Source: a virus | DNA: 64,000 nucleotides | Virus record (IMG/VR): IMGVR_UViG_2919361683_000002 | Coordinates: 17,711 to 81,710 of that record | Strand: one strand, 5' to 3' | Part shown: piece after piece, positions 1 through 64,000 of the stretch | Numbering within the stretch: position 1 is the stretch's first letter | How the letters are laid out: each line of letters starts with the position of its first letter | Notes under the pieces: generated by a model | Told to the model about the DNA's origin: nothing | Database searches by the model: none | The model's input: only the letters and a program-made list of their open reading frames with translations | Translations under genes and position numbers: made by a program

Positions 1-69
1 CTCCATATTAAATTTGGGCATAATAAAAAAGCCTTTGTTTATAAGGCTTTTAATAGGGGAGAAACACTA

Positions 70-85
70 TAAAATTGGGATTTTA
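70..85. repeat. TAAAA-N6-TTTTA site (spacer TTGGGA)
   Basis: Intergenic inverted repeat of the recurring family, at the left edge of the accessory island. Confidence 0.65.
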
Positions 86-144
86 CAGACTATTCTCGTC
101 TAAAAAAGACGAGTTATTGAGGGATATTTCAAGTTGAAATAAGC

Positions 145-387
145 CTACCTAATTTCACTTAACTCATCTAAAGTTTTTCGATATTTTTGTTGGCCCTTTT
201 TTAGAGATTTTAATAAGGTGGGGTCAGAAATAGAATTGTTGTCAAGCTGCTCATGAAACTCCTTAACTTTTTTAGATGCATGATTCTTCATAAACTCTTC
301 GTTTTTCTTTGATCGTTCCCAGAAGCGTTCAGCATCTTTTCCTTTTAATTTGGGTCTGTTGCGGATATTCACTACATTACTCTTCAC
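145..387 (-). CDS. Small basic hypothetical protein, possibly antitoxin-like
   Basis: 80 aa ORF, GAGGTG RBS; N-terminal RPKLKGKDAERF segment. Confidence 0.7.
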   Translation of the reverse strand: MKSNVVNIRNRPKLKGKDAERFWERSKKNEEFMKNHASKKVKEFHEQLDNNSISDPTLLKSLKKGQQKYRKTLDELSEIR

Positions 388-512
388 TTACACACCTCAT
401 TTCTTTAGATCATACAGCACGAAAAATGCGTAATTTTTGCTCAGTACTATCTTTGGCATTGGCAACTCAATTTTCGTGTGATAAAATATAGTCAAGAAGT
501 ATATACTAAAAA

Positions 513-626
513 AGAGCAGAGATGCGACATCATCTCCACTCTAAAACAACAGCCGCTTATAAGGGCGGTGGCTGCAAGGCGAGTCAGAAATAGACCGTTA
601 CCTTTGGATGAGGCGGTCTATTTTTT
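513..626 (+). ncRNA. Putative type I antitoxin sRNA (SR4/SR5/RatA-like arrangement)
   Basis: TATACT -10 at 502-507; GC-rich hairpins; terminator AAATAGACCG...CGGTCTATTTTTT overlapping the toxin 3' end; ends approximate. Confidence 0.65.
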
Positions 627-701
627 ATTGTGGAAAGAAAGTATTAACACAACCAAAGTCGCAAATGAGATCATAAGCGTCAATGCTTGATATACCTCCA
701 C
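618..701 (-). CDS. Type I toxin, BsrE/BsrH (holin-like toxin) family, 27 aa (M)EVYQALTLMISFATLVVLILSFHNKK
   Basis: Not in ORF track; AAAGGAGGTG RBS, GTG start, single TM helix with KK tail; long structured 5' UTR with TGTTATACT extended -10 near 767-775. Confidence 0.85.
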   Translation of the reverse strand: MEVYQALTLMISFATLVVLILSFHNKK

Positions 702-816
702 TGGCATCACCTCCTTTGCAGGAGACTAGCCGACCGCCCATCTAAGCCATTCCGTTGTTAGAGATAGTATAACATATTATTACGATACGATAGAACTAAG
801 AATTAACCGCATGTCA

Positions 817-1509
817 TTACTTGTCAAAATAATAAGAAATCTTATATTCACCAGAGAAATTATCCACATCAAATGTGACCTTTTTATAGACAGGAGTACC
901 CAACCCATTTGTTACTTGCATGTCATATAAGAAGGAAAATGAGTGTCCAACTTTATTGTCTCTGATAACTAATTTTTCACTGTTACTTTCAATTAATGTG
1001 TAGTTTTTATCATTCAGATATAGGTCTTTCATTTTCTGTAGGTATTCTTCCAAATCAGAAGAAAACCTTTCTTCGCTCTCATTATAAGAGTCTAAATCAA
1101 AAGTCAGAATATCCTTACCATCATAACTCAGCCCATGTCTTGTATTAACATATTTATAATCCAATACATTAGCATAATCATCAAAGCTTCCGCTTTTAAA
1201 TCCACCTACATATTTTCCATGTTGCAAAGCATTTAGATAATTATCTACCGTTGCTTTAGCTTTTTGTTCAGGAGTATTAAAATAAACTGTTATCGCTGAA
1301 ATTACCAAGAAAAGTATTAAGGCAACTCCATATACTATCTTTCTTGGTGTTAATAATTTCTTTTTTGGTGAATTATCTTTAGGTAACTCAGCTACCAAAT
1401 TCTCGCCAGTGTTATCAGATGTGTCACCTAATTCTTGTTTGGCTCCACATTTGTTACAATATAAACTTTCATCCTCTAGCGAATTATTGCAATTAACGCA
1501 TAATTTCAT
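817..1509 (-). CDS. Zinc-ribbon membrane protein
   Basis: N-terminal CxxC...CxxC, one TM helix, C-terminal soluble domain. Confidence 0.8.
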   Translation of the reverse strand: MKLCVNCNNSLEDESLYCNKCGAKQELGDTSDNTGENLVAELPKDNSPKKKLLTPRKIVYGVALILFLVISAITVYFNTPEQKAKATVDNYLNALQHGKYVGGFKSGSFDDYANVLDYKYVNTRHGLSYDGKDILTFDLDSYNESEERFSSDLEEYLQKMKDLYLNDKNYTLIESNSEKLVIRDNKVGHSFSFLYDMQVTNGLGTPVYKKVTFDVDNFSGEYKISYYFDK

Positions 1510-1600
1510 TTAAAATAGTCCCACCTCTCAAATTATACCAATAGTTTACCATGTCTTGGGTAATGGGTCTATAGTATTATAGAAAAGGTGAGTAGTGGGA

Positions 1601-2053
1601 CTAAATAAACAAAGCAACCTCTAGAGATGTTGAATATTTTCCCCTTGATACATATGTGTCATAAATAAGTTCTGGATCATCCGTTTTGAAACGATTGAGT
1701 TTGAAAGGCTCCATAGGCTCTTGAAACAATTTCTCCAACGCTGCTTGTTTGTCCCGATAATAATCGTAAGTAAATGTTGTCTTGTCGGTATATCCTTGTG
1801 AATCGATACGTTCTTTCCTTATTAGAGTGAGAAGGGATAGTTCACTTATATTGGGTGTCTTACGTTCAAGAAACTCGTTGAGTTGTTCAATTGTGTTGAG
1901 CATAAACTTCATTGAGTCGATGATGATCGTTGCTTTAGGTGAGATATCAAGGAAGTAGCAGAGCTGGTCTAGTGTTAAGTTAGGATGATAAAGAACTTTC
2001 CGAGTTTGTACAGCAACAACATTTACGATTGACATATGTATCTTCTCCTTCAA
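1601..2053 (-). CDS. Hypothetical protein
   Basis: 150 aa ORF immediately downstream of the endonuclease; the true start may be the internal ATG after AAGGAG. Confidence 0.7.
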   Translation of the reverse strand: MKEKIHMSIVNVVAVQTRKVLYHPNLTLDQLCYFLDISPKATIIIDSMKFMLNTIEQLNEFLERKTPNISELSLLTLIRKERIDSQGYTDKTTFTYDYYRDKQAALEKLFQEPMEPFKLNRFKTDDPELIYDTYVSRGKYSTSLEVALFI

Positions 2054-2059
2054 TTTGGA

Positions 2060-3760
2060 TTAAGATAGAGCAGGGTAGACAGGGACAGGTAAGATGTTTA
2101 GTTGGGCAAGTTTTTCGTTAAGTATTGATTCGATGTTGTCATAATCCCAGTAGGGAATGCGTATCAACGGGATGTTATGTGACTTACAGTAGTCGTCTTT
2201 GATCTTGTCTCGTCTTTTTTGAAGTTTAAATGATTTTTCGCCACCAAAGTATTCTATTGGTTCGTAGTGTTGCTGTCCATCAAACTCAATCAGAAAAAGA
2301 GGAGGTTCATCTTTTTTCTTCAATACAGCAAAGTCAAATTTAAGAGGAGTACGATCTCTACAATCTTCAAAGTCAAACTGAGGTACATAGGTATAATTAT
2401 TATTCGATAAGTACAGACGAATCCGTTCTTCACCTTTTGATTCTGATTTCTTAGGTGGTCTACATCTTGGACAGCGCGCGCCTCCTTGAACGAAGTTGGA
2501 GGGCACAGTATTGTAAACATGTCCACATTCAAGGTGTTTAAGCTTTACCTTGTCTGAATCTGTAATATATTCGCTGACTAATTCGTAGCATCCATTAGTC
2601 AATAATTTAACTTGATGTGCGAATACTTTAGTGTCTTTCTTAGTGTAACCGTGGCATATGGGACAAGAAGCACCCGTCAGTAGATTATGAGCTGCTATTT
2701 CAAATACGCAGGCACAGTCAAAGTGTTTTATCTTCATTTTAGAAACTGTACTGATATATTTACTTAAAATTCCGTATTCGTCCATGAATTTAGGTCTTTT
2801 TGAAAGCAAAACATTAATAAAATCTTCATGGCTGTAAGCAATTCCACCATTACAGTAATGGCATCTTGCTCCACTTAAAAAATGTGAAGGTGTTGTTAAA
2901 TAAGATTTACCGCACACATTATGCAATACTTTTATTTTTTTGCTTGATCCATGATATTCAGTAAGTAGGGTATACTCCGTACCTACCAACGACAATACTT
3001 CTTTTTTGAAACTTCCTGTTGTTTTCTTTGCAATCCCAGCACAATGAGGACAACCATTTTTTGCTCTGCTATAAATAGGAGCCTTCCATCTGTGACCATT
3101 TGTGCATTTCCAATTAACTTTCAAACGACTACTTAATGTTACATCAGAAGGTAATACAGAATTGCTTTCATAATCCCATTCAGATAGCAAACTTGGAGAG
3201 TTACTCTCCAGTGAGTTTGTGATATTGACCCGACGTCCAACACAATAAGGACAGCTACGACCTCTAATTCTTTCGTATGGTGGCATATCATAATTGCTAT
3301 TGCAAGTTGGGCAATTCCACCAAAATTTTTTGCGACTAGAACCATAAACTTCAAACGCAGAAATTCCGTTTTTTAAAATGTCCCACTCGCTCAGCAATTT
3401 TGGACCAACAGAACCTAAAGACCTTTCTAATGGTACATTTTCTTTTTTTGTATTTACTGATTTAATTCTTGAGCATTTGTAACACCTGTCTAGGCCGTCA
3501 CCAGTACTTCTATTTTTTAAGATCATTCCATAACTTGAATTCTTTGTTTCAGATCCGCAAACATCGCATATTTTAGTAACCTTATATCTCATGGTTGTAG
3601 GGGGAAGGTCGCATACTTTCACTATAAGTTTTGTTCCGCTTGGAACAGCTATTCGACCTTTTTTGTCTAGGCTTCTGGGAATAAGATATCCAAGACTTTC
3701 ATAATACGTAATTGTTTTTGAGATTAAAGTTACTTCAATATGTTCTTCTTTGATACCCAA
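2060..3760 (-). CDS. Multi-Zn-finger protein with C-terminal Vsr/DUF559/DUF2726-like PD-(D/E)XK endonuclease
   Basis: Repeated EWD..N..WxC..CP.C and H..CG..CP.C units; C-terminal SKGE..FDFAV..IEFDGQQH..D..K..YC..LIRIPYW. Confidence 0.85.
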   Translation of the reverse strand: MGIKEEHIEVTLISKTITYYESLGYLIPRSLDKKGRIAVPSGTKLIVKVCDLPPTTMRYKVTKICDVCGSETKNSSYGMILKNRSTGDGLDRCYKCSRIKSVNTKKENVPLERSLGSVGPKLLSEWDILKNGISAFEVYGSSRKKFWWNCPTCNSNYDMPPYERIRGRSCPYCVGRRVNITNSLESNSPSLLSEWDYESNSVLPSDVTLSSRLKVNWKCTNGHRWKAPIYSRAKNGCPHCAGIAKKTTGSFKKEVLSLVGTEYTLLTEYHGSSKKIKVLHNVCGKSYLTTPSHFLSGARCHYCNGGIAYSHEDFINVLLSKRPKFMDEYGILSKYISTVSKMKIKHFDCACVFEIAAHNLLTGASCPICHGYTKKDTKVFAHQVKLLTNGCYELVSEYITDSDKVKLKHLECGHVYNTVPSNFVQGGARCPRCRPPKKSESKGEERIRLYLSNNNYTYVPQFDFEDCRDRTPLKFDFAVLKKKDEPPLFLIEFDGQQHYEPIEYFGGEKSFKLQKRRDKIKDDYCKSHNIPLIRIPYWDYDNIESILNEKLAQLNILPVPVYPALS

Positions 3761-3778
3761 CCGAATACTTCCTTTCTT

Positions 3779-3849
3779 TATTAGTTATATAACCTATATA
3801 ACTAATATAACCATACGATTGTTTGTTGTCAATATAAGTTGTATAACTT
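3779..3849. promoter_or_regulatory. Palindromic operator(s) in the divergent RHH/endonuclease promoter region
   Basis: TATTAGTTATAT-aacct-ATATAACTAATA (12-bp arms) and AAGTTGTATAACTT; repeated TATAAC units. Confidence 0.65.
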
Positions 3850-3879
3850 ATAATACTTTGTATCGGAGGTGTGCTTAAT

Positions 3880-4044
3880 TTGGCAATTGATAAAGATAAA
3901 AATACTCAAGTTCTTGTAACTTTTCCAAACGATTTACTTGATGAAATAGAGATGTTCTGGCATGAAAACAAATTAAAAAACCGTTCTGAGACGATCAGAA
4001 GATTGGTTGAAATAGGTTTAGAAAAGAAAAATACTGAGAAATAA
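3880..4044 (+). CDS. Ribbon-helix-helix (CopG/Arc/MetJ-like) regulator, 54 aa
   Basis: Not in ORF track; GGAGGT RBS, TTG start; MAIDKDKNTQVLVTFPNDLLDEIEMFWHENKLKNRSETIRRLVEIGLEKKNTEK. Confidence 0.85.
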   Translation: MAIDKDKNTQVLVTFPNDLLDEIEMFWHENKLKNRSETIRRLVEIGLEKKNTEK

Positions 4045-4067
4045 TTTTATATTGAAGCGAAAATAAG

Positions 4068-4092
4068 AAAAGAGCCTATAATTAGGCTCTTT
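4068..4092. terminator. Bidirectional intrinsic terminator
   Basis: AAAAGAGCCTATAATTAGGCTCTTT between convergent genes. Confidence 0.75.
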
Positions 4093-4116
4093 CATTTACC
4101 TACATATTCACTTTAA

Positions 4117-4851
4117 TTACATCATGTATATCTTCAATGAATCTCGCTCTGTGGAATTTGGTGCGGCGTAATCAATTGGCATTTTTCCATCAGCATCTTT
4201 TAGTTTTGGATTTGCTTTATAAGTCAAACCTGTTAATTCGCCTTGATAGAAATTGTTTTTATCAATAATTGTTTCGTGCAAAGGACTTTGTTTTTTATTA
4301 TTCAAAATATTCACGTTCAACGCATTCTTCTTGATCACAAGGTAGGTCGCATAATCATTCTTACGAATTACCCAGTGCAAAATAGAATCTCCATTAGCAT
4401 CCTGACTGTTAATCGTTAGTTCACCACTGGCAATGGCTGCTGCAATCTTCTCGCTATCCAGTTTATCTCCTTTTGTGTATTGATCCACGTTGAAGGTTTT
4501 GCCTCCTTGCTTAACCGCTGATGTTGCTGGCTCACTTTTTGTGGTTGTTGTAGCAGATGGGGGAGAGGAGGGAGCAGGTGTTGCTCCATTGCTTTTAACC
4601 AGCTCAATTTTACCGCCACTAGCGCTTGCTACATTATAGCCCATTGCACTTGCTGTATCTCTAAGTGGAAGATACGCTTTGCCATTCACATTGATTGGGC
4701 TATCGTTTAACTTAGCTTCTTGTCCATTGACCACAATCTTTGTAGGTGTCAATGTTGCTTTTAAATATGTACTTGCTCCTGCTACGCCACTAACTGCCAC
4801 TGCAACGCCAAATATTGCACCAGCGAGGAACGTTGGTATCCGTTTTTTCAT
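4117..4851 (-). CDS. Secreted protein: copper-amine-oxidase N-terminal (stalk) domain + ankyrin-like repeats
   Basis: Signal peptide; VNG..PI.VNGKAYLPLR motif; P/S/T linker; GDSILHW, SPLHE and GKMPID ankyrin-like motifs. Confidence 0.8.
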   Translation of the reverse strand: MKKRIPTFLAGAIFGVAVAVSGVAGASTYLKATLTPTKIVVNGQEAKLNDSPINVNGKAYLPLRDTASAMGYNVASASGGKIELVKSNGATPAPSSPPSATTTTKSEPATSAVKQGGKTFNVDQYTKGDKLDSEKIAAAIASGELTINSQDANGDSILHWVIRKNDYATYLVIKKNALNVNILNNKKQSPLHETIIDKNNFYQGELTGLTYKANPKLKDADGKMPIDYAAPNSTERDSLKIYMM

Positions 4852-4980
4852 TGTACATCCTCCAATTATTCGATTAGCATATGATTTTACACATACTTAC
4901 AATATATATCGGATAGGAGGGAGTGGAAGTTTATAGAAAATATAAAAGACCCTCAAAATGAGAGTCTTATCAAAGAAATA

Positions 4981-5172
4981 TTAAAAAGTTTTTTTAGCGT
5001 CGATTGGTTTTATTTTAACAAATCCATTTGTGTCAAACTCTAGATTTAGATTATTACGCAAATCAATGGATTTATTCTTTTTAAGTCTGTTTATCATTGG
5101 TGTATCAGAGAAGGGATTAGCTAACTTTTTTCTTGTCAATGAGTTATTTGCTTGTTTGACAGTACTTTTCAT
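4981..5172 (-). CDS. Small basic hypothetical protein
   Basis: 63 aa, GGAGGG RBS, followed by a hairpin near 4947-4969. Confidence 0.65.
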   Translation of the reverse strand: MKSTVKQANNSLTRKKLANPFSDTPMINRLKKNKSIDLRNNLNLEFDTNGFVKIKPIDAKKTF

Positions 5173-5225
5173 AAGAAACCCTCCTTCCCTTATGATTATA
5201 TCACACTTTAGGGGAACGTGCGATC

Positions 5226-6257
5226 CTATAATTCCTTGATGAATTTAGCTAATTGCTTATAAGCAGCTTCCTTTTGATCAAGAATCTTGAAACATTTTGT
5301 GATTCTTGATGCTTTTCCTGTCTTTTTCGAATGGCTGTATCCTTCAATCTTCCATTTTCCTGAGTCTTCGCAAAGACTTAGTGTCTTAGTGGTCTTATCA
5401 CCTTCAAGTGACCACTGTTCTTTACCATCATTAATTGAATATAACCAATCAAGATTATCTGAAACAGCACTAATGCTATTCATTAATTCCAATACAGTTT
5501 GGTATCTTTTAGTAGTGTCAACTTCTAAAGCCTTTTTAATACACTTTCTCAAGCTGTTTGGTATATGAGGAAGAAACTTATCTCGTAATGGAAAAGTTCC
5601 CTTCATCACGTTCTCTTCAGAAAAAGATGCACATTGAGAATTAAAATCCTCATTTCCGTTACACATCCGATATAGCGTTAATCCAGCTTGATAGATATCA
5701 TATTGGTTGGTAAGAGAAGTGGTTACCAATGCATCTGGAACTAAATGTTTCATATAAATTTTATCAGGAGATGCAAACCCATTGGTATCAGTGTATTTAG
5801 TAAGACCAAAATCGGTAAGAAGAGCTCTGTTTGAATCGTCAATTATAATATTGGTTGGTTTGATATCAAAATGGACAAGCTTCTTCGTATGTACAAAGTG
5901 TAGCCCACTTAAAAAATCAAGCGAGTATTTAACAATTTCTCTTACGCTCAAAAACCTCTTATTCATCAGAGTATTCAGTGAACCTCTTGAGTGATACGGC
6001 ATGGATAGATATATTTTATCAACATCTTCACAAGCGTAATTAATTACCATGATATTAGGATGACGACTGCTGTACAACATTTTAGACTCATTAAAGTAAT
6101 CTTCTTTCAATTCAAAATCCGATTTTAGAATTGATTTTACAACTATTTGTGAATCGAGTTGAATATCTCGGGCAAGAAATGCTTTAGAATTAAGTCCTTC
6201 GCCACCTATCTCTCTAATGAATTCAAAAGTCAATTGAGTGACAACCTGATATGTCAT
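5226..6257 (-). CDS. Hanks-type Ser/Thr protein kinase
   Basis: GGEGLNS Gly loop, VVK, HPNI, HFDIKPTN catalytic loop, DFG, DIYQAG. Confidence 0.93.
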   Translation of the reverse strand: MTYQVVTQLTFEFIREIGGEGLNSKAFLARDIQLDSQIVVKSILKSDFELKEDYFNESKMLYSSRHPNIMVINYACEDVDKIYLSMPYHSRGSLNTLMNKRFLSVREIVKYSLDFLSGLHFVHTKKLVHFDIKPTNIIIDDSNRALLTDFGLTKYTDTNGFASPDKIYMKHLVPDALVTTSLTNQYDIYQAGLTLYRMCNGNEDFNSQCASFSEENVMKGTFPLRDKFLPHIPNSLRKCIKKALEVDTTKRYQTVLELMNSISAVSDNLDWLYSINDGKEQWSLEGDKTTKTLSLCEDSGKWKIEGYSHSKKTGKASRITKCFKILDQKEAAYKQLAKFIKEL

Positions 6258-6736
6258 AGAATCACCTCTTCTTCTAATTCACTAGCTGCAATAGCGGTGA
6301 TAATACTTTCCCTTACGCTCTTGGCTGATTTACTAACTCCTTCAACATTAAGCAATTCGTTATCACCATCAATAAAATCTTTTACTTTCTGAGTAGACTC
6401 TTCAACCAAACTTGCAATTTTGGAAATTGTACCGAGAAAATACTTGTGTATACTGCAATCGGCAAGCAATTCTTGAATTACCCCTTCTAGATAAATTCTC
6501 TCAATGCTCACATTCTGAGCAGTTCCTTCGTGAACCCTGATACCAGCATAAGCAACCGAAAACTCAATGAAAATAGAATTGAGGTTGGTTCTTATATATG
6601 CCAGTTGATCGGGGACTTCCAAAGCTTTTGGGATAATTATTTTATCGTGAGTTAGAATTGTTATCTCGCCTTCGATCTTTTCAGTTATACAATAAAAAAC
6701 TTCTGATGGCGAAACTCGTATTCCTATTGATCGCAA
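6254..6736 (-). CDS. RNase-H/RuvC-fold-like hypothetical protein, translationally coupled to the kinase
   Basis: N-terminal beta strands MRSIGIRVSPSEVFYCI and ERIYLEGVIQ resemble RuvC-like proteins; ATGA overlap with kinase. Confidence 0.6.
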   Translation of the reverse strand: MRSIGIRVSPSEVFYCITEKIEGEITILTHDKIIIPKALEVPDQLAYIRTNLNSIFIEFSVAYAGIRVHEGTAQNVSIERIYLEGVIQELLADCSIHKYFLGTISKIASLVEESTQKVKDFIDGDNELLNVEGVSKSAKSVRESIITAIAASELEEEVIL

Positions 6737-6855
6737 AATTTATCACTCTCCTATAGTTCTACTATACGACATATGGGAACATATTCCTACAGAACAAATG
6801 TTTGATATAGTCGCATAGTAGGAGGGAGGAGAGAGAAAGATAGTAGTCTTAAGGT

Positions 6856-9800
6856 TTACATAAAGTCGTAGCGAGTACCATTGAAGGTGATTTTGCCATC
6901 AGCAGAGAGGACGATGGAAGCTTTTCCGTTGGATATTTTGATGTTGCCTTGATCACCAATGATGTTTACATCTTTGCTGAGAACATTAAATTTCCCCGAG
7001 TCAGATTTTAAAAGAATACCTTCATCTGTCAACTTCAAACTTCGTTCTTTAGCGGTATTACTAGCATTATAGATAAAGTCAAAGCTTCCATTTGGTTTCT
7101 TAATCCAGCCAATACCTGATCCACCGCTACCGCCATCACCAATACCCATTCTCCAAAATGGAGTACTACTGTCTCCCGAACCTTCGAATCCAGCCTCCAT
7201 TTTTGCTTTTTCGTCCATCTCGTATTCAAGTACAGGCCATTCGGTTTCATCGGTAGTCATTTGTCCTGATTGAGTTGAATTTTTCCAATATAAAGGCTTG
7301 CCATCATCTAGAGTCTTCTGTTTGCCAGCACCTTTAACTTTGCCAGTAATCCATTTTGCGGTATTACCTTCGATGCGGATATAGTTTGACCAATCTGATA
7401 ATGCAGCATTAGTCAAAGTCGATAGGCGTCCTGCTACCAATGCAGAAATATATCCCATATCAGATGTAACCATGTTTGCAGCAATTAATTGGGCATCCAC
7501 TCGACCTGCACCCAGAATATTCCACCCATCCATGTTTAAATCGCGTGTAGCTGTGTCTAACAGGAAGCGACCATTTGGATCAGTTAGTTGTAGGTTTTTA
7601 AATCTGGCACGACCGTCCATGTAAATAGCAGCCGGAGCACTATCATCTGTTGCACCTACACGAATACCGTTACGATCAATAACGACCACTCTATTACCAC
7701 TACCAACCTGGAATTTACTATCAACAACCAGCGAATCTGACAATTCAGCACCAGTCATCCAAACTTTACCGTAGTAATCCGCGTGAAATGGAGCTGAAGA
7801 CCAATTTGAGGAGCCTAATGCCAAACCGTCCTTATCAATCCTAAATACTCGCTCTCCTTCGCCAGCTTGAAAGTTACCCTTCATAAACAAATCGCCATCG
7901 GGAGAAGTATACAATGTCTTTTCGAATGAGCCATTTCGGTTACGTTCTAATTTGAATCCATCTTCATTGTCGAACGTAAACTTATTTAAAACTTTATCAT
8001 TTCCGCATACGTTTGGTTCTTCAAATCGATTGAATCTTAAACCAAACTTATCTGGATTTTCCTCTAATAGCCCAAGCTTAACGACTTCACGTTTACATCT
8101 ATCCTGAATGGTTAGTTTAGAGCCTTCGATAGTGAATACACCAGTCGTATCACCGATTACTACACGTTCACCAAGGATAATTTTTCCAAGAACTTGCTCT
8201 GCCACTAGGCCGTCCGCGCTGATACAAGTTTCATACTTGTTGCCTCCCGAGCGAGTCAAACCCATTGCACCGTGTGTTAGCTTGAGCCATCTCATAGGAT
8301 CTTTGTCGTCAACAATTGTTATGCCAGTGTGATCAAAGGTAACTGTCTCATTAATCGCCATCTCTAAACGTTCTTTTTCTCTATTCCATACATTCTCAAA
8401 CAGCTTATTCATTTCACTTGAATCAAACACAGCTTTATCATACTTGAATTTATTCAGATCCAACGTAACTCCATGAGTCCTTACATCTTGGAACAACTTA
8501 TCAAATTCATTGCCCATTCTACTTACGTCTTTTACATTGGATATTGTCAGACTAATATTCGACTGTTCATAATCATACTCAACCTTAATTATTCTTGCCG
8601 TGACATCTACGCCAGTCGGTTCATATTTGATGTTAACGAAATCGCCAAGATTCATCTTCTTCCAATCATATTGTGCTTCAATTATCTCTAAGAAGTTAAC
8701 AATATCAATTTCCATGCTTAGTTGTGGACGTAGCAATTCTTTGAACTTCTTCATTGTTTCATCGTACAAATCTTGCTCATCTATGTATTTACTGTCTGAG
8801 TAGTCCTGCGTAATAATATAAGAATCGCTTAACTCCATCATCTGCTCATGTGTAAAATTCTTATCATAAGCGAATGTACTTCTCAGGTTACTTATCTTGT
8901 TGGAAACGGTAGTCAGATTAGCTTTAACAGCATCAATTTCTGCTTGTTTCTGTTTAATCTGCATTTCTTTATTATCTAAACTGTATCGCTCAATAATCTT
9001 TGAATCTGTGCCTGAATCATATTCATCTATGCTAATGTTGCATACCTGAATGTATACACCCGTATTGCCACCGCTAATAGAGACATTGACATGATCCTGA
9101 TATCGAACCTTACCCAGAAGTCTCCATTGATTAGAAGAAACGGCTTTATTCGATCCATCTAAACTAACTGTAACACCAGTTGTGTCATCAACCTTAATCA
9201 TAACCGCATAACCAAAATCAGAAGACAATTTGAACCTACGTGAACTGCTACCAGAATGCTCATACTTCTCAAAGAACATCTTCAAATCAAATTGTTGAGA
9301 TATTTTCGTATCTGCAACTACAACTTCATTTTTTACTAGCTTATCCATATCAACTTCAAGAAGAGCTAGTTGCTTTTCATAGCCTTGTTGTTCCTTGAGG
9401 TATGCATTAAACTCTGTTTTCTTTGATTCAATTAATGCTTCAAAGTCGAGTAGGGCATGACACAACGAATCACTCATGTAATCACTGTGTCTAATGACTT
9501 TCCGATTAGCATCCCGTTCAAATGGATACATGAAATATTGAAAGCTTTCTACATAGTTTTGCCCAGTAGGATTTACTTTTTCAAATGTCATGTCATCCTG
9601 ACCAAACCCCTTTAACCTTGTGACTATAGGTTCAGAGGTTGAATGTCTAGTCATCGATTTTAAATACTTATTCCAACTAAAGGTCAATCCTTTATTTGTA
9701 CCAGTCAGTTCAGGTTTTTGTAATGAAATGGTGTTTTTATCGGTATTGAAAATCGTTATAGCATTGTATGTTTCACCAACAGTCAAAATCGCATCCAATA

Positions 9801-10293
9801 CATTTGTGCTTGAGAAGTCAAATGCTCTGTAAGTTAACTTGAAATCAGCATCGATATAATCGATTTTCCAAGTTGTTGGTGCAAGAATTTCATTCAATAT
9901 TTGTTCGGCATGATATGATTCTACGGTCAATCCCCGTATTGCAAAACCAACCAGCAGACCAGCAGTAGAAATACAATTCAGAGTTCGAATATCGGATTCA
10001 TCTGAACTAGAATCTTCAATGCTTTTAATGTAATACCAATCAACATTATTTCCACTTACCACCTTAATCAGATATCTTTCTCGAATTAGACCGATGTTTT
10101 TATTCGGTACTAAGCGATGATTGACATCGATATAAAAGGGGATGGATAACTCTAATTCATTAATATCGTGCCATGTAGTAGAAATTTTATCATTAAACGC
10201 CTCACTTATTTTGCTTATGATTGTCCTGTCTGGTCTACATAAAAAATATTGAGGTTGAATAGGTTTTAAATTGTAATCAATTTCTCCGAGCAA
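6856..10293 (-). CDS. Large minor tail/baseplate protein (SPbeta YomG-like)
   Basis: 1145 aa directly after TMP; prophage tail domain (VTRLKGFG), coiled coil, C-terminal beta-rich repeats. Confidence 0.85.
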   Translation of the reverse strand: MLGEIDYNLKPIQPQYFLCRPDRTIISKISEAFNDKISTTWHDINELELSIPFYIDVNHRLVPNKNIGLIRERYLIKVVSGNNVDWYYIKSIEDSSSDESDIRTLNCISTAGLLVGFAIRGLTVESYHAEQILNEILAPTTWKIDYIDADFKLTYRAFDFSSTNVLDAILTVGETYNAITIFNTDKNTISLQKPELTGTNKGLTFSWNKYLKSMTRHSTSEPIVTRLKGFGQDDMTFEKVNPTGQNYVESFQYFMYPFERDANRKVIRHSDYMSDSLCHALLDFEALIESKKTEFNAYLKEQQGYEKQLALLEVDMDKLVKNEVVVADTKISQQFDLKMFFEKYEHSGSSSRRFKLSSDFGYAVMIKVDDTTGVTVSLDGSNKAVSSNQWRLLGKVRYQDHVNVSISGGNTGVYIQVCNISIDEYDSGTDSKIIERYSLDNKEMQIKQKQAEIDAVKANLTTVSNKISNLRSTFAYDKNFTHEQMMELSDSYIITQDYSDSKYIDEQDLYDETMKKFKELLRPQLSMEIDIVNFLEIIEAQYDWKKMNLGDFVNIKYEPTGVDVTARIIKVEYDYEQSNISLTISNVKDVSRMGNEFDKLFQDVRTHGVTLDLNKFKYDKAVFDSSEMNKLFENVWNREKERLEMAINETVTFDHTGITIVDDKDPMRWLKLTHGAMGLTRSGGNKYETCISADGLVAEQVLGKIILGERVVIGDTTGVFTIEGSKLTIQDRCKREVVKLGLLEENPDKFGLRFNRFEEPNVCGNDKVLNKFTFDNEDGFKLERNRNGSFEKTLYTSPDGDLFMKGNFQAGEGERVFRIDKDGLALGSSNWSSAPFHADYYGKVWMTGAELSDSLVVDSKFQVGSGNRVVVIDRNGIRVGATDDSAPAAIYMDGRARFKNLQLTDPNGRFLLDTATRDLNMDGWNILGAGRVDAQLIAANMVTSDMGYISALVAGRLSTLTNAALSDWSNYIRIEGNTAKWITGKVKGAGKQKTLDDGKPLYWKNSTQSGQMTTDETEWPVLEYEMDEKAKMEAGFEGSGDSSTPFWRMGIGDGGSGGSGIGWIKKPNGSFDFIYNASNTAKERSLKLTDEGILLKSDSGKFNVLSKDVNIIGDQGNIKISNGKASIVLSADGKITFNGTRYDFM

Positions 10294-10341
10294 TGTATCA
10301 CCTCTTTAAATTGATGGTGGGGGAGAGGTGATCCCCACCGA

Positions 10342-13300
10342 TTATAGATTGAAGCCATAATTATTTCCTAGAACGCCTCTCTTTGATTGTGCTTTAGCGG
10401 CATCAATTAATTTGTTTAAGATGGTCGATCCTGATTCCTTATCATTTGCATGAATTTCAACCTTTTCAAAATGAAAACTATTAACATTAGAAGCAGTAGA
10501 CGTATTATTATTTTTAACAAAGTTGGGGGTAAAGGTACTCTTAACTGAATCAACGATGCCACGGGTTACATCAATGATTTTCAACAAATTACCCGTATCG
10601 CTCTTATTAAGAACCAATTCCTTTTCATGGGCTAACAGAAATTTACCGCCAGAGAAAGTAGGGGTCATACCTCCTGTATCAGCACTAAACACTTTCTGTT
10701 TAACCAGATAATCGTAGCTTCCATCTGGAAACCCCCATTTTGAGCGCATTGCATCATTTTCAGCTTTAAGAGACTGAAATTGTGCTTGAAGACTTTTAAT
10801 TTTATTGTTATCTGGTTTCTTTTCGCGCTGTAATTGAACGACTTGCTTAGAAATATTTTCAGCCTTTTGCTTGTTGGAAAGGTATTTCTGCCAATCTCCT
10901 TTTTCTTTTTCCTTATTGCTGCCGTTACCTGAACCAGTTCCGTTTCCATCGCCAGTTCCTATACCCGTGTTGTTTCCGATTCCACTATCTAAGTTTAAGA
11001 AGTCATCAAGTTTGCCTTGATCCATAGTAAGGCTGTCCAACATGTTTTGCATTTGCTTACTTGTTTCCAATGATTGCTCTTGAAGGAAGGTGAAGAACTT
11101 AGAATACTCGCCTTTTAGTTCATCAATCACAGATTTTACCTTAGTCTTGTCATTGGACATGAGGTCTTGCTTCATTCTATAGAATCGTTGTTCGTCTTCA
11201 AGAATGTCATCATACTTCTGCTCAGTAAGTTCTTTTTCTCTATCGATGTTATCTGTAATTGCGTCATGAGTTCGATCTTCAGCATCTTTGGTTTTATCAA
11301 GGTACTTTTTGCGGTCTTCTAACTGGTCATTCAAGCCTTCTTTACGTAATTCACGCTCACGGTCAAGTTTAAACTTATCGATCTCTTCATTTTTTGCATC
11401 TAGCTGATCGGTTAAATCTTTCCTTTTAGCCTTGGCTTCATAGGAATTATTAAGAGCAAGCTCATTAATTTTATCCTGAATCTTTTGACGCTCATCTAGC
11501 TTCTTTTTGAGTTCTTTGTCGTAATCATCTGATTCGCTTGTACGATCCAACTCTTGAAGTTGGCGTTTAATAATCTCTTCAAATCGATCAGATTCTTCTT
11601 CGAGATTTTTTAATCGGGCTTCATGCCGCTTATCTTCAGCTTCTTTTTGCTTATCGATAGCCTTTAAAGCTAAATCCTTCTGCTTCTCAATCTGTTTCTT
11701 GTAGGCTTCAATAATCTTATCGGCAGCAGCAGATTTAATTGAATAGATAGCATTGTTGTACTCAAGATTCTTCAGAGTTAGATCTTGTAGCCGTTTAGAC
11801 AATTCTTCTTTATTTTGCAAATTCAACTTTTCATTTTTCAATTGTCTCTCTACAGCTAAAATCTCTTTCTCTGTAGCTACACGTTGCTCATTTATCAACC
11901 CGATCTGAGTAATAAGCTCTTGTTGATATGCCTTTGAGTTTTCGTCCAACGATTCCATACGAGCCTTGGACAGAGCTATCTTATCAGCAGCAGCGTTAAT
12001 CTTCTTCTCATATTCATCAAGATTGGAGACAATGACAGCATAGTATTTTTCTTGTTTCTGTTGTTCTAGTTCCCACCACTTTGTACTATTCGAAGCTTTC
12101 TGCTTATCAAACTCACCAGCCGTAATCTTATTTTGCTTAACAAGGTTATCAAGATTGATATTCTGAGAAACCAATTCCTTTTGCTGCGCTGTCAACGACT
12201 TAATTTGAGCTGATTCTTCTTTTCTCCAGTTTGCCGATACTTGATCATATTTAGCCTGTCTACCTTGGGACTTAGCAATGTCAGCGTCCAAGGCATCCAG
12301 CTTGTTCTGGCTCATTGTTACGTAGTTCTCAATATAATCAACACGAGCTTTATAGATGTTATCGTATGTAGTTGTTCTATTTTTTCGTGCATCTTCTTGT
12401 GCTTTTGCTAAGTCCGAGGCAGAAGGGAGGGTGTACTTGTTTTTAGATTTCCCACCAGAAACAGAAGAGGTATCACCATCATAATAACGTAATACGTTAC
12501 TTACATAGTTGGTGTCTCCATAAACTTTGCTTCCCGTTTTCTGCTTTTGCATAGCTGAGAACTTCTTCATGTTTTCAACAGAATATCCACCGTTTTTATT
12601 GAAGAAATCCAAAATTCCCGGCCCCATGTTATACATAGCTAATGCAATATCTACATTACCAGTTTGATTGAGGTACTTAGCAAACATCTCTGTGCCAGCT
12701 TTTATACTGTTTTCGGTAGTTGTATATTTCCCAAGTTTGCTGACCTGCATGACATTTTTAATGCCATTAGCGCCATTTCCTGATTCTTGTTGAATGATTG
12801 CCTTAATTAATGCAGGATCTACACTATTTGCTGATGCATATTTGTTAATCAGTTCTGCGTTTTTACCTGTAACTTTACTATTAGACGATGATGCAACGGA
12901 TGTTGAAGTAGGGAGGGCAGAAGCACCGGGAATGCGTGTAGCTCCATCATAGCGAGTTGCCCAATATTTGTCGTTTAGGTTGCCTTGCTTTAATCCCGAA
13001 TTGCCCATTTGCATAAAGTTTCCATCACCCATATAAACACCAACATGGGAATGTGCCTTACCATTAGTATTGAAGAATACCAAGTCGCCTTTCTGCAATT
13101 CCTTTTTACTCGTTACAGCAGTACCTTGTTTTGCTTGTTCGGCGGCAGTGCGAGGCAGCTTAATGTCGAGGAACTCCTTAAACATTTCCTGCACAAACTG
13201 AGAGCAATCTGATGTAGCTCTTTGTACAAACTCATCATATGTACCTTTGTACTCGCCGTTAATTTGTTTATATTTAAACGCTCCAGAAGAAGAGAGGGAT

Positions 13301-16300
13301 AACGCTTCTTCTATCATAGAATCTAAACCAGTACCACCTTTTGTAGTAGTGGTAACTTTTGTAGACACTAATTTAGAGGGATTTTTAATGCCTTCTGTGT
13401 ACAATTCAGCTTGCTTTTCAAGAAGTTTTATCTGTTCCTTTAGGGCTTTGCCGTATTCCTCTGTTCCTTTTTTTAATCGACTCATTCGACTAGTCTGTGC
13501 ATCTTGAGCAGCAGCAATCTCTTTAAGTTTCTTCTGAGTTTCCGTTAAAATTTCATTAGTTTCTGACAAAGAGTCGTTGTATTGATCGTTTTTCTTGGTG
13601 GCTTCTTTACTAATTCCAAAATTAGGATCAGAATAAATACCTAGTAATTCTTTTCCCTTAGATGCCTTTTCTTCTAACTCCTGAACGCTTTTAGAAATCT
13701 CATCATACTGCTCTTTAAGTGCATCGTTTCTGGCTTTTCTGGCTTCCTCAAACATAGGGTTATAATATACTGTCTTACCCAAGTTGAAATCAAACTTCTC
13801 TTCATAACCCAAACCCTTACGCATTTCAGGAGACAGTGCTGCGATCTTTGCGTTTGCTATTTCATCCTCAATAGCCGCCAAAGCTTTTTTAGCATCTGCT
13901 AAATCTTTTACACTCTTTAACTCAAGACCGTATCCGTTTATAGTGCTAATGGAAGCATTAATCGCATTTAAGCTCCGTTGCTTATCTCCTTCAATTGACT
14001 GCTTAATCATTTTCAACTGAGCTTCTCTTAGATCGTTGACTGCCTCAGTTTCTAATATGTATCCATCTTTGACTTTTTTCACACTAGCGGCTAATTGAGG
14101 ATTTTTTTTGATTAATTCTGCAACTGTTTCTGCACTCAAATAGCCATTTTTTTGTTGATCATACAATGCTTGATTTAAGGTTTTGAGTTCGGAAGAGCTG
14201 TCGTCAAGCGCTTTGTTTAATTTTTCAAAAGCATCAGAAGCGTCATCTGTTGCATTAGCCATTTTACTATCAGCACCAGCTAATTGATCGGTTGCCTCAA
14301 TGTTAGTCATGTACTTCTGATTAGCATCGTCCAACTCTTTAGATAAAGTTTGTTGCTTGCCAGTAAATTCATCAACTTTACTTTGAGCCATAGCAATCAT
14401 TTGATAGTAACCTTGAATCGTTTCTGGGGATTTTGCAAAAGCGCCTGCAATTGAATTGTCATTCATTATTGTATCTAGATCATTTTTATACTTCTTTAAA
14501 TCTTCTTTTGCTTTTTTTAGCGCTTCTTCATTATTTTCGTATTCATTCTTCTTTTTATCATAGGCTCCACGAGCTTCTTCGGTATTCGCTTCAGCAGCAG
14601 CTTGTTTTTTTTGTTTTAATAGTTCGATTTCATACTTGACTGCATCTTCACTGAAATGTGCGGCTTTTAATCTTTTCAATCCTTCTTCTGTTGCGGTTAT
14701 ACCAACAGCTTTATACATTTCTTCTAATTGTTTTTGAGCGGTTGCTTGTTGTTGGGCAGAAAGTGTACCGCCGTCCATAGCTTTCTTGTATTTGTTGATA
14801 GCATCTGCAACTTTAGGCAAGAAATCGATTTGTCGCTTATATTGATTGATTTGCCGTTCTCGCGCCTCTATACTGTCATTTATCTGTTGAGTTTCGTCAC
14901 GCTGCGCTTTTTCTGCTGTACCCAAGCCCACAGCCAATGAAGCTAATAATCCAATGACAACAGATATACCCATTGTTGCTATACTTGTTGTAACGGCAGC
15001 TCTAGCAGATGCAGCAGTCTGTGCATTTATCGCAACAGTTGTTGCCTCAGTTGCTACTGTTCTCCCAACCTCAGCAGTCGAAGCGGTTCTTGAGGTTACA
15101 GCATGGGCGGCATTAGCAACAGAACTTGCAGTAACAGCGGCAGTCTCTTCGTTTGTTACGACTATCATGCCTTGTCTCATAGCTTTTACAACAATCATTG
15201 AATCAATAGCTGTTTTGATAGGAGATTTAAGTGCAACAAATGCCGCTCCTAGTGCAACTACAGCTGTACTTACACCAAAGATTGATGAAGGTATTTTTGA
15301 CATACCAATAAACAATTGATCAGTAATATCAAGTATAGTCTTTATCATACTACGTAATCCATCATTACCAGCTGTGTTGAAGATATCAATGAATGACGTT
15401 TTTACCTGTGAGGCTTTACGGGAGATGGTATCCATTTGAGTAGTTAAGTATTCTAATGTGCTTCCAGTAGATCCAATAGAGTATGCTGTACCCAATAAGA
15501 TATCACCGGGTTGGAGGGATGCTGCCAACTTCGCATACTGATAGACACCACGAGAAATGGCTGCATAAGATTGAGTTAAATCATAATTCTTATCGATTAC
15601 CGCAATAGACAAATCCAGCAAGATATCTTCTGCCTTGCGCCATTCTTCAACGCCGTTCACAACCTTTTTAGTCTCAACACCAAGACTCTCAATTTCATTA
15701 ACAGCCTTACTGGTTCGAATAGTACCCAAGACAGTCTTCCACATATTACCTAGATTTTCACCAGATAATGCGGTATTACGCATACCCGATGAAATCAAAC
15801 CATTCATAAAATCAAATGAAACTCCAGTCTCTTGAGCAATCTTACCTGTTCGTTCGAAGGCAGCTCCCAAATCTCTAGCCGGGGCCATAGTTTCGTGCGC
15901 CACCTTACTCCAAGAATCTAGGATTCGACCCCCATATAATTGTGCATCATTTGTATTCTTAAGTTGGACACCATATTGAGCTAGCACCGATTCCATTGAT
16001 TTTGTGGCATCTTCAAGACTCACCAAATCAACTGTGGAAAGCATAGTAGATTGACGTACTAGGGTCTGAACAACACCAACATCTTTATACATACGGCCCC
16101 AGAGACGTGCAGACTCAATTACATCAGTGATGGCGGCGGCTTGGTCGTGCGCTGTTTGGATGAACTGTCTTGACTCATTATTAACCTTCTGCATATCCAA
16201 AGAGCCTTTTTGTAGACCTTTAAAGTAGTGCTCATTTGTTTGAATATACCCTGCCATGTGACTCTCAATGTCAATCATGCCTTTGAATCCAGCAGTAATA

Positions 16301-17436
16301 CTAGAAAAAACAGTGCCATACATCGCACCAGCAATCATATGAGCGCCAATTGATTTAATGGCGTGTCCAACTTTTTCACCAAAACTTGCAACCTGTGTAC
16401 TGGCTGATTTAGCTGATGACTCTAAATCTTTAAATCCTTGCTGGATTTGTTTCATTTTCTGCTTTAGGTTTGCATCATTAATATCTAATTTTGAAGCAGA
16501 AGAGAGGAGGGAAGAGAGGTCAGTCTGATTAACATTTGAACCATATTTGGTGCTCAATCTTTGTGCGTTGGTTTCTGCTTGTTGCTTAAACTCTTTAAGA
16601 TTCTGGATTTTTTTCTGATTTGCTTGACGTTCAGCGACTTCTTGCTGACCAAGTGAACGAACCCACCAGTCCTGATATTCCTTACGAGTCGCCTGAATTG
16701 CATCCTGATTCTTTTTATCGGCTGCACGTTGTCTATCCGCATTTTCCTGAATAGCTTTTTGCTGATTTGTAGCTAATTGACGTTCAGCCGTATTTACTCT
16801 TTCCATGGACTTAATACGTCCATCATACATCTGGTTAACAAGAGACTCTTGATCTTTTAGCGTTTTAGCATGATTGATTATCTCGTCGTACTTTTTTACA
16901 ATGCCATTTTGATCAATATTAGCTGTAACTTTTTGTCCAATTTCTTTGTTTTCATATGTATTTTTATAACCAACTACTTGACCTTTACCATTCTTAATAG
17001 CTTTCTCATTGGCTAATGCATAGCCTTTTAGCTCAGATTCCAACTGCTGAATTGACTTTCGTTGTTTGTCATAAGCTTCAGTCTCTTGCTGCAATTTTTG
17101 TTTATGTTCATCAATAACTTTGTTGGTCTTAGTAATGATATTGTTGTCGGCTGATCTTAGCTCAGTTATTTTTTCAATACTTCCATCTAGTCTTTTATAT
17201 GTAGTAGTGGTTTCACTAACAATCTTATTTTGTTGTTCCATTGCTAAATTTAACTTATTAGCAGCGGATACAAAACTATTCATACTTGATACAAAGCTCT
17301 TATCAAAATTGATCTTAATATTCAAGCTTTGAAGGGAGGGGTGCTTACTTAGAGCCTTCAATTTTTCATTGATATTTCCTATACTAGCTCCCATATTTAG
17401 GTCAGCTTGTACCAGAATCTTAAGCATATCTGCCAT
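10342..17436 (-). CDS. Tail tape measure protein with NlpC/P60 peptidase and lytic transglycosylase domains (YomI/CwlP-like)
   Basis: 2364 aa helical/coiled; DCSQFVQ..LPRTAAEQ..GDLVFF..HVGVY; AIIQQES..ALAMYNMG. Confidence 0.95.
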   Translation of the reverse strand: MADMLKILVQADLNMGASIGNINEKLKALSKHPSLQSLNIKINFDKSFVSSMNSFVSAANKLNLAMEQQNKIVSETTTTYKRLDGSIEKITELRSADNNIITKTNKVIDEHKQKLQQETEAYDKQRKSIQQLESELKGYALANEKAIKNGKGQVVGYKNTYENKEIGQKVTANIDQNGIVKKYDEIINHAKTLKDQESLVNQMYDGRIKSMERVNTAERQLATNQQKAIQENADRQRAADKKNQDAIQATRKEYQDWWVRSLGQQEVAERQANQKKIQNLKEFKQQAETNAQRLSTKYGSNVNQTDLSSLLSSASKLDINDANLKQKMKQIQQGFKDLESSAKSASTQVASFGEKVGHAIKSIGAHMIAGAMYGTVFSSITAGFKGMIDIESHMAGYIQTNEHYFKGLQKGSLDMQKVNNESRQFIQTAHDQAAAITDVIESARLWGRMYKDVGVVQTLVRQSTMLSTVDLVSLEDATKSMESVLAQYGVQLKNTNDAQLYGGRILDSWSKVAHETMAPARDLGAAFERTGKIAQETGVSFDFMNGLISSGMRNTALSGENLGNMWKTVLGTIRTSKAVNEIESLGVETKKVVNGVEEWRKAEDILLDLSIAVIDKNYDLTQSYAAISRGVYQYAKLAASLQPGDILLGTAYSIGSTGSTLEYLTTQMDTISRKASQVKTSFIDIFNTAGNDGLRSMIKTILDITDQLFIGMSKIPSSIFGVSTAVVALGAAFVALKSPIKTAIDSMIVVKAMRQGMIVVTNEETAAVTASSVANAAHAVTSRTASTAEVGRTVATEATTVAINAQTAASARAAVTTSIATMGISVVIGLLASLAVGLGTAEKAQRDETQQINDSIEARERQINQYKRQIDFLPKVADAINKYKKAMDGGTLSAQQQATAQKQLEEMYKAVGITATEEGLKRLKAAHFSEDAVKYEIELLKQKKQAAAEANTEEARGAYDKKKNEYENNEEALKKAKEDLKKYKNDLDTIMNDNSIAGAFAKSPETIQGYYQMIAMAQSKVDEFTGKQQTLSKELDDANQKYMTNIEATDQLAGADSKMANATDDASDAFEKLNKALDDSSSELKTLNQALYDQQKNGYLSAETVAELIKKNPQLAASVKKVKDGYILETEAVNDLREAQLKMIKQSIEGDKQRSLNAINASISTINGYGLELKSVKDLADAKKALAAIEDEIANAKIAALSPEMRKGLGYEEKFDFNLGKTVYYNPMFEEARKARNDALKEQYDEISKSVQELEEKASKGKELLGIYSDPNFGISKEATKKNDQYNDSLSETNEILTETQKKLKEIAAAQDAQTSRMSRLKKGTEEYGKALKEQIKLLEKQAELYTEGIKNPSKLVSTKVTTTTKGGTGLDSMIEEALSLSSSGAFKYKQINGEYKGTYDEFVQRATSDCSQFVQEMFKEFLDIKLPRTAAEQAKQGTAVTSKKELQKGDLVFFNTNGKAHSHVGVYMGDGNFMQMGNSGLKQGNLNDKYWATRYDGATRIPGASALPTSTSVASSSNSKVTGKNAELINKYASANSVDPALIKAIIQQESGNGANGIKNVMQVSKLGKYTTTENSIKAGTEMFAKYLNQTGNVDIALAMYNMGPGILDFFNKNGGYSVENMKKFSAMQKQKTGSKVYGDTNYVSNVLRYYDGDTSSVSGGKSKNKYTLPSASDLAKAQEDARKNRTTTYDNIYKARVDYIENYVTMSQNKLDALDADIAKSQGRQAKYDQVSANWRKEESAQIKSLTAQQKELVSQNINLDNLVKQNKITAGEFDKQKASNSTKWWELEQQKQEKYYAVIVSNLDEYEKKINAAADKIALSKARMESLDENSKAYQQELITQIGLINEQRVATEKEILAVERQLKNEKLNLQNKEELSKRLQDLTLKNLEYNNAIYSIKSAAADKIIEAYKKQIEKQKDLALKAIDKQKEAEDKRHEARLKNLEEESDRFEEIIKRQLQELDRTSESDDYDKELKKKLDERQKIQDKINELALNNSYEAKAKRKDLTDQLDAKNEEIDKFKLDRERELRKEGLNDQLEDRKKYLDKTKDAEDRTHDAITDNIDREKELTEQKYDDILEDEQRFYRMKQDLMSNDKTKVKSVIDELKGEYSKFFTFLQEQSLETSKQMQNMLDSLTMDQGKLDDFLNLDSGIGNNTGIGTGDGNGTGSGNGSNKEKEKGDWQKYLSNKQKAENISKQVVQLQREKKPDNNKIKSLQAQFQSLKAENDAMRSKWGFPDGSYDYLVKQKVFSADTGGMTPTFSGGKFLLAHEKELVLNKSDTGNLLKIIDVTRGIVDSVKSTFTPNFVKNNNTSTASNVNSFHFEKVEIHANDKESGSTILNKLIDAAKAQSKRGVLGNNYGFNL

Positions 17437-17503
17437 TACGTTTAAGTCACTTCCTTTTTTTACTTTAGAAAAATAGAAAAAAGAAGAGACTTAATATCTC
17501 TTC

Positions 17504-17926
17504 TTACTGTTCATCCTTATATTTAATTTGTTCTACAATTTCACAGAAACGAACATACCAGTCTCCTTCGATACCAGTAAATTCGGTTGGGCCACGATTG
17601 ATCACCGATTCTTTAACAGATAGGAGCATTGCTTTTCGTTCTTCTGTTTCATCAATCACAACTTCTTCATTATAAAGCTTGTTTAATTCGGCAATTCGTT
17701 CATTATCTTTCTCAAAGGTATACTTTCCGTTTTCAATGATGAGATTGTTGTCTTTATCCCTAATCGCATAATCTAAGTTGATATCATTGGCATCATTAAG
17801 AAGTTCAGCATAATGGTCTGCAAGCAACCCTTTGAATTTAACTCTATGTCTTGTATCACTTCTGTCTGTTTTTAATTTATCTAGATAAGCTATAAAATTT
17901 TCAAGTTCAAATTTGTATAGTTTCAT
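17504..17926 (-). CDS. Phage protein (DUF1617-like)
   Basis: 140 aa, GGGAG RBS; YA.RD....I.E.GKY pattern. Confidence 0.65.
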   Translation of the reverse strand: MKLYKFELENFIAYLDKLKTDRSDTRHRVKFKGLLADHYAELLNDANDINLDYAIRDKDNNLIIENGKYTFEKDNERIAELNKLYNEEVVIDETEERKAMLLSVKESVINRGPTEFTGIEGDWYVRFCEIVEQIKYKDEQ

Positions 17927-17961
17927 ATTAGCTCCCTTAACATTAAGATATCTAATTGTGG

Positions 17962-17996
17962 TAAAAGGATAGTTTTACTTAGATTGTTTTACTTAG
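17962..17996. repeat. TAAAA-N6-TTTTA site (spacer GGATAG) with duplicated arm GTTTTACTTAG
   Basis: Perfect site 17962-17977; 11-bp direct repeat at 17972-17982 and 17986-17996. Confidence 0.75.
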
Positions 17997-18180
17997 TCCA
18001 ACATGTGACGTAGGGTTCTTGCCAACGTTCTTTATTGAAAAGAAGGGGATTATCAGGGTATTGTTTGTGAGTTGAGAATGTTTTCTTTTGAATGAGAAAA
18101 TAAAATTTTGCAATTTCTTCGGATGTGCCCTCAACTTCAAAACCGTTGATTTTAGCTTTCATGTTCAACTTCTCCTTCAT
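17989..18180 (-). CDS. Small protein coupled to the recombinase (likely start MKAKINGFEVEG)
   Basis: Overlaps the recombinase 3' end; stop lies in the duplicated arm. Confidence 0.6.
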   Translation of the reverse strand: MKEKLNMKAKINGFEVEGTSEEIAKFYFLIQKKTFSTHKQYPDNPLLFNKERWQEPYVTCWTK

Positions 18181-19198
18181 AGTCTTTACCGATATGGCTT
18201 TTCAACTTGCCTAAGCTCTTCCATTTGCGATCTTTAGCTGTTAAATCGTTGTAGATGCGATACATGTCGGCACTCGTCCAACCCATAAGCTCAATAATAA
18301 AATCTGACTCAAGTCCAATTCGAGTTAGATTTGTAACAAGGTAGTGTCGAAGGGAGTGAAAATAGAAGGGTGTTTCCAAAAACTTTTCCCACTTAGTACT
18401 CCAACTTCTAACTGTACTAACCTCTGCTGGTTCACCATTCGATTTGATAAACAGGTAGTCATGTTCTTTATCATTCTTTTGCATAATCTTTTCTCGTTCT
18501 ACAATCCAAGCTTGGTAATAGGGCCAGAACTTTTCTTTAAATATGTATTTGTATAGAAGCTTTCCTTGCTTGCCGAACCCCTTAGTCTTAATCTCTTTAG
18601 TGGTTTCTAAGAATAGACCGTCAAAAGCAGTGTTATTCTCATCAATTATCGAAGTTGTAAACCTCAACAATTCAGAAACTCTTGCACCACTATTTGCAGC
18701 TAAAGCGAGAAGACACGCCTCTTGAGGCTTACTTAAGTCGTCGCTCAAGTGTTTTAGAAGAGCATCAACCTGATCTTCGAGCAATATAGTTTTTTCACGA
18801 ACAGGGTTATTCTTGAGATTATCGATTGATTTAAGAATCACGTTACGGAAACTTGGATATTCGTCATCAAAAAAGTTCTCAATAAAGTTGGAAAAGCTAC
18901 TTAAACACGATTTCATTCTACCGAAACGCTTAGGACTCCATTTTAACTCTTCAATTGCATAGCTAAAGAAATCGGAAAATTCAATCTTTTTGATATCTAC
19001 AAAAAACTTATTGTCATTCTCAAGGAGATTCCAAGTGAAGAATATGTTCAAATCACTTTTATATCCTTTGATCGTTCCATCTGAACATTTCATATTTTTT
19101 TCTTTTATAAAACGATTAATCATTTTAACGTTCTTTGGATTAAATTGTGCAGTTAATTCTTCGTTTGTTATTACCTTGAAAAATGTTTTTCTTGCCAT
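18152..19198 (-). CDS. Tyrosine recombinase (SPbeta YomM-like)
   Basis: SGARVSE (R), KTKG (K), HSLRH, MGW, YRIY (Y): full catalytic set; syntenic with yomM. Confidence 0.92.
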   Translation of the reverse strand: MARKTFFKVITNEELTAQFNPKNVKMINRFIKEKNMKCSDGTIKGYKSDLNIFFTWNLLENDNKFFVDIKKIEFSDFFSYAIEELKWSPKRFGRMKSCLSSFSNFIENFFDDEYPSFRNVILKSIDNLKNNPVREKTILLEDQVDALLKHLSDDLSKPQEACLLALAANSGARVSELLRFTTSIIDENNTAFDGLFLETTKEIKTKGFGKQGKLLYKYIFKEKFWPYYQAWIVEREKIMQKNDKEHDYLFIKSNGEPAEVSTVRSWSTKWEKFLETPFYFHSLRHYLVTNLTRIGLESDFIIELMGWTSADMYRIYNDLTAKDRKWKSLGKLKSHIGKDYEGEVEHES

Positions 19199-19289
19199 TC
19201 ACATCAAATCCTTATGTATTATTAATGAGTATTTAGGTGAACTCATCACGGTATTTTGCAAGCATATAAACACACTCCCTATGTTTGTA

Positions 19290-19305
19290 TAAAATAGCTC
19301 TTTTA
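19290..19305. repeat. TAAAA-N6-TTTTA site (spacer TAGCTC)
   Basis: Contains the TAA stop of the 19303-19737 gene; upstream of the recombinase. Confidence 0.75.
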
Positions 19306-19737
19306 CTTAACTTCCACATCAAGTCCTTGACGTGATAATCCCCTATGAAGTGCCGCAACATGAGCATTAGTATCATGCAGCTTCTCGACAGTCTTCTCAA
19401 CGAATGGGCGAGGACGATCAGAATAAGCGAATTCGAAATCGTAACCCTGACCAGTTTCTACAACTAGACCAACATTCTTACTTCCATCCATACGATGACT
19501 TTCAATGGATACAATATCCTGTCCAATCATATCGACAATCATATTGCGCTCATCTGTTAGCCCTCCTTGATCACGTTGTCTTTCGTAGACTGTGGGAGTA
19601 TATACATCATAAACATTATCCTGTATTGACTGTTCCATATTAACTTTTACTGTATTAGCGACATCGACTTGTAAAGATGAGGCGATTTTTTGCTTCAATA
19701 GTCTTTCCAATTCAGCAAAACTATTCGCTGTTGGCAT
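19303..19737 (-). CDS. Putative tail completion protein (YomN/HK97 gp10-like)
   Basis: VYDVYTP..YER and PRPF motifs; tail-region position. Confidence 0.7.
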   Translation of the reverse strand: MPTANSFAELERLLKQKIASSLQVDVANTVKVNMEQSIQDNVYDVYTPTVYERQRDQGGLTDERNMIVDMIGQDIVSIESHRMDGSKNVGLVVETGQGYDFEFAYSDRPRPFVEKTVEKLHDTNAHVAALHRGLSRQGLDVEVK

Positions 19738-20209
19738 TAGAGTTAGCCTCGCTATTATTCATTTCTTCGTTTGCTTTTCTTTCAATCTCAGCAAAATTAT
19801 CTGCTATTTCCTTAAAACGTTTCTCTAATTTTTTGACCTCAACCTCAGGTAATTTATTTGCAACTTCTACGAAAATGTTTGTATTCAATAAATTCTCGTA
19901 CACCTTAATCAAAGTCTGAAAGTCATTCTTGTTGGGAATGGGGAGGTCTGTAAATTCGCGTAGCATCAAAGTAGATCCAATTTGTGACGCAATTTGGCTG
20001 AATGTTAATTCAGTAAGTTGCGCTTTTTCAATCCCTTGTACAACTTCTATTAGTCCTGTAAAGATGTTGTTGATTGAACTTTCTTTAAAATTTTGCTTAA
20101 CAGTCACCTCAAATTGACCATCCAGAATGGGATATGTTTGTGTCTGTTCTAGCTCTTTGCTGAGTTTATTCAATTCTGAAACTGTTAATTTTTTAGTCAA
20201 TAATCGCAC
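19721..20209 (-). CDS. Putative tail assembly chaperone (YomO-like)
   Basis: Helical 162 aa protein between major tail and TMP. Confidence 0.6.
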   Translation of the reverse strand: MRLLTKKLTVSELNKLSKELEQTQTYPILDGQFEVTVKQNFKESSINNIFTGLIEVVQGIEKAQLTELTFSQIASQIGSTLMLREFTDLPIPNKNDFQTLIKVYENLLNTNIFVEVANKLPEVEVKKLEKRFKEIADNFAEIERKANEEMNNSEANSNANSE

Positions 20210-20215
20210 TCTCCT

Positions 20216-21310
20216 TTATTGTGGAAATGTTTCATCCAGTACTTTAGACCATTTTTCTTCCCATCTTTTACTGTCAAACGCCATTGAAACTTCTCGTGCA
20301 TTCTTACCAAATGTTTCGGCTTTGTCTCTATTGCGATATAAATATTCAATTGAACTACACAGATTATCTACGGTGGGCTTAATCAGCAATCCATTATATC
20401 CATCAATAATTAGATCACTCAATCCACCTACACAACTAGCTATAACTGGTTTTCCAAATGCCTGTGCTTCAATGCAGCTCAAACTTGTACCTTCTGCACC
20501 AAGAGTGGGGATTAAAACTATATCTGCTTGTTCGTAAGCACGATACATTTTATTCATATCAAAATGTTCCCATCGAACTCGATCTTGAGTATTTACCCAT
20601 CGCTTAAACTGTTGCTCACCTTCAATTGTTCCTCTGCCTACAAAGTAAAATTCCATATCTTCGTACTTGGGGAGAAGTTTCTTAGATGCTTCAGCCGCCA
20701 ACAAATATCCTCTTAATTCATGAAGTCTACGAGGAATAAGCACTGTAAACTTACCTTTTCCTTTTTTCTCTCTAGGTTTAAAGGTGTCGGTATTGACATA
20801 GTTCGGTATGTATTCAAACTTATCATATAGTTTTGGATATAAAGCTTTAGTCCAACCAATAGTGTTTGTATCTACAGAAACAATTTTTCCTACACGGCGG
20901 TAGCAGTCTCTAATGTATTCGTTGTACCCTTTAGCGTGATACCAGTCTTGAATTTCATTGTCCCACCAAATACCATGTGAAATAGCAATAGAGTTCTTTC
21001 GTGCTTCGGGAAAAGCCAGAGTAGCTACAAAATAGATAGTGTAATCATAATTTTCTGTCCGTTTATGAAACTCAATTGTTAGATCTGGAAAAGATTCTTT
21101 GTCACCAATGGGGCAGGGGATACCAGTTATTTTTACATCCTTGAAGTTCTTTACCCAAGGCGTAGTAGATGCTTGAAAAACGTCTACAATATAATTCTTT
21201 TTTCTTAATAGACGTACAAGATCTATTAAATACCTTTCGCCGCCACCCATTTGAGTATATGTTCCAGTTAAATCAAAGAATTGCGTTGTTAAAAGTGCTA
21301 CCTTTTTCAT
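20216..21310 (-). CDS. Glycosyltransferase family 4 (GT-B); likely start MKKVALL at 21310
   Basis: GGGERY; EGTSLSCIEAQAFGKPVI (EX7E); AAGGAG RBS before 21310. Confidence 0.9.
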   Translation of the reverse strand: MKKVALLTTQFFDLTGTYTQMGGGERYLIDLVRLLRKKNYIVDVFQASTTPWVKNFKDVKITGIPCPIGDKESFPDLTIEFHKRTENYDYTIYFVATLAFPEARKNSIAISHGIWWDNEIQDWYHAKGYNEYIRDCYRRVGKIVSVDTNTIGWTKALYPKLYDKFEYIPNYVNTDTFKPREKKGKGKFTVLIPRRLHELRGYLLAAEASKKLLPKYEDMEFYFVGRGTIEGEQQFKRWVNTQDRVRWEHFDMNKMYRAYEQADIVLIPTLGAEGTSLSCIEAQAFGKPVIASCVGGLSDLIIDGYNGLLIKPTVDNLCSSIEYLYRNRDKAETFGKNAREVSMAFDSKRWEEKWSKVLDETFPQ

Positions 21311-22307
21311 CCTTTTCTCCTTTGAAAAATTCCTTAATAGCGCTGTTAATAATTTCAAATCTATCATCCCATGAATTGTTTTTGGCCATTTTTTTAGCTT
21401 TATTTTTGTATTCGTTACACTTAGATACTTTAATTGCTTTGCGAATATTTTTTATGAATTCTTTATGGTTTCTGCTTACAAATACAACATCTTTATAATC
21501 ATCCATTTCAGGAATATCGGTTGCTACCACTGGAGTACCATGAGCAAGTGACTCATAAACTTTTAAGGGATTACTGAAGTCACTGATTTGACAGCGTTGG
21601 AAGGGGAGAAGGGTAACATCAGCGTGACAATAATAGGCTTGAAGTTCTTGGTACCCCTTTGAACCCAAATAATGAACCCCTTTAGGCATTTCTTTAATAC
21701 CCCAAGGAAGTCCAACAACAAAAACTTGATATTTCTTCGCAACTTTCTCCATAAGTAATAGATCGCACCAATTGGATGTGAGCGCACCTGAAAACAATAC
21801 AATAGGCTTATTCTTTTTAGTGTATGGATTCAAGTCTTCAGGAATAGGATAGTCGAGATCTCCTAATTCTTTAAAACAGGCATTTCGAACCAAGTGTACA
21901 TTTTTATGTTGTTTACTTCTTAGTTCTAGCAGGGGTTTGGAGGCAGCCAATAAGATATCTGCCTTACTTATCATGTTGTCTTCCTCATGTTCATTTTCTG
22001 GGAAATTGTCCAGTGAATCATAAATAACCAAGTCGGCTTTAATACTTTCTAAATCTGTATGTCGCATAGCCCAAGATGAAAAGTAAATATCAACTTTAGG
22101 GTGTCTTTTTAAAAAAACCTCCCAATTATGATAAACCTCAAGTGTGTCAGAGATGCGATCACGCACTTTATCGGTTCGCTGTGTGTAGTTAACCCAATAG
22201 ACCATATAACCATTCTCAGAGAAATACTTCATTAAATGGTGTGGTCGTTGCTGCAATGGCTGGTCGTAATCAATTGTATTAGCATAAACAATCGTTTTTT
22301 GTTTCAT
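21273..22307 (-). CDS. GT-B glycosyltransferase (TuaH-like)
   Basis: QRPHHL, IYDSLD, NPLKVYESLAHGTPVV, NSWDDR. Confidence 0.88.
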   Translation of the reverse strand: MKQKTIVYANTIDYDQPLQQRPHHLMKYFSENGYMVYWVNYTQRTDKVRDRISDTLEVYHNWEVFLKRHPKVDIYFSSWAMRHTDLESIKADLVIYDSLDNFPENEHEEDNMISKADILLAASKPLLELRSKQHKNVHLVRNACFKELGDLDYPIPEDLNPYTKKNKPIVLFSGALTSNWCDLLLMEKVAKKYQVFVVGLPWGIKEMPKGVHYLGSKGYQELQAYYCHADVTLLPFQRCQISDFSNPLKVYESLAHGTPVVATDIPEMDDYKDVVFVSRNHKEFIKNIRKAIKVSKCNEYKNKAKKMAKNNSWDDRFEIINSAIKEFFKGEKDEKGSTFNNAIL

Positions 22308-23063
22308 TTATTTCTCCCTAAGATATTTTTCTAAACATTCTGGACTCATAATATGGTTCGAGAATGTGCCTAAATCACAAAAAAGCTCAAAACCTTTCTC
22401 TTGAGCCATTTTACAGAAGTATGCGTCTTCTCCTTGAGGGTGAAAGCCATATTTTATAGATTTAAATACTTTACGGCTTAACATAATAACTGCCCCTGTA
22501 AGATCAACTCTTATGAGAGATGAAGAGGGGAGAGAGGGTGCATTTTTTACTTGGTTGGTTACAACATGTTCATAATAGCCCTTACTATTGATCTTCATGA
22601 TGTTGGGGAACAGGTATGGTTTCTCAGGACGAACAATGTGTCCATTCCAAATCAATCCTGATATGATATCCTTGTCCGATTTGAGTAGATTATTAATGAT
22701 ATCAGGTTGCACGAGGATATCTGTGTCTATAAACATCAGATAATCAGTTTTGGTTTTTGACATGATATAATTCCGTAATTTACTCAAATGAGTATATATG
22801 AAGTTGTTTCTAATGTTTAAGTCTCTTTTATCTACAGGAGCATTTCGATTGTACACCTCAACTCTAATATTTCTATATATGTGCCTGTATTGCTTTTTAA
22901 AGTTGTACAATAAATTTAAAGAATTATCAGTTGAATCATTGATTACAAATATGAATTCAATTAAGTTAGTAGGATAATTCAATTCCAATAAGCTTTTTAG
23001 ATATTTATCTAAAATCCACTCCCGGTTACGAACAGGCGTTGCAATTGTAACAGTTTGGTTCAT
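22308..23063 (-). CDS. Glycosyltransferase family 2 (GT-A)
   Basis: IATPVRN, INDSTD, FIDTD (DxD), GED..FC. Confidence 0.9.
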   Translation of the reverse strand: MNQTVTIATPVRNREWILDKYLKSLLELNYPTNLIEFIFVINDSTDNSLNLLYNFKKQYRHIYRNIRVEVYNRNAPVDKRDLNIRNNFIYTHLSKLRNYIMSKTKTDYLMFIDTDILVQPDIINNLLKSDKDIISGLIWNGHIVRPEKPYLFPNIMKINSKGYYEHVVTNQVKNAPSLPSSSLIRVDLTGAVIMLSRKVFKSIKYGFHPQGEDAYFCKMAQEKGFELFCDLGTFSNHIMSPECLEKYLREK

Positions 23064-23123
23064 ATAATCTCCCTTGTAAAAACAAAGAGCCGAAGGGCAA
23101 CCTACGGCTCATAAGTTCTTTAC

Positions 23124-23900
23124 TTATTTTTCATAAATAATTTCTTCTTTCATTACTTCAACCCCATTCACGGTTACAGGGAACAAATCAAACGTCAAAC
23201 TGAGAGAACTTGGATCTCCAGAAGGGGAATAGTTGACCGTGTAGTTTGGCTGAAGTTTAGCCTTGCGGAAAATTTGTTGAGAGCCGACCATCTTACCAGC
23301 TTTCTCATCAGCATACAAAGTGTCTCCAGCAATAAATACGTATCCCGGAAATCCTTTGGTTGTATATGAGAGTTTTGCTGCATTTGGAGTATTGTATTGA
23401 TAGTAAACCTCAACATCACTGCCAACTTCGATAGTTGCAGTAGTGTCTAATGTTACTACATTATCAGTAATGTCTTTAATGGGTTGTGCGTCAGCCATAA
23501 TCCCGTTTATGTATGCAAACACCTTAACATTAGTTTTATCACCAATTGGTGTTTTGTCTAAAGTGATCTGTTTTGCTCCAGAAGTACCCTTCATAACAGT
23601 CAGAATTTGAGACTTATAAAGATCTTGTGCGCCCTTTTCAATAGGTTCTCCAGCCAGCATAGCAAGATGCTGCAAAGTGAAGATTTGAGTCTCTACTTTT
23701 AGTGTAGAGTCCTTTTCACCAGACCAAGCAATACGCTTTGGATTCCCATCGCCACCTCTTGCAAACACTGTCTCTGATGTCCATTCATTACTTGTAGTAG
23801 TAGCGTAATCAAAAGTCATAAGAGGTGTACTTGTTACAAAATCGAAAATTTGAAGATTGAGATTGTTTCTAGAGCCGTAGCGTCCTAGTTGTATTGCCAT
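23124..23900 (-). CDS. Major tail (tube) protein
   Basis: ARGG.GNPKRIAW, GDPS....TFD motifs; position; downstream hairpin near 23086-23110. Confidence 0.8.
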   Translation of the reverse strand: MAIQLGRYGSRNNLNLQIFDFVTSTPLMTFDYATTTSNEWTSETVFARGGDGNPKRIAWSGEKDSTLKVETQIFTLQHLAMLAGEPIEKGAQDLYKSQILTVMKGTSGAKQITLDKTPIGDKTNVKVFAYINGIMADAQPIKDITDNVVTLDTTATIEVGSDVEVYYQYNTPNAAKLSYTTKGFPGYVFIAGDTLYADEKAGKMVGSQQIFRKAKLQPNYTVNYSPSGDPSSLSLTFDLFPVTVNGVEVMKEEIIYEK

Positions 23901-23925
23901 AAAGGATAGTTCCTCCTAATTTATA

Positions 23926-24651
23926 CTATAATTTTGTTTTCTCCATCCACTCAGGGATAGAGTTGTCTTCAGGTAAGGTTTTTTCATTAGACCATACTGG
24001 TAAGAGTCTGTTGTAATTTTCTTTCTTGTTCACTCTTTCAAAATGCTCATAAACTTGATACACCGTAAGTGAGCCAACATTAAAAATATTGATCCCATTT
24101 CCTTCGAAATTGCAGAGGATAGATAAAATATCTTTGAATTCTAGCTGATTATCCGTGTTATTGTTGTTTATTTGCGACTCATACATTTGCATTCTTCTAT
24201 AAAACTCTTCTGCTGTACTATTTGCTGCCTCTATTTTTTCTTGAGAGTTAGATGATACATTTAGTTCTTTTATAACTAAATCAAATTCTTTATAATTGCT
24301 TTTGTTTATAAAATCTTTTCCATCCAACAAAAAACAGGATGTTTCAATATTGAAACTAACATGACCTTTAACGAAAAAGGAGAGAGCTTTACATATTTCA
24401 TTTCTAATAGACGGAACTTCGATTAGTACATCATAGTCAGACTCATTCTTTATATTTGAAAAACTCTTCTTGTCCAATCCAAATAACCCTACTAAAATTT
24501 TCTCTTTATCAAACCCCACTAAAGCTAGATTAACTAAATAATTTAAATATCCAATTTCACCGATCTCATGAACTGTGGGAGAATACACGGATATTCCCTC
24601 TTTTGTTGTATAGGGTAAACCCAGAAATGCTTGTAGGCGATCAATAGTCAA
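23926..24651 (-). CDS. Conserved SPbeta-like virion morphogenesis protein (YomV-like)
   Basis: Synteny; YSPTV.EI and LTVYQ motifs. Confidence 0.6.
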   Translation of the reverse strand: MTIDRLQAFLGLPYTTKEGISVYSPTVHEIGEIGYLNYLVNLALVGFDKEKILVGLFGLDKKSFSNIKNESDYDVLIEVPSIRNEICKALSFFVKGHVSFNIETSCFLLDGKDFINKSNYKEFDLVIKELNVSSNSQEKIEAANSTAEEFYRRMQMYESQINNNNTDNQLEFKDILSILCNFEGNGINIFNVGSLTVYQVYEHFERVNKKENYNRLLPVWSNEKTLPEDNSIPEWMEKTKL

Positions 24652-24660
24652 ATAATCACC

Positions 24661-25134
24661 TCAATTAAAATCCCAAAGTTTGTACTTTATAAAGAATCCT
24701 ACGTATTTCTCATTAACAAATATTTCATCCATGCGATAAAACTCTAGTTTTCCAATACTAAGATTTGTATTCTCATTAAACAGTTCATCAATGGAGGCTA
24801 AAATATGGTCATATCTCAAAATTTCATAATCAGTTAGAAGTAAATCTTTATGTATCAATACTTGAAAATGAAGCAGGCCCGATTTGAATTGCGTACCAGC
24901 AGGACGGTAATCTTGGAAAGAAAATGTCACATACGAGGAAGCTGTGTCAGCCAATTTGGGAATATGGTTAAAGGGGAAAATGTTTTTATTGATTAACTCA
25001 GAAGTGTCTTCAATATCTGGTTGATCTAAATAATTGCTTTGTTCGTACCAAACTGATTTACAAAGTTTCTGTGAACTCAATAAATGATTCAGTACGATCA
25101 ATCGATTTTTACCCAATTCCTCAAGTCTAGACAT
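24661..25134 (-). CDS. Putative tail terminator/connector (YomW-like)
   Basis: Synteny; NIFPF..IP and RYD....IDELFN motifs. Confidence 0.6.
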   Translation of the reverse strand: MSRLEELGKNRLIVLNHLLSSQKLCKSVWYEQSNYLDQPDIEDTSELINKNIFPFNHIPKLADTASSYVTFSFQDYRPAGTQFKSGLLHFQVLIHKDLLLTDYEILRYDHILASIDELFNENTNLSIGKLEFYRMDEIFVNEKYVGFFIKYKLWDFN

Positions 25135-25135
25135 G

Positions 25136-25654
25136 TTAGTTCACTACTTGATAATCTCTTACTAACTCATATTTCAAAAATCCTCCAGCAACCGTATCCC
25201 TTGAATCATCGAATGTTGAAGCTATCTGAATTGTACGTTCAAGTGTTTCAGGATTTGTACGATGAATTTCTTCGCCCAAACTGTTACGGATAACCATTCG
25301 ATAATAGTTACCATTTGCTTGTAAATTTCCAAGTTCGTATTTAATCGATATACATTCTAATGCTTCCATTGCTGAACTTTTGTCTTTATGAGTTGTTTTA
25401 CTGAATGCCAACTTGAACTTATTGTCTGTGGCTATTGAATAAGCATAAGCATATTGAGGATCAATTGCGACATCTAAATCAGCATCAATGATCTCAATTG
25501 TTGGTGTAGCACTAATTACGATATCTCCATCAAGTCCAGACGAATGCTGTTTACCGAAGGGGAGGGGAGGAAAGATCAGCCAATTGTTATATACGCCCTG
25601 CACAAATTGTTCAGGTTTTAGTTCCCCAAAACGAAGAATTGCTTGCATGGTCAC
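25136..25654 (-). CDS. Hypothetical protein in the connector region
   Basis: 172 aa, AGGAG RBS, tightly packed in the operon. Confidence 0.7.
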   Translation of the reverse strand: MTMQAILRFGELKPEQFVQGVYNNWLIFPPLPFGKQHSSGLDGDIVISATPTIEIIDADLDVAIDPQYAYAYSIATDNKFKLAFSKTTHKDKSSAMEALECISIKYELGNLQANGNYYRMVIRNSLGEEIHRTNPETLERTIQIASTFDDSRDTVAGGFLKYELVRDYQVVN

Positions 25655-25664
25655 ACTCCTAATT

Positions 25665-26879
25665 CTAAATAATTGATTTTATTTCTATTTTTTTATTTGT
25701 ATAAGCAAGCTTTGATCGGTTCTCACAGTGTAGCAAGAAGAATCCTTTTTTATTGTTTGCTTTAATTTTACACGTATGTAATATTTGGTCTTGCTCTAAA
25801 ATGGAGGCGAGTGAAGAGGGGGATGAACCGTCAATATCTGTGATCCAGTAATTAGTAATATCATCTCTTTCGATTCCATTATTAAAAACCGATGACCTAA
25901 AATTTTTAATCATATTGTACTTAATACTGTCATCACCATTAATCTCACATGAGTAGTTGTTAGTAGTTGAAGCAGTTATATTTATTCGAAGAGTCTTTGT
26001 GATATCTCTGAATGAGATTGACACTTTAACAAGCCCTTTTTCAATTGGAGTCAGTAGACCAGTAGGAGAGATTGTTGCTTTCGATTCGTCATCAATAACA
26101 AATATCAGTTCACCACCGACATTAACAATTTCACTTCTATTTTTAACCTCAACATTTATTTGCAGTGTTTGTTTTTCTTCAATTGAAACATAGTCTCCAT
26201 TGAGAATAGTTAGCTGGTGATCGGCAACATTACCATAATAATCAGCAATTCCTAACTCAAGATTATCTTTTACGGGATTGATGTCTCCCGATGAACGCAA
26301 ACTTAAATTTACAATACCTGCGTCACCTACGCTATCAACATCTATAACTTCAAAAGCTTCACTGCCAATAATAAATCGCATTTCTTTTTTTATTTTTGAA
26401 GTGAATTCATTATATTGAGTTGCAATTTGTCGTCGAGCAGTGGGTAAAATCATTGTTTTACCTTCTTCTATCCCAATATTGGAACGAATGTTAGAGTAAA
26501 GCACTGAAGGTTGAGACTGAATACTACCATCTTCATCAATCCAACGTAGTTCGATATTGCATTCTTCAAGCTTACTTCGTTGATACATCTTATTGAAATA
26601 CGGTCTTTGAGTTACTAAAAAATTTAGCTTATTACTGATCTCAAAAACTATATCACCAGCTTTATAGTCACCGTACTTGCCCAATATGTTGAATACACCA
26701 TCTTTGGTGGATTGTTGAATGATAACTCTTTTAGCAATACCATCAATTAGCACATCGCTGGATTCAGGAGAATCAGCTAAAAGCTCATCAAAACCACTTT
26801 GAGCGAACAAAGTAAAATCACCGTTTTCAAAACCGCTAACTCTATTGTGAGACCCCATTAAATACCATGATTTAGGCAT
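25665..26879 (-). CDS. Putative head-closure/neck protein with Ig-like domain
   Basis: Synteny; DNLELGIADY; ATISPTGLLT..KG.V Big_2-like motif. Confidence 0.7.
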   Translation of the reverse strand: MPKSWYLMGSHNRVSGFENGDFTLFAQSGFDELLADSPESSDVLIDGIAKRVIIQQSTKDGVFNILGKYGDYKAGDIVFEISNKLNFLVTQRPYFNKMYQRSKLEECNIELRWIDEDGSIQSQPSVLYSNIRSNIGIEEGKTMILPTARRQIATQYNEFTSKIKKEMRFIIGSEAFEVIDVDSVGDAGIVNLSLRSSGDINPVKDNLELGIADYYGNVADHQLTILNGDYVSIEEKQTLQINVEVKNRSEIVNVGGELIFVIDDESKATISPTGLLTPIEKGLVKVSISFRDITKTLRINITASTTNNYSCEINGDDSIKYNMIKNFRSSVFNNGIERDDITNYWITDIDGSSPSSLASILEQDQILHTCKIKANNKKGFFLLHCENRSKLAYTNKKIEIKSII

Positions 26880-26893
26880 GTTAATACCTCCTA

Positions 26894-27286
26894 CTATTCA
26901 TAGTAAGAGTTCTTTTTGAGTTTATTGAACCTGTCAGCTATTTCTTTATCTAAATTGGTTAGCCTTATTTGCATTGTTCTTTTGGCATCACCCATACCAG
27001 TCAGTCCAATATCCTTACCAACGATATTCGTTAATTTCAATACTCTATCTAACTCTCTACTTAAATAATGCCGATACATAATCGCGCCTAATTGATTAAT
27101 CAAGATATTGTTCAGTTGAGAATCGAATTGTTTTAAGTCTTTATGGTAATTCAATGGGCCTAATTCTAGCTCATAGTCTGCAACAGCTAAAAATAAAAAT
27201 TGTTCAACTAAATCCTCTTCTAACAAAACTTTAGACTGAGGTCTTGAATAAAAGTTTTCAAATACCTCTTCAAAACCTGTTCCCAA
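26894..27286 (-). CDS. Putative head-tail adaptor (YomZ-like)
   Basis: Synteny after the capsid genes; T.FEEVFE.F start. Confidence 0.6.
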   Translation of the reverse strand: MGTGFEEVFENFYSRPQSKVLLEEDLVEQFLFLAVADYELELGPLNYHKDLKQFDSQLNNILINQLGAIMYRHYLSRELDRVLKLTNIVGKDIGLTGMGDAKRTMQIRLTNLDKEIADRFNKLKKNSYYE

Positions 27287-27296
27287 AAAGCATCAC

Positions 27297-27788
27297 CTAC
27301 TTAATCTCATCTTCCATTGTATAGCCTGTATAATCTTCCAAGAATTTAACTTTAGCTAGATCATTGAATTTTGTTTCTTTGGCAAATTGGATCACGGCGA
27401 ACTTTTCAGCTTGCGTTTGAACGTTTGATTGAATAGTATTTTCAAATTCTTTTTTTGCTTTAATTTTAAAAATCTCAGTCAAGAATTCTTTTGTTAAAAT
27501 CTTTTGTTTCTCTGTTTCGTTTTCAAACCCAAGTAAAATTCTTGTTGGTTGATCTTCAACAAACAGTCGAGCATGAGAGCCATTATTGTCTTTACCTACA
27601 AAAAGTTTGTTGCCATTATACACTTGCGATTGGATTTCTTCGCGGGATAAGCGAACTTGACCTTTTGCGGCAATTTTAACATCGCCAACTGAATTAATGC
27701 GAGAGAAATATACATCCCAATTACACAGATTTTTTACCGATACCTTTTCATCTAGATTTAGAGTATCTTTTGTTACTACATCGGTCAT
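27297..27788 (-). CDS. Conserved head-region protein (YonA-like)
   Basis: Synteny directly after the MCP. Confidence 0.6.
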   Translation of the reverse strand: MTDVVTKDTLNLDEKVSVKNLCNWDVYFSRINSVGDVKIAAKGQVRLSREEIQSQVYNGNKLFVGKDNNGSHARLFVEDQPTRILLGFENETEKQKILTKEFLTEIFKIKAKKEFENTIQSNVQTQAEKFAVIQFAKETKFNDLAKVKFLEDYTGYTMEDEIK

Positions 27789-27850
27789 ATTTAAGCTCCC
27801 TTATGTTATTTACAGGTGTGAAAAACTCCACACCTGTATTTCATTATTTA

Positions 27851-28972
27851 TTAGCCTACTTGTTCAATTTCGAAGTTGGTATCAGAAATAAGTCCAACTT
27901 CATATTCACGACCTTTTGCAAGGTCAGCCCCAATTTCCATATCAAAACGAGTCATTTCTGTCCCTGTAACTACATCGTTACCGGACATAGAAGAGATACC
28001 ACCACGTTTGAAAATTTGAAGAGGGGATACAGTAGCTTGAGGAATTACAAACAACAAACCTTCAGGCAGATATGTATCGAAGTTATCTCCAGCAGCATTC
28101 ATTTTAGTCAAATTATACTGATTCGGTGTTTCAACAATAGGGCTGCCATTATACGTTGTAAGAAGTCCGCTTTGACGAATTTCCTCCATCACAGCTTGGG
28201 ACAAGAAATTGTTTTTCGCGTCAGTTGGATCAGCTTTAAATCCAGCAAATGAATTGAGTTGAGACACAACAGAGTAGTCACCTGTCAGAGTAGGACGACC
28301 GAAGCGGCGAACTTTTTTGACAATATCATCAACAGAAGTCTTTGCAATACCAGCAGTTTCTGCAAAGTATTTTACTCCAGTTGCATTTTTAATACCGTTG
28401 TATAGAGTAGTAATAACATATAACATCGCTTTGTTCATCATATCTACTTGCACTTGTTGCAGTCCTTCAGACACCTTATCTAGATTTCCGCTAGCAATTT
28501 CACGGTAATTAACAGCATAGCCAGAGGAAATGGTTTTTGTGACAATTGGATATTCACTCCATACGGTTGTGCCAAAGTTTACATCACCTTGAGATGCTTG
28601 AAAGTTACTGCGGATAGATTCATGCTTGTAGGTTTTAACCATGGCCTGTTCATCGTAACCAATCTCTTTAAAGGTACCCATGAAATTAAAAAGTTGGATT
28701 TGAGTTTGAAGATGCGGCTCCAAAGCATAACGAACAATGGAGTTAAATTCTGCTTTCGCTGCAAAATCACCATTGTGAGCACGAGAACAAAGCTCTTTAA
28801 TTCGATCAAAAGTGACATCAACTTTTTTACCGTATTTAGTTGTATCGTTTCCACTTACGAGAGCGGAAAAGATTTCAACAATTTGGGATTTTGGGTTAAG
28901 CTTATTGTTTACTGAAAAATCTTCATCTTTACGAAGATTGTTGAGATTTAGTTCATAAATGCTATTTTTCAT
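27851..28972 (-). CDS. Major capsid protein (YonB-like)
   Basis: 373 aa after protease and decoration genes; strong hairpin 27812-27838 downstream. Confidence 0.85.
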   Translation of the reverse strand: MKNSIYELNLNNLRKDEDFSVNNKLNPKSQIVEIFSALVSGNDTTKYGKKVDVTFDRIKELCSRAHNGDFAAKAEFNSIVRYALEPHLQTQIQLFNFMGTFKEIGYDEQAMVKTYKHESIRSNFQASQGDVNFGTTVWSEYPIVTKTISSGYAVNYREIASGNLDKVSEGLQQVQVDMMNKAMLYVITTLYNGIKNATGVKYFAETAGIAKTSVDDIVKKVRRFGRPTLTGDYSVVSQLNSFAGFKADPTDAKNNFLSQAVMEEIRQSGLLTTYNGSPIVETPNQYNLTKMNAAGDNFDTYLPEGLLFVIPQATVSPLQIFKRGGISSMSGNDVVTGTEMTRFDMEIGADLAKGREYEVGLISDTNFEIEQVG

Positions 28973-28999
28973 TGATATTAAAACTCCTTAAATTATGTA

Positions 29000-29494
29000 T
29001 TAGTCTCTTACAATTACAATGCCGTAAAAACCTTTTTCGCCAAAAGAAGTTTTCTCAAGGACTTTAATTCCAACCTTATAATCAGGGTCGGCAGATACCT
29101 TCCATTTACCTTTTGCTTTAATGCTCGGTGTGTCGTCCGTATCGTCACAAGGGACAAGAACATCATTTTTATTAATAGCTGCATAATCATCTTTTACGGT
29201 GTCATATGACAATTCAACAGGCAAGCCAGCCAAATCAGCAAGTTTAAATGTCCGTGCATACTCACCAATATTAATTTTATAATCAGCAGAATTGCGAATT
29301 TCGGGTTTGTCGATGATATTATATACAACATGTACATCGGTACTTTTTGCTTGAGTGGGTGTTGCGGCTGTTGGAGCTAGTCCTGTAGCGTCATCGGGAA
29401 TAACGACATATCCATTTCTAAGTTCAATAGTTGCTTTGGTGCGTGGATTATTGCGAACTTGCTTAAAGGCTCCGATTGTTCCAAACTTAAACAT
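29000..29494 (-). CDS. Putative capsid decoration protein (YonC-like)
   Basis: Between protease/scaffold and MCP. Confidence 0.65.
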   Translation of the reverse strand: MFKFGTIGAFKQVRNNPRTKATIELRNGYVVIPDDATGLAPTAATPTQAKSTDVHVVYNIIDKPEIRNSADYKINIGEYARTFKLADLAGLPVELSYDTVKDDYAAINKNDVLVPCDDTDDTPSIKAKGKWKVSADPDYKVGIKVLEKTSFGEKGFYGIVIVRD

Positions 29495-29513
29495 TATTTA
29501 TTTCCTCCAATTT

Positions 29514-30713
29514 TTAATAAAGATCTTCATACGGCATTCTATCGTCATTATTGTTAAGCTCTAAAATGTCTCCATAAATATCTGCCGCTGAATTCAATTC
29601 TGCTTTATTATTTTTACTTTCTCTTTGTTCAAGAATAGTCTTTGTAATAAATGAATTGATCTCTGACAAAATAGTTGCCATTTTTTCTCGTGAAGGTTCA
29701 GCACTAAATGTCTCAATTTTTGCTTTTGCTACTTCTTTTTCTTTATCTGTATAACGTGCAAGTGACTTATTAAGCTCGGCTACCAATTCTTTATCTTCAG
29801 TAGTTTTTTTAAAGGATTTAAGCTCGTTAATCTCTGAAGTTAGAGATGCGATTTCAGTTTCTTTTTCTTGTAAGGCAGTCTTTGTGGAATTAATTTCTAC
29901 TGTCAATTTCTCGCTTTCTGCAAGCGACTTATTCTTTTCGTTAGCCAAAGAAGAGTTAAGCTCGGAAATCTCAGTGTCCTTTTCAGAAATAGTTTTTTCC
30001 AAAGAGTCAATTTTGTTTGTCAAAGAGTTGATCTCATTTGTTTTTGTCTCAATCTTGTTATTTAGTTCAACAATCAGAGCATTTTCTGTCTTGTCCATTT
30101 TTTTCTCCTTATGTGTTCTATTGTTTAATTCAAGTAAAACAGCATTATCATCAGAAGGCTCAATGCCTAAGATAGCTGATCCTGAGTAATCGTAGATCAT
30201 AGGCACTCTGCCTTTTTCTTTCCAGCCGCCGTCGTAAATAATAACTTCGTTGCTACTATCTTTTTTTTTGCCTATTTCTACACTTGTTTCAGGAAGATTA
30301 CCATCAAACATTTCGCCTTTGAGCCAATCAACAAATGCAGAGTATCTTTGTTCAAATATGTAACCTTCGGCTATTAATGCTCGTATTGTCTTGCCATTGA
30401 CTTCTACATTGTCAACATAGGCATTGTCCGTAACACCAACTACAACACTGTCTTCGAAAACTGGCTCATTGTCTTTGATCTCACTTAGATATCCATGACC
30501 CCAAGGTTCCGACATATTGTAGTCTAAAAATTGAACAACAATCGGCATGTTTTTTGCACTTTCAATATTGTTATTTACATATTGTTCATTCCAACTAATG
30601 CCGTTTTTATTCCATTTTGTCGGATCGTTTTGTATTTCATGTACAACCCAACGCACATATCGCCTACCTGAAGCGTTTTGCTTTTGTGATAATTCTAAAA
30701 TCGAGTTTATCAA
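29514..30713 (-). CDS. Prohead protease-scaffold (YonD-like)
   Basis: N-terminal protease-like domain (GH, TSVEI, ILG..P) + coiled coil with repeated ELN/EIN motifs. Confidence 0.78.
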   Translation of the reverse strand: MINSILELSQKQNASGRRYVRWVVHEIQNDPTKWNKNGISWNEQYVNNNIESAKNMPIVVQFLDYNMSEPWGHGYLSEIKDNEPVFEDSVVVGVTDNAYVDNVEVNGKTIRALIAEGYIFEQRYSAFVDWLKGEMFDGNLPETSVEIGKKKDSSNEVIIYDGGWKEKGRVPMIYDYSGSAILGIEPSDDNAVLLELNNRTHKEKKMDKTENALIVELNNKIETKTNEINSLTNKIDSLEKTISEKDTEISELNSSLANEKNKSLAESEKLTVEINSTKTALQEKETEIASLTSEINELKSFKKTTEDKELVAELNKSLARYTDKEKEVAKAKIETFSAEPSREKMATILSEINSFITKTILEQRESKNNKAELNSAADIYGDILELNNNDDRMPYEDLY

Positions 30714-30733
30714 AATTTATATCACCTCCTTTT

Positions 30734-31645
30734 TCATATAAAATCTAACAATATCTTTTTGATATTTTTATAATCCCAATATGGTATACGAATTAAACTA
30801 ATTCCATTTTGTTTGCAGTAGGTATTTTTAAGCCCATCATTGTGCTTCACTTCTTCAAAATATTTATCTCCACCAAAGATCTCAACTGGTTCAAAGTGTT
30901 GCCTACCATCAAATTCAATTAAAAACTTGATTTGTTTGTTATTATCGAATATTGCAAAATCAAATCTCAAAGGATTTATGTTTTTACACTCGGCAAACTT
31001 ATATTGTGCTGTAAAGTGTATTTTCTTTTTTATTAGATAATCTCGTATTTCTTTTTCTCCTCTTGAACATCCGATGCAATTGTTACATCTTTCTCCTTGT
31101 TTAAACTTAGTAGGAGTGACAGCATCAATGTTTCCACAAGAACAAATGTAATCAACTTTAGAACTTTGAGATCGATAATCAGACTTTTTGGTTAATAGAT
31201 AACAATTTTCTCTGAGAAACAAATTAAATATTTGATCATATTCCACTTTTCTATTCATAGATGAGCTTTTAGTCCCACAACTACGGCATCTTTGTCCTTG
31301 TTGAAAGTTGTTCCATATGATCTGAGCTTTAGTTCCGCATGAACATATATAATCTAGCATTTGTTTCCCATCGCTGTAGTAATCACTTAATAAAATACAA
31401 CCTTGTAACGAAAACTGTTCTTTTATGAAAGACAGACAATGTTTTTTCTTTTCCGTTGTTTTATTAATACCGCATTTATTACATCTGTTACCACTCTTAA
31501 AGTTAGACCAACTTATGTAGTCAACATTATTGCACTTACACTTATATTTCATTTTTGTATGAGCGTTAATGTATTCTTTTTCTAATAGCTCACATTCATT
31601 CTCTGTGAAATAACTCACTACAAACTCCATGCTTAGTTTCCTCAA
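30734..31645 (-). CDS. Free-standing Zn-finger Vsr/DUF559-like endonuclease (homing-endonuclease-like)
   Basis: Three Y.C.C...F..G.RC..C repeats; SRGE..FDFAI..IEFDGRQH..IRIPYW. Confidence 0.85.
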   Translation of the reverse strand: MRKLSMEFVVSYFTENECELLEKEYINAHTKMKYKCKCNNVDYISWSNFKSGNRCNKCGINKTTEKKKHCLSFIKEQFSLQGCILLSDYYSDGKQMLDYICSCGTKAQIIWNNFQQGQRCRSCGTKSSSMNRKVEYDQIFNLFLRENCYLLTKKSDYRSQSSKVDYICSCGNIDAVTPTKFKQGERCNNCIGCSRGEKEIRDYLIKKKIHFTAQYKFAECKNINPLRFDFAIFDNNKQIKFLIEFDGRQHFEPVEIFGGDKYFEEVKHNDGLKNTYCKQNGISLIRIPYWDYKNIKKILLDFI

Positions 31646-31669
31646 TCCATGTTTATCCTTCCTAACCCA

Positions 31670-33199
31670 TTATTTAGGACGACTATTAGCGTTATTAGTT
31701 TTAGATTTGATAGTATTTTCATTGGTGGGATTATCATTACTTGGCCGTCCACCATCTTCTGTTGCTGTAAAAGAGGTGAGGTGTGGTTTGTATTTTTCTT
31801 CAAAGTCTTCTGCGATTTCATAATCCATAAGGGCAAGATATGCATCTGGTCTAAAGCCAGTTGCGCTAATCCATGCTATCAACGACCCTTTGCCCAAAGT
31901 GTATAGGTCTTTCATGTTTGCGATAGTTTCACTTCTATTTATGTAAGTGATAGGGAGGTAGTACACCTCAATTTGATCTTTTGGATCTTGGATTATGTTG
32001 TAGTTTATGACCTTGTTAAATTCACTTTCGAGTTGCTCAACCCATGAGAAAATTTCAGCAGCAACCAAATCTAAATTTGTTTTTTGCGATGTAAAATTTG
32101 AACCTTCACCATTTAAAGCAGAACCAGCAAAACCTAAGTCGGTTGCAATTTTTTTAATTAGTGCTTCTTCTGAATTAGTTTTCAAAAGTTCAACATTTGC
32201 TGAAACCTTATCTAATTTCGTACCAGCAGCCACACTAAAGAAACTTACTTTCTTTCTGTTGCCTCTAGCAAACAAGGCATTGCGGATATTATCGTGTTGA
32301 TCTTTCTGTTGTGTATTTGTTAAAGAAGACGAACCTTTAGTGTCTCCTTCAGGAAAGGTCTGATAAATAATCAAATTATTATTATCATCCAATACGCCTC
32401 TTTTAGATTCTGTGAAGTAATCTTCGTAAAGCATATCGATAAATGCTGCAAGACCTAGCGGTCTACCATAAGGCTCTTCAATAGATGCTCTTACTTTAAT
32501 AGCAACAGTTTTTTTATTGTCCAACACAACCCACTTTTTCGTTAAATCCTTTCGATACTCTTGATATCTCTTCCTGATTTCTTGGGGATAACGTTTCAAC
32601 TTTAAACTGCGACCATTACTCAAAAATTGATCAAAATAGGATAAGTTAAAAGCAACAACATAAGAGGAATTCAATGTACCAATTATTTTGCAGTAATCAG
32701 TAGGCAAAGGCATAAAGGCACATTTAAAATCAAAATCATTGATTTCTGATATTTGGGATATATCATGGTCTTCTAGTGTTGAGGGCAGGGTAGGGGAGAG
32801 TTCAGTGTTGAAGTAATAAAAAGAAAGTCCATCTATTGCAGATTTCCTGAGTACATCTCTAATAATAACTTTATCCCTGACTTTTTTAAGCGCAGATTTA
32901 TATTTATCTACATTTTGCTTGGAAGTCTTATGATTATTTTTGTTGTGACTATAAACAACACTATCTAGTGTTGGGAGCGAAATCATATAGTCAATAACAT
33001 TAGTGTAAACACCATTTGTGTTATACATTCTTCTAGACAAATGTCTGAGTTCGTAGTGGTATTGCATTGGATCTTTTAACCAACGTTTGACTTGTGAATT
33101 AGATATTTCTCCACTATCGCCAATAAACAATTCAAAAGATCTTAGGTTAGAATTCCACTCATATAAAGATGAGTCTTTTTCATCTTTCAGTAGATTCAC
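31670..33199 (-). CDS. Portal protein (YonE-like)
   Basis: 509 aa immediately after the terminase; C-terminal GGRP. Confidence 0.85.
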   Translation of the reverse strand: MNLLKDEKDSSLYEWNSNLRSFELFIGDSGEISNSQVKRWLKDPMQYHYELRHLSRRMYNTNGVYTNVIDYMISLPTLDSVVYSHNKNNHKTSKQNVDKYKSALKKVRDKVIIRDVLRKSAIDGLSFYYFNTELSPTLPSTLEDHDISQISEINDFDFKCAFMPLPTDYCKIIGTLNSSYVVAFNLSYFDQFLSNGRSLKLKRYPQEIRKRYQEYRKDLTKKWVVLDNKKTVAIKVRASIEEPYGRPLGLAAFIDMLYEDYFTESKRGVLDDNNNLIIYQTFPEGDTKGSSSLTNTQQKDQHDNIRNALFARGNRKKVSFFSVAAGTKLDKVSANVELLKTNSEEALIKKIATDLGFAGSALNGEGSNFTSQKTNLDLVAAEIFSWVEQLESEFNKVINYNIIQDPKDQIEVYYLPITYINRSETIANMKDLYTLGKGSLIAWISATGFRPDAYLALMDYEIAEDFEEKYKPHLTSFTATEDGGRPSNDNPTNENTIKSKTNNANSRPK

Positions 33200-33202
33200 C
33201 TC

Positions 33203-34972
33203 CTAGTTGTAAAAGAATTGGAAATCATAATCATCGTTTTTCTTTAATTTTGTTTCAAGATATTTAGCAAAATAATTGCAGTATGCTAAACTTGAGTACC
33301 TGTCTTTTCTGCTTCTGCCAACTTCCATAAGCTTCACGTAACCGCTTCTGATTTCATACTCAAGATTAACCATTTCATTCACCAAGATGGTAGTCTGTAT
33401 GTACGGTTTCATTAAGTTAACCTGATCTTCAACTGATTTAGAATTATAAGATAGTTTTTCTACCAGATGTTCTCTTCCAATTGAATCTCCTACAAGCAAC
33501 TTCAAGGAACGTTTTTCAAATGATGTCTTCAAATTCATAGCAATTTCGTGGTTAAGTTCCGCTTTGGTAACTTTAATCGAAAAGATAATGGGAAGAGCAT
33601 TTTTGTCTAAGGCTCTGTTTTTCATCTCGTCATTGTTCATTGCTGTCCAAGCAGGATACTCCACATCTCTCTCTTCATCATATAGAATTCTGCTACAGTC
33701 ATCATAAAGTGATATTCCGTTACCCGATGTATCCATAGCAACATAATCAGCTTCAAAATCATAAAAAATTTGCTTGAGACGAACTGCTTGTTTTTCTGAA
33801 TGTGCTCCCAGCATACTTTCGAGATAAGGAACCTGTTTGCTGTAGTTCTCACCGTTGGGAAGGAGTCTCATGCAAGTAAAGATTGTATTATCATTTTCTT
33901 CACCGCCCATCATCGCAACGTCTACACCAATAATTCTAATTTCGCCATCTTGCTTAGTGGATTTTTTCCTTTTATCTTTGACTTTAGAAAATTCTATTGG
34001 AGTAAGAGGATAAAAAGGTTTAACGACTGTTCTACATTTCTGAATATCGTCAAGCTTGAAGAATGCTTTTTCTGATTCTCCAAAAAATAGACACCCCATC
34101 TCCATGCTAAACGCGGTTGGATCAAAATCATCTTCTGACATTTCATCTAATACTTGTTCTTTCATTAGTAAACTTTCTTTTATAGCTAACTGATAGGGAA
34201 GTCCACAAATAAAATAGTTTTTGCCCAAAGTCATTGATTTTACATAGGCTTTTAATTTTATCCATGACCAATGAAATTGATACCAAGCAGAAGAGAGGTA
34301 TATTTCTTTATTTCGTTCTTGTAAGTGGGAATATTCTGGCTTGTTTAGATATTTTGGTTGACGTGGAGCAGTTAAAAATTTGCGAAGAACTTTGTTAATT
34401 ATATTTAAGTCAACCATGCGAAATTCATCAACAATAATACAATTAGCTCTTTTACTACGAGCACCCTCATTGGACGCCACAACTTTTATCCAACTACCGT
34501 TATGAAATTCTACTTTTGGGTCATTTGCAGAGGTGGATAGATCACTTATTTCTCTAGCTAAATTTGGCGAATTAATACGTAAATCTGAGATTTTTTCGAT
34601 TACTTCTCTGGCTTGTTTCATATTTCCTGATGCTACAACTATTTTTGTTTCGGGCCACAAAATGCATCGTATTACACAATAAATTGAGGTTAAGAATGTT
34701 TTTCCTTGTCCTCTGGAAGCCAGATACATAAAATAATTTGAATAATTCATCATGAAAATTAAAATGACTTGGAAAAGTTTTAAGGTAATCCCCAAATACT
34801 CTTTAGCGAACCTATGTGGGTTAGAACGATAGTAGCTTGCCCATATCCCGATGCCATGCATTAATTTGTCTGTTTTATTGGAACTTTTATTGAAGTTTCT
34901 ACTTTTATTAAGCAAATTAATGCCCCTATGAGCCTTATTTCTCGAAACTTGATAATTTTCATACCCACTCAT
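33203..34972 (-). CDS. Terminase large subunit (YonF-like)
   Basis: ASRGQGKT Walker A, IIVDE Walker B, IGVDVA nuclease, KDRYSS. Confidence 0.95.
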   Translation of the reverse strand: MSGYENYQVSRNKAHRGINLLNKSRNFNKSSNKTDKLMHGIGIWASYYRSNPHRFAKEYLGITLKLFQVILIFMMNYSNYFMYLASRGQGKTFLTSIYCVIRCILWPETKIVVASGNMKQAREVIEKISDLRINSPNLAREISDLSTSANDPKVEFHNGSWIKVVASNEGARSKRANCIIVDEFRMVDLNIINKVLRKFLTAPRQPKYLNKPEYSHLQERNKEIYLSSAWYQFHWSWIKLKAYVKSMTLGKNYFICGLPYQLAIKESLLMKEQVLDEMSEDDFDPTAFSMEMGCLFFGESEKAFFKLDDIQKCRTVVKPFYPLTPIEFSKVKDKRKKSTKQDGEIRIIGVDVAMMGGEENDNTIFTCMRLLPNGENYSKQVPYLESMLGAHSEKQAVRLKQIFYDFEADYVAMDTSGNGISLYDDCSRILYDEERDVEYPAWTAMNNDEMKNRALDKNALPIIFSIKVTKAELNHEIAMNLKTSFEKRSLKLLVGDSIGREHLVEKLSYNSKSVEDQVNLMKPYIQTTILVNEMVNLEYEIRSGYVKLMEVGRSRKDRYSSLAYCNYFAKYLETKLKKNDDYDFQFFYN

Positions 34973-35892
34973 GATGTTTCTTCTTCTTTTTCATCGTCAT
35001 AGTTAGGTGTATCAACAGTGTATTTAGCAACCTCGTCATCATATAATTTTGAAAACTCATTATTGATGCCCAGCATTCTACATAGATGCCCCAAAAACCA
35101 AACTTGGATGTATTTTTTTATATTGTCTACATCTTTCCATGCTTCATCTGGCTCAGGAATTGGTAGTTCATTTTCATATTTTTTTATCAAAGTACCGAAT
35201 GTAGCTTGCTCTGTTGCATTAGATCCCGTTTCTTGGGAAGGTTTGATATTTGCCGAGCCTAATAATTCCTGTAGTGTTTTTAATTCTTTATCTACAGATT
35301 TACCTTCTTGTCTTAGTCTTTTAATAGTTAATCGTTGTTGTGCAGCTTCATGGAAAAGTAGCTCCATTACATAAGAATCACATTCATATGAGTTAATAAA
35401 CTTATTAAATTCATCCTGAAGAAACTCCAACTCTTCGTTGTTATAATTTTTCCCCCAGAACTCACTTAAGTCTTTTAATTCATCGGTTGAATAACGTCTA
35501 TCTCGTGTTATTGAAGAATCGTTATTAACATCCAATTGGTCTTTCGATGATATATTGTCTAAAACACTGTCTTTATAGGTTAAATTTTTATATTGAGGAA
35601 AAGAGCTAATTTGGGGTATATATTTCGACCATTCTTGTTCTCTGTCTTCCCACTGATCAATTAAAAAAGGTTTATCTAGAGTTGCAAGAACTAATTTAAC
35701 TCTATCTAAATAACCTAGCGAGTGTTTGTCACTGCCAATATATTCATTGATACATTCTTTGCAAACTTCAAACTTTTCTGAATTAAACAATGGATTAGAA
35801 TTCACATAGAACGAGCTACTAGCCCTGATTTTTTTGCAATTTAAGCATTTGATTTTTTTAGAAGATTGCAAATCTTTTTTTATTTCTGCCAA
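34969..35892 (-). CDS. Putative terminase small subunit (YonG-like); likely TTG start at 35892
   Basis: CxxC..CKEC Zn motif; ATGA overlap with terminase; GAAGGTG RBS; the ORF-track N-extension runs through a terminator. Confidence 0.7.
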   Translation of the reverse strand: MAEIKKDLQSSKKIKCLNCKKIRASSSFYVNSNPLFNSEKFEVCKECINEYIGSDKHSLGYLDRVKLVLATLDKPFLIDQWEDREQEWSKYIPQISSFPQYKNLTYKDSVLDNISSKDQLDVNNDSSITRDRRYSTDELKDLSEFWGKNYNNEELEFLQDEFNKFINSYECDSYVMELLFHEAAQQRLTIKRLRQEGKSVDKELKTLQELLGSANIKPSQETGSNATEQATFGTLIKKYENELPIPEPDEAWKDVDNIKKYIQVWFLGHLCRMLGINNEFSKLYDDEVAKYTVDTPNYDDEKEEETS

Positions 35893-36011
35893 TACTTCAC
35901 CTTCTTTGCATAGAAGAACATAATAAAATTCCCATTTGATAATGAAAAAGCATGGGGTAGGAGGGAGCGGCCTGTTTAAAGACGGTAGTCTCCCCACGAG
36001 AAACAAATAAT

Positions 36012-36036
36012 AAAAAGCCTGATAGGACTCAGGCAT
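36012..36036 (-). terminator. Intrinsic terminator
   Basis: GCCTGAGTCCTATCAGGC followed by TTTTT on the minus strand. Confidence 0.7.
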
Positions 36037-36063
36037 TTGATTTATGTATTCCTCAGCTCTTGT

Positions 36064-36333
36064 TTATTTCAATTTATTCACAATCTTCGTAATTTCTTCA
36101 GGTGTAATAATCTGTTTTGCTCTTTTGTCGGTTCTGTTGCCATAAATAAACGCTGCTCCATCTTCAGCGTAGTAAACAACCGCTTGTTTATTAATTACTG
36201 GGTATCCGTGTTCTTCTTCAATATCTACTTCAACAATCTTCTTATTTTGAGAGTACTTTTCGGCTAGCTCTTTCTCATTAACTACATGCAAAATTTGATA
36301 TTTATCTAAATATGCGTACATTATTTCCTCCAA
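36064..36333 (-). CDS. Hypothetical phage protein (start probably MYAYLD)
   Basis: GGAGG RBS before the internal ATG. Confidence 0.7.
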   Translation of the reverse strand: MEEIMYAYLDKYQILHVVNEKELAEKYSQNKKIVEVDIEEEHGYPVINKQAVVYYAEDGAAFIYGNRTDKRAKQIITPEEITKIVNKLK

Positions 36334-36348
36334 TAATATGTATAAATT

Positions 36349-37536
36349 TTATTTTACTTCTTGTAAATTGATATCTATTTTGTATTCAATTCGTCCGTCC
36401 ACATCAAAAATATGCATCTTTTGCATTGCATCCGAATACATACGTTTACTGACGGCATAAGAATCTACGCCGCAAAGACTGCCATTAGAAACTACCGTTG
36501 TTCTACCGAAATCTTTAACAGTATCATGATGAATATGGCCTTGGAAGATGTATTGAGGTATTACGCCAAGGAATTGAGGTAATTGTCGGGCTGAGGTCGT
36601 TACATGGTCTAAATCGCCATGCACATATATGTGAGGCTTTTCAAATGATTCATCGATAAAATAGCCGTCTTCGCCTTTTAATAGTTCAATATTATCGAAT
36701 TCTCTAAGGCGAGTTTCCATATACCAAGGAATAATATTTTCAAAGTTTTCTTTTAATATTGCGTCATTTTTACTTTGAAAAGTCCGACTATGATTACCAA
36801 TCAGGTTTATGACTCTTACCTTCGGTACAAACTTAGCAATCTCTGCAACGGCTTCAGATAATCGCTCTGATATATACTGAGTTTGAGAAATGACATCCTC
36901 GCTTTGTTCAATTCTTGAAGTTAGATGTATAAACCCTGCGATTTGATCTCCAATAGAAGCTACTGTTAATTCGTCAACATTGTGTTTCTGACAATAATAA
37001 ATCGTTTTGGATACAAGATGATTAAATCTTTTATCAAACACACGTGGATTGTATTTGTTTAAAGAGTTGTCCGATTCTTGTCCGTAGTGAAAGTCTGAAA
37101 AAAGGACGTTTGCGCGAATATAAGAGGGACTTTCCTTGGCAGGAGAGTAGGGGAGAGGCTTAACTTTTTCAAGTTGCTTAATGCTAGTTGAAATTTCATC
37201 TTTTAAGTGTTCAAACTTAGCAATCATTTTGATTTTATTGTTGAATTCGCGTTTTTGATCTTGAAATTGATATTTTTGCTTTTGTAATTCAATTGTTTTA
37301 TCTTCAATTTCGCGCCTATACTCATCAGTTGACGACTTTTTCACGCCAATTGAGATGCCACGAGTAAGCAAGTGGAACTCTTTGCGATATTTAGACTCTG
37401 TGAAATCCTCATTGAGATATTCATTCATAAGAGTCGCTATTTTACACCAAGACAAGCCCGACTCGTCCTTACAGGAGCCAATTCTTATAAGGTATTCTTC
37501 GTATGTCTCGTTATCTAGTGATTTGAGAGGAGTCAT
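36349..37536 (-). CDS. Calcineurin-like metallophosphoesterase (YonJ-like)
   Basis: SDFHYG, IGD, GNH, HGD, GHIHH, NGS..G.D.Y. Confidence 0.88.
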   Translation of the reverse strand: MTPLKSLDNETYEEYLIRIGSCKDESGLSWCKIATLMNEYLNEDFTESKYRKEFHLLTRGISIGVKKSSTDEYRREIEDKTIELQKQKYQFQDQKREFNNKIKMIAKFEHLKDEISTSIKQLEKVKPLPYSPAKESPSYIRANVLFSDFHYGQESDNSLNKYNPRVFDKRFNHLVSKTIYYCQKHNVDELTVASIGDQIAGFIHLTSRIEQSEDVISQTQYISERLSEAVAEIAKFVPKVRVINLIGNHSRTFQSKNDAILKENFENIIPWYMETRLREFDNIELLKGEDGYFIDESFEKPHIYVHGDLDHVTTSARQLPQFLGVIPQYIFQGHIHHDTVKDFGRTTVVSNGSLCGVDSYAVSKRMYSDAMQKMHIFDVDGRIEYKIDINLQEVK

Positions 37537-37540
37537 TCAT

Positions 37541-37711
37541 TTACTCCTCTTCAGTTTCTAATCCAACTGGAATTTCATAGTCCTCAATCGGAGCAACTTT
37601 GATTTTTTCACCATCAATTGTAATGGTGATCTTAGAGGCATTGGGGTATAGTCCAAAGGCTGCTTCTCGAATTCCATTCAAGCCAACCAATTTCTCTTTA
37701 TTTGATTCCAT
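37541..37711 (-). CDS. Small hypothetical protein, 56 aa (MESNKEKLVGLNGIREAAFGLYPNASKITITIDG...)
   Basis: Not in ORF track; AGGGAG RBS; abuts the next gene. Confidence 0.7.
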   Translation of the reverse strand: MESNKEKLVGLNGIREAAFGLYPNASKITITIDGEKIKVAPIEDYEIPVGLETEEE

Positions 37712-37759
37712 ATATATTTGCTCCCTATATTATGTATTTTTTTGAGTCTAATCTATCTG

Positions 37760-37990
37760 TTTTTTGTAGCTTACCCGATTAGGGTAAGATGGAGGGGAGA
37801 TTAACCCCTCAAGTATTTACTGTTTAACTTCTTCAGTCGTTAGTCTGCCATGTTTCATCTTGCAGGTTCCCTTGTTCAGGGCCTAGTTAAGAATTGAGTC
37901 AATGCAGGGCGGCGTATCCTGATCTCTGGTAACTTGTTATAAGCAAGCGCGTGGGAAACCTTTCCCACCTCTGTAATCCACATTGAACAT
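37760..37990 (-). ncRNA. Candidate structured non-coding RNA
   Basis: ORF-free, GC-elevated segment with many hairpins (GTGGGAA/TTCCCAC, CTTG/CAAG, TTAACT/AGTTAA enclosing CCCT/AGGG and CTGC/GCAG, GAGGGG/CCCCTC, CTTACCC/GGGTAAG). Confidence 0.55.
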
Positions 37991-38014
37991 TTATGTATGT
38001 TAAACTTTATAAAA

Positions 38015-38338
38015 TTACCGTTTTACTTGCTCTTTGAGTGCTTTAGCTGCTTTGAATGCTGGCTTTTTGGATGCGGAAATTGCAATGGTGGCTTGCGCTT
38101 TTGCTGTTTCTGCGTCTACGCCTTGAGATTTTAGTTCTGCGAGTAGTTTAGGATTGACACCATTCCGTGCAGCAGTCTCACGAATCTCAAATGTACCGAA
38201 GCCAGCAATCTTAACTTCTTCGCCTCTAGCCAATGCACCAGTAATAGTAACAAATGTAGATTCAACTACTGCCTCAACATCTTTTTTTGTGTAGCCCGTA
38301 GTTTCTGTAATTGCCTTTACTAAGTCAGTTTTATTCAT
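38015..38338 (-). CDS. hup: HU family DNA-binding protein (YonN-like) with an arm insertion
   Basis: MNKTDLVKAI..GFGTFEIRE.AARNGVNP..PAFKAAKALKE; AAGGGAG RBS before ATG 38338. Confidence 0.92.
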   Translation of the reverse strand: MNKTDLVKAITETTGYTKKDVEAVVESTFVTITGALARGEEVKIAGFGTFEIRETAARNGVNPKLLAELKSQGVDAETAKAQATIAISASKKPAFKAAKALKEQVKR

Positions 38339-38514
38339 GTTATAATTATCTCCCTTAATATTGTTTTTGTTTATTTGGTGGGGGAATGTAAAGATCTCTT
38401 CGCTTTGTATATCAGTCAAAACTTGTCCCCCTTAAAGACTATTAAGCAAATTGATTAAATGTCTAAAAAATCCTTTTAAACATTAGGTTTTATGTATATT
38501 GTTGTTTTAAGGTC

Positions 38515-41112
38515 TCAAGGGGACAATTTTATACTTCTTTGTTTTCTCTTTTTTTCACGCTCTTTTTCTTTTCGTACGATTTTGAAGCAGTCGCCACAAT
38601 AAATCTGACGCTGTTTTGTTATAGTGTACTTAGCTTTACATCTATCGCATGTTCCTAACTTATTGAGATTCCTTAATAAATTATCCAGAATAATGTCGCC
38701 AAATGATGACCACAAAGTTGTTTTAAAATTGCTTTTTTTGTTGTTATACAAGTACTCAATTAACACATCAACAATTTCGTTGCTGCTTTTTTTGCTACTT
38801 GAAAATATACTTTCTCTTATGGATGTATAATGATACAATTCGTCATTTGACTTGGTGTTTCCATCATTAGAAAACATAAATTTCTTATTCTTGTCTAATC
38901 TTTTGTAAGCTTCAATTATATTCTCATCGAGCAGTACGGGCTTTTCAGGATCGCTCAGCAAAAGGTTATAGTTGAATTCACCAGATCCAATATTGCTAAA
39001 ACTAATTCTAGGATTTGGTATAATGGTTGACAGACGATTCATTGCACTTTTATTTGAAAGCTCAACCTTTTTCTCATCTTTGTCTTTTGCATACATAAAA
39101 AAATAAGGAGCTTTTGATTTAGTATGCTTTAGTATGTTTTTCTTTATATGTTCTGGACGTTCTGGTTTGTACAGTGTTTTTGCATAGTCGATTGTAAAGT
39201 TGTTTTCCATACATAAAATCTTGATAACATTTAGATCGATATTGTCACTATTCCAAATCTTCGTTATATCATTGCTAATGATTCCGATGTTACCCCCCGT
39301 ATATGCAGCGTTCAGTCCATTGAATATACTCCTGCTATTAACAAGTTCCGCTCCTGCTTTAGCCATCTCATAATAAAGAGGGTATACACCTTGCATGTTC
39401 CTCTTTGCAACATCGACTATTGTTTTGTCGCAACAGACTAGGGCTTTGTCCCCATCGTTGTCAAACATAAGTATTTTACTGATAGGATCATGAATGCTGG
39501 TATATAAACTCTTAGTTACAAACCATCGCTTCATCTCTTTATTCTTGGAGTTCTTTCTAACAGCGTGTTCCCTATACAGATGAGGACTTCTAAGACAATC
39601 TAGTTCAACAGCATTATCAAATAAATCACAAAACACTTCTGTATTATTTAATAATAAGCCTTGAGGTTGATTGATTCCCAAGAAAAGATACTCACAAAAT
39701 GCATATAGATCAGGGCTTATAAATGTATACTTACCCTCCACATCGATTTTTCCAGCCTTGGCATGTTTGATTAAACTTTTTTTCACTTGCTTAATTGTTT
39801 CTTTGCTATAAGTATCGTTAAGAAGCTCTGGATAAACTTCCAATGCTTTCTGGAAGTGATTTTTGTTTTTGTTGTATCTGGTGACACCTAAAATTTTTAG
39901 CATTGTGTCTTTGTCTGATCCAATTCTGCGAATGTCTTGTACGGTTTCAGAGCTGATTGTTTTTAGTTCCTCATTTGTCATGTCGGTTAAAGTTTGCAAC
40001 ATTTGATAATTTAATTTGGCGTTTCCGACTACATCTTCTTCTTCATTGCACTTTCCTGCCTGACAATTATACTTTAAATATTTATTTATGTATTCTGACC
40101 AAGAGCTATAGTATTTCCACATTTTAAACTGACTCTTCGTAAAAATGACTTCTATTTCTTCTTTTAATATATCATGCTCTTTACCATAGATGTCTTTGAC
40201 GACTCCATATTTACTGTAGCCCACTTGTTTGTTCTTTTCTCTTAAAAATTTATCAAAAGGGAAGGGGACTAATAACCCTTTGACCCAAGGTAGGCGAATC
40301 ATCATTGCCTTTTTACTTTTACGAGGTAAAATCATTCCACAACCATCTGTGTGTTCAATGGGAACATCCATAACTTTACGTTCAATTTCATATGTTTTAT
40401 CTGAAATAAAGTCAACGGTAGTTTTTAGAGTTGTTGTCATATCATCTACGACAATAGACTTTTTAATATCAAAATCGTACCATTGTTCCGTTGCGCTATT
40501 ACAGAGAGCTAAGTATGCCAGATACTTGTTAATGTTTACGCCACCAAGCTCATTAATCTTTTCGATGGTTAATCCACACATTAGTGTTCGCTGGTGAACT
40601 TTAAAAACCGATTCTTTAATGAATACAGTTTTCTTTGTTCTAATTTGCCCAGCACTTGCAGTAAAGCAAACATACTTCTCACTGTTGTAAAGAAAACCAT
40701 TAACAATGATATCTTTTAGAACATCGAAAAAGTATGTTTGTACTATGATGATGTCTCTACATAAGCTGCCTTGCTCGATCTTTAAAACTCTTGTCAGTGA
40801 TGAATCAAATACAGATACTATATTCTTCAAATTATTGGTATCAACTTCGCTCGAACGAAGAGTTCTTATGGTGCTATTGGACTTAAATAGGGCGTATAAC
40901 TTTTCTTTGTACTTTTTTATTCGTTTGTTTGTGTGCTTTAAATATTGATCAATCTTATCACTTCTTGATCTGTCATTTGATTTGTCATTTTTAATTTCTT
41001 TTAAGCTAGCTCTAAATCTGTAGTTTCTTTTTTGTCTTCTATGTATTTTCATTTCTTCTTCATTATAAAACGCGCTAGTATCGACACTAAATACATGAAC
41101 TTGTTTATTCAA
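38515..41112 (-). CDS. yonO: Single-subunit phage DNA-dependent RNA polymerase
   Basis: 865 aa; TDGCG, RSPHL and catalytic MFDNDGD (DxDGD); upstream of the HU/late operon as in SPbeta. Confidence 0.93.
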   Translation of the reverse strand: MNKQVHVFSVDTSAFYNEEEMKIHRRQKRNYRFRASLKEIKNDKSNDRSRSDKIDQYLKHTNKRIKKYKEKLYALFKSNSTIRTLRSSEVDTNNLKNIVSVFDSSLTRVLKIEQGSLCRDIIIVQTYFFDVLKDIIVNGFLYNSEKYVCFTASAGQIRTKKTVFIKESVFKVHQRTLMCGLTIEKINELGGVNINKYLAYLALCNSATEQWYDFDIKKSIVVDDMTTTLKTTVDFISDKTYEIERKVMDVPIEHTDGCGMILPRKSKKAMMIRLPWVKGLLVPFPFDKFLREKNKQVGYSKYGVVKDIYGKEHDILKEEIEVIFTKSQFKMWKYYSSWSEYINKYLKYNCQAGKCNEEEDVVGNAKLNYQMLQTLTDMTNEELKTISSETVQDIRRIGSDKDTMLKILGVTRYNKNKNHFQKALEVYPELLNDTYSKETIKQVKKSLIKHAKAGKIDVEGKYTFISPDLYAFCEYLFLGINQPQGLLLNNTEVFCDLFDNAVELDCLRSPHLYREHAVRKNSKNKEMKRWFVTKSLYTSIHDPISKILMFDNDGDKALVCCDKTIVDVAKRNMQGVYPLYYEMAKAGAELVNSRSIFNGLNAAYTGGNIGIISNDITKIWNSDNIDLNVIKILCMENNFTIDYAKTLYKPERPEHIKKNILKHTKSKAPYFFMYAKDKDEKKVELSNKSAMNRLSTIIPNPRISFSNIGSGEFNYNLLLSDPEKPVLLDENIIEAYKRLDKNKKFMFSNDGNTKSNDELYHYTSIRESIFSSSKKSSNEIVDVLIEYLYNNKKSNFKTTLWSSFGDIILDNLLRNLNKLGTCDRCKAKYTITKQRQIYCGDCFKIVRKEKEREKKRKQRSIKLSP

Positions 41113-41117
41113 ATTTA

Positions 41118-42110
41118 TCAGAACTCTCTCCTTTGTGAAAGATAGCTACCTAAAATGGTTTCAATATACTTGTAATACCATTCGTAATCAACAAATTCTT
41201 TTCTTTTGTTGTAGTATTTAATTCTATTTATATCAATCTTTTTGCCAATACAATAATTATCTTTTAAAACATCTCTTTTTCTTGCGGCTATTCTTCTGGG
41301 CGATTTATGGTTATAAAGATGTTCCAAATCGTCAATTTCAATAATGGATAAAATCTGCCCGGTTGGTTTGAAAATTACAAAATCAAATTTAAGAGGTTGT
41401 CCATTCTCGCCTTTTAAGTCATCAAAAGAATATTGAATTTTAAAATTGTGATCGTGATTTTTCAAATAATCATAAACTACTTTTTCAGAGAAAGGGAGAT
41501 TACAAACTGGACATCCACGACCTTTTTTAATGTTTGTGGGGGTAATGTCCCATTCGTAATTATCAATATTACATTTAACGGAAACTGGGAGTGTACTTTT
41601 TTGATATTTAGAGAGAAGTTGGTAGTTTTTTCTTCTAAGTATTTCTATGATTTCTTCTTCAAAGTTTCCTTTTCTACCAGAACAGTAGGGGCACCATTGA
41701 GACTTACTGAACAAGCAGTCGGCTGTAGTAAAGAAGTTGGGATGACCTGTGATTCCACAATCAATCTCATATGTACTTTTAGCAGTTTTCCATTTAGGGC
41801 TTACTAAACTGCCCCCTTTAGATTCGCAAAGACTTTTAAGTCGTTTTAAAAAGTAAGTATGATCTTTTTTGTTTTTACAACTAACTGTACTTTTTAAGTT
41901 ATTACTACAAGTAGTACAAGGAGAAAAACTTTTTGCTAAAATATTCTTTGCATTTATAGATTTATGTATATCCCCATGCTCGCTACAATGATAGATGAAT
42001 GATATTGGTTCTGTACCGCCGTTATAATCACTTAAAATTCTTACTTTGTCTCCAAATTTGTTATAAACTTTCTTTCGAAATTCTTCTGTGGTTTGCATCC
42101 TAATTCCCAA
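41118..42110 (-). CDS. Free-standing Zn-finger Vsr/DUF559-like endonuclease
   Basis: C..HG and CP.C repeats; FSE..FDFVI..IEIDD.EH..RD.LKDNYC. Confidence 0.8.
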   Translation of the reverse strand: MGIRMQTTEEFRKKVYNKFGDKVRILSDYNGGTEPISFIYHCSEHGDIHKSINAKNILAKSFSPCTTCSNNLKSTVSCKNKKDHTYFLKRLKSLCESKGGSLVSPKWKTAKSTYEIDCGITGHPNFFTTADCLFSKSQWCPYCSGRKGNFEEEIIEILRRKNYQLLSKYQKSTLPVSVKCNIDNYEWDITPTNIKKGRGCPVCNLPFSEKVVYDYLKNHDHNFKIQYSFDDLKGENGQPLKFDFVIFKPTGQILSIIEIDDLEHLYNHKSPRRIAARKRDVLKDNYCIGKKIDINRIKYYNKRKEFVDYEWYYKYIETILGSYLSQRREF

Positions 42111-42150
42111 AAACTAGCGTCTCCTTTGAATTATTATTTTCTATGTATTT

Positions 42151-42396
42151 TTAATTATTAGAGTTTACTGTGATATCTTTATTACTATTTTCTGGTTTGT
42201 GAGGCAGTCTGTAGTATTTTTTATGTGCTTCGTTCTTTAGCCAAATTACTTCATCATCAATATATGTATAATCTATTTCTTCAATTTCTGTCTTCAGTGA
42301 AACATCTCTATCATCAAAGTAATCTAGTTCAAAACCATCATAATATCTATCCTCCCAAGTGATAATTGAATGATTTCCTTTTTTCATTTTTGGCAT
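42151..42396 (-). CDS. Small acidic protein (YonP position)
   Basis: AAGGGG RBS; first gene after a sigma-A promoter. Confidence 0.65.
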   Translation of the reverse strand: MPKMKKGNHSIITWEDRYYDGFELDYFDDRDVSLKTEIEEIDYTYIDDEVIWLKNEAHKKYYRLPHKPENSNKDITVNSNN

Positions 42397-42460
42397 TATG
42401 TACTTATTTCCCCTTGTTTATTTATTTTTATTTTCAGAGAAAGTTGGTCTCTGCATTAAC

Positions 42461-42540
42461 AATATATCATCTTCTATCATCACCGTCAATATTACATATA
42501 ATTTAATTATATTTACTTATTGAAAAGAGAATAGTATAAT
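42461..42540. promoter_or_regulatory. Divergent sigma-A promoters (leftward to yonO, rightward to the recombinase)
   Basis: Minus: TTGACG(42484-89)-17-TATATT(42461-66); plus: TTTACT-17-TATAAT(42535-40). Confidence 0.7.
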
Positions 42541-42567
42541 AGAAACAAGAGAAAGGAGCTGCATAAT

Positions 42568-43617
42568 ATGAGTGCATCGCTAAATAATAATTTGGTTGGA
42601 TTACATACAAAAAGTGTGAATGAAGATATTGAAACTCATTTGAATAGCTTCGAAAGCAGATTTACTTCAAACACTTATAGAAATAGATTGGTTAAATTCT
42701 TTATGTGGTACAGAGGTAAAAATCTAGCTTCATTAAAAGAAGATGACTTGCAGATTAGAAATGCTGATATCCTAAGATATCGTAACTTTTTGAAAGAATT
42801 AAAAGATGAAGATGAAAAGAGATTCTACACAAACACTACAATCAATAATTTCATTGCAGCGATACAAAGCCTTTATACATTTCTCGAAAAAAATGACTAC
42901 AATGTAAAAGCAATTGTGACTCAAATAAAGCCATTATCTGATGATTCCGAACAATGCGGTAGACTCTATACTCACGAAGCTGAACAGATGGCTGTGATTG
43001 CCGAAGGGACAGTAAAAGGTATTGAAAAATCAGCATTGATTCGCATGGCATATACAACGAGTTTTCGTAAAGGATCGCTATTAAATCTTCAATGGACAGA
43101 TATAATCAAGACTGAATCTCATGATTACTATGAGGTAAATATTATAGGGAAAGGTGGAAAGAAACATGTAATGCCAATCTCTCCAGATCTATATGATTAT
43201 CTACTAAAAATAAAGGAACAACCATACTATAAAAGATACAATGATAATAAAATATTTCATTTAGGTACAAAAACAATTCAAAATATGATGGATTATTTAA
43301 AAAGCGAACTAAAAATACCAAAAGAAAGAAACGTAGTGTTCCATAGTTTTCGAAATGTTGCCAGTATGTATGGAACACTTGAAGAAGCAAAAGAACACTA
43401 CAATCATTCTAGTTATAATGTTACGGAACGCTACAGACATAAAGACAATGATTTAAGCAATAGTCTCAGTTTACGTATCGGTAATCAAATCGAGGATTCA
43501 ATATTCGACGAACTGACAAAAGAAGAATTGATTGAGATTATTTTAAATCAGCATGAAGGAGCCGTATTTCAAATGAAAAGAGAAGCCAAAAAACTAAAAG
43601 AAGGGAAGACAGAGTAA
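42568..43617 (+). CDS. Tyrosine recombinase/integrase family protein
   Basis: SAM-like N-terminus; TSFRKG (R), GKGGK (K), HSFRN, NHS, TERY (Y). Confidence 0.88.
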   Translation: MSASLNNNLVGLHTKSVNEDIETHLNSFESRFTSNTYRNRLVKFFMWYRGKNLASLKEDDLQIRNADILRYRNFLKELKDEDEKRFYTNTTINNFIAAIQSLYTFLEKNDYNVKAIVTQIKPLSDDSEQCGRLYTHEAEQMAVIAEGTVKGIEKSALIRMAYTTSFRKGSLLNLQWTDIIKTESHDYYEVNIIGKGGKKHVMPISPDLYDYLLKIKEQPYYKRYNDNKIFHLGTKTIQNMMDYLKSELKIPKERNVVFHSFRNVASMYGTLEEAKEHYNHSSYNVTERYRHKDNDLSNSLSLRIGNQIEDSIFDELTKEELIEIILNQHEGAVFQMKREAKKLKEGKTE

Positions 43618-43625
43618 AGTCGTGG

Positions 43626-44327
43626 ATGAATAAATCAAATATGGACAAGAATAATAACCCAAAACAAAAGCGAAATAAACAGTCTATCCATTTGCCAACT
43701 AGTACTGTTAGAGACCCAAACATTAATGCTAATGATTTTTGTTTAATCCTTTATCTTAAGTACTTAACATGGAGAAGCGGAAACAGATACGAGTTTGATG
43801 TTTCTTTGTCTGAGTTGAAACAGTTTTTAAATATTCAGGACAATAAAACACTCAAGTCTTCTTTTAATAATATTTTTAGAGAAGAGTATATAATAAGAGA
43901 GATAAAAAAGATTCTCCCCAATAGCCCAATAAGGTTCTTTTTAAATCAGAAGAAGTTTGATACCGACAGTAAATTAGACGAAAAGTTTTTTACATATCTA
44001 CCAATCAACATTTTGTACGGAATGAAAGATCGGAAATTGGATAGAAAAGAAGTTCGAATCCTTTATTATATTAAAAGCTATATTAATTACTCTGATCCTA
44101 AGAAGGAGTATTGCTTCACTGGTATAGAGAAAACAATGGTTAAAGAATTAAATATGGGCAAAAATACGATTCCAAAGTACACTGACATGTTAGTAAAAAA
44201 GAATTTGATTCGAATTGAAAAGAACAAACTTGAAACAAGCTATCAATATGATGAAGAAGGAAATTTGATATTCACAAGATACAACAACCATTATTATCTG
44301 GATTTTAATAACATTGATAAACTGTAG
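43626..44327 (+). CDS. Tandem winged-HTH protein, probable replication initiator
   Basis: Two LP....D..L-type repeats; YCF.G....KELNMGKNTI.KY...L.K..LI HTH; iterons directly downstream. Confidence 0.65.
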   Translation: MNKSNMDKNNNPKQKRNKQSIHLPTSTVRDPNINANDFCLILYLKYLTWRSGNRYEFDVSLSELKQFLNIQDNKTLKSSFNNIFREEYIIREIKKILPNSPIRFFLNQKKFDTDSKLDEKFFTYLPINILYGMKDRKLDRKEVRILYYIKSYINYSDPKKEYCFTGIEKTMVKELNMGKNTIPKYTDMLVKKNLIRIEKNKLETSYQYDEEGNLIFTRYNNHYYLDFNNIDKL

Positions 44328-44337
44328 AAATTTATCT

Positions 44338-44470
44338 AGTCCCAATTTATCCAACTATCACTCCCAAAACATCCAACATCTACTCCCAAAACATCCAACA
44401 TCCACTCCCTATTCCTCCGGGAGAAATAGGGGACTAGTAATTAAGTTAATAGATAATAGATAATAGATAA
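44338..44470 (+). repeat. Iteron-like 22-bp tandem repeats + TAATAGA x3 (putative origin)
   Basis: ACTCCCAAAACATCCAACATC(T/C) at 44360 and 44382, degenerate copy at 44338, partial at 44404; TAATAGA x3 from 44447. Confidence 0.75.
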
Positions 44471-45586
44471 GTATATACAGTATTTAGAGATGGTTTCGCT
44501 ACGCTACCCAACTCTTGGATTGTGATTTTTTTTGGTGTTTGGGGGATAATGATATTTCTTGTTGATATATTAGGCTGATTAGCAGTTGAAAAATTAGTGG
44601 AAGTAAAAGTTTGAGGTTAATGTGTTATAGGGAGACAGTGGTGTTTTTAACTTAGACGTTTCAAGACCCAAGTTTAATTTCCCTTTACTCAAATTGAATA
44701 TTTATTAAGAAATACATATATGAGATATAGGACATTCAGAGATGGATGTCTTTTTTTGTTGTCTGAGAAGCAGCTCAATCGTGATAGCAAATTATCTTGA
44801 TCGTCAAAACGAAAAAATTGATAAAATTCCAATTAAAATAAAGATTGTGGTGTAAGTCATGTTTTATGTTACAAGTTGAATCGTAAAAGTAAGGACGTAT
44901 AAAGAGTTTTTTGATAAATTTTAATTAAAAATAGTAAAAAATAGGGTGGTTACACAATTGTAATATGAACTAAAACATAGATAAAGAAAGGTGATTTGCG
45001 ATTGCATTTACGATTGAAACGAGAGGAAAATACGTGTGAATAGTTACAAAATATTAATATATTATAAAGGTGAAAAAATAAGTTGAGTGTGTGAGTGGAA
45101 GTGCTACAGGATATTTTGTGAATTTTAGGTGGTGTCTGGATGTAAACTATCCCCCCGTATCCCTGCATAGATACCATATAAGTATAGTTATGTAGTATCT
45201 ATCATTGAGCATGAAGGGCTGATAGAGTGGTCGAGAATGAGTATGTCAAGTTGAATAAAAATGTAAAAAAATACTAAATAATATGTTTTGAATTTGAAAT
45301 TTCTGGTCAGATGATTTGGCAAGATGGGGGAGCTATGACTCGTTGTAATCGCTAGGCAACGCGATTGACAATGTGCTAGACTTAAAACTAATACCATTAG
45401 TCTATAAACTATCATCATTAATATTATAACTAACTCACATAACATAACATTATAGCTACCTATTCTCACTTTATTAGCCTAATCCAATAAACAAAAATAA
45501 ATAAATTACACAAAAATATATACAAAATAATAGTCTTATGCTATAATAATATATGTAAGGGATACACGCCGAAAGGTGGTGACACC

Positions 45587-45778
45587 ATGCTAGAATACAT
45601 ACCTTACATTGCTCTAATCATAAACTTTCTCGGTTTTGCGCTTCGAGTTCTCAAATTCATCTTTGATGAAAAACGAGCAAGAAGCAAAGAGAAAGCAGAA
45701 CGATTAGACAAGCTTAAAGAAGCTGAAAATGAAAAAGGTACGTTCCCTCCACGAAAGGAAACGCACCAAAAGCGTTAA
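45587..45778 (+). CDS. Type I toxin, YonT-like
   Basis: MLE start, TM helix, charged/basic tail; TGCTATAAT -10; antisense sRNA over its 3' end; SPbeta-like position. Confidence 0.75.
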   Translation: MLEYIPYIALIINFLGFALRVLKFIFDEKRARSKEKAERLDKLKEAENEKGTFPPRKETHQKR

Positions 45779-45822
45779 AGCTTCTAACTTCTAGGGGAAT
45801 CAAATTGGTTCCCTTAGACCCA
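45732..45822 (-). ncRNA. Antisense antitoxin sRNA (SR6-like)
   Basis: TTGCCT(45851-56)-17-TATTAT(45828-33) on minus; 5' hairpin CTAAGGGAA..TTCCCCTAG; terminator GGTGCGTTTCC..GGGAACGTACC-TTTTT. Confidence 0.75.
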
Positions 45823-45876
45823 ACTACATAATAGCATAATCATTGACTATAGGCAACGAAAGGGAGGGAATTGACT

Positions 45877-46047
45877 ATGAAGCGATTTATTAAACGTATA
45901 CCATCAAATGTATTGTTTATTATCTGTGGCATTGCATCTTTATTTATTGAGTATCCTAATTCAATAAGATTTGTTGCTTGGATATTAGCAGCTTTAATGA
46001 TCGCATGGGGTGTATTGGACACAATAAGAGACAAAAATAAAAAGTAA
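45877..46047 (+). CDS. Small 2-TM membrane protein, 56 aa (YoyJ position)
   Basis: Not in ORF track; AGGGAGG RBS; MKRFIKRIPSNVLFIICGIASLFIEYPNSIRFVAWILAALMIAWGVLDTIRDKNKK. Confidence 0.75.
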   Translation: MKRFIKRIPSNVLFIICGIASLFIEYPNSIRFVAWILAALMIAWGVLDTIRDKNKK

Positions 46048-46127
46048 TGCACGAGTTTAATGAATCTTACACCAGTATCAAATTACCTTTCTTATCCGCT
46101 TCTTATGGTACAATATAGTTATCACTA

Positions 46128-46649
46128 TTGATAGGATGGGATATGATGAATGATGATACATTGAAGAACTTAGAAATACCTCCTAAACTACAAGAACATT
46201 TAAATTTAATGAAAAAGGTTATGGATAGTGATTACTATAAGACCGCATTTGATATGGTTTCTAAGTATGACAATCTAAAGCCTACCATTGAATATATAAA
46301 ACAAATAAAACCGTCTCTTGAATTGGTGAAAGATATACCATCTGAATACTTAAAACTCAATGAAATAACAAAAAAATTCTTTAATCAAATACCAACTTCA
46401 ACTAATAACGGAACTGATAGAGTCAATAATGATACACCAACTACTCATGACGTGGATGAATTTTTTGAAACAGTTGAAAAAATCGTTCCACAGATAGATG
46501 ATGAGGAATGTCGCAATGAAGTCCAGCAACTCGTTACAGATGCCAGGAAAGAATATAAATTCTTTGATTGGGATCAAGTAACTATGACAAAAGTCATCCC
46601 GTGGATAATTGCAATAGTTGCGCTCATTAATGCTATATATCATTCATAG
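46128..46649 (+). CDS. Hypothetical protein with C-terminal membrane anchor
   Basis: Own TGGTACAAT -10; terminator 46671-46702. Confidence 0.7.
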   Translation: MIGWDMMNDDTLKNLEIPPKLQEHLNLMKKVMDSDYYKTAFDMVSKYDNLKPTIEYIKQIKPSLELVKDIPSEYLKLNEITKKFFNQIPTSTNNGTDRVNNDTPTTHDVDEFFETVEKIVPQIDDEECRNEVQQLVTDARKEYKFFDWDQVTMTKVIPWIIAIVALINAIYHS

Positions 46650-46764
46650 CTAATAATACTATATACAAACAAGCCTAGATAAATTATGTCTAGGCTCTTT
46701 TTGTTTACTTTTTAGGTTGTATAAGCGATTCACATTTCATCAATTGCAGACAATTACTCATTGG

Positions 46765-46983
46765 TTACTCTTCAATTTTAACGGTAATCAGTTGTGTTAA
46801 ATCAGTTAATTCAAATGTTCTCATAATAGTTATAATTTGTTCCCGTGAAAATGTTTTATTTACGTTTCTAGCCCATTCACTTATGGTCGCCTCACGTATA
46901 CCCATTTCTTTATGTGCTGTCTTAAAATCCCACCCACGTTGTTTCAGCAGTGAATTAAGATGACATTCTATAACAATATTCAT
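46765..46983 (-). CDS. Xre/Cro-type HTH regulator
   Basis: LL.QRG......MGIREATISEW..N; GGAGG RBS. Confidence 0.85.
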   Translation of the reverse strand: MNIVIECHLNSLLKQRGWDFKTAHKEMGIREATISEWARNVNKTFSREQIITIMRTFELTDLTQLITVKIEE

Positions 46984-47047
46984 TTAAATAAACCTCCAGA
47001 AGTTACATTTGTATTCTTATTATAAGGAGTGACAACTATATGAGCAA

Positions 47048-47098
47048 TTACGAAAATCGAATTTAAACATTGACAAATGCGAAATTCGCAACTATAAT
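47048..47098 (+). promoter_or_regulatory. Consensus sigma-A promoter with palindromic operator
   Basis: TTGACA(47070-75)-17-TATAAT(47093-98); TGCGAAATTCGCA in the spacer; related TACGAAAATCGAA upstream. Confidence 0.85.
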
Positions 47099-47128
47099 AT
47101 AAATATAAATAAAACACATAAAAGGAGA

Positions 47129-47773
47129 ATGAGCATGATGATAAACATAACTGATAAATGTATTAATCGGAATGGATACCATATGATTTATGTGAATACT
47201 GATGATTTTAAACAGGGAGAATTGTCAAACAATGAATGGCAAAGAGATGTCGGAAAACATTTATCAACATATCAATCAATTAAGGAGAAAGAAGAAATTT
47301 CTTATAACGATTTGTTGGATTTGTCGGCAGAAGGTAGAACGTTTTGGATAAAAGTGGTGAATACAGACTGCTACAATACTAACAACGTACTAATTGAACT
47401 AACGTTACAATATGTCAATAAAGAATTAACTTTTTACATTTCAAGAGAGACTTATAACAAAATAATGTGTCAAAAGGGAGAAAAGACAGAGATATTAGAA
47501 AGCAATAAAGCAACAATCACAGCCTTCAATAGTATGGGGGTTCCTTATGAAATGCAGACAACTATCAAGGAATTAAAAGAAGAAAATAATAAATTAATCG
47601 TAATCCATAAGCCGAAACGCTCCAGAACAATATACAAACATACCTATGATAAAGATTCCGAATTGAGAATTTATAAGGGATGGATTGATACAGGAATAAA
47701 TGAAGTGGGTGAATATGTTGGCTATCAAAGTACTTCTACATCTATTAAACAAGATCCCATGTTTAGTTTCTAA
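47129..47773 (+). CDS. Hypothetical early protein
   Basis: AAGGAG RBS; C-terminal domain similar to 48624-49268. Confidence 0.75.
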   Translation: MSMMINITDKCINRNGYHMIYVNTDDFKQGELSNNEWQRDVGKHLSTYQSIKEKEEISYNDLLDLSAEGRTFWIKVVNTDCYNTNNVLIELTLQYVNKELTFYISRETYNKIMCQKGEKTEILESNKATITAFNSMGVPYEMQTTIKELKEENNKLIVIHKPKRSRTIYKHTYDKDSELRIYKGWIDTGINEVGEYVGYQSTSTSIKQDPMFSF

Positions 47774-47798
47774 GTAACCTGAAAGGGAGAGACATTGA

Positions 47799-47948
47799 AT
47801 GAAGCATATAAGAGTAGTGAAACAAAACGGATCAACAATCATACATAAACTTGGAACTGACTTAGACATTCTTGAACTATCAACAGCATTTCAAATGGAT
47901 AGAGTTGAGTACCAAGACAAGAATGTCTATATACATCTGAAAGGGTGA
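47799..47948 (+). CDS. Small hypothetical protein, 49 aa (MKHIRVVKQNGSTIIH...)
   Basis: Not in ORF track; AAGGGAG RBS. Confidence 0.55.
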   Translation: MKHIRVVKQNGSTIIHKLGTDLDILELSTAFQMDRVEYQDKNVYIHLKG

Positions 47949-48065
47949 TATGTTGATGAAGTGGAGAATGAAAGATAAAGTGTCATTGTTGCTAAGTGTT
48001 TCGTTATGGGTTGTTGTAATAGTGAAAATTTATTACTAAAATCAATATATAATAATAATTAATAT

Positions 48066-48081
48066 TGTTCCACGTGAAACG
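48066..48081. promoter_or_regulatory. parS-like (Spo0J/ParB) site
   Basis: TGTTCCACGTGAAACG, 15/16 match to Bacillus TGTTNCACGTGAAACA; intergenic. Confidence 0.7.
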
Positions 48082-48090
48082 TATGAAAGG

Positions 48091-48354
48091 ATGTGTTTAC
48101 GGATGAAAGAAACTATTTCTAATAAATTAATTGTCGATGCATTGAACGCTGCTACACATGCAACCGGAATCATATATAAGGAGCACACACCATTTGAACT
48201 CAGACGTGTAATGTTGGAGCTGGCTGAAAATGGAGCTTGCGATAGTGAATATGAAGGTGATGGTTATTTTACAATTGGATTAGTTGATACTATTCATATT
48301 GGTGAAATGTCGGACATTTTCATAGCTAAGAATATGATTAAAAATTATTCATAA
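48091..48354 (+). CDS. Hypothetical protein
   Basis: 87 aa ORF followed by terminator 48367-48389. Confidence 0.7.
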   Translation: MCLRMKETISNKLIVDALNAATHATGIIYKEHTPFELRRVMLELAENGACDSEYEGDGYFTIGLVDTIHIGEMSDIFIAKNMIKNYS

Positions 48355-48489
48355 CACCTACTTTTAACCCGTCTAAAAGACGGTTTTTTATTGTTTTAAT
48401 ATAAAAAAATAAATAAATATATTGATGTAACGACTCGTTTATGCTATAATAAATACATAAAGAACAAGAGATAACGAGGTGAAAACATA

Positions 48490-48585
48490 ATGAGTCAATC
48501 AAAATTAGCAATAATAAAAAGCCAATGGCAACGTAAGCAAATTTTAAAAAGTCAAACTGTATACGGTCACTTGGTATTGAGATAA
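48490..48585 (+). CDS. Small basic peptide, 31 aa (MSQSKLAIIKSQWQRKQILKSQTVYGHLVLR)
   Basis: GAGGTG RBS just after promoter TTGATG-17-TATAAT (48422-48450). Confidence 0.5.
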   Translation: MSQSKLAIIKSQWQRKQILKSQTVYGHLVLR

Positions 48586-48623
48586 TAATAAAACTCATCA
48601 CACAAATATAATTAAAATAAAAG

Positions 48624-49268
48624 GTGGTTGTTAGTATGGGGAACATTAATAATATGAACATGGTAGAAAAATTAGACTGGCTTTCTGAATCTCTAGCAAC
48701 TGCAATTACAAATGTAGCATATACTTCTTGGAAACACTTGAGCGATGAACAAAAAGAGTTGGTAAAAGTGGCATTTCATGAAGACTTGAAATCCAATGAT
48801 GTTGAGATTACTGACGAACTTATTAAAGAAGTTAAAAAGGAGTTTCCAGGATCGCCTATGGCTTCAATGCTCATTGAATACATAAGTAAATTCACAAAGG
48901 TTACGAAACAACTTAAGCAGGATTCCAAAACAACAATTATTAAATTTGATGAGTTTGGCTTTCCTATGGTTCTTCATACAGTTATTAAAGGGTTCGAAAT
49001 TGAACCTTACGCACAATATAGTGATTCTCTTGTGATTGAGCATAAGCCAAAACAAAAAAGAAAAGCATGGAAAACAAGGGTTTTGCCATATGAGGAATTA
49101 ATGATATATAACGGATGGGTTGAAATTGACACTGACAAAATAATGCATAATGTAATTAAGTCAGATGAGTATGTGACAATTAAACAGTCTAAATATAAAT
49201 GTTTTGATAAAAGTTTTCTGAGTGATATAAAAGGCTTAATTAATCAACAACCTTTAATAATAGTATAA
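48624..49268 (+). CDS. Hypothetical early protein
   Basis: 214 aa; C-terminal domain similar to 47129-47773. Confidence 0.75.
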   Translation: MVVSMGNINNMNMVEKLDWLSESLATAITNVAYTSWKHLSDEQKELVKVAFHEDLKSNDVEITDELIKEVKKEFPGSPMASMLIEYISKFTKVTKQLKQDSKTTIIKFDEFGFPMVLHTVIKGFEIEPYAQYSDSLVIEHKPKQKRKAWKTRVLPYEELMIYNGWVEIDTDKIMHNVIKSDEYVTIKQSKYKCFDKSFLSDIKGLINQQPLIIV

Positions 49269-49333
49269 ATGAATCAGATTTCTATATACAAAAATAATTA
49301 AATGTGTTATAATAATATCATAAAGAAGAAGAG

Positions 49334-52300
49334 GTGATTCAGATGTGGTATGGTGATAAAAGAGAAGCAAAAGTGAATATTGCTATGGCTTTGATTGAAA
49401 AAGGATGGAAAATTTATGGATTCAAAAATGATGAATCTAATATGATGGTTGACTATTATTCACCAGCAGACTGGGGCGGTATTGCTGAAAAAGATGGATT
49501 TATTCTTTGTATTGACCAATCTAGCTTGTCCTATAGCGGATATCAAGCAAAGGAATACATAGGTGGTAATGCTGTATATAAAACTAATGCACGTATTCAA
49601 AAACTTGAAGCAATGATGAATGATGAGGCTTCAACTGATAACGAAAAGGCTTCTTGTGCAGTATTGATTGAGAAGGAAAAAGAAAAAGCAGATATGATTG
49701 AGAAGTATAAAGTTATTGAAACGTATCCTACATTTTCGCATCCAAATCCTAAAAGTTGTTCGTGGCATATTGAAAAAGACGGTCAAATTATTGCTAAGGG
49801 TACGGGCGTATTCGCTTGCTATCAAAATAATGACCACATTGAAGCTAATCGTATCGAACGTGATAACAAAATAAATAAATTGATTGCACGTTTTGAAAAA
49901 GCAGTCAAAGATACAGGCGCACTAAAAACTGAAGTGGTTAAGGTTGAAAAGAAAGTTATCAAACCAGTTGAAAAAGAAGACAAAACTATCAATGTTAACG
50001 ATGTATTATCTTTTTCTTATCATGGGCATTATTGGGTAGTTACTGACATCTATACAAACTCAAAAGCACAAACCTGTGTTACCTACGAACTTTTGGGTAG
50101 TGGAAAAAGAGGGTATCAGCGTCTAAATGGTATGAGTGTTAAGCGCTATTACCAAACACTCGATAGATTAAACAAAGGGATTGAAGAAGGAACTGTTAAA
50201 GTACACACCTTGCAAGAGGTTATAGAATACCAAGAAAAAACAGTGTTCAAGAAGGCAGCTCGTAAACAGACCGTTTCTAATGTTCCAGCTATTGAAACAA
50301 CAGAAGAGACAAAGGAGCGCGATGAAGATGTGAACGTGTCTCCTGAAGTAGTAGTATCATACAACGATGAGAAGAAAGGTATTGAGATCCGTTTCCCGTC
50401 TAAACCCGAAAGTAATATTATTGAACAACTTAAGGCTTATGGTTTTAGATGGTCTAAACGTGGGTTTTGGTATGCTAAACAGTCAGATAAAACAAATCAA
50501 TTCGCAAGTTCATTGCAAGCGGACTATAACAATCATAACAACATTAACGAAACGGTTAGTATTGCAGTGTTTGAAGATATTAATATTGATGACCTTCACA
50601 TGTACATTGTCTCAGATGAATTACAATCACGTTTACATTCATCTAGTCTGTTTCAGGTAGACTATAAAAAGGATAGTTTCAATACATTTAACGAACTCCA
50701 AAAAGCCGCTCTAAATGTGCTATCGCAAGCAGACAATGAATATCTTCAATACCAAATTAAAAAGTACTTACAATCCTTTAAGCAGCGTTATTATAAACAA
50801 TACATTAAAATACTTAATCATCGCGCAAATAATCCTTCATGGGCTGTTACTGGGCGAGGTGGATTAAACGTTCAACGCTATAACAAAATGCAGGACAGAT
50901 ATGGAAATTTATTGAGTCAGTTTTCAGATATGAAAAAAGAATTTGATAATCGTATGGATAAATTCAAAACAAGAATTTGTCAATTAAAAAAAGAAAGATT
51001 AGATAAAGAAGTTAATGAAGTTGTAGAAATACCAGAATTTAAGATAGATCGTAAGCAAATTACTGTATCAGGTTACACAAAGACAACACGAGTGTACATT
51101 TATAAGAACTATATGATTGCTAAGTCGTGGGGAATGTATCGTATTTTTAAGGATGGGAAAGAAGTAGACACAAACCTAAAAACCACTAGCCGACTAGATG
51201 AGGCCAAAAGATTTGTTGCATATTTAAATAGCAAGGATGAGCCAGAAAGAACGAATGAAAATAATGATAAAAGACGAATTTTACAAGAAGAATCAGAAAG
51301 TAAAAATAGCAATCAGCAGCAATACAATAGCAAGATAAATAAGCAATTAGAATCAGCAACAAAGAAACTGAATGCCTTATCTGGTGATTATCAGACTAAC
51401 ACATGGAAACGCCAGCAAGAAGCAGCAAGCCGAGAACAGAAAAAAGAAAATCTGAAATTAGAAATTAGTATTCTAGAGTATCTAAAGGAAAAAGCATGTA
51501 GCAATACAATGGACAAATTCGACATAGCTTTATTAGTAGGTAGCTTTAGAGAAGATATGAGAATTAAATATAGATCAAGAGGTAGATATAATAATGAAGT
51601 AAAATATCCGACTATTAATCCTGATGCTGATGTTAACGGTTGGTGGAATCAAGAAGTTCCAAAAATGCAGAAGCGATTAAACAAAGTAGGAATACACAAT
51701 ACAGAGCAATACAATGAAGCAATAGATAAATATGCTGCACTTGTAAAAACTATAGAAAGACCAGCCAATCCAGTACAACAGAAGATTAAGAAAATGGAAA
51801 GTGAAGTTAAGCTCAGTAAAATTGATGGATATTTCCCGACACCTAAAACAATTGTTCAACGCATGATTGAATTGGCAGACATACAAGGTGGTGAAACCAT
51901 TTTGGAACCAAGCGCTGGCAACGGCAATATTTTAGACGGTGTAAATGAATATATACAAGACAATAACCTAAATACAGATTTGCAATGTATAGAGTGGAAT
52001 TATACGCTACGTCAAATTCTTGAGTTAAAACAATACAAGTTAGTTGCTAATGATTTTATCGAATTTACGCCATTTACTAAGTACAATAAAATAATTATGA
52101 ATCCACCATTCGAAAAAAGCAAAGACGTTGATCACGTATTAAAAGCATACGACTGTCTTAAGGATGGAGGAAGGCTCATTGCTATAATGTCACCACATTG
52201 GACATTCGCTAATGATACCAAGAGTATTCAGTTTCGTAACTGGTTAAATGACAAGGGATATTATGAGAAACTTCCAGAAGGTTCATTCAAGGAGTCGGGA

Positions 52301-52366
52301 ACCGGGGTCAGTACAGTGTTGGTAGTTATTGAAAAAGTTGAAGAAGAGAGAGTAAGAGTAAACTAA
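49334..52366 (+). CDS. Large multidomain protein with C-terminal N6-adenine DNA methyltransferase
   Basis: YFPTP, LEPSAGNG (SAM-binding), MNPPF, F.ESGT.V; long N-terminal polyvalent region. Confidence 0.88.
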   Translation: MIQMWYGDKREAKVNIAMALIEKGWKIYGFKNDESNMMVDYYSPADWGGIAEKDGFILCIDQSSLSYSGYQAKEYIGGNAVYKTNARIQKLEAMMNDEASTDNEKASCAVLIEKEKEKADMIEKYKVIETYPTFSHPNPKSCSWHIEKDGQIIAKGTGVFACYQNNDHIEANRIERDNKINKLIARFEKAVKDTGALKTEVVKVEKKVIKPVEKEDKTINVNDVLSFSYHGHYWVVTDIYTNSKAQTCVTYELLGSGKRGYQRLNGMSVKRYYQTLDRLNKGIEEGTVKVHTLQEVIEYQEKTVFKKAARKQTVSNVPAIETTEETKERDEDVNVSPEVVVSYNDEKKGIEIRFPSKPESNIIEQLKAYGFRWSKRGFWYAKQSDKTNQFASSLQADYNNHNNINETVSIAVFEDINIDDLHMYIVSDELQSRLHSSSLFQVDYKKDSFNTFNELQKAALNVLSQADNEYLQYQIKKYLQSFKQRYYKQYIKILNHRANNPSWAVTGRGGLNVQRYNKMQDRYGNLLSQFSDMKKEFDNRMDKFKTRICQLKKERLDKEVNEVVEIPEFKIDRKQITVSGYTKTTRVYIYKNYMIAKSWGMYRIFKDGKEVDTNLKTTSRLDEAKRFVAYLNSKDEPERTNENNDKRRILQEESESKNSNQQQYNSKINKQLESATKKLNALSGDYQTNTWKRQQEAASREQKKENLKLEISILEYLKEKACSNTMDKFDIALLVGSFREDMRIKYRSRGRYNNEVKYPTINPDADVNGWWNQEVPKMQKRLNKVGIHNTEQYNEAIDKYAALVKTIERPANPVQQKIKKMESEVKLSKIDGYFPTPKTIVQRMIELADIQGGETILEPSAGNGNILDGVNEYIQDNNLNTDLQCIEWNYTLRQILELKQYKLVANDFIEFTPFTKYNKIIMNPPFEKSKDVDHVLKAYDCLKDGGRLIAIMSPHWTFANDTKSIQFRNWLNDKGYYEKLPEGSFKESGTGVSTVLVVIEKVEEERVRVN

Positions 52367-52402
52367 TGATTTAGAATTTGAGGGAGGAAAGGCGGTGGTT
52401 AC

Positions 52403-52606
52403 ATGAGAAAGAATAAACCTCAGAGAAAGCCTGCTGGCGTATCACGGCTATATTGGAGCTATTTACAGGGGAACTTAGATCTTGCTGAATTAACTCTAAA
52501 ACAATTTAATCAGATTGTACTGGAGCAATACATAGAATATAAACAGCATGGTGGATATAAGTCTTTTGAAGAGTATTACGCCTATGTTCAGTCTAAAGGG
52601 TTATAA
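52403..52606 (+). CDS. Hypothetical protein
   Basis: Stop TAA is the left arm of the 52604 site. Confidence 0.7.
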   Translation: MRKNKPQRKPAGVSRLYWSYLQGNLDLAELTLKQFNQIVLEQYIEYKQHGGYKSFEEYYAYVQSKGL

Positions 52607-52743
52607 AACTGATATTTTACTGAAATTTATAGGGTAATTATGTACAAATCCAATATACAAAAATAAATAAACTATTGAATATAATGAAATGGCGTAGTAT
52701 AATAAACACATAAGATAAGTTAATACATAGGAGGCGGTTCACA

Positions 52744-53031
52744 ATGGAATGGTATTATGAGCGCTCTGAAAGAATTAAGGCAGCTAAACAGGAGAGACTT
52801 GAACAAGAGAAGTGCGCGAAATATACAGAGGTCAAACTTGAGGGGACAGCAGCTATTCAAACAGGATATACTAAACTCGGTAAAAAAGTTGTATTTGAAT
52901 CTTGTATGGGGTTTTCGTCTCAAAGCAAGTACGGTGCTGGCACTTTAAGTGTTTATGAAGGAGACGAAAGAAAAATAGTTTTCACAAAAGGATATCCATC
53001 TAAAGCTCTTGATTATATGATGAAACATTAA
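52744..53031 (+). CDS. Hypothetical protein
   Basis: AGGAGG RBS; promoter TTGAAT-17-TATAAT (52675-52703). Confidence 0.8.
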   Translation: MEWYYERSERIKAAKQERLEQEKCAKYTEVKLEGTAAIQTGYTKLGKKVVFESCMGFSSQSKYGAGTLSVYEGDERKIVFTKGYPSKALDYMMKH

Positions 53032-53121
53032 AAAACAATCGAAACATAGTATAGTGCAAGTAACAATGTACTGTAACGATTTAAAATACTCATTTTATCG
53101 GAATAATTGGAGGAATAAACA

Positions 53122-53367
53122 ATGAGAATAGGTATACTTTATGCGATAGTATTGGTCTTTGAAAATGGTGGACAGAACATGAAAAGTTTTGAAGATGAGG
53201 AAAGTGCCGTTTCTGAATCTAACGTCCTGATAGACGCAATAAAGAAAAGTAAAAGAAAAGGTCTTAAAGTCTATCTGTCTGAATTAGAATATGACAAAGA
53301 CAAAAATGACTGTTTAGTAGAAAGTAAACTTATTGATGAGTATTCTGAATTGTTATTTCAAAGCTGA
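53122..53367 (+). CDS. Hypothetical protein
   Basis: GGAGG RBS; flanked by sites 53082 and 53396. Confidence 0.8.
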   Translation: MRIGILYAIVLVFENGGQNMKSFEDEESAVSESNVLIDAIKKSKRKGLKVYLSELEYDKDKNDCLVESKLIDEYSELLFQS

Positions 53368-53427
53368 TGGATAACTGTTTTTATGAAATACTCAGTAAAA
53401 GAGTGATTTTAAAAGGAGAGATTGTCA

Positions 53428-53595
53428 ATGTGGACAAAAGGAAGGAAGCAGACTTTAGCAGAAGAAGTGATAGAGCTTTTAAGAGATAAAGGAATTGATT
53501 TTAGCGAAGAAATTATCGGTAACATTTTATTGAATAAATTAACTGAAAGAGAAGTCGAGGAATTAAGAAATGTTCTGTATGATGTTTCTAAATAA
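53428..53595 (+). CDS. Small hypothetical protein, 55 aa (MWTKGRKQTLAEEVIELLRDKG...)
   Basis: Not in ORF track; AAGGAG RBS abuts site 53396, stop in site 53593. Confidence 0.75.
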   Translation: MWTKGRKQTLAEEVIELLRDKGIDFSEEIIGNILLNKLTEREVEELRNVLYDVSK

Positions 53596-53713
53596 AATTC
53601 TTGTTTTACATAGATGCAATTGTATGAATATTCAAAATTTAAAGTATAACATTCGCATTAAGTGATATTTTTACCCGTAATACTGCATATTTATAAATAT
53701 CTTATGAAGGAGC

Positions 53714-53965
53714 ATGAAAATAATGAAGATTGAAAAATTTGTTGAGCAAATCACTACGAAGCTTGATTCAGAAGGATTGTATTATGAAGTGTCAGGTGAT
53801 CAATTTACATTCGTTATCTCTCCTACATGTACAATACATACTAATCATTGCACAATCGAGATATACAAAAACAGTATTAAGGTTAATGAGCAGCCCGTAG
53901 CAGGTATTGAAGAAATGATGGAAGAAGTTATGGATGTTGAACGTGGAGGTGTAATTTATGGATAA
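53714..53965 (+). CDS. Hypothetical protein
   Basis: AAGGAG RBS. Confidence 0.75.
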   Translation: MKIMKIEKFVEQITTKLDSEGLYYEVSGDQFTFVISPTCTIHTNHCTIEIYKNSIKVNEQPVAGIEEMMEEVMDVERGGVIYG

Positions 53966-54122
53966 GAATGAAATGAAAAATCTAATGAAAGAACTGCTCA
54001 AGGAAGAAATGGTTATTCGTGTCTCAGATGCAAGTGATATGTATAATGACGGAAGAAAGACTCTTAGAATCTCGATAGAGTTCGAGGGGTTAGAAATTGA
54101 TTCAGATTTTATTGATGTTTAA
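53958..54122 (+). CDS. Small acidic protein, 54 aa (MDKNEMKNLMKELLKEE...)
   Basis: Not in ORF track; GGAGGT RBS, overlaps upstream stop. Confidence 0.7.
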   Translation: MDKNEMKNLMKELLKEEMVIRVSDASDMYNDGRKTLRISIEFEGLEIDSDFIDV

Positions 54123-54160
54123 TCTATGTAAAATGCTTATTTTACTACTCATAAAAGGAT

Positions 54161-54871
54161 GTGGTTAATATACCAATAAATAATAATAAGAAAGCAAGAT
54201 TGAAGTGGCAAACAACTCATAAAATTATAGGGAGTAAAGATCATAAATTATGTAGCATATGTAATGGATATTTTACTTTAGACAATTTCTATTCCAATAA
54301 AGCTAATAGTATTGACGGTTTAAGCCCTTACTGCAAAACATGTACAAAAGAGAAATCTAATAAATGGGCAAAAGATAACTACGATAGAAGATTAGAAATC
54401 AAAAGAAATAACAATAAGGCTCCGAATGCTATGGTTAATCAGCGCGAAAATACTAGGAGAAAACGTGAAAATGGATATTATAAAGATCATTATAGAAAAA
54501 ATTTTCATAAATACAAAGACTATTGGAAACGAAGAAGTAAAAAGAAGCATGACATATCTGAACAAGAATGGAAATCGTGCAAGGATTATTTTAATGATGA
54601 ATGTGCTTATTGTTCATTGCCTGCAAATAAACATTTCATTTTAAGAAATGAGAACTTAATTCTAATGGAGTTACATAGAGAGCATGTTGACGATAAAGGT
54701 GCTAACGATCTAAGCAATTGTATCCCATCTTGTCGAGATTGCAATAGTTGTAAATCAACTTATTCTCTTTCTGAGTGGTATGATGAAACCAATGTAAATT
54801 TTAGTATTGAGCGATTGAAGAGAATACATAACTGGTTAAACGAAGATTATAAAAAATATTTAAGAACTTGA
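54161..54871 (+). CDS. HNH endonuclease with N-terminal Zn finger
   Basis: CSIC..DGL..YCK.C; CAYC..HREHV...G.N..SNCIPSC..CN..K. Confidence 0.88.
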   Translation: MVNIPINNNKKARLKWQTTHKIIGSKDHKLCSICNGYFTLDNFYSNKANSIDGLSPYCKTCTKEKSNKWAKDNYDRRLEIKRNNNKAPNAMVNQRENTRRKRENGYYKDHYRKNFHKYKDYWKRRSKKKHDISEQEWKSCKDYFNDECAYCSLPANKHFILRNENLILMELHREHVDDKGANDLSNCIPSCRDCNSCKSTYSLSEWYDETNVNFSIERLKRIHNWLNEDYKKYLRT

Positions 54872-54941
54872 TAAAGCCAGTCATTTACATAGATTGTACA
54901 TCATAATGAACCATATGTTATAATTTAGGAAAAAGGTATGG

Positions 54942-55139
54942 GTGAATTTTATGAGACTAAAAACAAAAAACTGTTTTGCTCTTTTGGGGGCTAGCTTAAT
55001 ACTGGGATATACTATTTATTCTATTCAAAATCCTGACACTAGTTCGGAGCATGCTGCCAATGTAGCGTTCGCTGTTATGCAAAGACTTATTGGAGCTATT
55101 GCAACTGTGGCAAATGCAACACATATAGTAATTAATTAG
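54942..55139 (+). CDS. Small membrane/secreted protein
   Basis: Hydrophobic N-terminus; own -10 TGTTATAAT and terminator 55139-55162. Confidence 0.6.
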   Translation: MNFMRLKTKNCFALLGASLILGYTIYSIQNPDTSSEHAANVAFAVMQRLIGAIATVANATHIVIN

Positions 55140-55313
55140 GCAGCCTTCAAGGTTGCTTTTTTATTTGGTTTTCTTTTTTAAAAACAAAAATAATAAAATT
55201 AATATAATTGACGGAAAGAGATATTATGGTATAATTAAGACAGATAGAAGAAATACATATCATTGAATTAAGATAATTATTTTACTATATCATCTCAAAA
55301 GGAATGGTGATTC

Positions 55314-55628
55314 ATGTTTAAGAACGTTAGAGCATTTATTACAAATGGATCTGGTAAGTGGGCAAATTTTCCCTTGAGTGATGAGGAGAAGAATGAAATC
55401 AAAGACTCTTTCGACGATGATTATTCTTCTTTACGTGTTAGCCCATCATTAACATACTTTCTTGACGACGATTTTAAAAGATGTATTGAGGTCAATACTT
55501 CGGAAATGAATTTAGATCAACTAGATGAATTAGCTAAAGCAATTGAATACTACACAGAAAAAAGAAGAAAGAACGCATATATAAAGAGTATGGAACAGGT
55601 CGGAAAATTGAAAATAGGGAAGTTTTGA
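55314..55628 (+). CDS. Hypothetical protein
   Basis: 104 aa; promoter TTGACG/TATAAT 55208-55235. Confidence 0.7.
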   Translation: MFKNVRAFITNGSGKWANFPLSDEEKNEIKDSFDDDYSSLRVSPSLTYFLDDDFKRCIEVNTSEMNLDQLDELAKAIEYYTEKRRKNAYIKSMEQVGKLKIGKF

Positions 55629-55667
55629 TCAAATTTTAAATTCATCAAAACTTTGGAGGAATAACAA

Positions 55668-55895
55668 ATGGAAAACATTAAAAATCTACATGTCCAACCT
55701 GCTGTCGTTTTTGAAAATGAAGGTGAGAAACTTGTACTTATTAAAGGGAAATCGAATGTTGTACTTGTTACTGATGAAACAGATTATGATAAGGAATATT
55801 CTGGTTTGATTACTGACTTAAATGAAGATTATGTAGAAATTGAAAATGGGTTAATGATTAAATGGGAATACGTTATTAGTATCGAAAGTAAATAA
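55668..55895 (+). CDS. Small beta-rich hypothetical protein
   Basis: GGAGG RBS; 75 aa. Confidence 0.7.
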   Translation: MENIKNLHVQPAVVFENEGEKLVLIKGKSNVVLVTDETDYDKEYSGLITDLNEDYVEIENGLMIKWEYVISIESK

Positions 55896-55925
55896 ACAAT
55901 GAGGTAAAATGTTACTTTTACAATG

Positions 55926-55965
55926 AAAGAGAAGCGCTGAGAAATACCTCAAGCGCTTCTCTTTT
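55926..55965. terminator. Bidirectional terminator
   Basis: AAAGAGAAGCGCT...AGCGCTTCTCTTTT between convergent genes. Confidence 0.8.
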
Positions 55966-56081
55966 TATTAACTATGCCAATTGTTATATAGCACCCTAGA
56001 CAATATATAAAGCACAATTAATATGCCAAGCACTATTCCTACTATTGAATATACTTTTTTTCTCATTGTAAAATCCTTTAA

Positions 56082-56786
56082 TTATGACTTTGAAAATGAT
56101 GAACCATGAGAACCATCGGTAAAACCCCAAATTGTGTGTGTGCCAACACCTACTACAGCTCCAAGTGAAGAATGTATAAAGTTCCAAGTGAAGTAAGCAG
56201 TTTCGTAAGCTCTGCTCTTATCTGAATTAATGTATGGTTTATCTTCTTTTATGCTGATATTAACAACAGGGAACCAGTTTCTAGTAACCAATCCACCACC
56301 ATTTATTATTTCGGTTATTTTGCCTCCACTAACCCTGTACTGTACATACACTTGAGTTGTAATTATATTGACACCCAATGTTGATGCCACTGTTTCAGCA
56401 TAAGGCTTATAGACGGCAGCAAAAGGAGTAATGGCGTGTTCAGGTTCCTTTTGCGTTACTCTAACTTTTATGTCTCCATTGTATAAGTCCGCATCTTTTC
56501 CACTTTGCATTGCGTTAAATATAGCTTTAATTGCTTCAGGATTATTCATGTAATCAACAAATTTCTGTTGATCTTCTTTTGAGAGTTTCGTGAATTGCTC
56601 TAAAACAACAGATGAATCATTATTATTCTGTACGCTTAGGCCTTTATTATTGGACTTTAGATAATTGATATAATCTTCCGGGGTGTTAATAGATAAATCT
56701 TGTGCATTAACTGAGTAAGGAAGAATACCTAAACACAATACCAACACGACAAACAAACTTAGCATTTTTTTCACTTTATTAATCAC
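56082..56786 (-). CDS. Secreted protein (moron, opposite strand)
   Basis: Signal peptide ending VNA; AAGGAG RBS. Confidence 0.8.
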   Translation of the reverse strand: MINKVKKMLSLFVVLVLCLGILPYSVNAQDLSINTPEDYINYLKSNNKGLSVQNNNDSSVVLEQFTKLSKEDQQKFVDYMNNPEAIKAIFNAMQSGKDADLYNGDIKVRVTQKEPEHAITPFAAVYKPYAETVASTLGVNIITTQVYVQYRVSGGKITEIINGGGLVTRNWFPVVNISIKEDKPYINSDKSRAYETAYFTWNFIHSSLGAVVGVGTHTIWGFTDGSHGSSFSKS

Positions 56787-57003
56787 TCCTTAGTAATAAT
56801 AGTAAAACAAAACCATTCAATATATAATAATGGATTTGTTTTACAAGGAATATCCTACCATGCGCTAAAAAAATTATCAAATATCAAGAATCGGTATCAA
56901 AACGAAACCAATAAATAAAAATAATTAAATATTGACATAGAGTATAATGGGTGTTAGTATTATTTTATAAGTTATTAAAATTTTTTTTAACGGAGGTGAA
57001 CGC

Positions 57004-57180
57004 ATGACATTGAGAGAAAGAACAATTCAATTAATCAGTGATAAAGGAATTAAAAAATCCTTTATAGCTGGTAAATTGAGTATCAGTAATTCGTTATTCT
57101 CACTATTTATTAATGGGAAACAGCCTCTACAGAAACCTGAAATAATTAAACTGGAAGAGTTAATTGAATCGTACAAATGA
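57004..57180 (+). CDS. Cro/Xre-like HTH protein, 58 aa (MTLRERTIQLISDKGIKKSFIAGKLSIS...)
   Basis: Not in ORF track; GGAGGTG RBS; TTGACA promoter at 56932. Confidence 0.85.
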   Translation: MTLRERTIQLISDKGIKKSFIAGKLSISNSLFSLFINGKQPLQKPEIIKLEELIESYK

Positions 57181-57214
57181 TGATGAATAAATACAATTAA
57201 AAGGAGAATTAAAC

Positions 57215-58270
57215 ATGGGAGCATTATTGAAATTACACGCAGAAAACTTTGTGGAAGATAAAAATGTTAGAGATCAATACATAAATAAAACTGAAGTATT
57301 ACAAAAGGTAAAGTCGCTTTCACTGTTACCAGATAATCAGCATATGACAGTAAAAGCAGTGGCTGAATACTATGAAGTTGAATATCAAACTATTATAAAT
57401 GTCCTTAATAGACACAAATCAGAGTTTGAAAAAGATGGTGTTAAGACGATAAACAATAAAGATGAGGGTTATTTCAAAGTGAAAGAAGCCTTATCTACTG
57501 GGCAATTCATAGTTAAACTAGTACCGCGTAAAGCGATTTTAAGAATTGGAATGTTGTTAAGAGATAGTAAGGTGGCAATTAAGGTTAGAGATTATTTACT
57601 AAGAGTTGAAGAAGTGTCAACTGAGGAACAAAAGAGAAGTGTTTGGTCTGATGATGATATTGTTAAATTGAACGAAATTATGAAAGACGAAAGGAAAAAG
57701 GGGAATAGTAAATGGGGGGCTATTAGGATGGCTGCTAAGTTCTTCAGCAAAAACCCTCATGCTGTTTATCAGAAATATCAGAATGTCACTAAGAAACATG
57801 GATCTTTGGACGAGTATATAAATAATAATAATTTGGTGTTTTTGAATAAAAAATCTGAGGAAATTCACAATGGAGAAGTTGAAGTAATTGACCAGACACC
57901 AAAACAAGAAGCGCAAAACTCCCCATTAGTAGGAGCCTTTCAAACAAAAATAAACAGAATATTAGATAATATGAAAAATACCAATGAACTTGAAGCAACA
58001 ATAAATGAACTTAAATTAGAAGTAAAAGAATTAAAACATAATTTACAAATTAGAGATATAGAAATAGCTACATTTGATGAAAGTCTTGCTAAAAGAGATA
58101 GACTTATAAGCAAACTCAAAAAAGAAAAATTAGCTTTAGAAACTAGTGTAAAAGCAATTCGAAAAATAGTTTTAAATGGCACAAAAACAAGCAATATTGA
58201 AGAAAATAGCAAGCCTGAAGGACTTATCTATACACATGATAAGAGTGGTATAGTGGAGGTAAAAAACTAA
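57215..58270 (+). CDS. Antirepressor-like DNA-binding domain fused to RsfA/Myb-like domain and coiled coil
   Basis: VAEYYEV..RKAILRIGMLLRDSKVA..VRDYLL; WSDDD...AAKFFSKNPHAVYQKY; terminator 58287-58314. Confidence 0.7.
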   Translation: MGALLKLHAENFVEDKNVRDQYINKTEVLQKVKSLSLLPDNQHMTVKAVAEYYEVEYQTIINVLNRHKSEFEKDGVKTINNKDEGYFKVKEALSTGQFIVKLVPRKAILRIGMLLRDSKVAIKVRDYLLRVEEVSTEEQKRSVWSDDDIVKLNEIMKDERKKGNSKWGAIRMAAKFFSKNPHAVYQKYQNVTKKHGSLDEYINNNNLVFLNKKSEEIHNGEVEVIDQTPKQEAQNSPLVGAFQTKINRILDNMKNTNELEATINELKLEVKELKHNLQIRDIEIATFDESLAKRDRLISKLKKEKLALETSVKAIRKIVLNGTKTSNIEENSKPEGLIYTHDKSGIVEVKN

Positions 58271-58470
58271 TAGATTAGTAACGATTAACTGGGTGTATAT
58301 TGCCCAGTTTTTTTCTTTGTTTAATTCCTAAATATAAAAATAATTAAATATTGTAATCAATAATTATGTGTGATATAATAAACCTAACAAAAAGAAACGG
58401 CGTATTGTAACCAGTAACACCGTAATGTAAGGGGTAAAACAACGATTTTATTCAGAAATGGAGAGATACT

Positions 58471-58836
58471 ATGAAGCTTGAAAAGTGGATTGGAGAAAAA
58501 GATGATACAAGCGGAAGTTATTATGAGATAGGAACCAAGGAACTAACATTACGGAAAGGTGGAAGAATTAACGCGAAAAAGTTGTATTGTTTTAACAGTC
58601 GTTTTGGTGAAACCTACTACATAACAGATACAGAAGTCATTAATGAAATAGAATTGTTGTTAAAGAATGAAACAAAGTTGATTGATTATTTGTACGGACT
58701 GGTAATTAGAGAATTCGGAGCAATTGAATTCATTGTCAGGATAGGACACAAGATTGCCGAAGAGCGCGAGAAAGGCTATCAAAACGGTAAGTTTGCAAAG
58801 CAAAAAGAGATAGTTGAAGTATTGGGATTGAAATAA
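58471..58836 (+). CDS. Hypothetical protein
   Basis: Between sites 58435 and 58844. Confidence 0.8.
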   Translation: MKLEKWIGEKDDTSGSYYEIGTKELTLRKGGRINAKKLYCFNSRFGETYYITDTEVINEIELLLKNETKLIDYLYGLVIREFGAIEFIVRIGHKIAEEREKGYQNGKFAKQKEIVEVLGLK

Positions 58837-58880
58837 TAGTCAGTAAAAACAGTATTTCATCTTGAAAGGGAGAATGAGAA

Positions 58881-59216
58881 ATGATAAATGAAGATCGGAT
58901 TGTATTTGGAATGGGAACTATTCTTGTGGGTACATATGCCCTTACTTTGGAATTGATGCATATCGATCCTTCAGCGGTCATTGGTGAACCAATAAGTAAG
59001 GATTTCAGCGATTCAATGAAGGTTTTAAAGAAAGCCACTTTCAAAAAAATGCTTAGCTTAGCGGATAAACTGAGCCAAGTATCAGAAGGAAACTCAACGT
59101 TTGAGCATGAAGGATATATATTCGACTTCACCAACTACAACGAAAAATCTAGTGAAGCAGTTTTAAAAGGAGTAAGATTTATTGTTGCTCAAAAGCAGAT
59201 TGAGCTGGCATGTTAA
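58881..59216 (+). CDS. Hypothetical protein
   Basis: Between sites 58844 and 59223. Confidence 0.8.
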   Translation: MINEDRIVFGMGTILVGTYALTLELMHIDPSAVIGEPISKDFSDSMKVLKKATFKKMLSLADKLSQVSEGNSTFEHEGYIFDFTNYNEKSSEAVLKGVRFIVAQKQIELAC

Positions 59217-59252
59217 TTCAAATAAAAGCAGGATTTTACATAGATCGGGGGA

Positions 59253-59702
59253 GTGATATTTTTGAAACCAATTGATTTGTATTATAGGGCATTTGCAAGC
59301 AAACATAATACCTTGGGACAACTAAAGGGATTCTATTATGATCATTTGCCAGAGATTGAAGATGATTTATGGGGAATTGAAGAAGAAAAGAATGAAAAGG
59401 TGACAATTCGAGAATATAAAAATTTTGATTTTGATGGTAGACGTTATTGGTTGCTCGCTTCAGTTTGGTTTGAGAATTCTCCAGTTATGATTATTCAAAA
59501 CGCTGGTCGAGAGGGAGATGATCACAGGCGGCGTTTTATAACTGACAAAGAAAAATATAAGGAGATGATTAAGTATATTCATACTTTACTCGAAACAGAT
59601 AGTGAGGTTGCGGATTGTTATGATCCTAATGACGATATTCCAGATTTAGATAGTTTCTATGGTCATACGCTAGACGGTACTTTTAAAAGACACTATTCAT
59701 AA
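59253..59702 (+). CDS. Hypothetical protein
   Basis: Between sites 59223 and 59700; stop in the site. Confidence 0.8.
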   Translation: MIFLKPIDLYYRAFASKHNTLGQLKGFYYDHLPEIEDDLWGIEEEKNEKVTIREYKNFDFDGRRYWLLASVWFENSPVMIIQNAGREGDDHRRRFITDKEKYKEMIKYIHTLLETDSEVADCYDPNDDIPDLDSFYGHTLDGTFKRHYS

Positions 59703-59736
59703 AACAGTTATTTTACCTGAAAGGAATGAATGTGCT

Positions 59737-59925
59737 GTGACGTATATAGAAGAGTTAGATGAAATTTGGAACAAAGCATTAAAGCAAACCCCATGTTCAT
59801 GCAAGAATGATGACAAGTGGGAGCAGGATGTTTCGGGGCGTATAAAATGTTCTAGATGTGAACAGATAGTGACTGAGAACAAAACAGGAACGCTTCTAAG
59901 AGAAATCAAAAGAATTAGAAAATAA
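59737..59925 (+). CDS. Small Zn-ribbon protein
   Basis: CSC...CSRC; AAAGGA RBS. Confidence 0.65.
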   Translation: MTYIEELDEIWNKALKQTPCSCKNDDKWEQDVSGRIKCSRCEQIVTENKTGTLLREIKRIRK

Positions 59926-59951
59926 ATATAATCAACTGGAGATGAATACAT

Positions 59952-62351
59952 ATGACAACACATCACGATATCGAATTATATCCGCACAATCAAGAGACAT
60001 ATGACAAGGTTATTGAAGCATGGAAGACGCAGGATCGTGTATCAACCGTACAGGCTACAGGTACAGGTAAGACATTTCTTATATTGAAATGCCTGTTTAC
60101 ATATCCAGATGTAAATAAGGTTGTGCTGGCTCCATCCAACCATATTCTGAATCAGTTAGCGAGTAGGGTAGATGAGCTACCTAATACAACATTGCTAACT
60201 TATACTGAATTATCATTTATGAGTGAGGAAGGTATTCAGCAGTTGAACGTAAGTATGATTGTTCTGGACGAATTTCATCGTTGCGGCGCTGAAAAATGGG
60301 GAGAAGGTGTAAACAAACTTATTGCAGCTTATCCAGATGTTAAATTATTGGGTACTACTGCTACGCCAATCCGCTACCTAGATGATGAACGTGACATGTC
60401 CGATGAATTGTTTGATGGTAATGTTGTAACAAATCTTAGTTTGACCGAAGCAATCGTTAAAGGTATTTTACCTATGCCTAAATATGTGTCGGCATTGTAT
60501 ACATTTGACGAAGAGATTATGAATCTAAAAGATAAGATTGATAAATCCAGCAATAGTGATGAAGAAAAGGAAAGTTTACACAAGGAGGTTGAACAACTAA
60601 GAAAGAAACTAGACAAAAGCAAAGGCATCCCTGTCATCTTGAAAAAATATCTGGGCGACAGTACAGGAAAGTTTATTGTGTTTTGTAGAAATAAAAAGCA
60701 TCTAATAGAGATGCAAAGTATAGTTAAAGGTTGGTTTAAAAAGGCTAAGTTAGGTAAGGGTGTTGATTTATATAGTGTCTATACAGGAAAAATTGAAAGC
60801 GAAAATAATAAAGCAATTGAAAAGTTTGTTTCAAATAAAAATAATAATAGTATTAGATTGCTTTTTACTATTGATATGTTAAATGAAGGCTTGCATGTTG
60901 AAGATGTTGATGGAGTAATTTGCCTAAGACCTACTATATCACCAATTATTTATTATCAGCAAATTGGACGTGCATTGCAGATTGGCAGCAAAGAACCTTT
61001 TGTATTCGACTTCGTTAATAATTTCAACAATCTAGGTGGCAGTACATTTGGTAACGACTTACGAGAAGCAGTAGAAAAAGAGAATGAGATGCGACGAAGT
61101 GCTGAGGGTGAAATTGAATTAAATTTGGAAGATTTTATTGTATATGATGAAATTCATGAAGGGTTAAATTTGTTTAAAAATATCGAAAATCAACTAAGAA
61201 ATAATTGGAGCCAAATGTTTAGTCGTTATTGTAAAGGTGAAGATAGTGTTGAAATTAAGAGGTGGGCAATCAATCAAAGAAGTCTCTATAATGCAAATCA
61301 ATTGACCCAAAATAAAATTGACCAATTAAATAGTGTCGGTTTCATATGGAATAATATGCTCGATCATACATGGAATTTCAACTATGAACTGTATAGGAGC
61401 ATAAAAGAAAAGTTTAGTTGTTATAATCTACCTAATAATTATGTAGTTGATGGACATAAAATCGGACTATGGCAACAAATACAAAGACGGTGTTATAAAC
61501 AAGGTAAACTATCTCAGAATCGTATCGATAAGCTAAACCAAATCAATTTTGTTTGGGATGTAGTTGATTCTAGGTGGGATAAAATGTTTCAAAGGTGTGC
61601 TATGGGAGACAGAAACGAACAGGTAAGAGTTTGGGAAGTCACTCAAAGAATGAATTATAAAAATGGTTTATTAGATAAACATAAAATCAAAAAATTAAAA
61701 TCTATAAATTTTAATTGGAACCCGATGGATTCCAAATGGGATGAAATGTTTGAATGTTATTCTAATGGTGAACACAGTAAAGAGGTGAAGACTTGGACAG
61801 TATTACAAAGAGTTAATTACAAAAAAGGTATACTAGATGAAGATCGGATCGACAAACTTAATAATATAGGATTTGTATGGGATACAAAAAATGAATCATG
61901 GAATCGAAATTATGAACTATATATAAATTATATAAAAGAAAATGGTGGTTATACCGTTCCCAAAGAATTAATCATTAATGGAATAAGACTTAATCATTGG
62001 GTCAAACGACAACGTCGTATATTTACAAAGGGAGAATTATCACAAGAAAAGACAGATAAACTTAATGCAATTGGCTTTCAGTGGGAACCTATAGGTACAC
62101 AATGGGATGAATATTATAAATTGCTTTGCAAATATAAATATGAGAATAATCAAACCGATGTACCCCAAAAATATGAGTTATGTGGTGTGAAACTTGGAAG
62201 GTGGGTACATCATCAACGCCAATATCGTAAAAATGGAAAGCTCTCACAAGAAAGAATAGATAAACTAGATGAGATAGGTTTCCAGTGGGAAGGCATAAGG
62301 AAAAACGCAAAAGATAGCCAAGTTAGCTTCAAAGACGAAAAAATACTGTAA
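59952..62351 (+). CDS. Superfamily 2 (ResIII-like) helicase with C-terminal helicase-associated (HA) repeats
   Basis: ATGTGKT, LDEFH, TATP, NEGLH, QQIGRAL; about six W..QR....G.L...RIDKL..IGF.W repeats. Confidence 0.92.
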   Translation: MTTHHDIELYPHNQETYDKVIEAWKTQDRVSTVQATGTGKTFLILKCLFTYPDVNKVVLAPSNHILNQLASRVDELPNTTLLTYTELSFMSEEGIQQLNVSMIVLDEFHRCGAEKWGEGVNKLIAAYPDVKLLGTTATPIRYLDDERDMSDELFDGNVVTNLSLTEAIVKGILPMPKYVSALYTFDEEIMNLKDKIDKSSNSDEEKESLHKEVEQLRKKLDKSKGIPVILKKYLGDSTGKFIVFCRNKKHLIEMQSIVKGWFKKAKLGKGVDLYSVYTGKIESENNKAIEKFVSNKNNNSIRLLFTIDMLNEGLHVEDVDGVICLRPTISPIIYYQQIGRALQIGSKEPFVFDFVNNFNNLGGSTFGNDLREAVEKENEMRRSAEGEIELNLEDFIVYDEIHEGLNLFKNIENQLRNNWSQMFSRYCKGEDSVEIKRWAINQRSLYNANQLTQNKIDQLNSVGFIWNNMLDHTWNFNYELYRSIKEKFSCYNLPNNYVVDGHKIGLWQQIQRRCYKQGKLSQNRIDKLNQINFVWDVVDSRWDKMFQRCAMGDRNEQVRVWEVTQRMNYKNGLLDKHKIKKLKSINFNWNPMDSKWDEMFECYSNGEHSKEVKTWTVLQRVNYKKGILDEDRIDKLNNIGFVWDTKNESWNRNYELYINYIKENGGYTVPKELIINGIRLNHWVKRQRRIFTKGELSQEKTDKLNAIGFQWEPIGTQWDEYYKLLCKYKYENNQTDVPQKYELCGVKLGRWVHHQRQYRKNGKLSQERIDKLDEIGFQWEGIRKNAKDSQVSFKDEKIL

Positions 62352-62422
62352 ACTCGATGTTGATTTTTTCGAATATACATAATAAAAACGGACTTTTATT
62401 AATACATAGGGAGACAGGAATT

Positions 62423-62767
62423 ATGAAAATTTTAATTTTTCAACTACCAATGGTGGCTGTTTATCAAAGTATGTTTAATCTGCAACTTCAAGAAGATATA
62501 ATTCCAATTGAAGTTGGATATATAACCCTTGATGCATTTGATCGAAATGAGTGTTGGCACTTAGGGAATTGGACTGCATGGACAGATGAGAAACCTCAGA
62601 ATTTACATTACGAAGGAAGAAGTTTTTCTAGTGATGTAATATTTCTTGATCCAATTAAAAATAGGTATCACTGTGCTTTACCATTTGGATGGTATGAAGC
62701 AAATACTCTACAAGAAATAATTGATTATATAAAAACTTATAAGCTTGGACAAGAGCTGATTAAATAA
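62423..62767 (+). CDS. Hypothetical protein (likely start MKILIFQ)
   Basis: AGGGAG/AGGA RBS after site 62383. Confidence 0.7.
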   Translation: MKILIFQLPMVAVYQSMFNLQLQEDIIPIEVGYITLDAFDRNECWHLGNWTAWTDEKPQNLHYEGRSFSSDVIFLDPIKNRYHCALPFGWYEANTLQEIIDYIKTYKLGQELIK

Positions 62768-62811
62768 AAGAGCGTGTAAAGAACAAATTTTTCAAAGAAA
62801 GGGATAGTAAA

Positions 62812-63189
62812 TTGAATCAATCTAAAGTCAAAACAATCCGTCCTACAGTAGCACGTCTAGATCCAGAAGGGTATAACAGAGTCGTCGAATATGCTTCCAG
62901 TACAGAGAAAACAAAAAGCGTGGGAATGGATCGTATGCGAGAAATGATGAAACAACACAAATCATCAAAATTGCAAGTAGCCAACGAAAACGATTATATT
63001 AAACTGTCAGGCAGACCACAATTAAAATATACTCACAGTACAGATGGGGCTAAGTATTCTTCTCCATATGACTTAGAGGTGCGACTCGTAAATAATGATA
63101 TTGCCATAAAGACTGACTTTGATGTTGATATTGTTTTCACATTTGATGAAATCGACTCATTATATAAGTTTAAAGAACAATTGATATAA
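62812..63189 (+). CDS. Hypothetical protein
   Basis: AAAGGGA RBS, TTG start. Confidence 0.7.
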   Translation: MNQSKVKTIRPTVARLDPEGYNRVVEYASSTEKTKSVGMDRMREMMKQHKSSKLQVANENDYIKLSGRPQLKYTHSTDGAKYSSPYDLEVRLVNNDIAIKTDFDVDIVFTFDEIDSLYKFKEQLI

Positions 63190-63369
63190 ATACGAATAAC
63201 ACTGATAAAAAAGCCACTATGCATGATATCTACTATATCAACAGTACAGAAACCGACAAGGAAATAATGAAGCGTGTTCAAAGTGAACTAAAAAATCACG
63301 TAAGATCAAAGAAGAGACGATAAAAGTTGAATTTTACAATGTAAAATACATAAGGAGTGGTGAGTATAT

Positions 63370-63609
63370 ATGAATCCTCAAGCTATGCAAGAAGCTATAA
63401 TATTGATGGAAAAGGCAAGGAAGTATGACGAATTAATCGCTTTTCCAGAAAGAAACTATGAATTACATTGTTCATTTTGTGGGAAAAGTCAAGATCAAGT
63501 GAATAGAATGGTGGCAGCGAAGAATGTCTGTATTTGCAATGAATGTATTGGAGTGTGTGTAGAAATTATTGCTGAAGATGAGCACAAAGGAGTCAGTGCT
63601 AATGAATAA
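63370..63609 (+). CDS. Stand-alone ClpX C4-type zinc-binding domain protein
   Basis: [14 protein letters not shown]...[12 protein letters not shown]. Confidence 0.88.
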
Positions 63610-63832
63610 GCAGTGGTATGCAAAAAGGATTATTCTTATAAGTGTGGCGATCTATGCAATTCTGTCAATTGGAATTTCAATAACAAGTTTGGGTGTGGCT
63701 GTTAAGATGTTGACTATTTTACTTGGACTAGCAGCAGTACATAGTGTACTTGTATTGAATTTGTATCTTAGTACTAGAACAACTAAGAATAAAAAGTCTA
63801 TTAAATTAGCTGATATGACAGAGAGGGTCTAG
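63602..63832 (+). CDS. Small 2-TM membrane protein (likely start MNKQWY)
   Basis: AAGGAG RBS; hydrophobic segments. Confidence 0.65.
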
Positions 63833-63877
63833 CAGGGTGAGCTTGCCTGACTTAAATCTAAGAGGAGAAATATATAA

Positions 63878-64000
63878 TTGGAGAATAATTTTCAAGTAGT
63901 TGAACAAAAGTTGGTAGAGTTTAATGGATCTGAGTTGTTGGGAATCAAAGCAGATGACGGTAAGATTTATGTGGGTGTTCGATGGGTTTGTGAAGGAGTG
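63878..64000 (+). CDS. Phage antirepressor N-terminal (P22_AR_N-like), truncated by window end
   Basis: GAGGAG RBS; (M)ENNFQVVEQKLVEFNGSELLGIKADDGKIYVGVRWVCEGV. Confidence 0.75.
   Translation, partial: MENNFQVVEQKLVEFNGSELLGIKADDGKIYVGVRWVCEGV

Follow-up and report, generated by a model that had tools for sequence, protein, structure and literature searches.

It has long been asked how phages exchange unrelated genes at precise boundaries and still leave gene order intact. The idea of linker sequences goes back decades (recounted in PMC2839356), and PMC13586616 continues to list the exchange process as open. The question is raised here by an SPbeta-like prophage (IMG/VR record IMGVR_UViG_2919361683_000002), of which we analysed a window of 64,000 nucleotides (positions 17,711 to 81,710 of the record) carrying copies of a palindrome, TAAAA-N6-TTTTA. 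These palindromes mark the points at which related genomes differ in gene content, and their 6-base centres follow a fixed order. We consider it fairly likely that they serve a phage tyrosine recombinase, probably a YomM-like protein, as core sites of crossover, at which DNA between matching addresses would be swapped. This reading builds on the motif, its enrichment and intergenic position, the breakpoints at its edges, the conservation of the spacer slot by slot and the strict order, all of which are observed.

The motif occurs 17 times in the window, compared with 1.12 ± 0.98 (maximum 4) in 100 dinucleotide shuffles. A scan against shuffles had been suggested in an earlier sequence-only reading of this DNA, which put the chance expectation at about one perfect copy per 64 kb and whose 11 perfect sites between 52604 and 63336 have correct coordinates and spacers throughout. 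The whole record of 176,963 bases holds 64 sites with a 6-base spacer, whereas the other lengths between 0 and 15 give 0 to 6 sites apiece, and TAAAA/TTTTA is the top-ranked 5-mer dyad genome-wide (64 versus 3.2 expected). SPbeta has 34 copies. The motif is symmetric and identical in SPbeta, phi3T and distant phages, and host chromosomes are not enriched (46 sites versus 56 for the control, 28 versus 51, and 13 versus 22). A literature search for TAAAA-N6-TTTTA found no paper. The arms had been thought to extend towards 11 bp. The recurrences of TTTTACATAGA at 53604 and 59234 are real, and its reverse complement closes the left arm at 54129, but the outer 6 bases are no more complementary within a site (2.05 of 6) than between sites (2.12), so the strict part of the arm is the inner 5 bases only. 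This is short for a recombinase. The remark that many right arms end in GA applies to 5 of the 11 sites in 52604..63336 and to 24 of 64 in the whole record. Five sites folded with their flanks gave -0.2 to -4.9 kcal/mol, without a common long hairpin.

All 11 centres in 52604..63336 fall outside called ORFs, in line with the gene-boundary location claimed earlier, as do 55 of the 64 genome-wide, where coding density is 83%. The left arm supplies the stop codon at 52604, 53593 and 59700, as had been noticed, and at 15 of the 56 sites of the accessory arm, in which a start codon follows within 40 nt of the site in 33 of 56. The array is not confined to an 11-kb island as first described: it spans 51268 to about 155,500 in window numbering (genome 68,978-173,229), and 8 further sites lie in the late-gene region. 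A site missing from the earlier list, GACGAA (51268..51283), lies within the ORF of a 1010-aa methyltransferase fusion and is present with both flanks in 4/4 relatives. Some slots do hold a single gene, such as the plus-strand gene of unknown function at 59253..59702 (PHROG 8664; unaligned in relatives) between GCAGGA and CAGTTA, but there are two ORFs in 53593-54129 and in 59700-62383 and three in 55905-58435. Slot contents also include an HNH endonuclease (54161..54871, plus strand; Pfam PF01844) and a helicase with HA repeats (59952..62351, plus strand), the latter unaligned in all four relatives. Five terminator-like stems were found between 52000 and 64000, none of them at a site, and the best promoter matches there (10-11 of 12) lie away from the sites, apart from one on the minus strand that overlaps the degenerate site at 54872. 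The 16-bp repeat thus does not match the PeSL repeat, which combines a sigma-70 promoter with a terminator stem-loop.

We aligned the window with four relatives (G001, G006, G007 and G008) and used G009:C54 for distant comparison; the relatives are mutually non-independent. Homology to the four begins or ends at site edges, where gene-content breakpoints map in the alignment envisaged in the sequence-only reading; in this the sites behave like recombination joints. At CTGATA (52604..52619), whose left arm is the stop of ORF 52403-52606, all four relatives keep the spacer and three have a replaced right flank. TACTCA (53082..53097) is likewise kept in 4/4, with both flanks unrelated in three, and G001 homology stops at 53098. 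GAGTGA (53396..53411) is found in G007, in G008 with one mismatch, and in G009:C54. TTCTTG (53593..53608), where homology begins at 53592 in 4/4 relatives, is also shared with G009:C54, and TGCTTA (54129..54144), which precedes the HNH gene, is missing from the four close relatives and present in order in G009:C54. TGTTAC (55905..55920) is kept in 4/4, once perfectly and three times with one mismatch, and G008 homology begins at 55905. CAACGA (58435..58450) is in all four, its left flank common with G001, its right flank with G008 and neither with G006 or G007. GCAGGA (59223..59238) is perfect in G007, where both flanks are unrelated, and has one mismatch in G006. CAGTTA (59700..59715) is again in 4/4, with G008 homology beginning at 59698; ACGGAC (62383..62398) is in G006 and G008 with both flanks unrelated; and GTTGAA (63321..63336) is in 3/4, with homology beginning at 63321 in G006 and 63319 in G007. 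Three degenerate sites had also been put forward. The one-mismatch site ACAGTA (58844..58859) is a real address, perfect in G006 and with one mismatch in G008, whose homology stops at 58860. The site at 54872..54887, with two arm mismatches, is probably the address CCAGTC, given that homology begins at 54871 in G007 and G008 and that perfect sites with one-base-variant spacers, CCAGTT and TCAGTC, occupy the same place in G001 and G007. The site at 55269 found no support in the relatives.

Between relatives, identity drops at the arm edges from about 0.9 almost to background (0.47 at position -1 versus a background of 0.41 where the right flank is shared), in pairs picked at sites present in both genomes, a choice that favours a step there. 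Of 154 distinct intergenic ends of homology, 24 are no more than 3 nt from a perfect site, compared with 5.75% expected (p 9e-6). Among near-identical SPbeta/phi3Ts blocks, 6 of 24 ends are at perfect sites versus 0.5% per end by chance; across six SPbeta-group pairs the figure is only 10 of 154. Most homology ends lie away from perfect sites (130 of 154 intergenic, 171 of 195 in total), and other recombination is therefore common. The main crossovers of phi3Ts-SPbeta hybrids made in the laboratory map to identical, site-containing blocks 1.4-18 kb long, inside which their position is not resolvable, and the hybrid Hyb3 has an unpaired 39-base switch without a site. The authors of these hybrids describe the crossovers as homologous (10.1101/2020.05.06.055103).

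The spacers behave as labels of position. At sites with one flank replaced, 143 of 158 comparisons within the five-genome group and 126 of 137 among six SPbeta-group genomes show an identical spacer; for the control, the 6 bases that follow a ribosome-binding site, the corresponding figure is only 14 of 44. Where both flanks are shared, 143 of 144 spacer bases are identical versus 848 of 960 flank bases, and in 124 pairs (46 addresses) the spacer is common though both flanks are at most 50% alike. Shared spacers are collinear without exception (377/377 in the five-genome group, 354/354 in the six SPbeta-group genomes), and homologous genes sit in an unchanged slot in 359 of 359 cases. The prophage G009:C54 has no blastn match to this genome at E 1e-3, yet 10 of the 19 sites it carries correspond to addresses here and keep their order (1.07 expected, maximum 6 in 5000). 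Repeated or inverted spacers within one genome were absent from every genome tested; over four lineages this gives 0 versus 3.7 expected (product P 0.024), uniqueness in any single genome being non-significant (P 0.07-0.87). Spacer identity, collinearity and fixed slots together lead us to read the spacers as slot addresses and the process, judged from these comparisons, as order-preserving allelic exchange.

The same data bear on another explanation, which we regard as unlikely, in which the 16-mers are linkers for short-homology recombination: their arms would be bound for another purpose or protected, and a Sak4-like protein or host RecA would make the crossover. At many junctions the identical 16-mer is the sole homology, an AAA_24 (Sak4-like) annealing protein gene is present in the phage, and T4-type PeSL cassettes work through homologous recombination according to PMC2839356; sequence comparison is also unable to place the crossover inside the 16-mer. 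However, 16 bases is far below the under-50-bp T4 patches cited in PMC2839356, longer common genes lie nearby, and ribosome-binding regions, as the control indicates, do not behave alike. The dyad symmetry and the fixed 6-base centre, together with the one-sided fusions described below, would be left unexplained.

A regulatory role had been offered as the alternative in the sequence-only reading. The sites would then serve an integrase-fold regulator, YopP for example, as operators or as stoperator-like roadblocks to transcription, and breakpoints would collect there only since swaps survive at gene boundaries. The SPbeta repressor is indeed a dead recombinase, MrpR/SroF, acting at many sites (PMC10516654), yopP is part of the SPbeta lysogeny operon, the position between a stop codon and the next ribosome-binding site resembles that of stoperators, and a site precedes the YomM-like start by 92 bases. 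Yet a dimeric operator would not keep position-specific centres better than flanks (143/144 versus 88%), nor keep them across phages without other DNA similarity, as in G009:C54, and within site-bearing gaps the homology ends still favour the site (24 of 53 versus 22% expected). The repeat upstream of MrpR-bound SPbeta genes is a different, asymmetric motif, and phi3T and SPbeta have unlike repressor motifs (10.1101/2025.11.27.690993), whereas TAAAA-N6-TTTTA is the same in both. Spacer conservation and the distinct SPBRE motif thus weaken this alternative, which we hold to be quite improbable. SPBRE, the known repressor operator, was itself rejected as the identity of the motif, being asymmetric and phage-specific; SPbeta holds SPBRE and the dyad as separate repeats.

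Both recombinases named in the sequence-only reading as possible enzymes retain the full catalytic set. The YomM-like tyrosine recombinase (18152..19198, minus strand; Pfam PF00589 above cut-off) occupies the SPbeta yomM position beside the tape-measure gene, with one site downstream of it (17962..17977) and another upstream of its start (19290..19305). Its residues R173, K206, H281, R284, W307 and Y316 are invariant in 40 of 40 aligned homologues, and its structure model has the recombinase fold. The YopP homologue (42568..43617, plus strand; 27.5% identity to yopP, E 1e-21) has invariant R167, K195, H259 and R262, and at least 90% of its 43 homologues keep H280 and Y289. Both recombinases thus retain their catalytic residues in distant phages; a third, MrpR-like recombinase lacks intact catalytic residues, and phage integration is served by a serine integrase. 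The YomM-like protein is the preferred candidate enzyme for these sites, with the YopP homologue as second candidate. Every site-rich phage checked has a YomM-like gene, but phages with this gene alone show little enrichment (SEP9 10 sites versus 9 for the control, VPE25 7 versus 4), as does phage 949, with both recombinases (7 versus 3), and the presence of a recombinase gene therefore does not predict an array. The arm is unchanged though the candidate proteins drop to 25-30% identity.

The cassette idea of the sequence-only reading draws support from four clear fusions in which the left flank and arm of one address are joined to the spacer of the next (CGAATC/TGTGAG, TAGTGG/TAATGC, TTGAAG/AGACTG and CAGAGA/ACGATA). 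These look like occasional loss or gain of a spacer-plus-gene unit, and the fusions are compatible with excised circular cassettes. All four are on the same side, which gives only P 0.125. They speak for an integron-like or Tn916-like system, in which a site and its one gene leave as a circle and insert at any site, with mismatched overlaps tolerated. One of the best structural hits to the YomM-like model (TM 0.61) is Tn1549 integrase, an enzyme able to recombine crossover regions that lack homology (PMC5871717), but this match is no better than those to XerH, XerA, lambda Int or Cre. There is zero reordering in 731 shared-address comparisons, genes keep their slot, and spacers match in about nine of ten swaps, so capture and shuffling, or a Tn916-type tolerance of non-matching overlaps, is not supported as the main mode; the fusions are a minority of events. 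The five folded sites gave no attC-like structure, and in an NCBIfam profile scan both recombinases matched only Xer-type models, far below the cut-offs, XerC/XerD included, and no integron-integrase (IntI) family. We judge such a system to be very improbable here.

Inverted arms flanking a 6-8-bp overlap are characteristic of loxP, FRT and dif, in which overlaps must match and sites with differing overlaps are mutually unreactive; engineered cassette exchange uses such heterospecific spacers. The phage sites resemble them in their inverted arms and 6-bp overlap (strict 5-6-5) and probably in exchange between matching overlaps. To our knowledge, natural core-site systems have one or few sites each, whereas here dozens of different overlaps index a whole phage genome, with enzymes that are so far candidates. 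The pdif sites that bound gene modules of Acinetobacter plasmids (PMC7315799) are likewise numerous, with inverted arms and a variable 6-bp centre, and their modules move between related replicons. However, their two 11-bp arms differ, one being recognised by host XerC and the other by XerD (PMC7315799), whereas the phage arms are symmetric with a weak outer consensus, and the phage sites number 30-64 per genome in fixed order and are unenriched on host chromosomes. In T4-type PeSL cassettes and Botstein's linker model, as here, module exchange in variable genome regions is concentrated at conserved elements between genes, but PeSL are promoter and stem-loop repeats that recombine within the genome and form mini-circles (PMC2839356), whereas each phage site is unique, carries no promoter or terminator and retains order. 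Integrons also combine a tyrosine recombinase with arrays of mostly small unknown genes between sites (PMC8618304), but the phage has no IntI, attI/Pc, folded attC or reordering, and its sites are spread genome-wide. In Tn916/Tn1549, crossover proceeds without homology over a variable 5-7-bp overlap, unlike the fixed length of 6 and largely identical spacers here. SPBRE/MrpR (SroF) sites (PMC10516654) and mycobacteriophage stoperators (PMC9283540) share the many intergenic sites, and the former a recombinase-fold protein in the same phage family; their motifs, as these sources describe them, are asymmetric, monomer-bound and phage-specific.

We lean, somewhat less firmly than on the nature of the sites, towards a general picture in which dozens of sites, unreactive with one another, index the genomes of SPbeta-like phages and a conserved tyrosine recombinase carries out address-matched, order-preserving exchange, a form of mosaicism on purpose with rare one-sided gain or loss of slots. 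Two recombinase monomers would bind the inverted arms and cleave at the arm/spacer borders, and strand exchange would be efficient only with matching 6-bp overlaps. Related genomes present in the same cell would swap the stretch bounded by two matching addresses, and a genome would be guarded from deleting or inverting itself because its spacers are unique. Rare reactions between neighbouring, non-matching sites would lose or add a spacer-plus-gene unit and alter the address list. If true, this would provide a recombinase whose natural orthogonal sites form a large set, and would make it simple to align accessory regions without common sequence; if short-homology recombination does the work, the sites would represent a variant of linker-mediated exchange instead. 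The joints can be seen, each with its own label, in a model phage of Bacillus subtilis 168, and two orphan recombinases stand as candidates, which makes the question directly testable. A superinfecting phage and a resident prophage could trade slots by crossovers at two addresses, a natural recombinase-mediated cassette exchange, and relatives of this type have 30-45 addresses in common.

The provirus record that contains the window is 176,963 bases long. Its gene layout, a YopP homologue and the presence of a large conserved ORF where SPbeta has yonO mark the phage as SPbeta-like, and the nearest named homologues of its proteins come from Paenibacillus. The sequence-only reading had singled out 11 copies of the dyad TAAAA-N6-TTTTA between 52604 and 63336; all of these are among the 17 found in the window, where 1.12 are expected. 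The whole record holds 64 copies, and at most six are found with any other spacer of 0 to 15 bases. This enrichment and specificity for spacer length rule out chance or A/T runs as the origin of the sites. The limits once set for the array proved arbitrary, as the series of sites runs about 100 kb past the window. Genome-wide, the site centre lies outside called ORFs in 55 of 64 cases, and in the accessory arm, the part of the genome with 56 sites, the left arm provides the stop codon at 15/56 sites, and a start codon lies no more than 40 nt downstream at 33/56. Strict conservation is confined to the five inner bases of each arm; farther out the consensus is weak, and the outer positions are not complementary in a site-specific way. 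One perfect site (51268-51283) lies within a methyltransferase-fusion ORF of 1010 aa with both flanks kept in 4/4 close complete relatives, and domain swapping inside a gene could occur there.

The sites are real and widespread among related phages. Four close relatives carry 54-61 sites compared with 3-4 matches to a control pattern, SPbeta has 34 copies, and phi3T, Goe11, BUCT083, SPbetaL4 and Goe14 have 30-40 (control 1-2). BcoS-136, PBC2, E3, PJN02 and Perkons have 17-31 (control 1-7), three more distant relatives 12-16 (control 2-5) and a partial record 11 (control 1), while a Staphylococcus SPbeta-like phage is intermediate with 17 against 8. Enrichment is weak in SEP9 (10 versus 9), VPE25 (7 versus 4), 949 (7 versus 3) and MT835481 (4 versus 1), and a de novo dyad scan of these four found no replacement motif. 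We discarded the idea of a host-chromosome motif, which was not enriched in three Paenibacillus genomes or in genome G013 (37 versus 74 control matches); four of five bacterial genomes had fewer matches than the control, the exception being G012, a small metagenome bin (60 versus 35).

Comparison of genomes indicates that the six-base spacer is the address of a slot, that is, of the DNA between neighbouring sites. When a site had just one flank in common between two genomes, its spacer was identical in 143 of 158 comparisons, one base off in nine and more divergent in six. Neither these comparisons nor those that follow are independent, because the genomes are related to each other. Among six SPbeta-group genomes the corresponding figure was 126/137. 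Identity was the same whether the left or the right flank was common, and six bases downstream of ribosome-binding sites, treated alike, were identical in only 14/44. With both flanks shared, 143 of 144 spacer bases agreed as against 848 of 960 flank bases (12 distinct sites), and 46 addresses were found again with both flanks unrelated. The prophage contig G009:C54, which has no blastn match to the phage genome at E 1e-3, has 19 sites when up to one arm mismatch is allowed, and 10 of them carry addresses of this genome in conserved order, where 1.07 are expected; three of the ten come from 52604..63336. SPbeta and this phage have two addresses in common, about the chance level.

Shared spacers kept their order in 377/377 and 354/354 cases, and homologous genes occupied the same slot in 359/359. 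The sites had earlier been read as integron-like or Tn916-like, and these counts depart from that reading, which fits only a minority of events (four fusions, described below). The 131 segments bounded by shared addresses comprised 27 that were the same, 75 partly different and 29 wholly different. No spacer was repeated or inverted within any genome tested; over four lineages pooled, 3.7 such cases would be expected and there are none (product P 0.024), with no single lineage significant. An apparent break of collinearity with phage L4 arose because the L4 record is partial and starts elsewhere, and the complete, rotated record gives 100%. Between phages, a site near the integration module of BUCT083 (L170-L176) appears to have an inverted spacer relative to Goe11/phi3Ts (TGGGTA versus TTCCCA), a micro-inversion with near-perfect 11-bp arms and both flanks kept.

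Core-type tyrosine recombinases need matching overlaps for exchange. A genome in which all sites differ would be inert to itself and reactive with a relative at shared addresses, and two crossovers would swap one slot without disturbing the order, the stop codon or the ribosome-binding context. The main rival is short-homology recombination by the Sak4-like annealing protein of the phage at conserved linkers. Site-specific exchange would explain the dyad, a spacer of constant length, the conservation of each slot, the order and the breakpoints. We regard a site-specific mechanism, with an enzyme that would bind and cut the sites, as moderately likely.

The breakpoints come from alignment of four complete relatives (G001, G006, G007 and G008), in which 45-56% of the phage genome aligned at 83-92% identity. 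Between 52604 and 63336, homology blocks begin or end at the site edges 53098, 53592 (4/4 relatives), 54871, 55905, 58460, 58860, 59698 and 63319-63321. The accessory arm has 154 distinct intergenic block ends, of which 24 are no more than 3 nt from a perfect site (5.75% expected, p 9e-6); counting only the 53 ends in site-bearing gaps, 24 are at the site compared with 22% expected. The other 130 of the 154 lie away from perfect sites, so the sites are hot spots and other routes exist too. For near-identical blocks of SPbeta and phi3Ts, 6/24 ends are at perfect sites (chance 0.5% per end), but over six SPbeta-group pairs together only 10/154 are. Contigs from the sequencing runs X3/X5 join at 53098-53592 and 58451-59699, and were left out as independent cases since they resemble G001. 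Laboratory phi3Ts-SPbeta hybrids were considered as direct proof of site exchange and are uninformative: their main crossovers lie within identical blocks of 1.4-18 kb, several of them site-bounded, and one 39-base switch has no site. They speak neither for nor against a site-specific mechanism, and their paired short flips may be word-matching artefacts.

Three recombinase-fold genes are found in the record. Integration is accounted for by a serine integrase, which leaves both tyrosine recombinases without an assigned substrate. The YomM-like gene (18152-19198, minus strand), at the yomM position, encodes a protein with R173, K206, H281, R284, W307 and Y316 invariant among 40 of the 120 homologues listed; it has a predicted tyrosine-recombinase fold and 1605 relatives at E 1e-30, and a structure search placed its model among tyrosine recombinases with no preferred family. 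The YopP homologue (42568-43617, plus strand) keeps its catalytic set in an alignment of 43 sequences, namely 42 of 77 matches and the query. YopP is reportedly an auxiliary repressor. Both catalytic sets are kept in SPbeta, PBC2, 949 and others, with the second arginine changed from R to K in some. A weak, post hoc hint favours the YomM-like enzyme as the candidate recombinase: of the 11 records with both positions readable by hand, 8 have a site no more than 1.2 kb from its gene, although late regions are site-poor. Phages that carry this gene without the YopP-type one are poor in sites, which counts against it. The third protein, MrpR-like, lacks the catalytic residues, as published for MrpR. 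Its gene (97266-98255 of the provirus record, beyond the window; 26% to SPbeta MrpR) lies 37 kb from the YopP homologue, whereas in SPbeta both are in one operon. An operator role for the sites is less likely. Identity with SPBRE, the repressor operator bound by MrpR in SPbeta, was ruled out, since a different, asymmetric repeat lies upstream of the ten genes given as MrpR peaks in the accessible text of PMC10516654.

In four clear fusions (CGAATC/TGTGAG, TAGTGG/TAATGC, TTGAAG/AGACTG and CAGAGA/ACGATA), the left flank and left arm belong to one address and the spacer to the address that follows it; the two addresses of each pair are neighbours in another genome. Two ambiguous pairs (possible drift), one spacer micro-inversion and rows from repeated promoter-like flanks at distant places were left out of this count. 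No right-sided fusion was seen among the comparisons, and four of four on one side is weak (P 0.125). The fusions would be consistent with a spacer and its gene being lost or gained together through a crossover where the left arm meets the spacer.

Of known systems, pdif modules (PMC7315799, accessible text) and engineered cassette exchange are closest in working, and Botstein's linkers and PeSLs (PMC2839356, accessible text) have the same role, yet the sites miss a defining feature of each. Address-coded sites are apparently undescribed in print: literature searches, and the accessible text of the SPbeta papers among those consulted (PMC10516654, 10.1101/2025.11.27.690993, 10.1101/2020.05.06.055103, PMC8270828, 10.1101/2021.11.22.469490, PMC5871717, PMC8618304, PMC7315799, PMC13586616, PMC2839356 and PMC9283540), gave no description of the motif, and a passing mention elsewhere in print is possible.

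Among slot contents, the HNH gene (54161-54871) has its nearest DNA match in G007 about 66 kb from the slot, below the thresholds of the slot test; this is the one hint that a gene may have moved outside the order of addresses, behaviour to be expected from a homing endonuclease. The gene at 59253 has no relatives in the viral contigs searched. Part of the TGTTAC-CAACGA slot is occupied by a secreted-looking gene of 234 aa (56082-56786, minus strand) with its own terminator and no family match. When 16 proteins encoded in or near the slots were scanned for defence systems, the matches were all generic (helicase, methylase and kinase). Upstream of a strong promoter lies a 24-base element (52647-52671) that has further copies in the source and in contigs of relatives; it is possibly the phage's own repressor operator. 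Among the tail genes, adjacent Ser/Thr kinase and RuvC-like genes (5226-6736, minus strand) resemble an accessory or defence pair that has been inserted, and three glycosyltransferase-like ORFs (20216-23063, minus strand) break the tail gene block.
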